Origin: Ktedonobacterales bacterium
GTDB lineage: Bacteria > Chloroflexota > Ktedonobacteria > Ktedonobacterales > JADMIN01
DNA length: 32,000 bases
NCBI GenBank assembly: GCA_030167145.1
Contig: CP126532.1
Coordinates: 4,290,001 to 4,322,000 of the forward strand
Direction: 5' to 3'
Shown one piece after another: positions 1 through 32,000 of this stretch. The position numbers and the translations under genes were made by a program. How positions within the stretch are numbered: the first letter of the stretch is position 1; every line of letters begins with the position of its first letter. Under the pieces are notes generated by a model. The model saw only the letters and a list, made by a program, of their open reading frames with translations, was not told the origin of the DNA and ran no database searches.

Positions 1-1
1 A

Positions 2-922
2 TTGGCCTTCGTAAGGGTCGAGCATGGCGGCGGTCTGCGCGCCCAATGCGCCATCCATGAAGAGCTTGATACCGGCGAAGCGCAGGTAGTCGTCGCCGAA
101 ACCTGCTTGCAGGCCGAGCCGGACGGCATCGGCGAGCGATTGGCGGGGGATGTAGAGCAGCATACGCGGGCTGAGCGCGCCTTCGCGGTGGAGGCGCTGC
201 ATCAGGCGGAGGCTGCGGTCGCCCTCGATGTTGTGGACGCCGGTGACGCCACGGGCGCGCAGTTCGGCCAGCACGCGGCGCAGTTCGGCCAGCACGGTGT
301 CGTCGTCGGGTGGGACGATGACCTGCTCGACGAGATCGGTGGCGTCCTCGAAGAGCATGCCGTCTGGCTCGCCGTCGGGTCCGCGTCCTATACGCCCGGC
401 GGGCGGGTCGGGGGTGGTGGCGTCTATATTCGCGGCGCGCAGGGCGGCGGAGTTGACCCAGAGGGCGTGATAGGAGTGGTCGCGCAGGGCGACGGGGTGC
501 TTGGGGGCAGCGACATCGAGGCTGGCTTTGGTGGGGAATGCGCCGCCGGGCCAGTGGTTCTTGTTCCAGCTATGGCCCTGTATCCATGCGCCGTTGGGGG
601 TATGTTCCGCGCGCTGGCGCACACGGGCGGCAGCTTCGTCTTCGGAGGGAATGGCGCGCAGGTCTACGGAGATGCGGCCTTCGGCGTACATCATCAGGTG
701 GGTGTGGGCGTCTATGAAGCCGGGGAGGACGGTCTTGCCGCCGAGGTTGAGGGTGTCGGTGAGGGGGCCGGCGAAGGCGCGGATGTCGGCGTCGTCGCCC
801 ACGGCAAGGATGCGCCCGGAGGAGCGGTCCACGGCGAGCGCGGTGGCGCGCGGCTGGTCGGGGTTCATCGTGTGGATGGAGCCGCTGAGCAGCAAGAGGA
901 TGGGGCGGCGACCGGTGAGCAT
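2..922 (-). CDS. amidohydrolase-family metal-dependent hydrolase (YtcJ / amidohydrolase-3-like); C-terminus runs off the left window edge
   Basis: This gene is absent from the supplied ORF track because it has no stop inside the window. My own minus-strand translation from ATG 922-920 gives MLTGRRPILLLLSGSIHTMNPDQPRATALAVDRSSGRILAVGDDADI...GKTVLPGFIDAHTHLMMY...KLFMDGALGAQTAAMLDPYEGQ. GFIDAHTH is the HxH metal-ligand motif of the amidohydrolase superfamily, and F-x-DGALG-x-x-TA-x-L-x-PY is typical of the YtcJ-like subgroup. The plus-strand ORF 2..982 is its antisense shadow. Confidence 0.85.
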   Translation of the reverse strand, partial: MLTGRRPILLLLSGSIHTMNPDQPRATALAVDRSSGRILAVGDDADIRAFAGPLTDTLNLGGKTVLPGFIDAHTHLMMYAEGRISVDLRAIPSEDEAAARVRQRAEHTPNGAWIQGHSWNKNHWPGGAFPTKASLDVAAPKHPVALRDHSYHALWVNSAALRAANIDATTPDPPAGRIGRGPDGEPDGMLFEDATDLVEQVIVPPDDDTVLAELRRVLAELRARGVTGVHNIEGDRSLRLMQRLHREGALSPRMLLYIPRQSLADAVRLGLQAGFGDDYLRFAGIKLFMDGALGAQTAAMLDPYEGQ

Positions 923-1177
923 GGTGATGACGCTGGCTTTCTTGGCGCGCCGCGTGGGCGGCGCTCAGACACTTCGGGGTGAGCATATTCTACCGTATGA
1001 ATAGGTCCCGGCCAATGTGCGGAGAGAGCGGGAGCAAAAAGGGTGGTTGCATGCGAACGGGCGTCCGCCGGATTGTGCGGGCGTCCGCCGGACGCCCCTA
1101 CGAACGTGGGGACGTGGTGGACAACTGCCCTCGCTTTCTTGCGCGGGTTGGGGGCGCATGTTACACTGGGCGGCAGT

Positions 1178-2500
1178 ATGCTGGGCAAGGTGGAGGCGAA
1201 TCATCCGATGTGGAGCGCGTATCTGAAGATGAGTCCGGTGCGTGTGGCGGCGACACGCACACTCGGCACGGTTTCGCGCCGTGCGTATTACGGGCCGCTG
1301 GCGCCGCTGCGCGCGGGCAGAATCCGCAAGGCGACGCCGCCCGGCAGGCGATGGGTGCGGGTGCGCAACAGTGTGGCGGGGATCGCGGGCGCGGATGTGG
1401 CGCGGGTATATCTGGACGAGGATGGGCGCATTGCGTTGGCGGCGCTGCCCCGGCAGAAGCGCATCTACCTGGGGAGCGAGGTGGCGGGCGAGGTGGTGGA
1501 TGTGGGGCCGGAGGTGGAGTTCTTGCGCGTGGGCGACCGTGTGGCGTATCAACTGGACGTGTGCTGCGCGACGCGGGATATCGAGCCGCCGTGTGAGCAG
1601 TGCGCGGCGGGGAACTATCGTCTCTGTGCGAATCGCTATATGTCTGGGCCGCGCGGGGTGGGCGGTGGCTGGGGTGATGAAATGCTGCTGCATGAGCGGC
1701 AGCTTTTTCTCGTGCCAGACACGCTGGCGGATGAGCAGGCAGCGCTGCTGGAACCAGCGGCGATGGCGCTGCATACGGCGCTGCACCATCTACCACAGCC
1801 AGGCGAGCAGGTGCTGGTGATCGGCGCGGGCACGACGGGCCTGCTGACGATTCAGGCGCTGCGGGTGCTGGCGCCCAGCGCGACGATTGCCGTGCTGGCG
1901 CGGTATCCGTTCCAGGCGAAGATGGCGTGGCAGATGGGGGCGAGCGCACTGCTGGACCCGAAGAAGGACACGGAGGATGTGGTGTCCGCGACGGGCGCAC
2001 AGCATCTGAAGGGGCGTGGCGGCGCGGAGATGGTGATGGGTGGCTTCGATGCGGTCTACGATACGGTGGGCAGTGCGGAGACGCTGGAACGGGCGTTGCG
2101 CTGGGTGCGAGCGGGGGGCGTGGTGGTGCAGGCGGGGATGCATCAGGCGCGGGTACGTGTGGATCTGACGCCGATCTGGCAATCGGGCATTCGGGTTATT
2201 GGCGCGGGTGGGCCAGGGGCGGAGAGCTGGCCGGGGGGCGAGGGGTTGGCGGACTGGAGCGGGAGCAGTGGTGGGCGGGTTTCGACGTTTGCTCTGGCGG
2301 CGGAATTAATGCGCGAGGGAAAGCTGACGCCGGAACTGCTTGTTACCCATCGGTTTCCGCTGCGCGAGTTGCGGCGGGCAGTTGCTACGGCGCGGAACAA
2401 GGCGGAGCATCAGGCGATCAAGGTGCTGCTCGATATTCGCAGTGTGGCGGGATCGGTGACGCACACGACGCTGGCGCCCAGGCGCTCGACGCTGGCGTAG
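1178..2500 (+). CDS. medium-chain dehydrogenase/reductase (zinc-type alcohol dehydrogenase family) protein
   Basis: Derived from ORF 1043..2500. It has a GroES-like N-domain (LGSEVAGEVVDVGPEVEFLRVGDRVA), a Cys cluster (CEQCAAGNYRLC) and a Rossmann GxGxxG motif (VLVIGAGTTGLL). The start is uncertain. I chose ATG 1178 (MLGKVEANH...) because the first 45 codons of the track ORF are Arg/Ala-rich and lie in the divergent promoter region. Confidence 0.8.
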   Translation: MLGKVEANHPMWSAYLKMSPVRVAATRTLGTVSRRAYYGPLAPLRAGRIRKATPPGRRWVRVRNSVAGIAGADVARVYLDEDGRIALAALPRQKRIYLGSEVAGEVVDVGPEVEFLRVGDRVAYQLDVCCATRDIEPPCEQCAAGNYRLCANRYMSGPRGVGGGWGDEMLLHERQLFLVPDTLADEQAALLEPAAMALHTALHHLPQPGEQVLVIGAGTTGLLTIQALRVLAPSATIAVLARYPFQAKMAWQMGASALLDPKKDTEDVVSATGAQHLKGRGGAEMVMGGFDAVYDTVGSAETLERALRWVRAGGVVVQAGMHQARVRVDLTPIWQSGIRVIGAGGPGAESWPGGEGLADWSGSSGGRVSTFALAAELMREGKLTPELLVTHRFPLRELRRAVATARNKAEHQAIKVLLDIRSVAGSVTHTTLAPRRSTLA

Positions 2501-2665
2501 ATGTGTGGCATGCGGATGGACGTCGCGGCCATGATGCTGTGTAACCCCTGCGTCGGGTGATGATCGCGCTGTGCAGAAGCATCGCTCCGATGTCTGGCAG
2601 GGCACGCTGGCTCACCCTTCGAGTACGCGGCTAACGAGTGCAAAGAGCATCATGACCGCGATTCG

Positions 2666-4705
2666 CTACTTCTCCGCTTTCTGCTTGTTGTAGGCCTCTA
2701 CTACCTGCTGCTGAACGTGGCTGGGCACCTCTTCGTAGGAGGCAAGCTCCATCGTGAAGGTGCCACGTCCCTGGGTGATGGAGCGCAGGTCGGTGGCGTA
2801 GTGCAGCAATTCGGCCATCGGCGCTTGCGCGGTGATGCGCTGGATGCCGCCGGACGCCGACTCCATGCCCATAATGCGCGCCCGTTTGGTATTGAGATCG
2901 GAGTTCACGTCGCCCATGTTGGCTTCCGGCACCTCGATGGTCACATTCATGATCGGCTCCAACAGCACCGGACCCGCCTGCGCTACCGCCTCTTTCATGC
3001 CGATGTGCGCGGCGGTCTCGAACGCCTGCGAGGACGAGTCTACCGGGTGGTATTTGCCGTCCACCAGGGCCACGCGCACATGCACCATCGGGCAACCCGC
3101 GATGAAGCCCAGCTTGAGCGATTCGGCGACACCCTTCTCGACGCCTGGCACGTATTCCCGCGGCACCACGCCGCCGACAATCTTGTTCTCGAAGACGTAG
3201 TTTTGTTCGCTACCCGTCAGCGGCTCAATCTCCAGCCAGATGTCGGCGAACTGACCGTGGCCGCCGGTCTGCTTCTTGTGGCGTCCCTCGGCGCGGGCCT
3301 TTTTCTTGATCGTCTCGCGGTACGGCACGCGCCGCTCCTGCTTCAGCACCTCGACGCCGAAGCGGCGCTGGAGCCGCTCGATGGCGATGTCCACGTGCGA
3401 TTCGCCCATACCGGCGAGCAGTGTCTCGGCGGTTTCGGGGTCGCGCGAGACCACCAGCGTCGGATCCTCTTCGGTGAGCCGTGCCAGTGCGACGCTCATC
3501 TTATCCAGGTCGCTCTGCGTCTTGGCGGCGACGGCGGCAGTGAAGACCGGCTTGGGCGTCTGGATCGGCGGCAGTGCGGGCGCATCCTTGGCGGCGAGGG
3601 TGTCGCCGGTGTGGGTCTTGCTCAGCTTCACCACCATGCCGATGTCGCCAGCGGGTACTTCCGGCGTTGGCTCTTGCTGCTTGCCGCGCACCGAAAGAAT
3701 CTGGCCCAGCCGCTCATCGGTGTTCGTGCTGACGTTGAAGGCGTGAGCATCGGATTTGAGGCTGCCGCTATAGACACGGAAGTAGGTCTGCTGGCCCTTC
3801 TGCGGGTCTACGATGGTCTTGAAGACGAAGGCGGCGGGCGCATCGCTTTGCGTGCCGGTGGAGCGCGCGGCGGCGCTGGGCGCGTAGTCCACCAGCGCAT
3901 CGAGCAGCGGTTGGATGCCGATGTTCTTCGCCGTGGAACCAGCCAGCACCGGCACCAGTTCATTGGCGGCGACACCGGCAGCGATAGCCTTGCGTAGCTC
4001 AGCTTCGCTCAGATCTTCGCCTTCCAGATACTTCGCCATCAGGTCGTCGTCGCTCTCCACGGCGGTCTCGACGAGCATATCGCGGAGCCGCGCGACACTC
4101 TCGCTCATGCTGGCGGGTAGCTCGCCTGGGGTGGCTTTGTCGCCGCTGAAGGCTTTGCCGGAGACGAGGTCCACTACGCCGGAGAGATTGGCCTGCTCGC
4201 CCAGGGGAATCGTTAGCGGGACGACGCGCGTGCCGAAGAGGCCGCGCAGGGCGTCGAGGGTGCGTTCGTAGCTGGAGTTTTCGCGGTCGAGCTTGTTGAC
4301 GAAGATCAGGCGGGGCAGGTCGTGGGCGTTGGCATAGCGCCAGGCCAGCTCGGTGCCGACTTCGACGCCCTTATCGGCGGTGGCGACGATGACGGCGGCG
4401 TCGGCCACGCGCAGCCCGGCCATCACCTCGCCCACGAAGTCGGCATAGCCGGGGGTATCGAGCAAGTTGATCTTGGTGTTGCGCCATTCGAGCGGCGCCA
4501 CCGTCAGATTGATGGACATGCGGCGCTTGATTTCGTCGGGGTCGTAGTCGGAGACCGAACTGCCTTCATCCACCTTGCCGATACGGGTGCCGATGCCTGC
4601 GTCAAAGAGCGCCGCATCCACCAGCGAAGTCTTGCCGGAACCGCCGTGCGCGATCAGGGCGATGTTACGAATCTGCTCCGCGCGATAGACGTTCATACGC
4701 GACAT
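2666..4705 (-). CDS. fusA: elongation factor G family translational GTPase (EF-G2-like paralogue)
   Basis: A 679-aa ORF with G1 AHGGSGKT, G3 DTPGYADF and G4 NKLD motifs. EF-G domains II-V are recognisable (GESHVDIAIERLQRRFGVEV, EPIMNVTIEVPE). It is not in an str-operon context (no rpsL/rpsG/tuf nearby). Confidence 0.93.
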   Translation of the reverse strand: MSRMNVYRAEQIRNIALIAHGGSGKTSLVDAALFDAGIGTRIGKVDEGSSVSDYDPDEIKRRMSINLTVAPLEWRNTKINLLDTPGYADFVGEVMAGLRVADAAVIVATADKGVEVGTELAWRYANAHDLPRLIFVNKLDRENSSYERTLDALRGLFGTRVVPLTIPLGEQANLSGVVDLVSGKAFSGDKATPGELPASMSESVARLRDMLVETAVESDDDLMAKYLEGEDLSEAELRKAIAAGVAANELVPVLAGSTAKNIGIQPLLDALVDYAPSAAARSTGTQSDAPAAFVFKTIVDPQKGQQTYFRVYSGSLKSDAHAFNVSTNTDERLGQILSVRGKQQEPTPEVPAGDIGMVVKLSKTHTGDTLAAKDAPALPPIQTPKPVFTAAVAAKTQSDLDKMSVALARLTEEDPTLVVSRDPETAETLLAGMGESHVDIAIERLQRRFGVEVLKQERRVPYRETIKKKARAEGRHKKQTGGHGQFADIWLEIEPLTGSEQNYVFENKIVGGVVPREYVPGVEKGVAESLKLGFIAGCPMVHVRVALVDGKYHPVDSSSQAFETAAHIGMKEAVAQAGPVLLEPIMNVTIEVPEANMGDVNSDLNTKRARIMGMESASGGIQRITAQAPMAELLHYATDLRSITQGRGTFTMELASYEEVPSHVQQQVVEAYNKQKAEK

Positions 4706-4730
4706 GGTCCTTTCTCTCGAAGTCTCAACC

Positions 4731-4861
4731 GAACCTCTCTCCCGGCCCCTCTCCTACAAGGCGAGGGGTGAAGAGAGAGTCTCGCCCATTCCGTATCGTC
4801 CGCTCCCTTTCCCTCGTAGGGGAACAGGCCCCCAGTGGGGAACCCCGGGCCGGGGGTTAGG
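4731..4861 (-). repeat. structured intergenic repeat, family 1 copy (CCTAACCCCCGGCCC...GAGGGAA.GGGAGC), between glyA stop and EF-G start
   Basis: Read on the minus strand, the element starts 4 nt after the glyA stop: CCTAACCCCCGGCCCGGGGTTCCCC...TTCCCCTACGAGGGAAAGGGAGC...CTCTCTTCACCCCTCGCCTTGTAGGAGAGGGGCCGGGAGAGAG. It shares the 15-nt head and the GAGGGAA-GGGAGC core with 15040..15117 and contains nested hairpins. Confidence 0.7.
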
Positions 4862-4865
4862 TTGT

Positions 4866-6152
4866 TCAGCCGGTGGTGACGACGCCCTCCGCCAGATGCG
4901 GCGTGAGGTGAACGCCCGGCAGCGGGAAGCGCGTGGCGAGGGCGATGGCGCGCTCACGTGTGGCGGCGACGCTCGCCGGATCGTCGCGCGTGGTGATCGC
5001 CTCGTGAATCAGCGCGGCGACCTCGCGCATCTCAGCCTCACCGAAGCCGCGGGTCGTGACGGCGGGCGTGCCCAGCCGGATGCCGCTGGTGCGCACCGGC
5101 GGCTCTGGATCGAAGGGGATGCCGTTCTTGTTGGCGGTGATGTGAACCGCTTCCAGCGCCACTTCGGCATCGCGTCCGGTGACATGCAGCGGGCGCACAT
5201 CCACCAGCATCAGGTGATTATCCGTGCCGCCGCTGACCAGCCGGAAGCCGTGCTCTTGCAGCGCGGTGGCCAGCGTCTGGGCGTTGTCTACGACACGCTG
5301 TTGATAGACGGCGAACTCAGGGGTGAGCGCTTCCTTGAAGGCGACGGCTTTGGCGGCGATGGTGTGCATCAGCGGGCCGCCTTGCGTGCCAGGGAAGACG
5401 CCCTTGTCAATCTTGGCGGCGAGGTCGGCGGTGCAGAGGATCAGCGCGCCGCGCGGGCCACGCAGCGTCTTATGCGTGGTGGTGGTGATGACGTGGCAGT
5501 AGGGCACGGGATCGGGATACAGCCCGACGGCGACGAGTCCGGCGACGTGCGCGATGTCGGCCATGAGCAGCGCGCCCACGCTATCGGCGATCTGGCGGAA
5601 GCGCGCGAAGTCGAGTTTGCGTGGGTAGGCGGAGAAGCCCGCGACGATCAGCTTCGGCTGGTGTTCATGGGCCAGCCGCTCTAGCTCATCGTAGTCTATG
5701 GTTTCGGTCTCGCGGCTGACGCCATACGAAACGAAGTGGTAGAGCTTGCCGGAGAAGTTGACCTTCGCGCCGTGGGTGAGGTGGCCGCCCTGGTCCAGCG
5801 CCATGCCCAGCACCGTATCGCCCGGCTGAAGCAGCGCGAGGTAGACGGCGGCGTTGGCCTGCGCGCCGGAGTGCGGCTGGACGTTGGCGTGTTCCGCGCC
5901 GAAGAGTTGCTTGGCGCGCTCGATGGCCAGATTTTCGGCCTGGTCCACGAATTCGCAGCCGCCGTAGTAGCGTTTGCCGGGGAGGCCCTCGGCGTACTTG
6001 TTGGTCATCATGTTGGCCATCGTCTCGGCGACGGCGGCGCTGACGTAGTTTTCCGAGGCGATGAGTTCGATGCCCTCGAACTGCCGGAGTTCTTCGCGCC
6101 GAATGATGTCGGCGATCTCCGGGTCGGTGGCTTCCAGGTGGCGCATATCCAT
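4866..6152 (-). CDS. glyA: serine hydroxymethyltransferase
   Basis: SHMT hallmarks are present: ELIASENY and the PLP-lysine segment [16 protein letters not shown] moved the start to ATG 6152 ([13 protein letters not shown]...), which has GGAGAG 7 nt upstream. The 99 extra N-terminal codons of track ORF 4866..6449 are not SHMT-like. Confidence 0.96.
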
Positions 6153-6279
6153 AGGGTGGCTCTCCGGTTCGAAAAGCCGCGTTGCGCCGGTTGCCTGCCG
6201 GCGGGCGGCGAGACACGCACGATAGCCGCGCGCTGGCGGCGCAAGCGCCCTGGCGTGCGGGCGCATCGTGGTAGCACCT

Positions 6280-6288
6280 AGTATATCA
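6280..6288 (-). promoter_or_regulatory. putative extended -10 promoter element (TGATATACT) for glyA
   Basis: The minus strand reads ...ggaTGATATACTaggtgc..., about 130 nt upstream of the glyA ATG. It fits the TGnTATAAT extended -10 pattern. There is no good -35 element. Confidence 0.35.
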
Positions 6289-6573
6289 TCCCATGGCGTG
6301 CGAGGGCTGCGACAGAACGTGGGGATGGTTGCGTGGTCGGTGCGCCTGATATTGCCGAATTGCGCGTCGGGGGTATGGATGGGTGCTCCACAAGTGGCCG
6401 GAGTGGCCGCAACCTCGGCCATACATGGCCGGAACACAGAGGTGGTCAACCGACTGTCTACGAACCGTGGAATATTGATGAAGGCGATCTGAAGCCGCTG
6501 GCTTTTGCGTATCAGACGCCAGACGCCTGAGTTGGCCTAGATTGCTGCTCATTCGCATCTTTAGAGAAAGTCG

Positions 6574-6610
6574 GGATGCCAGCCAGCGCCTCGGGCACTG
6601 ACTGGCATCC
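6574..6610 (-). terminator. putative intrinsic terminator downstream of the PBP gene
   Basis: A 9-bp stem GGATGCCAG/CTGGCATCC (6574-6582 and 6602-6610) lies about 20 nt after the PBP stop on the minus strand. It is followed by CGACTTTCTCT, a weak U-tract. Confidence 0.45.
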
Positions 6611-6629
6611 GTGGCATACAGATAGGTTG

Positions 6630-9380
6630 TTAACCCTTCTTTGGCACGCCGACGCAGTTGGGTGGGGAGGAGTATTCCCAGCCGCCGCTATCTGGCTCGA
6701 CAATGCAGGGGATGGAGGCAGGGCCACCGCTGCCAGAGTTGGGCGGTAGGGTGTTTCCCTTGAGGAACCAGTCGGTCGAGGTGACGCCGTTCGAGGTATA
6801 GGTGGCGCGATAGACGCCGGATGGGACGGGGAACTGGATCTTCGGCTGGCCGTTCAGGGCGTAGAGCATGCTGCGATTCCAGATCGGCGCGGCGCCATGC
6901 ACGCCGTCCACGTGAACCATGGGGGAGTGGTCGTTGTTGCCGACCCAGACGCCCATGGTGTAGTTCATGGTGTAGCCCATGGTCCAGTCGTCGGTGAAGT
7001 CGCTGCCGGTACCCGTCTTGGCGGCGGCGGGCCAGGCATTGGGGGACGACCAGTTGTGACGGCGCATCTGAGCGCATTCGTAGCCTGGGTTGTTCGGATC
7101 GTTGTAGGGATCCAGATACAGGAAGCTGCAGCCACCGAAGTCGCCAGCACGTGAGGCGTTGTCGCTGAGGATGTTGGTGATGAGGAAGGCGATGCGCGGG
7201 TCCATCACCTGCACCGGCTGTGGAACGTGGTACTGGAAGAGCACGTTGCCGTTGGAGTCGGTGATCGAGTTGATGGCGTGGAGCGGGATGTATTTGCCAT
7301 AGTTGGCGAAGACGGTGTACGCCTGGACCATGTCAATTGGGTGAACTTCGAGCGTGCCCAAGACGCTGGATAGGACGAGGTCATTGTTCCAATCGCGGAC
7401 GCCCATGCGCTTGAGATTGGTTCCCACGTCTTGAAGTCCCGCGAACTGCATCACCTTGATGGCGGGAATATTGAGGGACCATTGCAGTGCGGTGCGCAGG
7501 GTAATCTCGCCGGCGAACTCGTTCTTGGTGTAGTCCAGGGGCTTGTAGGGCGGAATGCCAGGGCCGATGTAGAAGGCGGTGGGCATATCCGAGATGGTCA
7601 TTGCCGGGAACCAGCCCTTCTCGAAGGCGGTGGCGTAGACGATGGGCTTCATCGAGGAGCCAGGGCCGCGGTAGCCCTGGGTGGCGACATCGAACTGGCC
7701 ATCGAACTTGGTGCTGTTGTAGTTCACGCTGCCCATCAGCACTTTGATGTCGCCATTGTGCTGGTCGGCGAGGACGGCAGCGGCGTTGGTGGCGTGCGCC
7801 TCGCACATGACGTAGCCCGCGTAGCCGGTTTTCTCGCTGCAACTGCTGATGTGTGTCTGGGCAATCTTCTGCACCTGATTTTCCAGGTCGAGGTCGAGGG
7901 TGGTGTAGACGTTGAGGCCGGAGCGCGAGAGATTGAGCTGGCCGTTGCCGACCATCTGCGCCAACTGCTGGATGACGTAGTTGACGAAGTGGGGGGCAAG
8001 GTTGGGGTTCTGGCGAGCGGGGTGGAAGAAATTGGGCTGGCCGGCCTCTTCCCACGCGGCCTCGGCCTGCGCTTTGGTGATGTAGCCGTTGGCGATCATG
8101 GCGTTGAGGACGAGACTCTGGCGCTGGCGCGCGACATCGAAGTGCTTGAGGGGGTCGTTGAGGTCAGGGTTCTGGGGCACACCGGCGAGCATGGAGGCCT
8201 GGGCAAGATCGAGGTGTTGCGCGGCGGTCATGCCGGTGCTGGGGTCGTCGGTGTAGTTGAAGTAGTATTGCGCGGCGGCGTCTATGCCGTAGGCGGTGTC
8301 GCTATAGCCGATGGAGTTGAGGTATAGCTCTAGGATCGCCTGCTTGGAATAGGTGCCCTGAGTGGTGATGCCGATGGAGAGGATGGCCTCGCGGAGCTTA
8401 CGCACGTAGTCGGTTGAGTTATCGTGGAGCAATTGCTGCTTGATAAGCTGCTGGGTGATGGAACTGCCGCCCTGGGTGACGTCGCCCTGCTGATAGTTGG
8501 CGAGCGCCGCGCGGATGATGGAGGTGTAGTCCACGCCGTTGTTGACCCAGAAGTCTTTGTCTTCGATGGCGGTGGTGGCGTTGATGACGGTGATGGGGAT
8601 GTGGGCGATAGAAATGCTATGCTGGAAGCCGTTGTCGCGCAGTTCGTAGAGCAGGGTACCCTTGGAGTCGTAGATGCGCATGCTGTCTTGCGAGGTGACT
8701 TCCTGACGCAGGCCGTTGATCTGCTGTATCTCGGATTGATAGTAGGATGCGGCAGCGCCAAAGGTGGCGGTGGAGACGGTGACGATGAGCAGCAAGAGCA
8801 GGGCGGCGGTGGCCCAGGCGGCGCGCGCAAAGGTGGCGGCGCGAGTGGCCTGTCGGGCGCGTGCGCCGCGCCGCACGAAGAGGGTATAGTGGCGGCGGCG
8901 GCGCTGGAAGCGCCGCGCTTCGGGTGTGAGGGGGATACGGCCAAGCGCGGCGCCAGGCAGCGAGGGAGATGCGGCCACAGCCCAGTCGCCTGCGTCCGCC
9001 ACTGGGAGCGGTGGAGAAAGCGGTGCGACGGCGTCGCTGGCGCCGTTGTGCGCGGCGGCGGTGGCGGAGGCGCCGTCGCTGACGCCGTCGTTGGCGCGCA
9101 CGGAATGTTCGATGACGGTGGGGATCTCGTCGGGCGAGACGGCAGGCTCGATGACGGTGGGTACCTCATCGGGCGACGCGGCAGGTTCATCGGTGGATGG
9201 ACTGCTGTGCGCGTCTGTTTCGTGGCTCGTCTGCGCGGCCAGGTCTTGTGCCTGGTCTTGGTCTTGCGCGTGGTCTTGCGCGTCTTCCCGCCCCTGCTGA
9301 TCGGAGACCGGCTGCGCGTTGTCGTCGCGCTGCTCTGGCTCTTGCGACTCAAAGGACGACGTACTTCCTGTCGTGTCCAC
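6630..9380 (-). CDS. class A penicillin-binding protein (bifunctional GT51 transglycosylase / transpeptidase) with long acidic disordered N-terminus
   Basis: GT51 motifs EDKDFWVNNGVD and GGSSITQQLIKQ are present. Transpeptidase motifs are SxxK (GSSMKP) and KTG (AAKTGTG). A TM anchor (AAWATAALLLLLIVTVSTATFGAA) follows a ~170-aa D/E/Q/P-rich segment. The start is GTG at 9380 with GGAGGG 8 nt upstream. Confidence 0.95.
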   Translation of the reverse strand: MDTTGSTSSFESQEPEQRDDNAQPVSDQQGREDAQDHAQDQDQAQDLAAQTSHETDAHSSPSTDEPAASPDEVPTVIEPAVSPDEIPTVIEHSVRANDGVSDGASATAAAHNGASDAVAPLSPPLPVADAGDWAVAASPSLPGAALGRIPLTPEARRFQRRRRHYTLFVRRGARARQATRAATFARAAWATAALLLLLIVTVSTATFGAAASYYQSEIQQINGLRQEVTSQDSMRIYDSKGTLLYELRDNGFQHSISIAHIPITVINATTAIEDKDFWVNNGVDYTSIIRAALANYQQGDVTQGGSSITQQLIKQQLLHDNSTDYVRKLREAILSIGITTQGTYSKQAILELYLNSIGYSDTAYGIDAAAQYYFNYTDDPSTGMTAAQHLDLAQASMLAGVPQNPDLNDPLKHFDVARQRQSLVLNAMIANGYITKAQAEAAWEEAGQPNFFHPARQNPNLAPHFVNYVIQQLAQMVGNGQLNLSRSGLNVYTTLDLDLENQVQKIAQTHISSCSEKTGYAGYVMCEAHATNAAAVLADQHNGDIKVLMGSVNYNSTKFDGQFDVATQGYRGPGSSMKPIVYATAFEKGWFPAMTISDMPTAFYIGPGIPPYKPLDYTKNEFAGEITLRTALQWSLNIPAIKVMQFAGLQDVGTNLKRMGVRDWNNDLVLSSVLGTLEVHPIDMVQAYTVFANYGKYIPLHAINSITDSNGNVLFQYHVPQPVQVMDPRIAFLITNILSDNASRAGDFGGCSFLYLDPYNDPNNPGYECAQMRRHNWSSPNAWPAAAKTGTGSDFTDDWTMGYTMNYTMGVWVGNNDHSPMVHVDGVHGAAPIWNRSMLYALNGQPKIQFPVPSGVYRATYTSNGVTSTDWFLKGNTLPPNSGSGGPASIPCIVEPDSGGWEYSSPPNCVGVPKKG

Positions 9381-9783
9381 GACTGCTGCCCTCCATAAAT
9401 GATTCCGCGCTGCTACGCAATTTTACGTGACTCCACTGTGTACTATGACGATGGAGTGGCGAAGAATCGCGCAGAAAGTAGTAGGATTGGTATGCTTTGC
9501 TGGCTCAGCCCCGCACACCATCCAACCGAATACAACGCGCCAGCCTGTGCAAAAGTTTCCGGGAAGCGACCTTTGGATAGCACACGTGCGCGCATGAGAC
9601 ATTCCGCACGACGCATGCCGACCCGCCAGGATGCCGCATGGAGTAGAACGTTCCAGCGCGTCATCGGTACCGGACTTCTAGGATACACCTACCTGTCACG
9701 CGGGGCTGTGAGCAGATTCACAGCACGCGGGAGTGATGGGCGGTTTGCCGCAGCGTGCGGATGCCGGTACAATGGGCGATGGG

Positions 9784-9843
9784 GCGGGCGGTTGAAACCG
9801 CGCCTGGATGGCGTGCCGCCACGAAACCCGCCTGCGCGGGTTT
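9784..9843 (+). repeat. structured intergenic repeat, family 2 copy (GCGGGCGGTTGAAACCGCGCCTGGATGGC...AAACCCGCCTGCGCGGGTTT)
   Basis: A ~60-nt element that aligns by eye with only a few mismatches to 12859..12917, in the same orientation. It ends in a perfect 8-bp hairpin AAACCCGC-ctgc-GCGGGTTT (9824..9843). Confidence 0.75.
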
Positions 9844-10042
9844 GACAGCGAGCGCGCAACCTGTGTCTTATCATCGCAGCATGGGGGCGATATGTCCGCA
9901 GGCGTTTGTAAATATTCTGTAACGATGGGTGTGGCGCGCAATGAGCGTTTGGTCGGGCGCGGGTGATGGCTACGCCGACGAGTACGATTGGGCAACAATG
10001 ATAGTGGGCGAATGAGTCAGGCGTGAGTAGGCTGGAGTAGGA

Positions 10043-11608
10043 ATGAGCAATCTGGTGAGTGTTCGTAAGGCGCAGATGTTTCGAGGCAATACGGCTGTGC
10101 CGCGCTGGCTGGGGGCGACGGTGGGGTGTGTGCTGGTGTGGGCGGTGTTGCTGGCGCTGCCGAGGAATGCGGGCACGGAGTTGCTGGCGGGGCTGGCGGT
10201 GGTGGTGGCGGCGGGGGTCTCGCCGCTGGCAGGGCTGTGTCTGATTCCGTGGTCTGCCGCGTTTGGGAGCCTATTTACGGTGACGCTGCACGGCTTTAAT
10301 GTGTCGCCAACGGAGTTGTTGATTGCGGGGCTGGTGGTGTCGTGTGGGGTGCGGTGGCTACGCGAGCAGGGAGGTGTGCGCGATGCGGTGGCGGGAATCC
10401 AGTGGCGGACGCTGCCGGAGCGGGTATGGGTGGCAATGCGGACGCACCGGCTGTATGCGGCTGTTTTCGGGACGTTGTTGCTGTATTTGGGGGTGATCGT
10501 GCTGTCGCTGTTGGTGGCGAGCGATCGTGCGGCGACGGTGAAGGAGATCATCAAGTGGGCTGAGGTGGTGGTGGCGTTGGCGCTGGGGGTGTGGGTGCTG
10601 AGAAGGAGCGCGGCGCGGGTGCGGATCGTCGCGTGGGCGATGATTGCGGCGGGGGTGGCGGAGGCGCTGGTGGGCTACGCGCAGTGGGCGCTCTCGCCGG
10701 GGGGAGCATCGAGCGCGGAGGCTGGGCGAGTGTTTGGCACGTTCGGCCAGCCGAACCCGTATGCGGGCTACTTGAATCTTTCGCTGCCCATTGCGCTGGC
10801 GCTGGCGCTGTTCGGCGAGGATGCGCGCGAGCGGTGGGTGGCGGGGGCGGCGAGCGTGCTGCTGCTGGGCAGCGAGTTTTTCTCGGCGTCGCGCGGCGGT
10901 GAGATCGGGCTGGCGGCGGCGTTGGTGGTGTTGCTGGCGGTGGGGCTGCGGCGCGAGTGTGTGGTGGCTCTCGTGGGGGGAGTGGGGGTCGCGGTAGTGG
11001 CGATTGGGGTGGGGACGCATCTGATACCGCAGTCCGTGGTGGATGCGGCGCTGCGGCCACTGCGGCTGAACGGTATTTCGCTGGACGCGCCGGTGACGAA
11101 CGCGAACTTCTCGACGATGGAGCGGCTGGCGCACTGGGTGGCGGGACTGCGGATGTTCCGGGCGCACCCGCTGCTGGGGGTGGGGGCGGGGAACTATGAC
11201 GCGGCGTATGCGCAGTTTGCGACGAATCTGAGCGTGTGGCCGGAGAGCCTGGGGCACGCGCACAACTATTACATCAATGTGGCTGCGGAGACGGGGGCGC
11301 TGGGGTTACTGGCGTTTCTGGCGGCGAGTGGGGCGATGCTGTGGCTGGGCTGGCGGGCGACGAGGGCGACGAGGGCGTCCACCGGACGCCCCTACGGAGG
11401 GGTGGCGGCGGGTGACGCGGGCGCGGGCATGGGGATGGGCGCGGGAGTGCCGGTGCGGGCGCTGGCGCTGGGGCTGTTCGCGGCGCTGGTGGCACTGATG
11501 GTACACAATCTGACGGATAATCTGTTTGTACACGATATGGAGACGCAGGTGGCGCTGTGCGTCGTATGCTTGCTGTGTCTGGCGGGCTATGGGCACGACG
11601 GGATGTGA
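10043..11608 (+). CDS. O-antigen ligase-like (Wzy_C/RfaL family) polytopic membrane protein
   Basis: A 521-aa, highly hydrophobic multi-TM protein. It has the family-typical loop motifs FFSASRGGEIGLAAALVVL and GHAHNYYINVAAETGALGLLAF. Confidence 0.8.
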   Translation: MSNLVSVRKAQMFRGNTAVPRWLGATVGCVLVWAVLLALPRNAGTELLAGLAVVVAAGVSPLAGLCLIPWSAAFGSLFTVTLHGFNVSPTELLIAGLVVSCGVRWLREQGGVRDAVAGIQWRTLPERVWVAMRTHRLYAAVFGTLLLYLGVIVLSLLVASDRAATVKEIIKWAEVVVALALGVWVLRRSAARVRIVAWAMIAAGVAEALVGYAQWALSPGGASSAEAGRVFGTFGQPNPYAGYLNLSLPIALALALFGEDARERWVAGAASVLLLGSEFFSASRGGEIGLAAALVVLLAVGLRRECVVALVGGVGVAVVAIGVGTHLIPQSVVDAALRPLRLNGISLDAPVTNANFSTMERLAHWVAGLRMFRAHPLLGVGAGNYDAAYAQFATNLSVWPESLGHAHNYYINVAAETGALGLLAFLAASGAMLWLGWRATRATRASTGRPYGGVAAGDAGAGMGMGAGVPVRALALGLFAALVALMVHNLTDNLFVHDMETQVALCVVCLLCLAGYGHDGM

Positions 11609-11679
11609 GTGGGGTGTGCTATGCTGTGCGAGGCGCTCAGCCGTAGATCACGATCAGCAGCGAGGTGGGGTTCACCATC

Positions 11680-12846
11680 ATGCGAGTAGCTTTTAACGCA
11701 CTCTTTCTTCAGGAGCCGCGAACGGGAACGGGGCGGTATACCTATAATCTGCTGCAATCGTTGGGACGTGTGGATGGTGTGAATGAGTATGAGGTGCTGA
11801 GTCCGAGGACGCCGGAGGTGGCGCCGGAGACGCCGTCGAGCTTCCATTGGGATACACCGCCGGTGGGAAAGCTCAACCGTGGTGGGGAGAATATCGAGAA
11901 GGTCGTGTGGGAGCAGCGCGGTTTTCCGATGGCGGCGAAGCGGAGTGGCGCGCGGGTGATGCATGTGCCGCATTTCGCGCCGCCGCTGCGCGCGTATGGG
12001 ATTCCGGTGATCGTGACGGTGCATGACGTGATTAATTTGCGGCTGCCGCTGTACCGGGCGTCGCCACAGGCACGGGTGTATAGCCGGTTCGTGACGTGGG
12101 GAGCGAAACGCGCGACGCTGCTGGTGGCGGTGTCGGAGCACGCGAAGTGCGACATCATCGAACTGCTGGGGGTGAGCGAGGAGCGGATACGGGTGATTCG
12201 CGAGGCGCCCGCCGGGCAGTACCGCCCGGTGCAGGATGCCACGCGGCTGCGCGAGGTGCGCGAGAAGTACGATCTGGGCGAGCGCTACGTGCTGAACGTG
12301 GGCGGGCTGGATCAGCGCAAGAATATCGCGGGGCTGATCGGCGCGTTCGCGGCTGTGTATCACGAGATAGGCGATGCGGATCTGCAACTGTTCATCGCGG
12401 GGAATCAGAAATTGCTGGGCAGCGGTCCGCTGTTCCCGGACTGGCGTCCACTGGCGGTGACGTTCGGGGTGGCGAACCAGATACGCTGCGAGCCGGTGGA
12501 TGAGGCTGATCTGCCCGCGTTGTATAGCGGCGCGGCATGCTTCGCTTTCACGTCGCTGTACGAAGGCTTCGGGCTAACGCCGCTGGAGGCGATGGCCTGC
12601 GGGACGCCGGTGGTGTGCTCGGATCGCACGTCGCTGCCGGAGGTGGTGGGCAGCGCGGGGCTGCTGGCCGATCCGGCGGATGTGGACGGCTTCAGCGCGG
12701 CGATGCTGCGGGTGCTGACATCGGCTGAGACGTATGCTGATCTGCGAGCGCGTGGGCTGGCACGGGTGAAGCAGTTCAATTGGGATCAGGTGGCGGTGGA
12801 GACGAGCGCTCTCTACGCCGAAGTGACGGGCACGAAGCGGGACTAG
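11680..12846 (+). CDS. glycosyltransferase family 4 (GT-B fold)
   Basis: The C-terminal GT4 signature is FAFTSLYEGFGLTPLEAMACGTPVVCSDRTSLPEVVG. The N-terminus MRVAFNALFLQEPRTGTGRY is typical of the family. I chose ATG 11680 because GAGGTG lies about 10 nt upstream, rather than GTG 11665. Confidence 0.9.
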   Translation: MRVAFNALFLQEPRTGTGRYTYNLLQSLGRVDGVNEYEVLSPRTPEVAPETPSSFHWDTPPVGKLNRGGENIEKVVWEQRGFPMAAKRSGARVMHVPHFAPPLRAYGIPVIVTVHDVINLRLPLYRASPQARVYSRFVTWGAKRATLLVAVSEHAKCDIIELLGVSEERIRVIREAPAGQYRPVQDATRLREVREKYDLGERYVLNVGGLDQRKNIAGLIGAFAAVYHEIGDADLQLFIAGNQKLLGSGPLFPDWRPLAVTFGVANQIRCEPVDEADLPALYSGAACFAFTSLYEGFGLTPLEAMACGTPVVCSDRTSLPEVVGSAGLLADPADVDGFSAAMLRVLTSAETYADLRARGLARVKQFNWDQVAVETSALYAEVTGTKRD

Positions 12847-12858
12847 CGAGCGAGAGGA

Positions 12859-12917
12859 GCGGGCGGTTGAAACCGCGCCTGGATGGCCTCCGGCCGCAAA
12901 ACCCGCCTACGCGGGTT
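12859..12917 (+). repeat. structured intergenic repeat, family 2 copy, immediately downstream of the first GT4 gene
   Basis: The sequence is GCGGGCGGTTGAAACCGCGCCTGGATGGCCTCCGGCCGCAAAACCCGCCTACGCGGGTT. It is a near-identical head and tail match to 9784..9843, with a terminal hairpin AACCCGC-ctac-GCGGGTT. Confidence 0.75.
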
Positions 12918-13045
12918 GGGAGCGGGGATGTCAACGCTAATTGGCTCTGCGGCATGAAATGCCGCGGGTAATCCAGCCGCGACACGGGCGACGGACAGAA
13001 CAACGACGCGATAGATGATGATAGGAGAGGAGCGGAGCCAGAGGC

Positions 13046-14161
13046 ATGCGTGTGGTCATCGTTTCCAAGACGTTCGTCGCGGATACCGCGCAGCGGCAGC
13101 TTGAGTGGCTGGCGCGGATGCCTGGCATCGAGTTGACGCTGATTACGCCGCCGGAGTGGCGCTCGGATGATGGGCGGCTGCTGCCGTTCACGCCGCGCTT
13201 CGTGAAGGGCTACGAGGTGCGACAACTGCCGGTATGGTTCAATGGCCACTATCACTTCTATCTGTATCGTGGTCTGCGGCGGGCGATTCGCGAATTACGC
13301 CCGGAGATCGTGCATATTGACGAGGAGCCGTACAATCCGGCGGGGATGCAGGCGCAGCGGGCGGCGGACGCGGTGGGCGCGCGGTCGGTCTTCGTGGCGT
13401 GGCAGAACATCGCAAGAAGCTATCCAGCGCCGTTCGCGCGGATGGAGCAGTTTAACTATCAGCATACGGCGCATGTCATTGCGGGGAATGCCGCCGCTGG
13501 CGAGGTGGTGCGAGCGAAGGGTTACGCGGGGCCGCTGTCAGTGTTCTCGGTGCATGGGGTGGACCCGGAGATTTATCATCCGCAGCCGCATACGCGCCAT
13601 GATGACGAGTTTGTGATCGGCTATATCGGTCGGCTGGTGCTGTATAAGGGCGTGGGGCTGCTGATCGAGGCGTTGCGGGATCTACCGCCGCGCTGCACGC
13701 TGCATCTGCTGGGCAGCGGACCAGATGAGGCGGGGCTGCGGAAGATGGCGGCGGAGCAGGGTGTGGCGGAGCGGGTGCGTTTTCTGCCGGCGGTGCCCGC
13801 GACGGAGGTGCCGGGGGCGCTGGCGGGGATGGATGTGCTGGCGCTGCCGTCGCTGACGCAGGCAAACTGGAAAGAGCAGTTTGGGCGGGTGCTGGTGGAG
13901 GCGATGGCCTGCGAAGTGGCGGTGGTGGGGTCGGATTCGGGGGAGATTCCGCGGGTGATTGGCGATGCGGGGTTGATCGTGCCGGAGGGGGATGCGCAGG
14001 CGCTAGGCGCGGCGCTGCGGCGGCTGGCGGATGATGCGGGGCTGCGGCGGATGTATGCGGGGCGCGGGCGCGAGCGTGTGCTGGAGCAGGCGACGCAGGA
14101 GCAGGTGGCGCGCAAAATCGCGGGGGTGTATGGTGAGGTGATGGCGGCGGCGGCGAAGTGA
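13046..14161 (+). CDS. glycosyltransferase family 4 (GT-B fold)
   Basis: A 371-aa ORF. It has the motifs VIGYIGRLVLYKGVGLLIEA and LPSLTQANWKEQFGRVLVEAMACEVAVVGSDSGEIPRVIGDAG (the E-x7-E region). Confidence 0.9.
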   Translation: MRVVIVSKTFVADTAQRQLEWLARMPGIELTLITPPEWRSDDGRLLPFTPRFVKGYEVRQLPVWFNGHYHFYLYRGLRRAIRELRPEIVHIDEEPYNPAGMQAQRAADAVGARSVFVAWQNIARSYPAPFARMEQFNYQHTAHVIAGNAAAGEVVRAKGYAGPLSVFSVHGVDPEIYHPQPHTRHDDEFVIGYIGRLVLYKGVGLLIEALRDLPPRCTLHLLGSGPDEAGLRKMAAEQGVAERVRFLPAVPATEVPGALAGMDVLALPSLTQANWKEQFGRVLVEAMACEVAVVGSDSGEIPRVIGDAGLIVPEGDAQALGAALRRLADDAGLRRMYAGRGRERVLEQATQEQVARKIAGVYGEVMAAAAK

Positions 14162-14186
14162 GGGCGAGTAAGGAGGCCAGTTGCCG

Positions 14187-15044
14187 ATGTCTGCTCTTCG
14201 TCTCAAGCCGGATGACGCGGTAGATTTGCATATTCATACGATGTATAGCGATGGGCACTGGCAGCCAGTGGAGTTGTTCGGCTATCTGGCGGGCGCGGGG
14301 TTTCGGCTGGTGGCGGTGACGGACCACGACCGGGTGGACCGGCTTGCGGAGATGCGGGCGCTGGGGGAGTCGCGGGGGATTGTGGTGCTGCCGGGGGTGG
14401 AGATGACGACGAACTGGCAGGGCAAGACGCTGCATCTGCTGTGCTATGGCGGGGATCTCGCGGGGGGTGCGCTGGCGCGGATGGCTGAGGCGACGGTGGA
14501 GGGGATGCGCGAGAATACACGCGAGGTGTATGCAGAGCTTGAGCGGCGCGGCTACATCTTTGGGCGGCGGGAAGAGGTGTTGGCGGGGCAGGGTGGGCAG
14601 GCGCTGCGCCCGGTAGATAACGCGCGGCTGCTGCTGGCGCATGGGCATGTGGCGACGATGGCTGAGGCGCTGGTGTTGATTGCGGATGCGGGGTATCGCA
14701 TCGTCTCGGCGCCAGTGGCGGATGCGGTGGCGGCGGCGCAGGCGGTGGGGGCGGTGGCGCTGGTGGCGCATCCGGGGCGGCAGGATGGTGAGATTCCACG
14801 ACACACGCCGGGGGAACTGGCGGAGATGCTGGCTAGCGCGCCGTTCGATGGGGTGGAGGCGTATTATCCGCTTCACAGCGCGGAGCAGGTGAAGGCGTAT
14901 GAGGGATTCGCTCATGAGCGGGGGCTGCTGGTGAGCGCTGGCTCGGACTCGCATGGTCCACGGCAGCGGCTGCCCATTGCGTACCGGGCGGGAATGGTGG
15001 CGGCGCTGCTGGGGCGCTGCGGTGTTGAGGTGGAGGGAACCTAA
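14187..15044 (+). CDS. PHP-domain metal-dependent phosphoesterase (TrpH/YciV-like)
   Basis: The N-terminal PHP motif is VDLHIHTMYSDGHWQPVELF...VAVTDHD, and later residues are LVAHPGR and SAGSDSHG. AAGGAGG at 14170-14176 favours ATG 14187 over TTG 14181. Confidence 0.85.
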   Translation: MSALRLKPDDAVDLHIHTMYSDGHWQPVELFGYLAGAGFRLVAVTDHDRVDRLAEMRALGESRGIVVLPGVEMTTNWQGKTLHLLCYGGDLAGGALARMAEATVEGMRENTREVYAELERRGYIFGRREEVLAGQGGQALRPVDNARLLLAHGHVATMAEALVLIADAGYRIVSAPVADAVAAAQAVGAVALVAHPGRQDGEIPRHTPGELAEMLASAPFDGVEAYYPLHSAEQVKAYEGFAHERGLLVSAGSDSHGPRQRLPIAYRAGMVAALLGRCGVEVEGT

Positions 15045-15117
15045 CCCCCGGCCCCTTCCCTAAGAGGGAAGGGGAGCAGGCCGCGCCGTGTGCGGACCCA
15101 ATGAGGGAAGGGGAGCC
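15040..15117 (+). repeat. structured intergenic repeat, family 1 copy, overlapping the PHP gene stop codon
   Basis: The sequence is CCTAACCCCCGGCCCCTTCCCTAAGAGGGAAGGGGAGC...AATGAGGGAAGGGGAGCC. It contains a perfect 9-bp hairpin CCCCTTCCC-taaga-GGGAAGGGG (15052..15074). It shares its head and core with 4731..4861 (opposite strand). Confidence 0.7.
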
Positions 15118-15254
15118 AGTACACCACCACGTGGCGCGGTTCGGCGGCGCTCGCGCAGGGAGACGAGTCCGTTTCCGCAACCTGTTTGCCTGCTTGTCGA
15201 AAACGCAGCCAGTACCAGCGTCCTAGCCCCTATGGTGTATCAACAGGTCGAAAT

Positions 15255-15295
15255 ATTGTTTTAGATGGATTGTTCTAGATATATGTTCTAGGAGA
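15255..15295 (+). repeat. three imperfect direct repeats ATTGTTYTAGAT spaced 13-14 bp in an AT-rich intergenic patch
   Basis: The copies are attgttttagatg (15255-15267), attgttctagata (15269-15281) and atgttctaggaga (15283-15295). They lie about 150-190 nt upstream of the S51 peptidase start. Confidence 0.6.
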
Positions 15296-15446
15296 CGTGG
15301 GCCGCCCCTCGTGGCTCTCGTCTCTCGGCCTGGCGGAGTCGTCTGGACACGTCTGTCGCTTCCCACTGGTTGCTCCAGCGTGGGTACTCTACTCAAGCGG
15401 GAAGCGGAGACCGTTGGCCCTGAGTGCAGTGACGAGGAGAGGTATA

Positions 15447-16193
15447 ATGAAATTTCTGCTCACGTCCTCTGGTATCAGCAATACGAGCATCCACAACGCG
15501 CTGGTCGAGCTTCTGGGCAAACCGATTACTGAGTCCAGCGCCCTGATCATTCCCACCGCGATCTACCCTTTCCCTGGCGGTGCTGGCATGGCATGGCGGG
15601 CGATCTGCGGAGTGGCCAAAAGCCCCTTGTGCGGATTGGGCTGGAAGTCGTTGGGCGTGCTGGAGCTGACCGCGCTGCCCAGCATTGATGGCGAAGCTTG
15701 GATCCCCATGATCCAGGAGACTGACGCCCTGCTGGTTTGGGGCGGCGACCCGCTGTATCTGAGCCACTGGATGCGACAGTCGGGACTGGCAGACCTGTTG
15801 CCGTCGCTGCGGCGCGAGATGGTCTACGTGGGGGTGAGCGCCGGGAGCATGGCGACGGCCGCCACCTTCGGCGAGACTTACCTTGATCCGCCCAGGGGCA
15901 GCGGTGAGGCGGTCACGTCGGAAGACATCGTGTTCGCCACACCCCAGGGAGACATCAGCAGGATCTTGGTTACGGCTCAGGGAGTGGGACTGGTGGACTT
16001 TGCGTTGATTCCGCACCTGGATCACGAGGATCACCCGGACGCTTCCCTGGCCAGCGCAGAACAGTGGGCCGCGAGGCTACAAGTACAGGTACCCGTGCCA
16101 ATGTACGCGATTGACGATCAGACCGCCATCAAAGTCGTTGACGGAGCCGTCGAAGTCATTTCCGAGGGGCATTGGAAACTGTTTGTCTCTTAG
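15447..16193 (+). CDS. peptidase S51 family (dipeptidase E-like, class I glutamine-amidotransferase-like fold)
   Basis: The protein begins MKFLLTSSGISNTS..., and the nucleophile elbow is VGVSAGSMA with a His in IPHLDHE. I moved the start to ATG 15447 (GAGGAGAGG upstream), since the 5' extension in track ORF 15297..16193 is not protein-like. The gene is visibly less GC-rich than its neighbours. Confidence 0.8.
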   Translation: MKFLLTSSGISNTSIHNALVELLGKPITESSALIIPTAIYPFPGGAGMAWRAICGVAKSPLCGLGWKSLGVLELTALPSIDGEAWIPMIQETDALLVWGGDPLYLSHWMRQSGLADLLPSLRREMVYVGVSAGSMATAATFGETYLDPPRGSGEAVTSEDIVFATPQGDISRILVTAQGVGLVDFALIPHLDHEDHPDASLASAEQWAARLQVQVPVPMYAIDDQTAIKVVDGAVEVISEGHWKLFVS

Positions 16194-16435
16194 GATGCTC
16201 TATGTACGTGTCTAACAGCATATTTGGCATGGCGTCAGAGATGTTGTCCTATGCGCGTCAACAAGTGACGAATCATCGCTAGCTCGATGAGTGTGTCGCT
16301 CCTTTGGACTTTGCGTTCGTAGTCGCGGCTTCACCGCCGGTAGCGCAGATGTGGAGTGAGGATGCGCTATAATGCCGGTAGTCGCGAGCGGGCGGCTGGG
16401 CTGGCGGGCGATAAGAAAGGCTGAGGGGCGACCGC

Positions 16436-17287
16436 ATGACGCTGGAGGATCTTGCCCGCAAGGCGCGTATCGTGGAGGATGCGTGGTGCGCGGCGTGGGC
16501 GTCACTGGGGGCGCTGTCTGCTATCCCGCGCACCTTCGCGGATGATACGCCGGATTTTCTGCGGGTGTATACCCCAACGCAGCAGGAGATGCTGCTGAAT
16601 ATTGTTCTGCGCTATCGCAGCGCGGAACCGGTGACGGCGGCGAGCATCGAGCGCGTGATTGCGCCGTACCGGAAGCACCGGTTGCCGTTTCAGTGGTGGC
16701 TGACGCTGGGAAGCGATCCACCGGGACTGCGCGAGCACTTGCATGCGCTGGGCATGCGAAGCTGGGGCGGGGCGACGGCGATGACGCTCGACTTCGCGGG
16801 GTGGGAGCCGCGCTACCATGCGTCCGCGCCGGATGTGACGTTGGCGCAGGCGAACACGGCCCAGGATACGCAGGCGGTGTTGCGTGTGATCTGCGATGTG
16901 TTCTATGTGCCGGAGCGACCGATGGCGCGGTGGACGACGGAGAATCCAGCGTTTCAGGTGTATCTTGCGCGGCTGTCGGGGCGGCCGGTGTCGGCGCTGG
17001 CGACGATGTGGCACGAGGGCGTGGTGGGGGTCTATCATGTGGCGACGCTGCCGATGGCGCGGCGGCGGGGGATTTCGGGAAATCTACTGCTGCTGGCGCT
17101 GCGCGAGGCGCGTGAGGCGGGTTGTGCGCTGGCCTCGCTGACGGCGACGGCGGAGGCGCGGCATCTGTACGAGGAGCTTGGGTTTGCGAGTTGCGGGATG
17201 ATGGAGCAGTGGTCGCCGGGGTATGACCTGAACACCATGCTGACGGCCGGCAACCGGAAGCGCCCACTCTATAACAGTCCAGCGTAA
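16436..17287 (+). CDS. GNAT family N-acetyltransferase
   Basis: The acetyl-CoA binding core is GVYHVATLPMARRRGISGNLLLLALREAREAGCALASLTATAEARHLYEELGF (the R-x-x-G-x-G/A motif region). GAGGGG lies 7 nt upstream of the ATG. Confidence 0.85.
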   Translation: MTLEDLARKARIVEDAWCAAWASLGALSAIPRTFADDTPDFLRVYTPTQQEMLLNIVLRYRSAEPVTAASIERVIAPYRKHRLPFQWWLTLGSDPPGLREHLHALGMRSWGGATAMTLDFAGWEPRYHASAPDVTLAQANTAQDTQAVLRVICDVFYVPERPMARWTTENPAFQVYLARLSGRPVSALATMWHEGVVGVYHVATLPMARRRGISGNLLLLALREAREAGCALASLTATAEARHLYEELGFASCGMMEQWSPGYDLNTMLTAGNRKRPLYNSPA

Positions 17288-17302
17288 GCATACGGAGGCA
17301 AT

Positions 17303-18220
17303 ATGGCAGAGAAGGTGCTTTCGATGGCAGAGGCGATCCGGCGCTATGTGCCGGATGGCAGTAGTGTGGCGCTGGGATTGGCGCTGGAGCCGCTGATACC
17401 GTTCGCGGCGGGGCATGAGTTGATCCGCCAGCAACGGCGGGATCTGACATTGATCGGCCCGATTTCGGATATTTTATTCGACCAGCTTATCGGCGCGGGA
17501 TGTGTGGGGCGGGTGAAGGCGGCATGGGTGGGCAATGTGAGCGAGGGGCTGGGGTATAATTACCGGCGCGCGACGGAGCAGGGCATACCACGGGGGCTGG
17601 AAGTGGAGGATTACAGCAATTATAGCGTTGGGCTGGCGCTGCTGGCCGCCGCGCTGGGTGTGCCGTATATCCCGATGCGGTCGCTACTGGGCAGTGACAT
17701 CGCACGCGACCATCCGGCGATACGTCCCGCGCCGTCGCCGCTGGATGGCACGCCAACACTGCTGGTTCCGGCGTTGCAGCCGGATGTGGCGATTGTACAT
17801 GTGCAGCGGGCGGATGCCGAGGGGCGGGCGCACGTGTGGGGTGGGTTGGGCGTCTGCGAGGAGGCGGCGCTGGCGGCGCGCGGGGTAATCTATACGGCTG
17901 AGGAGATTGTGCCGTCTGAAGTGATTCTGAGCGACCCAAACCGGGTGCTGGCGCCGGAGATGAAGACGCTGGCAGTGGTGCATGCGCCGGGGGGCGCGCA
18001 TCCGTCGCCGGTGCAGGGCTACTATAACCGCGACCATGCGGCATTTGCGGAATATCATGAGCGCTCGCGGACGGCTGAGGATTTCGCGGAGTGGCTGCGC
18101 GAGTGGGTGATGGGGCAGCCGGACCGGGCGAGCTATCTGGCGCACCTGGGGGACGAACGCTGGCGTAGCTTGCGGGCGCGTGAGCAGCGGCTGGCCGCGC
18201 CGGTGGACTACGGCTACTGA
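17303..18220 (+). CDS. CoA-transferase subunit A (glutaconate/3-oxoacid CoA-transferase family)
   Basis: The N-terminus MAEKVLSMAEAIRRYVPDGSSVALG is typical of subunit A. It is directly followed by a subunit B-like gene. Confidence 0.85.
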   Translation: MAEKVLSMAEAIRRYVPDGSSVALGLALEPLIPFAAGHELIRQQRRDLTLIGPISDILFDQLIGAGCVGRVKAAWVGNVSEGLGYNYRRATEQGIPRGLEVEDYSNYSVGLALLAAALGVPYIPMRSLLGSDIARDHPAIRPAPSPLDGTPTLLVPALQPDVAIVHVQRADAEGRAHVWGGLGVCEEAALAARGVIYTAEEIVPSEVILSDPNRVLAPEMKTLAVVHAPGGAHPSPVQGYYNRDHAAFAEYHERSRTAEDFAEWLREWVMGQPDRASYLAHLGDERWRSLRAREQRLAAPVDYGY

Positions 18221-18240
18221 GATGTTTGGGAGGGAGCGTT

Positions 18241-19014
18241 ATGAGCACAGCAGCCGGTGAGTATACGCCGCAAGAGTTGATGGTGGTTTGCGCGGCGCGG
18301 CAGATCCGCGACGGCGAGGTGGTGTTCGTGGGGATGCGGCTGCCGCTGATCGCCTTCGCGCTGGCGAAGCGGACGCATGCGCCGACGGCGGTGGGATTGT
18401 TCGAGAATGGGTTGGTGCGCGATACACCATCGCCGGAGTTGCTGCTGACGATGGGGGATGCGCCGAACATCTTGGGGGCGGAGTGGGCGACGCGGACGGT
18501 GGCGCTGATGGGGCTGCTGGCGCAGGGCTGCGCGCAGCTAGGATTCGTGGGTGGCGCGGAGGTGGACCGTTTCGGGAATCTGAATACGTCGTATGTGGGC
18601 AGGCGTGAGCATCCGACGGTGAAGCTGCCGGGGAGCGGTGGGGGCGCGGATATCGCGTCGCTGGCGGGGCGGCTGGCGATCATCATGGCGCATGACCGCA
18701 AGCGTTTCCCGGAGCGGGTGAGCTATGTCACGAGTCCGGGGTATGGCGATGGCGGTGACTGGCGAGAGCGGGTGGGGCTGCCACGCGGGGGTCCGGCGGC
18801 GGTGATTACGACGCTGGCGGTGTTGGGTTTCACGGATGATACGCATGAGATGGAGTTGCGGTCGTGGCATCCGGGGGGCAGTCCTGAGGGTGTGCGGGCG
18901 CAGACGGGGTGGGATCTGCGGGTGGCGGCGGATGCGACGGAGACGCCTGCGCCGACGGCGGATGAGTTGCGTATCATTCGGGAGTGCGACCCGCAGGGGT
19001 TTTGGACGCGGTGA
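18241..19014 (+). CDS. CoA-transferase subunit B
   Basis: The protein begins MSTAAGEYTPQELMVVCAARQIRDGEVVFVGMRLP..., and GNLNTSYVG and LPGSGGGADIA match subunit-B patterns. I chose ATG 18241 (GGGAGGGA upstream) over TTG 18226. Confidence 0.85.
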   Translation: MSTAAGEYTPQELMVVCAARQIRDGEVVFVGMRLPLIAFALAKRTHAPTAVGLFENGLVRDTPSPELLLTMGDAPNILGAEWATRTVALMGLLAQGCAQLGFVGGAEVDRFGNLNTSYVGRREHPTVKLPGSGGGADIASLAGRLAIIMAHDRKRFPERVSYVTSPGYGDGGDWRERVGLPRGGPAAVITTLAVLGFTDDTHEMELRSWHPGGSPEGVRAQTGWDLRVAADATETPAPTADELRIIRECDPQGFWTR

Positions 19015-19101
19015 GATAGCCATGTGGTATGTGGGGAGTTGCATTGCGAGCGGTGGTTGTGGTATGGTTAGACGCGCCGGAAGTGAAAGCTTCCGGCATA
19101 T

Positions 19102-19172
19102 TCCGGGATCGTCTAGTGGTAGGACAGCTGACTCTGGATCAGTCAACCGTGGTTCGAATCCACGTCCCGGAG
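19102..19172 (+). tRNA. tRNA-Gln (anticodon CTG)
   Basis: I folded the cloverleaf by hand. The acceptor stem is TCCGGGA/TCCCGGA, the D arm is GTCTAGTGGTAGGAC, and the anticodon stem GCTGA/TCAGT carries loop CTCTGGA (U33, anticodon CTG, purine 37). The T arm is CGTGG-TTCGAAT-CCACG and the discriminator is G. CCA is not encoded. Confidence 0.9.
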
Positions 19173-19191
19173 CTAATCGAGCAGGTGGCGC

Positions 19192-19218
19192 AAGGCTGGT
19201 GATATGCCAGCCTTTTTT
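19192..19218 (+). terminator. intrinsic terminator after tRNA-Gln
   Basis: The stem AAGGCTGG/CCAGCCTT has a 7-nt loop and runs into a T6 tract (ccagccTTTTTTcg). Confidence 0.75.
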
Positions 19219-19288
19219 CGTACCCGCAAATGTGATGCATGGAGCCGAGAGCGCGAACAGATACCGCACTGAAATCGCGAGAGGTTCG

Positions 19289-20344
19289 ATGGAAATGCAG
19301 CAGGTTCAGCGTCAGGCAACGGTGATGTTTAGTTCGCTCCTCGGTGAGGCTGCTCCGCTGGATTTCCTGGTCGCAGCATCAAAGGATACTGATGCCGAGG
19401 TGCGTAAACTGGTGTGTATTGCCTTGCAAAGTTTAGCACACCGGGCGAATCCTGACTGGCTGATCCCATTGCTTGGGGATCGCGAGGCTGAGGTGCGGCG
19501 TTACGCAGAGGAAGCGCTCATTCCGTATGGCAATCGCGTGCCGCTTGAGGCCGTCCTTCACGCGCTGGTTGAGCGGGGTGTGGATTTCGAAGACCCGCTG
19601 GCCCAGGTGCTAGGGTCGTTCAAGGAGGATTTCCCGCGCAGTGTGTTGGAGCGTCTGGCCGAATCGCAGGGTGAGGTCGCTGCGGTCATTCTCGGCGAAT
19701 TGGGAACTGCGGCCCCAACTGATCTGCTCGATGCGCTGTTGGCAGTCCCATTTAGCGAAAGCACTCGTCCAATGCGATTTGAGGCCCTCTTGGCAGCGAA
19801 GAAGCTGAAAAGCTCACAGCTCGCTCCGAGATTGGCTGCCATCATGCGGGATGAGCAGGACTTCAGTCGTTTCTCCGCTGCGGCTGCTTTGGGTGCGATT
19901 GGAGATCCTGTGTACATGCCGGAGATACTCGCATTGCTCCCGATCGCAAAGCCATTGGATTTCAGCGATGTTGCCGATGGACTGTCGGGCTTTGGCGAGC
20001 AGATGCCGGTTGATGAGATGGTGGAGTTTATCCTGGCCTATCCGTCAGACGGCAACGAGGACATCGGCGACCTGCTTGATGCTCTCCGATTTGCTGGAAA
20101 ACATACGCCGTATGAATTTCTGGTGTCCTATGTTCAAGACGCGGACAGAGATCCAGAAGCGCGAGGGGCTGCGGCAAAGGCCCTCGCATCGTTTGCTGGC
20201 GCGGGCCTGACAACGACGCAACAGTATGATTTCGCACTTCACGTGCTCATTGAATTGCTCCAATCAGAAGGCGATCCTCTGTTTCGTCACTCCGTTGCTT
20301 ACTGCCTTGGCTTAATCAAGGATCCTATTGTACTTGAACCGTAG
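19289..20344 (+). CDS. HEAT-repeat (PBS-lyase-type HEAT-like) protein
   Basis: The protein begins MEMQQVQRQ.... It has repeated D-x-D/E-x-x-VR-x-x-A-x-x-AL-type units (DTDAEVRKLVCIALQSL, DREAEVRRYAEEALIPY, DPEARGAAAKALASF). The 5' part of track ORF 18836..20344 reads through the tRNA and is not coding. The gene ends at TAG 20342-20344. Confidence 0.7.
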   Translation: MEMQQVQRQATVMFSSLLGEAAPLDFLVAASKDTDAEVRKLVCIALQSLAHRANPDWLIPLLGDREAEVRRYAEEALIPYGNRVPLEAVLHALVERGVDFEDPLAQVLGSFKEDFPRSVLERLAESQGEVAAVILGELGTAAPTDLLDALLAVPFSESTRPMRFEALLAAKKLKSSQLAPRLAAIMRDEQDFSRFSAAAALGAIGDPVYMPEILALLPIAKPLDFSDVADGLSGFGEQMPVDEMVEFILAYPSDGNEDIGDLLDALRFAGKHTPYEFLVSYVQDADRDPEARGAAAKALASFAGAGLTTTQQYDFALHVLIELLQSEGDPLFRHSVAYCLGLIKDPIVLEP

Positions 20345-20734
20345 ATGGCGGTTACCTCCGCAAATGATGAAAGTAGTCTGGTTGCAATTCATGCAGCGCA
20401 AGGATTGTATCTTTTGGCGATGGCCGGGGTGCATGCGCCGGTCGAGATGTGGAAAACAGTGCTCGACCACACGTCAGACATGCGGCGCAAATTTGCCATT
20501 CTGGCTCTCGGTAGCCGCGAGGATGCGCCGTCACAATTATTGCTTGACTATTTTGCTGATCCTCATCTCACGGAGTTGGTGCATGAACAACTTCTCCTGC
20601 ATCCGACGTCCAATGTGTTCGACCTGGCTAAGCATCACCTAGCAAATCTTGCCCAGGAGGGCAATGACCAGCTCGGCCCTGCGGCACGCAAAGCGCTGAC
20701 AGTTCTTGAAGGGTCAAGGAACCGTGGTCGCTGA
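20345..20734 (+). CDS. HEAT-repeat-like protein, in the same frame as and directly abutting the preceding HEAT ORF (possible C-terminal half of a TAG-interrupted gene)
   Basis: The ATG immediately follows the TAG of the upstream ORF in the same frame, and no SD is visible. The sequence continues the helical-repeat style (DESSLVAIHAAQGLYLLAMAG, DMRRKFAILALGSRED). Confidence 0.55.
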   Translation: MAVTSANDESSLVAIHAAQGLYLLAMAGVHAPVEMWKTVLDHTSDMRRKFAILALGSREDAPSQLLLDYFADPHLTELVHEQLLLHPTSNVFDLAKHHLANLAQEGNDQLGPAARKALTVLEGSRNRGR

Positions 20735-20836
20735 TAAGATGTACGGAGCGGCGAGCAGCGGGCTATTCAGCTATCATTGCGGATGGGCCGCTAGATGCCG
20801 GAGATCGCAGATTGAGCCAGGTGAGGGGAGGGCAGT

Positions 20837-21646
20837 ATGGGAAGCGACGATATACTGACGCGGTCCGCGCCGCCTGCTGATGCGCGGATACACTATGGAA
20901 CGGATGAGTGGCAGTTCGGCGATCTGCGGCTGCCGAGCGGGGCGGGGCCGCATCCGCTGGTGATCGGCATCCACGGGGGGTACTGGCGGGCGCGGTATGG
21001 GTTGGAGCATTTCGGGCACGCCTGCGCGGCGCTGACGGCGGAGGGCTATGCGACGTGGAATATCGAGTATCGGCGGATTGGGAATACTGGCGGGGGCTGG
21101 CCAGGGACGCTGCTGGATATGGCGCGGGCGGCGGATTACGCGCGGACGCTGGCGGAGAGCTATCCGCTGGACCTGAGCCGTGTGGTGACGGTGGGGCATT
21201 CAGCGGGTGGGCATTGCGCCTGCTGGCTGGCAGGGCGGCGGCGTATCGCCGCCGATAGCGCGGTGTATGTGGATGATCCTTTGCCGCTGCGAGGGGCGAT
21301 GGCGCTGGCGGGTGCGCTGGATCTGCGGCGGGCGTGGGAACTGCGGTTGAGCGAGGGGGTGGTGGGCGATTTTCTCGGCGGGACGCCGGAGGAGTATCCC
21401 GACCGGTATGATGCGGCGTCGCCCTTCGCGTTGCTGCCGCTGGCGGTGCGCCAGACGCTGGTGCATGGCACGGCTGATGAGGATGTGCCATATGGCATGA
21501 GCGCGGAGTACGCGGCGCGGGCACGGGAATTGGGGGACGCGGTGGAATTGGTGACGCTGCCGGACGTGGGACATTTCGAGTTGATAGACCCACAGGCGAA
21601 GGAGTGGGCGGCAGTGGTGGAGGCGGTACGGCAGATGGTGGGATGA
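20837..21646 (+). CDS. alpha/beta hydrolase (esterase / arylformamidase-like)
   Basis: The oxyanion region is VIGIHGGYWRARYG, the nucleophile elbow is GHSAGGH, and the C-terminal His is in DVGHFELI. Confidence 0.85.
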   Translation: MGSDDILTRSAPPADARIHYGTDEWQFGDLRLPSGAGPHPLVIGIHGGYWRARYGLEHFGHACAALTAEGYATWNIEYRRIGNTGGGWPGTLLDMARAADYARTLAESYPLDLSRVVTVGHSAGGHCACWLAGRRRIAADSAVYVDDPLPLRGAMALAGALDLRRAWELRLSEGVVGDFLGGTPEEYPDRYDAASPFALLPLAVRQTLVHGTADEDVPYGMSAEYAARARELGDAVELVTLPDVGHFELIDPQAKEWAAVVEAVRQMVG

Positions 21647-21751
21647 TGGCGCGGTGGGTTTGCGGTGGTGGGGATGGGCGCGGTACGCTGAGGGGAACGC
21701 GGCGCGAGTATACTAGTGTGTGCCGCGCTACATCGCTGGTTGGAGGTTTGC

Positions 21752-22060
21752 ATGCGATGGTTTCTCAGGCTACCGGGGTCGCTGCGCTATATGTTCATTG
21801 TGTCGGCGCTGGTGCTGGTGGTCGCGATAGTTGAGATTGCGCGCGGTGATCTGTTCGGATGGGTTGTCGCGGGTATCCTGCTGGTCTATATGCCGCTGAT
21901 TGTTCTCAGCGCACGAGCAAGGAACCAAGGTGGTGATGCCCGCTATCTGCCGCCGGACCGCGACCGCGAGTGGCCGGGGGTGAACAAGGCGAATGGCGCG
22001 CATCCGGTGGATGTGGAGCGCCCTGCTGAGCCACCCGCGCTGCCTCCGGATGGGCATTGA
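21752..22060 (+). CDS. small hypothetical membrane protein (two predicted TM helices, Pro-rich tail)
   Basis: The sequence MRWFLRLPGSLRYMFIVSALVLVVAIVEIARGDLFGWVVAGILLVYMPLIVLSA shows two TM helices. GGAGG lies 5 nt upstream of ATG 21752. I recognise no family. Confidence 0.45.
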   Translation: MRWFLRLPGSLRYMFIVSALVLVVAIVEIARGDLFGWVVAGILLVYMPLIVLSARARNQGGDARYLPPDRDREWPGVNKANGAHPVDVERPAEPPALPPDGH

Positions 22061-22201
22061 GGCGCACTGTGGCTATGAGGCGCTGGCGGGCAGCGATATG
22101 CCGAAGATGTCTTGCGTGTCGCCGCAGATGAGCGCGGGCGATGCTGTGCTTGCGGTGGCGCAGAATAGAACAAGGATACGCCACCGCGCGGGATATTGTT
22201 G

Positions 22202-22777
22202 CTAGCAGTCAGAGATGGGGTCGTCGGGGCGGAAGGTGGCCAGGATGCTGTCGTGGGTCTGCTGGACGGATTGAGGCTGGGTGGCGTCGAGGGTGTCGAG
22301 GGTGAAGTTGACGCCTTTGCTATCGAGGAAGGCCCAGGTGCGATGCACGCCTTCACCGACCGAGTATTTCATGGAGATGCCAGCGAGGGTCGTTGGTGTG
22401 CCGGTAAGCTGGCAGATGGATTGTAGCTGCGACTGGGTATAGCCGTATGCCTCGGTGACAGTGACGTTGCCGGGAGATTGCGTGGAGGCGAGGATGACGC
22501 CGCCGCCCATGAGGCCGGTTTGCGCGGGGCTGGTAGTGATGGACCAGCCAGGTGGGTAGGCGATGGTGAAGTGCGCGCCGCTGTAGACTTGCCAGCCGGA
22601 CGGGACGTTGGTGGGGGTGGGCGGCCCTGGAATGGGGGTGGCAGTGGGGGGAAGGGTTGCGGTTGGCTGCGGCGCGCTGGTATTTGTCGGGCCGGCGCCC
22701 GCAGACGCCTGGCCGCATGCGGTGGCAAGGCAGAGCATCAGGGCACAGAGGCCGAGAACGAGCATACGTCGAATCAA
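22202..22777 (-). CDS. hypothetical secreted lipoprotein
   Basis: The signal peptide with lipobox is MIRRMLVLGLCALMLCLATAC, followed by a Pro/Thr linker and then a beta-rich domain (GWQVYSGAHFTIAYPPGWSI...). The start is TTG with GGAGGG 5 nt upstream. Confidence 0.7.
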   Translation of the reverse strand: MIRRMLVLGLCALMLCLATACGQASAGAGPTNTSAPQPTATLPPTATPIPGPPTPTNVPSGWQVYSGAHFTIAYPPGWSITTSPAQTGLMGGGVILASTQSPGNVTVTEAYGYTQSQLQSICQLTGTPTTLAGISMKYSVGEGVHRTWAFLDSKGVNFTLDTLDATQPQSVQQTHDSILATFRPDDPISDC

Positions 22778-22816
22778 GAGATCCCTCCTCGGATGGTGCT
22801 GTGACGCAAATATGTT

Positions 22817-22847
22817 GGGAAGACATCACATGATGCGATGTCTTCCC
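22817..22847 (-). terminator. putative terminator hairpin downstream of the TolB-like/C39-like gene
   Basis: A perfect 11-bp stem GGGAAGACATC/GATGTCTTCCC with a 9-nt loop. On the minus strand it is followed by AACATATTT, a weak U-tract. Confidence 0.55.
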
Positions 22848-22879
22848 GTCAAGAGAATCAACCTGCCGTGAGACGACAA

Positions 22880-24214
22880 TTACTCACAGGGTGAGCCTGT
22901 CCCGGATGCCTTCTGGTAGAGGACCATCACGTTCAGGTAGTCACCAGCGTAGGCGCTCATCTGGACCTGGACGCCATTCCACGGGTCGTTGATGTAGTAG
23001 TTGGCTTCGTTGTGAGAGCCATCGCCGTAGACAACGACGAAGAAGTGCGTCTGGTTGCAGGTGCTGCCATCATAACAGATGCCCACAATCACTGGCCATC
23101 CTGACTTCAGGTAGCTATCGAGGGTGGACCAGGAGAAGCCCGGCCTGCTGATGAAGTTGGTGGTGTACCTATCGCAGCCGGGGCCGTTGGGTGGATTGAC
23201 CTGCGCGCCATACCAGTTGAGGCCATCGGCATAGCCCCACGGACTCAAGCAATTGTTCATGCCACGCGGATCGCCAACGGTCGAGCCGTTGTAGTCGAAG
23301 AGCATGGTCAGTGAAGTGAGCGCACAGCCATAGCCGCCGATGGACTGGTTGGCGGACTTCATCAGGTCGTTGGAGTAGTACTGGTTGTTCTGCGCGTAAA
23401 TCGGAACGTTCCAGCAGCCGGGGCCATAGTAGCACATGGGCTGAACACTATCATGTCCGGGCGTGACGGGGCAGTCGGGCTGAGTTATTGCGCTCGCAGT
23501 GCGCGCACCGGTGGCAAGGGATACCGTCCATTGCGTCTTCGGTGTGTAGGCGCTGTCAAAGAAGGTAATGGATTTACCATCCGCCGACCAGGAGGGCGCT
23601 TTGTTCATGCGGCCTTCGAAGCTGTAGTGGGTGAGGGCGCCACCAGTCATGACGAGACGCTGATTCGTTCCATTGGCGTTCAACACCCAAAGCTGCGGAG
23701 CGAAGGTCGTCAGATTCTCGCGGGCATAGAGGATTTGAGTGCTGTCTGGCGACCAGCGTGGCGCGTGAATCCAGAAGGTATTGCCAAGTTTGGCAATGAC
23801 CTGCTTGCGCAAGGTTCTCAGGTTCACCGTGGTGAAGATGGTATCGCGCATGTCCTCGCCAATGCCGGTGACGTAGAGCAGGGTCGCGCCGTTGGGGGAG
23901 ACGCTTGCCAATTGCGCGAACAAAGGATTGAGGCGCGCGGCGGTATCCGTGGCAACCGTGCGCGTGACGCCGTTCATACTGAGGCGTACCTGAGTGCCAA
24001 CAAAGGTTACTCGTGTTCCCTGAGTGCTGGTGGGCGGGAGGGGATCGCTCAAACCAGATGAATGAGCGTCATGCGGGGCGGCCTGGACGAGCAACGGCCC
24101 ACCAATGGATGCCAGGATAGCGAACATCACCGCGACTCCGATCAGGAGCCGCCGCCGAAGTGGTCTGGGGGACAACGCTTCAGTTTCCAAAGTTGCTTCC
24201 TTCCTGACTAGCAA
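22880..24214 (-). CDS. membrane-anchored fusion protein: TolB-like beta-propeller repeats plus C-terminal C39-like (YvpB / Peptidase_C39_2-type) cysteine peptidase domain
   Basis: There is an N-terminal TM segment (LLIGVAVMFAILASIGGPLLV). TolB/WD40-like repeat signatures are PRWSPDSTQILYA and PSWSADGKSITFF. The C-terminal domain has GGYGCALTSLTMLFDYNG (G-C-x-x-T-S-L-x-M, as around the catalytic Cys of YvpB-type C39-like peptidases), HFFVVVYG and INDPW. The start is TTG at 24214. Confidence 0.75.
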   Translation of the reverse strand: MLVRKEATLETEALSPRPLRRRLLIGVAVMFAILASIGGPLLVQAAPHDAHSSGLSDPLPPTSTQGTRVTFVGTQVRLSMNGVTRTVATDTAARLNPLFAQLASVSPNGATLLYVTGIGEDMRDTIFTTVNLRTLRKQVIAKLGNTFWIHAPRWSPDSTQILYARENLTTFAPQLWVLNANGTNQRLVMTGGALTHYSFEGRMNKAPSWSADGKSITFFDSAYTPKTQWTVSLATGARTASAITQPDCPVTPGHDSVQPMCYYGPGCWNVPIYAQNNQYYSNDLMKSANQSIGGYGCALTSLTMLFDYNGSTVGDPRGMNNCLSPWGYADGLNWYGAQVNPPNGPGCDRYTTNFISRPGFSWSTLDSYLKSGWPVIVGICYDGSTCNQTHFFVVVYGDGSHNEANYYINDPWNGVQVQMSAYAGDYLNVMVLYQKASGTGSPCE

Positions 24215-24243
24215 TCAGCGCAACGTTTGCGCTTCCTTTGAAG

Positions 24244-24272
24244 AGTATAAGAATGGAGTGCCTACTTGTCAA
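24244..24272 (-). promoter_or_regulatory. near-consensus sigma70-type promoter (TTGACA-17-TATACT) for the TolB-like/C39-like gene
   Basis: The minus strand reads TTGACA (24272-24267), a 17-nt spacer, then TATACT (24249-24244), about 30 nt upstream of the start codon. The -35 is embedded between two copies of CAAGTAGGCA. Confidence 0.6.
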
Positions 24273-24490
24273 TGGTTGCCTACTTGGAGGCTTGCCACGT
24301 TGGGAAAATTGGGCATGTAGCGTGGTATGTGGTCGTTTTTTGATGCCGTTAACATAACTTCACAAACTTGCTCAAACATACCAGTAAGGCAGGGTAAGAT
24401 AAGTAGCAAAATACAGGGCTGACACTGAAAGCGGGGAATGCGAAGACGCGCGGGCGCTGGCGGGAGGCGCTGCGTGATACACTGCGACAC

Positions 24491-25963
24491 ATGAGCACTG
24501 AGACACGCGAGACCCTGGAAGCGGGGCAGGATGACAGCCGCGCGGCAGAGGATACCATTGCCGCGATTGCGACGCCGCCCGGAACTGGCGGCATCGGCAT
24601 CGTGCGCGTCAGTGGGCCGGAGGCGTTTCGCATCGGCATGGCGATCTTCCGTGCGGCGGATGCGGTGTATCGCGATGCGCCGCCGCCGTCGCATCTGCTG
24701 ACGTATGGGCATGTGGTGGATGCGGAGACGGGCGAGCGGATTGATGAGGTGTTGGCGGCGTTCATGCGTGCGCCGCGCACATATACGCGCGAGGATGTGG
24801 TGGAGATTTCAGCGCATGGCGGTCCATTGCTGCTGGGGCGCATCCTGCGGCTGGCGCTGGCGGCGGGGGCGCGGGCGGCACGGGCAGGCGAGATGACCCT
24901 GCGGGCGTTTCTCAACGGGAGGCTGGATCTGGCGCAGGCTGAGGCGGTGATGGCGCTGATCAACGCGGAATCGGACGCGGGTCGGCGGCTGGCGTTGCGG
25001 CAGTTGCAGGGGGAGCTGTCGGCACGGATTGGCGAGGCGCGGGCGGCGGCGATGGCCGCGCTGGCGCATATCGAGGCGAGCATAGATTTCCCGGAAGAGG
25101 AGGTGCCACCGCCGGAGCGGGGAGAGCTGGCGGAGTTGGTCGCCGAGGCGCGGGGGACGGTGGATGCGTTGCTGGTGGGTGCAGGGTGGGGGCGGCTGCT
25201 GCGCGAGGGGCTGCGGGTGGCGCTAGTGGGACGGCCGAACGTGGGGAAGTCGAGCTTGCTGAATGCGCTGCTGCGGACGGAGCGCGCTATCGTGACGCCG
25301 ATTCCGGGCACGACGCGGGATACGGTGGAGGAGCGGGCGAGCATCGGCGGGGTGGCGCTGCATCTAGTGGATACGGCTGGCCTGACCGCGACGGATGACC
25401 CCATCGAGCGCATTGGCGTGGAGCGGTCGCGGGCTGCAGCGCGATCCGCTGACCTGCTGCTGTTCCTGCTGGATCGCTCTAGCTCGCTCACGGAGGACGA
25501 CTGGCGCGCGGCGGACGAGGTGCGCGCGCTAGGCGACGCTGCGGATGGTGAGACGGTGGAGGCGACGCCAGTGATTGTGGCGCTGAACAAAGCTGATCTG
25601 CCACCGGCGCTGACGGAGGCGGAGGCGCGGGCGCTGTGGCCAGGGGCGGCGGCGGTGGTGGACACCTCGGCGGTGACAGCGGGGGGAACGGAGGCGCTGG
25701 AACGGGCGGTGACGACGCTGATCGCGGGTGGGCAGGCGCAGGGGGCGGATCCGCTGGTGGCGTCAACGCGGCATGCCGATGCGCTGCGCCGCGCCGACGA
25801 GCATCTGGCCGCCGCGCTGGTGGCGCTGGATGGGGGGATTCCGCTGGAACTGGTGGGGATTGATCTGCGCGCGGCGCTCGACACGCTGGGCGAGATCACT
25901 GGCGAGACGGCGAGCGCGGACCTGCTCGACCGCATCTTCGCAGAGTTCTGCATTGGGAAGTGA
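24491..25963 (+). CDS. mnmE: tRNA uridine-5-carboxymethylaminomethyl modification GTPase MnmE
   Basis: The N-terminus is DTIAAIATPPGTGGIGIVRVSG, the G-domain has GRPNVGKSSLLNAL and DTAG, and the hallmark C-terminus is FCIGK. Confidence 0.95.
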   Translation: MSTETRETLEAGQDDSRAAEDTIAAIATPPGTGGIGIVRVSGPEAFRIGMAIFRAADAVYRDAPPPSHLLTYGHVVDAETGERIDEVLAAFMRAPRTYTREDVVEISAHGGPLLLGRILRLALAAGARAARAGEMTLRAFLNGRLDLAQAEAVMALINAESDAGRRLALRQLQGELSARIGEARAAAMAALAHIEASIDFPEEEVPPPERGELAELVAEARGTVDALLVGAGWGRLLREGLRVALVGRPNVGKSSLLNALLRTERAIVTPIPGTTRDTVEERASIGGVALHLVDTAGLTATDDPIERIGVERSRAAARSADLLLFLLDRSSSLTEDDWRAADEVRALGDAADGETVEATPVIVALNKADLPPALTEAEARALWPGAAAVVDTSAVTAGGTEALERAVTTLIAGGQAQGADPLVASTRHADALRRADEHLAAALVALDGGIPLELVGIDLRAALDTLGEITGETASADLLDRIFAEFCIGK

Positions 25964-25967
25964 ATGG

Positions 25968-26879
25968 TTAGGAGAGGAAAGCCAGGAGGGATTCGTTGAC
26001 GCGCAAAAATTCTTGCTGGTGGGGCCAGTGGCCGCTGGTGGGGAAGCGGCGAATACGCAGGTCGCTGACGAAGGGCGCGAGGCCGTCGAGCAGTTGGGGG
26101 CCGAGGTAGGGGTCTAGCTCGCCCCAGAGGACAAGAGTGGGTGAGGTAATGACGCGGGCCGGGCTGAGCAGGCCCAGGTTGGCGGGGCGAAGCTGGCGGT
26201 AGTATTCGAGGGCGCAGGTGAGCGCGCCAGGGCGGGAGATGGCGTCTACGATACGCTGGATGTCGGTATCGGTGAGCCACGCGTGGGGACGGTCGGCGGC
26301 GCGGAAGGTGCGGCGGATGACGGCGTAGTCGTCGCGCATGATGGCGCGCTCGGCGATGCCACGCAGTTGGAAGAAACCCATGTAGAGGCTGCGGATTAGC
26401 TGGCCGGGGTGGCGCAGTTCGCGCAGCATGAGCGCGGGATGCGGGGCGTTGACGATGACGAGCCGCCGTAGGGCGTCTGGGTGACGCAGGGCGAAGGCCC
26501 AGGCGATACCGCCGCCCCAGTCGTGGCCGATGATGTCGGCCTGCCGTTCGCCGAATGCGGCGACCAGTCCGCGCACATCGGCTGCGAGCGTGGCGATGTC
26601 GTAGCCGGTGGCGGATTTGGCGGAGAGATTGTAGCCGCGCAGGTCGGGGGCGACGACACGAAAGCGCTCTGCCAGCGCCGGGAGTTGATAGCGCCAGGAA
26701 TACCAGAAGTCGGGGAAGCCGTGAAGGAGCAGCACGAGCGGCCCTTCGCCTGCGGAGACGTAATGCAGCCGTATGCCGTTGGTTTCGATATAGCCCTCGA
26801 CGCAGCCTTCCGGCAGCGGGAAGGATTCGCGCGGATCGGCGGAAGTGGTGAGGATGGTGGTAGTGTCGTTACGTGTCAT
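25968..26879 (-). CDS. alpha/beta hydrolase, epoxide hydrolase / haloalkane dehalogenase-like
   Basis: Diagnostic motifs are LLLHGFPDFWYSWRYQLPALAERFRVVAPDLRGYNLS (HGFP plus WY/SWR) and the nucleophile elbow GHDWGGGIAW. Confidence 0.9.
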   Translation of the reverse strand: MTRNDTTTILTTSADPRESFPLPEGCVEGYIETNGIRLHYVSAGEGPLVLLLHGFPDFWYSWRYQLPALAERFRVVAPDLRGYNLSAKSATGYDIATLAADVRGLVAAFGERQADIIGHDWGGGIAWAFALRHPDALRRLVIVNAPHPALMLRELRHPGQLIRSLYMGFFQLRGIAERAIMRDDYAVIRRTFRAADRPHAWLTDTDIQRIVDAISRPGALTCALEYYRQLRPANLGLLSPARVITSPTLVLWGELDPYLGPQLLDGLAPFVSDLRIRRFPTSGHWPHQQEFLRVNESLLAFLS

Positions 26880-26927
26880 GCGTCCAGTGTATCACCTGGG
26901 CGGTGTGCTGTGGGTTATACTGGCGAT

Positions 26928-27722
26928 ATGGGGAACGAGAGCGAGACTGAACGAGATAACGGCAATCCACGCACGGGCGAGCGCTTGCAGAAGGCGCTGG
27001 CGCGGGCTGGGGTGGCGTCGCGCCGCCACGCGGAGGAGTTGATCGTGGCGGGCGCGGTTACGGTGAATGGGCAGGTGGTGCGCGAGTTGGGGACGCGGGT
27101 GGACCTGGAGCGGGATGAGGTGCGGGTGCATGGCAGGCTGGTGCGGCTGCCCGAGGAGGCGCCGCTCTATGTGCTGCTGAATAAGCCGACAGATACGGTG
27201 ACGACGGTACATGATCCAGAGGGACGGCGGACGGTGCTCGATTTGCTGCCAGAGGAGTGGCGGGCGCGGCGGGTGTATCCAGTGGGGCGGCTAGATCGCT
27301 ATACGGAGGGGCTGCTGCTGCTGACGAACGATGGAGAGCTGGCGCTGCGGCTGACACATCCGCGATATGCGCTGGCAAAAGAGTATCATGCGCTGGTGGC
27401 GGGGTTGCCGACGTCTGCGGCATTGCGGCGGTTGGAACGCGGGGTATTCTTGGAGGGCGAGACACGCGCAACAGCGCCAGCACGGGTGTGGGTGATGCGC
27501 AGCCAGGGTGAGGCGACATGGGTGGGGGTGGAGATTCACGAGGGGCGCAACCGACAGGTGAGGCGGATGCTGGAGGCGGTGGGATACCGGACGCTGCGGC
27601 TGCGGCGGGTGCGGGTGGGTCCGCTGGGGCTGGGAACACTGAAGCTGGGTGCGGCGCGGCTGCTGACGGTGGGGGAAGTAGCGGCGCTACGCGCGGCGGT
27701 GGAGATAGAGAATGAGGCATGA
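26928..27722 (+). CDS. rluB: pseudouridine synthase, RsuA/RluB family (S4 domain plus catalytic domain)
   Basis: The S4 domain is ERLQKALARAGVASRRHAEELIVAGAVTVNG. The catalytic Asp is in YPVGRLDRYTEGLLLLTNDGE. I moved the start to ATG 26928 (MGNESETER...), because the upstream part of track ORF 26481..27722 is antisense to the hydrolase gene. Confidence 0.9.
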   Translation: MGNESETERDNGNPRTGERLQKALARAGVASRRHAEELIVAGAVTVNGQVVRELGTRVDLERDEVRVHGRLVRLPEEAPLYVLLNKPTDTVTTVHDPEGRRTVLDLLPEEWRARRVYPVGRLDRYTEGLLLLTNDGELALRLTHPRYALAKEYHALVAGLPTSAALRRLERGVFLEGETRATAPARVWVMRSQGEATWVGVEIHEGRNRQVRRMLEAVGYRTLRLRRVRVGPLGLGTLKLGAARLLTVGEVAALRAAVEIENEA

Positions 27723-27804
27723 GGCGTCGTGCCGCGAAGCATAGCATCAAGCTTTGGGTGATGGGTGGGTTGCCGACCTAGCGGGCGGGAGTTTTCCATA
27801 GCTC

Positions 27805-27855
27805 TTGACAGGAGCGACGTGCGCGGATATTATATCCATATCGGATATATCCATA
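27805..27855 (+). promoter_or_regulatory. consensus-like sigma70 promoter (TTGACA-17-TATTAT) overlapped by two palindromic operator-like sites upstream of the PadR gene
   Basis: TTGACA is at 27805-27810 and TATTAT at 27828-27833, with a 17-nt spacer. Palindrome GGATAT-T-ATATCC (27825-27837) covers the -10. A second palindrome GGATATATCC (27843-27852) sits around the expected transcription start. Both are followed by ATA. Confidence 0.7.
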
Positions 27856-27897
27856 GTGTCTCTATCGGATGTGGGTAGAGTTACGGCGAGGGGAAAC

Positions 27898-28287
27898 ATG
27901 ATGGACGAGAACGCGCGGGAAGCGGAGGCGTTGCTGCCGTTGACGCCTGCGGTGTTCCAGATTCTGCTGGCGCTGGCGGGTGGCGAGCGGCATGGCTACG
28001 GCATCATGCGCGAGATAGCGGAGAATACCGAGGGCAAGATGCGCCTCGGCCCTGGTACGCTGTACCGTTCGATCAAGCAGATGCTAGCGGCGGGGTTGAT
28101 CGAGGAGTCGGATGAGCGGCCTGATCCGGCGCTCGACGACGAGCGGCGGCGCTATTATCGGCTGAGCGGATTCGGCCAGCGTGTGGCGGAGGCGGAGGCG
28201 CGGCGACTGGCGCAGTTGGTGAATACCGCGCGGGCGCGGCGGCTGCTGCCGGAAGTTGGGACCGCGCCGGTTCGGGGAGGCGCGTGA
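27898..28287 (+). CDS. PadR family transcriptional regulator
   Basis: The winged-helix core is LTPAVFQILLALAGGERHGYGIMREIAENTEGKMRLGPGTLYRSIKQMLAAGLIEE...RRYYRLSGFG. The ATG at 27898 has GAGGGG upstream, and the start lies downstream of the mapped promoter. Confidence 0.9.
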   Translation: MMDENAREAEALLPLTPAVFQILLALAGGERHGYGIMREIAENTEGKMRLGPGTLYRSIKQMLAAGLIEESDERPDPALDDERRRYYRLSGFGQRVAEAEARRLAQLVNTARARRLLPEVGTAPVRGGA

Positions 28288-29168
28288 TGGCATCGGTGCC
28301 ACTGAAATGGAGCATCAAAGCCTCGGTGGGTGTTTATCGCGTAGTGCTTTATGTATATCCACCGCGCTTTCGCGCAGCATACGGGCGTGAGATGGCGCAG
28401 GTGTTTCGTGGGTCGTGCCGGGAGGCGGTGGCGCGGCGCGGGCCACCGGGGCTGCTGCCGCTGTGGGGGGCGACGCTGCGGGATCTGGCGGTGACGGCGG
28501 CGCAGGAGTGGGGCGATGCGCTGGGCATTGCGCGGCATCGTAGGCTGCGGATGCGCCCGCGAGCGAGTTATCCAGGGAGGTATGGAATGATGCGACGACG
28601 AAGGCACGGACCGTTTGGGGAACTGTATCGGGCGCTGAAACGCATGAGATCGGGATTCATGTCGCGGCCAGCGATGCGTACCCTGCCAGAGAGCATCACT
28701 CTTGGCCCCGGTATCACGGAAGCGGACCGGCGGAGGACGCGACCGACAGAGCGGGCGCTGATCTTCGCGCGGGACGAAGCGGAGTGGCATCATCATACGC
28801 ACGTGGGCACGGAACATCTGCTGCTAGGGCTGTTGCGCGAGCGCGAAGGGGTGGCGGCGAAGGTGCTGTATGTGCTGGGCGTGGATACGGAGGCGGTGCG
28901 GCGTGATGTGGAGTTCATCATTGGGCGGGGCGAGCGGGAGGTGGTTGGCGAGGCGATTGGTCTGACGCGGCGCGCGAGGCGGGTGCTAGAGCTGGCGGGA
29001 GATGAAATGCGAGCGATGAACGCGCGGTATATCGGTACGGAGCATCTGCTGTTAGGCATGCTGCGCGAGGGTGAGGGCATCGCGGCGGGGGCGCTGAACC
29101 GCGCTGGGGTGCACCTGGACGCGGTGCGCGCGGAGGTGCCGCGGGCGTCCGGCGAGATGGGCGCGTAG
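28287..29168 (+). CDS. Clp N-terminal (Clp R) repeat-domain protein with PadR-associated N-terminal 'prefix'-type domain
   Basis: The start ATG overlaps the PadR stop (gTGATGg). The C-terminal half has two Clp_N repeats (HVGTEHLLLGLLREREGVAAKVLYVLGVDTEAVRRDV and YIGTEHLLLGMLREGEGIAAGALNRAGVHLDAVRAEV). The N-terminal YRVVLYVYPPRFRAAYGREMAQVFRGSCREA resembles the leader domain commonly found on PadR-cotranscribed proteins. Confidence 0.8.
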   Translation: MASVPLKWSIKASVGVYRVVLYVYPPRFRAAYGREMAQVFRGSCREAVARRGPPGLLPLWGATLRDLAVTAAQEWGDALGIARHRRLRMRPRASYPGRYGMMRRRRHGPFGELYRALKRMRSGFMSRPAMRTLPESITLGPGITEADRRRTRPTERALIFARDEAEWHHHTHVGTEHLLLGLLREREGVAAKVLYVLGVDTEAVRRDVEFIIGRGEREVVGEAIGLTRRARRVLELAGDEMRAMNARYIGTEHLLLGMLREGEGIAAGALNRAGVHLDAVRAEVPRASGEMGA

Positions 29169-29319
29169 GGATGCGGTGGGCGAGGCGGTGACGGCCCATT
29201 CGTTGTCGTTCACATCGAAGGGATAGGCTTTGAGTGCACCATTGGTACTCACGCCGCATTCTATCCTACCTACCTCCGAGTCAAGTGTATAACTGCTTCT
29301 AGGGTGGTCATCGAGGGCA

Positions 29320-30033
29320 TTACGAAAACGATCGCACACATGTCGCCGCACGATCAACATATGCTGGCGCGACCCAGCGGGGAGGGCTGCGCTGGATGCA
29401 CACGTGGCCATCAAAGTCGCCGAATACCGCTCGCATCTCACGGGACAACACATGAATCCGCCGACCCGACCGATCCTTCCCATCCTCGCTGATCTGCACC
29501 GCATGCTCCAACAGCCTGCTCGCAGGTGTCCCTTTCACGAGGACAAGACGGTCCCGCTGGTCCGGAAAGACCTTCGGGTGTCTGACATGGAAGTTGGCGC
29601 TGAAAAGCGCCGTGACGGTAACGTCGCCAAGCTGTGTGGCCAAGCCCGCTATAGCCACCTCGAAGTATCCGACAATATAGAGCGCGGGCTTTCTGGCGCA
29701 GTCGTAACCCTGCAGCCCCGCGTAGAACACCAGCAGGTCTCCACCGCTCAGTTCGCGTAGGCGCGCCTTTGGCCGAGTGGGGTCGCCATAGGTGAAGGTT
29801 TCGAACTCTGGGTCTACATGCATGGACTCCTGGCTGATGCGTGCGCGCTGGCCCACAGCAAAGTAGTCCGCAAAAACTCTGCCATGTCTTCCCAGTGTAT
29901 TGCCATATGTGCGGGCGTCGAGGTGCCATCCATCCGGTATCGGGATGAACTCGAACGTATCGTCAGAGAATACCGGGCCGAGTATGCCGCCTGATGCGGT
30001 GTCAACGCCGACCCGTAGGAGTACGACCTTCAT
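29320..30033 (-). CDS. hypothetical protein, Nmad3-like motif pattern (uncharacterised; downstream gene of a coupled pair)
   Basis: The protein begins MKVVLLRVGVDTASGGILGPVFSDDTFEFIPIPDG..., and further motifs are HVDPEF, GGDLLVFYAGL and ALYIVGYFEV. ATG 30033-30031 overlaps the TGA of the upstream gene as ATGA. The 19 extra codons of track ORF 29320..30090 are probably not translated. The family assignment comes from memory of motif patterns only. Confidence 0.7.
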   Translation of the reverse strand: MKVVLLRVGVDTASGGILGPVFSDDTFEFIPIPDGWHLDARTYGNTLGRHGRVFADYFAVGQRARISQESMHVDPEFETFTYGDPTRPKARLRELSGGDLLVFYAGLQGYDCARKPALYIVGYFEVAIAGLATQLGDVTVTALFSANFHVRHPKVFPDQRDRLVLVKGTPASRLLEHAVQISEDGKDRSGRRIHVLSREMRAVFGDFDGHVCIQRSPPRWVAPAYVDRAATCVRSFS

Positions 30034-30860
30034 GGTGTGGCTGCCACTGCCGAGTCGTGAGATCGCTGGAGCAGGTGGCCAAGGCTGCATTTCTTGCTTC
30101 CTATCCCCAGCCGGAATGGAACCCGCACTCGCGGCTCGCTCCAGAGGAAGCTATAGTCTGGGTCTCCCACCAGCAATGCCGGTCGTCGGTGCCTGAAGCC
30201 CACATAGTCGATGTCCTTACGGTACCAATCGTGTTGAAGATGAACGTGGTGGGAACAGGGCGCAACATACTTGTCCGGGTCGTAGGGATCTTTGCAGGAA
30301 GGTTGTGGGCGATACACATCACCGAGTTGATGTCGATCGGCTCGCTTCGCTTGCGCAGCCTCTGGTGCATGCTCAGTCAGCCACTGCCACAGGTTACGCT
30401 GTGACTCGAAGGCGTGCCCAACGCGCATGAGATAGAAGAGATGGTCTCTGCCGTACGCACCTGTCCCAGCCCCCGCGATGCCAGCGATCCACACCCCGTT
30501 CCAGGCGTCGGGATCCTTGCTCGTTCGCATCTGGTGCTTACAGGAGCACAGTGTGATGAGGCCCCCTTGGAAGTTGGGGCCGGATCCCGTTTGCACGAAC
30601 CGCCCATCACGATACATCACGGTCCGTACGATGTAGCAGTAGACGGTACCTTCCATCTCACCGATCCGTTCGTTCAGGCTGCTAAAGTCCAGATTCACGT
30701 TGCCGAACAACGGGCCAGAGATGGGAATCGCCTGGTAGCTAGAATGTCCCCTGCAGGCGGAAGTAGCCATAACCGTATCACCGCCCGTTAGTAGCCAGAG
30801 ACGAGCAGTTGCGAATTCGCGTAACTCCTGCGCTTTAGTTGCAGCCACTTGCTCTAGCAT
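30030..30860 (-). CDS. hypothetical protein, Nmad2-like motif pattern (uncharacterised; upstream gene of a coupled pair)
   Basis: The core is VYCYIVRTVMYRDGRFVQTGSGPNFQGGLITLCSCKHQMR...GVWIAGIAG...HLFYLMRVGHAFES...QLGDVYRPQ...CSHHVHLQHDWYRKDIDYVG...ALLVGDPDYSFLW. The start is ambiguous: ATG 30860, ATG 30770 (GGTGA 7 nt upstream) or ATG 30656 (MEGTVYCY...). The family assignment comes from memory of motif patterns only. Confidence 0.7.
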   Translation of the reverse strand: MLEQVAATKAQELREFATARLWLLTGGDTVMATSACRGHSSYQAIPISGPLFGNVNLDFSSLNERIGEMEGTVYCYIVRTVMYRDGRFVQTGSGPNFQGGLITLCSCKHQMRTSKDPDAWNGVWIAGIAGAGTGAYGRDHLFYLMRVGHAFESQRNLWQWLTEHAPEAAQAKRADRHQLGDVYRPQPSCKDPYDPDKYVAPCSHHVHLQHDWYRKDIDYVGFRHRRPALLVGDPDYSFLWSEPRVRVPFRLGIGSKKCSLGHLLQRSHDSAVAATP

Positions 30861-30953
30861 TGCATTTGCCGTACGCTGACACAGGCGTCCGCAGTGATCA
30901 TATTGGGCTGCATATACTGTATATATAATACATTCAACGGGATAACGACAGTC

Positions 30954-31485
30954 TCACACGTTCGTCACAGGGGCATAGGGCGGTATCTCAGTGTTATCAC
31001 ACGGAGTGGCCCATGGTCTCTGGACCAGTTTCTGACCATCTCGTTCCTGCAGCGTGGCGGCCAGCAGGGTCACCTGCTCCCGGTCCTGAGCATTGGCGGG
31101 GGTGATGTGCAGCACCAAGAGAGATGCCCCAGCGTATCCACGGCGGCATGCACCTTGGACCCCTTGCACCGCTTGTGCCCATCATAGCCCGCCCGCGCGC
31201 CGCTCTCGTGCGTCGACTGTATGGTCCGACTATCGAGGATGGCGGCGCTGGGGCGCGGACCGCGGCCCGCCGCGATGCGCACCGGCAGCCGTAGGTCATG
31301 CACCGCGCTCTCAAAGCTGCCTACTGCCAGCCAGCGCACCGCATTGCAGACCTTGCGCAGGGATTACGGCGCTGCAAGGCGTCTTCGGGCAGCAGGGTCA
31401 GGTAGGGCACGATGAAGGCCCATTTGTCGTCGCTAATGTCGGTCGGATAGGGTTGACGTGTGTCCCCATACCGACATACTACCAC
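30954..31485 (-). mobile_element. decayed IS5-family transposase gene (frameshifted, internally deleted, C-terminally truncated)
   Basis: Three minus-strand fragments lie in different frames. ORF 31321..31614 carries YPTDISDDKWAFIVPYLTLLPEDALQRR, the N-terminal motif of IS5-family transposases. ORF 31070..31339 carries [44 protein letters not shown], the first DDE aspartate region. ORF 30954..31169 carries [17 protein letters not shown], the second aspartate region. No frame reaches the E motif, and I could not identify terminal inverted repeats. Confidence 0.8.
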
Positions 31486-31513
31486 CAACCCGCCCTGACG
31501 TTCATAACACGCG

Positions 31514-32000
31514 CTAGGCGACTTCTTCTGCTGCGTCTGCTGTGGCCGGGACGGCAAGAGATTTGGCTTTGGCGGCCTGGCGCGCGAGCAGGGCGGGCGG
31601 AATGCGATAGACATCGGTGACGAGACCCAGTCGCTCTAGCGCCCAGATGAGATAGCCGGAGAAGTCGAATTGCCACCAGCGGAGGCCGTGGAAAGCGGAG
31701 CGCGGGAAGGCGTGGTGGTTGTTGTGCCAGCCCTCGCCGAATGCCAGCAGCCCGACGACCCACTCGTTGCGGCTGCGGTCCACGGTCTCGAACATGCGGC
31801 GTCCGAAGGTGTGGCAGACGGAGTTGACGCTCCAAGTGACGTGATGGGTGAGGAACATGCGCACCAGCCCGCCCCAGAGGAGGCCAGTCAACGCGCCGGG
31901 CCAGCCGCCGAGCAGACCGCCCACGGCGAAGGGAATAGCGAGCGAGAGCAGCGCCCAGAGCAGGAAGGTGCGGCTGACGAACATGACAATCTTGTCGCTC
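31514..32000 (-). CDS. acyl-CoA/acyl-lipid delta-9-type fatty acid desaturase (C-terminal part; N-terminus beyond the right window edge)
   Basis: NSVCHTFGRRMFETVDRSRNEWVVGLLAFGEGWHNNHHAFPRSA contains the third histidine box (HNNHH) of membrane desaturases. The reading frame stays open upstream of the track's Met 31984 to the window edge (...SDKIVMFVSRTF...). Confidence 0.88.
   Translation of the reverse strand, partial: SDKIVMFVSRTFLLWALLSLAIPFAVGGLLGGWPGALTGLLWGGLVRMFLTHHVTWSVNSVCHTFGRRMFETVDRSRNEWVVGLLAFGEGWHNNHHAFPRSAFHGLRWWQFDFSGYLIWALERLGLVTDVYRIPPALLARQAAKAKSLAVPATADAAEEVA

What the first reader, a model, noticed from the sequence alone, without database searches (positions are those of the whole stretch)
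29320..30860. Translationally coupled pair of uncharacterised proteins (Nmad2-like plus Nmad3-like motif patterns) on a lower-GC, IS-flanked islet: candidate novel nucleic-acid modification or defence module
Seen in sequence:
- Two minus-strand ORFs overlap as ATGA (TGA 30032-30030, ATG 30033-30031), so they form one coupled operon.
- They occupy a ~2.3 kb stretch (about 29170-31513) that is visibly less GC-rich than its flanks.
- That stretch is wedged between a converging Clp_N gene and a decayed IS5 transposase that abuts the stop codon of a desaturase gene. This is the classic look of acquired accessory cargo.
- Neither protein has a signal peptide, a TM segment, a P-loop or any catalytic motif I can name.
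- The upstream protein has GSGPNFQGGLITLCSCKHQMR, HLFYLMRVG, GDVYRPQ, and a Cys/His-rich stretch (CKDPYDPDKYVAPCSHHVH) that could bind metal.
- The downstream protein has RVGVDTASGGILGPVF-x-DDTFEFIPIP, HVDPEF, GDLLVFYAG and LYIVGYFEV.

From memory, these patterns resemble the computationally defined 'nucleotide-modification-associated domain' families. Nmad2 has the pattern YGFAPNPF..CTLA.CKP.IR...GD.I.G....L.YAMRV. Nmad3 has the pattern R.G.D...GG...P.F.DG.F...PIP...H.DP...GDLF.F. Neither family has an established biochemical activity.

Inference: this is a minimal two-gene cassette acting on nucleic acids or nucleotides, in modification, modified-base recognition or anti-phage defence, with none of the partner enzymes usually needed to explain function.
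Basis: partly seen in the sequence, partly recalled or inferred. Interest (0 to 1): 0.75.

Follow-up and report, generated by a model that had tools for sequence, protein, structure and literature searches.

The report
Coupled Nmad2–Nmad3 gene pair, function unknown
Two overlapping genes in a soil Chloroflexota genome belong to two uncharacterised protein families that almost always occur together, look like readers of chemically modified DNA or RNA bases, and are a good candidate for a small mobile defence or nucleic-acid-processing module, though nobody has tested what they do.

Summary
Two minus-strand genes (30030-30860, probably starting at 30770; and 29320-30033) overlap as ATGA. They sit in a GC dip next to a decayed IS5-type transposase.

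- **Family assignment.** The downstream protein is a clear Pfam Nmad3 (97.5 bits, cutoff 27). The upstream protein is a divergent long-form Nmad2. It scores below the Pfam cutoff (19.4 vs 26.1), but profile comparison links it to canonical Nmad2 (98%, E 3e-13).
- **Purifying selection.** Both genes have dN/dS of 0.14-0.22.
- **Pairing.** In 80 genomes from more than ten phyla and Archaea, 76 carry a partner gene beside Nmad3, usually overlapping its start. No third gene is conserved. Natural single-chain fusions with three partner families exist.
- **Variable partner.** Nmad3 is constant. The partner is Nmad2 in 54 loci or one of three families without Pfam matches in 22.
- **Fold.** AlphaFold models weakly but consistently resemble PUA-superfamily modified-base readers: EVE/McrB-N/YTH for Nmad3 and ASCH for Nmad2.
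- **Context.** Neighbourhoods are mixed but include Wadjet, Mrr, pAgo and DISARM. Nmad2 also occurs in a validated E. coli anti-phage system.

The chemistry and biological role remain inferred. This is a new member of a known but uncharacterised kind.

The parts
30030..30860 (-). Upstream gene ('ORF-A'), a divergent long-form Nmad2-family protein. The longest ORF is 276 aa. The likely true start is ATG 30770 (246 aa).
   Evidence: The Pfam Nmad2 hit is weak (E 8e-4, 19.4 bits, below the 26.1 cutoff). There are 227 homologues, many of which carry a precomputed PF18753 annotation. hhalign gives 98% to canonical Nmad2 partners and 90.8% to the E. coli DS-4 Nmad2. Invariant residues include Q90, P95, N96, Q98, G99, T103, C105, C107, K108, R112, D181, H205, H207 and D216. 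The AF2 model has pLDDT 82.6, and its top fold hits are ASCH proteins, weakly. dN/dS is 0.19-0.22.
29320..30033 (-). Downstream gene, an Nmad3-family protein of 237 aa. This is the constant component of the pair.
   Evidence: Pfam Nmad3 hits at E 1.3e-27, 97.5 bits, cutoff 27. There are 2259 homologues; the best 120 are 57-80% identical, and genome homologues in other phyla are 51-64% identical, in 1111 clusters at 50% identity. There are 64 invariant columns, including D11, G15, G16, E28, D39, R41, H72, D74, E76, D84, K89, H149, H152, K167, R215 and R219. The AF2 model has pLDDT 77.3, and its top fold hits are EVE-domain proteins, McrB-N and THYN1 bound to 5mC DNA, and YTH domains. dN/dS is 0.14-0.19.
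30030..30033 (-). ATGA stop/start overlap that couples the two genes.
   Evidence: The overlap was read directly. The same junction is present in the close relatives L085 and L087. Across genomes, 58 of 63 measured partner/Nmad3 junctions overlap, and 23 of them by 4 nt.
30861..30960 (-). AT-rich upstream spacer (46% GC). It is the probable promoter region of the pair, but this is not demonstrated.
   Evidence: The composition is and the sequence. The sigma-70 consensus scan found no qualifying site on the minus strand, so the promoter role is inference only.
29329..29356 (-). Terminator-like hairpin followed by a T-run, overlapping the last codons of the Nmad3 gene.
   Evidence: This is a consensus scan match. 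Three such sites were found against 0.8 expected, so the evidence is weak.
30961..31513 (-). Decayed IS5-type transposase remnant that bounds the cassette on its upstream side. It is context, not part of the module.
   Evidence: ORF 31070-31339 matches DDE_Tnp_1 profile positions 3-48 of 200 (E 7e-7). The reading frame is broken into several short ORFs.

Best explanation
The locus is a horizontally acquired two-gene operon. Its products act together as one complex: a conserved Nmad3 subunit plus an exchangeable partner, here a long-form Nmad2.

Both subunits appear to be built on PUA-superfamily beta-barrels, the fold used by EVE, YTH, ASCH and McrB-N domains to hold a flipped-out or free modified base.

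The most likely mode of action is that the complex recognises a modified base or nucleotide in DNA, RNA or the nucleotide pool and processes it chemically. Nmad3 would supply the conserved catalytic core, with its invariant Asp/Glu/His/Lys/Arg constellation. The partner would supply substrate selection or a second catalytic step, through its invariant C-x-C-K...R motif and, in this subfamily, H-x-H, which may form a Zn site.

I think the biological role is most likely conflict-related: sensing or attacking foreign nucleic acid, or responding to infection.

- **Shown:** the family membership, the obligate pairing and fusions, the purifying selection, and the sporadic cross-phylum distribution.
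- **Inferred:** the fold assignment (weak scores), ligand binding, catalysis, and the defence role.
For: **Pairing**
- 76 of 80 genomes carry a partner gene beside Nmad3. In 66 it lies immediately upstream on the same strand.
- 58 of 63 measured junctions overlap.
- Natural fusions exist in both orders: Nmad3-Nmad2 (P0323, P0347, P0372, P0374, P0325), fam2-Nmad3 (P0310) and Nmad3-fam1 (P0340).
- No third gene is conserved.

**Fold**
- For Nmad3, the nine best PDB matches are all EVE, McrB-N or THYN1 structures, and YTH domains follow. The best is E 1.8e-3, probability 0.99.
- For ORF-A, the top matches are ASCH proteins (EOLA1, ZmASCH, TRIP4) and McrB-N. The top named BFVD hits are also ASCH proteins.

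**Catalysis**
- Nmad3 has 64 invariant columns rich in D, E, H, K and R.
- The partner family has invariant C105, C107, K108, R112, H205 and H207.

**Accessory and mobile character**
- The 80 best genome relatives (of 424 confirmed) span Acidobacteriota, Planctomycetota, Chloroflexota, Proteobacteria, Actinomycetota, Verrucomicrobiota and Methanothrix, at 51-64% identity.
- The cassette shows a GC and GC3 dip and has an adjacent IS remnant.

**Defence link**
- In Paraburkholderia monticola the pair lies directly after the Wadjet genes jetC and jetD.
- On Cupriavidus necator pHG1 it lies beside an Mrr-type endonuclease and ParDE.
- pAgo, DISARM, Hma and methyltransferase genes occur among the neighbours in MAG loci.
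- Nmad2 is a component of the experimentally validated E. coli anti-phage system DS-4/NTTI (PMC13092281), and ORF-A's family aligns to that protein.
- The pair is absent from phage genomes and from IMG/VR contigs.
Against: - The most conserved stretch of Nmad3 (residues 11-41) is modelled with pLDDT below 50, so no pocket could be inspected.
- No PADLOC model matches either protein.
- The neighbourhood census is mixed and includes SAM synthetase, RecR, NucS and metabolic genes. I could not compute a background-corrected enrichment.
- In this window itself the neighbours are housekeeping-type genes: Clp_N/PadR, a pseudouridine synthase, MnmE, a desaturase and aconitase.
- No nuclease, NTPase, TIR or other recognised effector domain is present.
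Confidence: 0.4

Rival explanations
1. The pair is a nucleoside or nucleotide salvage (or sanitation) enzyme. It would bind a free modified nucleoside or nucleotide released by RNA or DNA turnover and remove the modification, in the way ASCH-fold amidohydrolases deacetylate N4-acetylcytidine.
For: The best PDB match of ORF-A is EOLA1. A 2026 preprint reports EOLA1 as a deacetylase of free N4-acetylcytidine acting in salvage (bioRxiv 10.64898/2026.08.01.741249, listed). No effector or toxin domain is present. Many neighbours are metabolic genes, and the window's own context is housekeeping.
Against: The fold match is weak (E 0.02, probability 0.30). The sporadic, cross-phylum, HGT-like distribution, at about 0.2% of species genomes, is unusual for salvage. 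The exchange of the partner among unrelated families and the adjacency to Wadjet, Mrr and pAgo in several genomes fit conflict systems better.
Confidence: 0.2
2. The pair is a writer rather than a reader. It would install or remodel a base modification on the host's own DNA or RNA, an epigenetic or protective mark, as the family name 'nucleotide modification associated' implies.
For: Nmad families were named for their association with base-hypermodification genes. In DS-4/NTTI, Nmad2 sits with a thymidylate-synthase homologue, a kinase and a 5-hmdU-kinase-like protein. Three of 36 loci have an adjacent SAM synthetase. The invariant Cys pair is compatible with pyrimidine C6 attack chemistry (inference).
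Against: No methyltransferase, glycosyltransferase, kinase, cofactor-binding domain or precursor-synthesis gene is conserved with the pair. PUA-like domains are typically readers. The pair is absent from phages, which is where hypermodification pathways are concentrated.
Confidence: 0.2
3. The pair is a toxin-antitoxin-type addiction module. One protein would be a toxin acting on nucleic acid, and its overlapping-gene partner would neutralise it.
For: The organisation is a small, translationally coupled two-gene unit. The pair is mobile and sporadic. It lies next to ParDE on pHG1. EVE and ASCH proteins have been proposed as TA components (PMC7641849).
Against: Both proteins are large for TA components (about 240 aa each). 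Both are highly conserved, and they occur as stable single-chain fusions in either order, which is atypical for toxin/antitoxin pairs. No known toxin or antitoxin domain or DNA-binding domain was detected.
Confidence: 0.1
4. The ORFs are decaying remnants carried in with the IS element and have no current function.
For: An adjacent decayed transposase and a GC dip are present. JGI's gene caller missed the upstream gene.
Against: Both reading frames are intact. dN/dS is 0.14-0.22, the ATGA junction is conserved in relatives, and all family-invariant residues are retained.
Confidence: 0.02

Closest known systems
Pfam Nmad3 (PF18754) with Nmad2 (PF18753): computationally defined 'nucleotide modification associated' domains
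   Same: The downstream protein passes the Nmad3 cutoff. The upstream protein is a remote but demonstrable Nmad2 homologue. Pairing of the two families is the rule across genomes, and the two are found fused.
   Different: The upstream protein belongs to a long-form subfamily. It has a 9-residue insertion in the N-terminal core and a C-terminal extension of about 90 aa carrying the invariant GD-Y-P, H-x-H and D motifs, and it scores below the Pfam cutoff. Neither family has a known activity.
E. coli DS-4 / 'NTTI' anti-phage system (DefensePredictor, PMC13092281)
   Same: It contains an Nmad2 protein (WP_047174762.1) that aligns to ORF-A's family over the APN...C-x-x-x-C-K...R / GDWI-G / L-x-M-K-V core (hhalign 90.8%, E 1.2e-6). 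The system was validated against phage.
   Different: DS-4 has five genes: a thymidylate-synthase homologue, an adenylate/dNMP kinase, a 5-hmdU-kinase-like protein, a TIR protein and Nmad2. None of the records I searched for it mentions Nmad3. The window's cassette has Nmad3 and none of the other four.
EVE / ASCH / YTH / McrB-N modified-base readers of the PUA superfamily, including operons that pair EVE and ASCH proteins (PMC7641849)
   Same: The predicted folds of both proteins find these domains as their best matches. Co-occurrence of an EVE protein with an ASCH protein in conflict-related operons has been described.
   Different: The similarity is at fold level only and is weak. There is no sequence-level match to Pfam EVE, ASCH or YTH. 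Known EVE/ASCH operons include an obvious effector such as GNAT, PIN, HNH or type I R-M, whereas here the two proteins stand alone.
Type IV (modification-dependent) restriction enzymes with a PUA-like sensor
   Same: Both involve a possible modified-base sensor on a PUA-like scaffold, a sporadic mobile distribution, and occasional adjacency to other restriction genes.
   Different: No HNH, PD-(D/E)xK, GTPase or other nuclease or motor domain was detected in either protein.

Membership tests
Pfam Nmad3 (PF18754) | Whole-protein score above the curated gathering cutoff (27 bits) | tested here: met
   The score is 97.5 bits, E 1.3e-27, covering residues 2-190 against profile positions 1-201 of 247.
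   All are present and invariant or nearly so in 24 aligned homologues: R7, D11, G15, G16, P20, F22, D24, F27, I32, H72, D74, P75, E76, G98, F103.
Pfam Nmad2 (PF18753) | Whole-protein score above the curated gathering cutoff (26.1 bits) | tested here: not met
   The score is 19.4 bits, E 8e-4, covering only profile positions 12-67 of 200. The Paraburkholderia orthologue of the same subfamily scores 28.1 bits, and many 45-50% identical homologues carry a precomputed PF18753 annotation.
Pfam Nmad2 (PF18753) | Homology to bona fide Nmad2 proteins by profile comparison, and the core motif (A/G)PN...C-x-x-x-C-K...R, W-I-x-G, L-x-Y-x-M-R-V | tested here: met
   hhalign of the long-form subfamily against canonical Nmad2 partners gives 98%, E 2.9e-13 over 104 columns. 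The comparison with E. coli WP_047174762.1 gives 90.8%, E 1.2e-6. The motif residues are invariant.
Nmad2-Nmad3 two-gene module | The two genes are adjacent on the same strand and recur across genomes | tested here: met
   76 of 80 loci carry a partner, and in 54 it is of the Nmad2 family. 58 of 63 junctions overlap, and fusions exist.
PUA superfamily (EVE-like for Nmad3, ASCH-like for ORF-A) | A five- or six-stranded pseudo-barrel superimposable on EVE/ASCH structures with significant scores | tested here: inconclusive
PUA superfamily (EVE-like for Nmad3, ASCH-like for ORF-A) | An aromatic or acidic pocket that binds a flipped modified base | not testable with these tools
Known anti-phage defence systems (PADLOC-DB v2) | A match to any defence-protein model | tested here: not met
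   Neither protein matches any family at E <= 1.
E. coli DS-4 / NTTI system | Presence of the thymidylate-synthase homologue, kinase, 5-hmdU-kinase-like and TIR genes together with Nmad2 | tested here: not met
   No third gene family is conserved within 6 kb of Nmad3 in 80 loci. The window's neighbours are Clp_N, PadR, an IS remnant and a desaturase.
Type IV modification-dependent restriction enzymes | A nuclease (HNH, PD-(D/E)xK) or GTPase/ATPase motor coupled to the reader domain | tested here: not met
   Pfam, NCBIfam and PADLOC show no such domain.

The most novel reading that the evidence does not exclude
Nmad3 together with an interchangeable partner (Nmad2 or one of at least three families with no Pfam match) would be a self-contained, widespread two-protein system built only from PUA-like folds. 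In it, an EVE-like protein has become an enzyme rather than a passive reader. The system would detect a modified base or nucleotide and itself carry out the response, whether immune or DNA/RNA-editing, with no classical nuclease, NTPase or signalling effector. That would be a new mechanistic class of prokaryotic conflict system and would give the first activity for two orphan Pfam families.
Probability: 0.3. Interest if true: 0.75.

Novelty: new member of a known kind. Interest (0 to 1): 0.55.

Why it matters
Nmad2 and Nmad3 are sizeable orphan families. Nmad3 alone has 1111 clusters at 50% identity, and the 80 best of its 424 confirmed genome relatives span more than ten phyla and Archaea. 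No biochemical activity is known for either.

This work shows three things:
1. The two families form an obligate pair and also occur fused.
2. The partner position is modular.
3. Both probably use a modified-base-reader fold.

A component of the same family has just been found in a validated anti-phage system. The pair also exists in cultivable, genetically tractable hosts: Cupriavidus necator H16 megaplasmid pHG1 and Paraburkholderia monticola JC2948. The question 'what do Nmad proteins do?' is therefore directly testable with two genes.

If the pair turns out to be an autonomous sensor-plus-enzyme for modified nucleotides, it would add a new mechanism to prokaryotic immunity or nucleic-acid modification biology, and possibly a new reagent for detecting modified bases.

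Tried and rejected
**Database searches with no result**
- PADLOC and NCBIfam searches of both proteins found nothing.
- PHROGs gave only one unannotated family, for Nmad3.
- Profile searches of PDB sequences found nothing meaningful for Nmad3, ORF-A or the three alternative partner families.
- tblastn against 50,697 phage genomes and a motif scan of IMG/VR found no hits. Plasmids gave only distant hits at 30-37% identity.

**Homology hypotheses rejected**
- Nmad3 and Nmad2 are not paralogues of each other: hhalign probability 0.2%.
- The alternative partner families fam1-3 are not detectably homologous to Nmad2 or to one another: hhalign probability at most 2%. Only 1 of 22 such proteins hits Pfam Nmad2. 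A shared short motif seen by eye (strand, D/N-P, G-x-F-G or C-T, C-x-C) remains a lead only.
- No conserved third gene exists, either within 6 kb in 80 loci or downstream of the closest relatives.

**Tools and sources unavailable**
- The paper that presumably defined the Nmad domains (Iyer et al. 2013, NAR) is not held. No held paper mentions Nmad2 or Nmad3 in its main text in this sense.

**Artefacts and negative scans**
- P0289, a 1593-aa 'hit' with 28 matching stretches, is the translation of a perfect tandem repeat, so I discarded it as an artefact.
- The sigma-70 promoter scan found no convincing minus-strand promoter.
Full report
**1. What is in the sequence**

On the minus strand, ORF 30030-30860 (276 aa) and ORF 29320-30033 (237 aa, counted from the internal ATG at 30033) overlap by four bases. 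ATG 30033-30031 and TGA 30032-30030 form an ATGA junction.

The surroundings are as described:
- A PadR/Clp_N gene pair converges from the left: Clp_N at 28284-29168, E 5.8e-30.
- To the right lies a broken transposase. ORF 31070-31339 matches DDE_Tnp_1 profile positions 3-48 of 200, E 7e-7.
- The transposase remnant ends at the stop of a fatty-acid desaturase gene at 31514.

The cassette is less GC-rich than its surroundings. It is 57.7% GC over 29170-31000, against a window mean of 63.9% (sd 2.8), which puts it in the lowest 2.8% of same-length windows. GC3 is 66-67%, against 74-83% in neighbouring genes.

Three corrections are needed:
1. The IS remnant itself is at average GC.
2. The IS remnant lies on one side only.
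3. The upstream gene most likely starts at ATG 30770 (246 aa). Conservation among 30 homologues begins near residue 42, most homologues are about 225-250 aa (range about 215-290), NCBI annotates 246 aa, and a GGTGA lies about 9 nt upstream of that ATG.

The window comes from a Ktedonobacterales (Chloroflexota) metagenome-assembled genome, locus tags OJF49_004155 and OJF49_004156.

**2. The genes are real and under selection**

The downstream protein has 2259 database homologues and the upstream one 227. Two relatives from other metagenomes (L085 and L087; 74-79% and 58-83% amino-acid identity) keep both genes and the same ATGA junction. Nei-Gojobori dN/dS is 0.19-0.22 for the upstream gene and 0.14-0.19 for the downstream gene. 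This excludes pseudogene decay.

**3. Family assignment**

The downstream protein is an unambiguous Pfam Nmad3 (PF18754; E 1.3e-27, 97.5 bits against a cutoff of 27).

The upstream protein hits Pfam Nmad2 (PF18753) only below the cutoff, at 19.4 bits against 26.1. On the strict Pfam criterion it therefore fails. Homology is nevertheless demonstrable:
- Many of its 45-50% identical homologues carry PF18753.
- An orthologue in Paraburkholderia monticola scores 28.1 bits.
- A profile of its subfamily aligns to the canonical roughly 200-aa Nmad2 proteins found beside Nmad3 in other genomes with 98% probability (E 2.9e-13, 104 columns). Those proteins score up to E 6.8e-59 on Pfam Nmad2.
- It aligns to the E. 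coli Nmad2 protein WP_047174762.1 with 90.8% probability (E 1.2e-6).

It is therefore a divergent long-form Nmad2. Compared with the canonical form it has a 9-residue insertion in the N-terminal core and a C-terminal extension. Family-invariant residues include P95, N96, Q98, G99, T103, C105, C107, K108, R112, W124, G180, D181, Y183, P185, H205, H207 and D216.

H205 and H207 are invariant, C202 is common, and C191 is not conserved. A Zn site made of C105, C107, H205 and H207 is possible, but this is inference only.

PADLOC, NCBIfam and PDB sequence searches gave nothing. PHROGs gave one family of unknown function, for Nmad3.

**4. The pair is the unit, and the partner is exchangeable**

A motif scan of one genome per species (185,579 species) confirmed 424 Nmad3 loci, which is a lower bound. 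I analysed the best 80. They come from Acidobacteriota, Planctomycetota, Chloroflexota, Proteobacteria (including cultured Paraburkholderia monticola and Smithella), Actinomycetota, Verrucomicrobiota, Lentisphaerota, Dormibacterota and the archaeon Methanothrix. They are 51-64% identical to the window's protein. That is a sporadic, HGT-like pattern with strong sequence conservation: 64 invariant columns in 24 aligned sequences.

Using HMMs of the upstream ORFs, 76 of 80 loci carry a partner gene beside Nmad3:

| Arrangement | Loci |
|---|---|
| Immediately upstream, same strand | 66 |
| Immediately downstream | 4 |
| Nearby, or read through in one ORF | 6 |
| No partner found (two of these contigs end close to the Nmad3 gene) | 4 |

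In 58 of 63 measured junctions the partner's stop overlaps the Nmad3 start. The overlap is 4 nt in 23 loci, 19 nt in 17, 10 nt in 11 and 1 nt in 5.

The partner is not always Nmad2:

| Partner family | Loci | Typical motif |
|---|---|---|
| Nmad2 (canonical or long form) | 54 | see section 3 |
| fam1 | 10 | IYKRTH-GDP...G-FG-x-x-CMG |
| fam2 | 7 | GRLH-F-YHSPSS...AENYC |
| fam3 | 5 | VLRRP...MRTDP-x-x-EFGSFGCT-CH |

These three families have no Pfam match, no PDB match and no significant profile similarity to Nmad2 or to each other. No third gene family recurs within 6 kb, and the genes downstream of the closest relatives are unrelated to one another.

An exhaustive search of 1.84 billion representative proteins found 1111 Nmad3 clusters. 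Among them are natural single-chain fusions:
- Nmad3-Nmad2: P0323, P0347, P0372, P0374 and P0325.
- fam2-Nmad3: P0310.
- Nmad3-fam1: P0340.

Fusion in either order, with three different partner families, is strong evidence that Nmad3 and its partner act as one physical unit and that the partner families are functionally analogous.

**5. Structure-based clues**

The AlphaFold2 models are of moderate to good quality. Nmad3 has pLDDT 77.3 and pTM 0.79. ORF-A has pLDDT 82.6 and pTM 0.80.

For Nmad3, the nine best Foldseek matches in the PDB are all PUA-superfamily EVE-type readers: 2g2x, 2eve, PH1033, MJECL36, human THYN1 bound to 5mC DNA, and the McrB N-terminal domain bound to m5C DNA. YTH domains (m6A readers) follow. 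The best match is E 1.8e-3, probability 0.99, TM 0.33/0.47.

For ORF-A, the top matches are ASCH proteins (EOLA1, Zymomonas ASCH, TRIP4) and an McrB N-domain. The best is E 0.02, probability 0.30. The top named hits in the viral structure library are also ASCH proteins.

The most conserved segment of Nmad3 (residues 11-41, VGVDxxSGGxxGPxFxDxxFEFIPIPD) is modelled with pLDDT below 50. A reasonable inference is that it becomes ordered only in the complex or on a ligand.

Nmad3's invariant set is unusually rich in potential catalytic residues: D11, E28, D39, R41, H72, D74, E76, D84, K89, H149, H152, K167, R215 and R219. This argues for an enzyme rather than a passive reader.

**6. Biological context**

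In this genome the neighbours are ordinary: PadR/Clp_N, a pseudouridine synthase, MnmE, a desaturase and aconitase. Elsewhere the context varies.

I ran a census of the two nearest genes on each side in 36 loci, 144 proteins in all. It gave single-locus PADLOC hits to pAgo, DISARM DrmB/DrmC, HmaB, type II methyltransferases, PD-T4-3, mad2 and candidate systems. It also gave SAM synthetase (3 loci), NucS (3), RecR (2) and many metabolic genes. I could not compute a background-corrected enrichment, so this is suggestive only.

In both cultured hosts whose neighbourhood I examined, the pair lies beside defence genes:
- In Paraburkholderia monticola JC2948 it directly follows the Wadjet genes jetC and jetD.
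- On Cupriavidus necator H16 megaplasmid pHG1, a fam1 gene not listed in the plasmid gene table plus a distant Nmad3 lie between ParDE and an Mrr-type restriction endonuclease, with helicases and ATPases nearby.

The pair is absent from 50,697 phage genomes and from IMG/VR, so it is a cellular module rather than a phage one.

In the literature, the DefensePredictor study (PMC13092281) validated an E. coli anti-phage system, DS-4/'NTTI'. It is composed of a thymidylate-synthase homologue, a kinase, a 5-hmdU-kinase-like protein, a TIR protein and an Nmad2 protein. The same study lists another predicted defence system containing an NMAD domain. Earlier comparative work noted that EVE and ASCH proteins co-occur in conflict-type operons (PMC7641849). 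A 2026 preprint shows a PUA-like domain sensing m6-dAMP as an infection signal.

**7. Most likely mechanism and its rivals**

I consider it established (about 0.9) that the two genes encode subunits of one complex. I consider it likely (about 0.5) that the complex binds a modified base or nucleotide through PUA-like pockets.

My best single account (0.4) has three parts:
- The cassette is a horizontally acquired, conflict-related module.
- Nmad3 is the conserved catalytic core.
- The exchangeable partner sets substrate choice or adds a second step.

Rivals:
- **A salvage or sanitation enzyme for modified nucleosides (0.2).** It is supported by the EOLA1/ASCH resemblance and the absence of an effector. 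It is weakened by the phyletic pattern and the partner swapping.
- **A writer of a host modification (0.2).** It is supported by the family's associations. It is weakened by the lack of any cofactor or precursor genes.
- **A toxin-antitoxin pair (0.1).** It is weakened by the stable fusions and the size of the proteins.
- **Decay (0.02).** It is refuted by the selection analysis.

**8. Novelty and verdict**

The families are already in Pfam, and one of them now has a link to defence. The locus is therefore a new, divergent member of a known but biochemically uncharacterised kind, not a new kind.

This analysis adds five things:
- Quantified obligate pairing.
- Fusions in both orders.
- A modular partner position that includes three families with no Pfam match.
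- A consistent though weak PUA/EVE/ASCH fold signal for both subunits.
- Cultivable hosts in which to test function.

Interest is moderate (0.55). The module is compact, widespread and experimentally approachable, and it could reveal a new enzyme built on a reader scaffold. Nothing here yet demonstrates a function.

Noticed in passing
window 30030-30860 (= L001 about 9630-10004): JGI's annotation of this contig does not call the upstream Nmad2-like gene. Instead it calls a 115-aa antisense ORF and a 32-aa ORF. NCBI (246 aa) and the Logan assembly (276 aa) do call it. Surveys based on JGI gene calls would miss the pairing here.
   Followed up: partly
L083 7498-8022 (Cupriavidus necator H16 pHG1, NC_005241.1 about 185582-186106): A 174-aa ORF of partner family fam1 overlaps the start of the annotated Nmad3-like gene H16_RS35360 but is not in the PLSDB gene table. 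The pair sits between ParDE and an Mrr_cat/Zn-ribbon restriction endonuclease, with helicases and ATPases nearby, which looks like a defence island on the megaplasmid.
   Followed up: partly
L065 3646-10714 (Paraburkholderia monticola JC2948, NZ_LRBG01000004.1): The long-form Nmad2 plus Nmad3 pair lies directly downstream of the Wadjet genes jetC (SbcC-like, 1117 aa) and jetD (417 aa). An unassigned 214-aa ORF (8381-9025) lies in between.
   Followed up: partly
L005, L012, L039 and related loci; P0310, P0340: Three protein families sit in the Nmad2 position upstream of Nmad3 and are also found fused to Nmad3: fam1 'IYKRTHxGDP..GxFG..CMG', fam2 'GRLHFFYHSPSS..AENYC' and fam3 'VLRRP..MRTDP..EFGSFGCTxCH'. 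They have no Pfam or PDB match and look like undescribed families.
   Followed up: partly
L008, L024, L028, L055; L014: In a minority of genomes the Nmad2 gene lies immediately downstream of Nmad3, the same order as in the fusion proteins. In L014 it lies on the opposite strand. Gene order within the pair is therefore not fixed.
   Followed up: no
window about 18800-20800 and about 22700-24500: Two other stretches of the window are as GC-poor as the Nmad cassette (55.8-57%). By the JGI annotation of the same contig they correspond to a HEAT-repeat protein region and a PD40/Peptidase_C39_2 gene region. The GC dip at the cassette is therefore not unique in this window.
   Followed up: no
P0289 (representative-library hit): A 1593-aa 'protein' made of about 28 perfect copies of a roughly 55-residue unit matched Nmad3 profile positions 15-44 with a summed E of 1e-53. 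It is the translation of a tandem DNA repeat, so it is a spurious hit and a caution about repeat-inflated scores.
   Followed up: yes
window 27805-29168: The PadR-family regulator gene (27805-28287) and the following 294-aa gene, whose C-terminal half carries two Clp_N repeats (28284-29168), overlap by 4 nt. This suggests a second translationally coupled pair that converges on the Nmad cassette.
   Followed up: no
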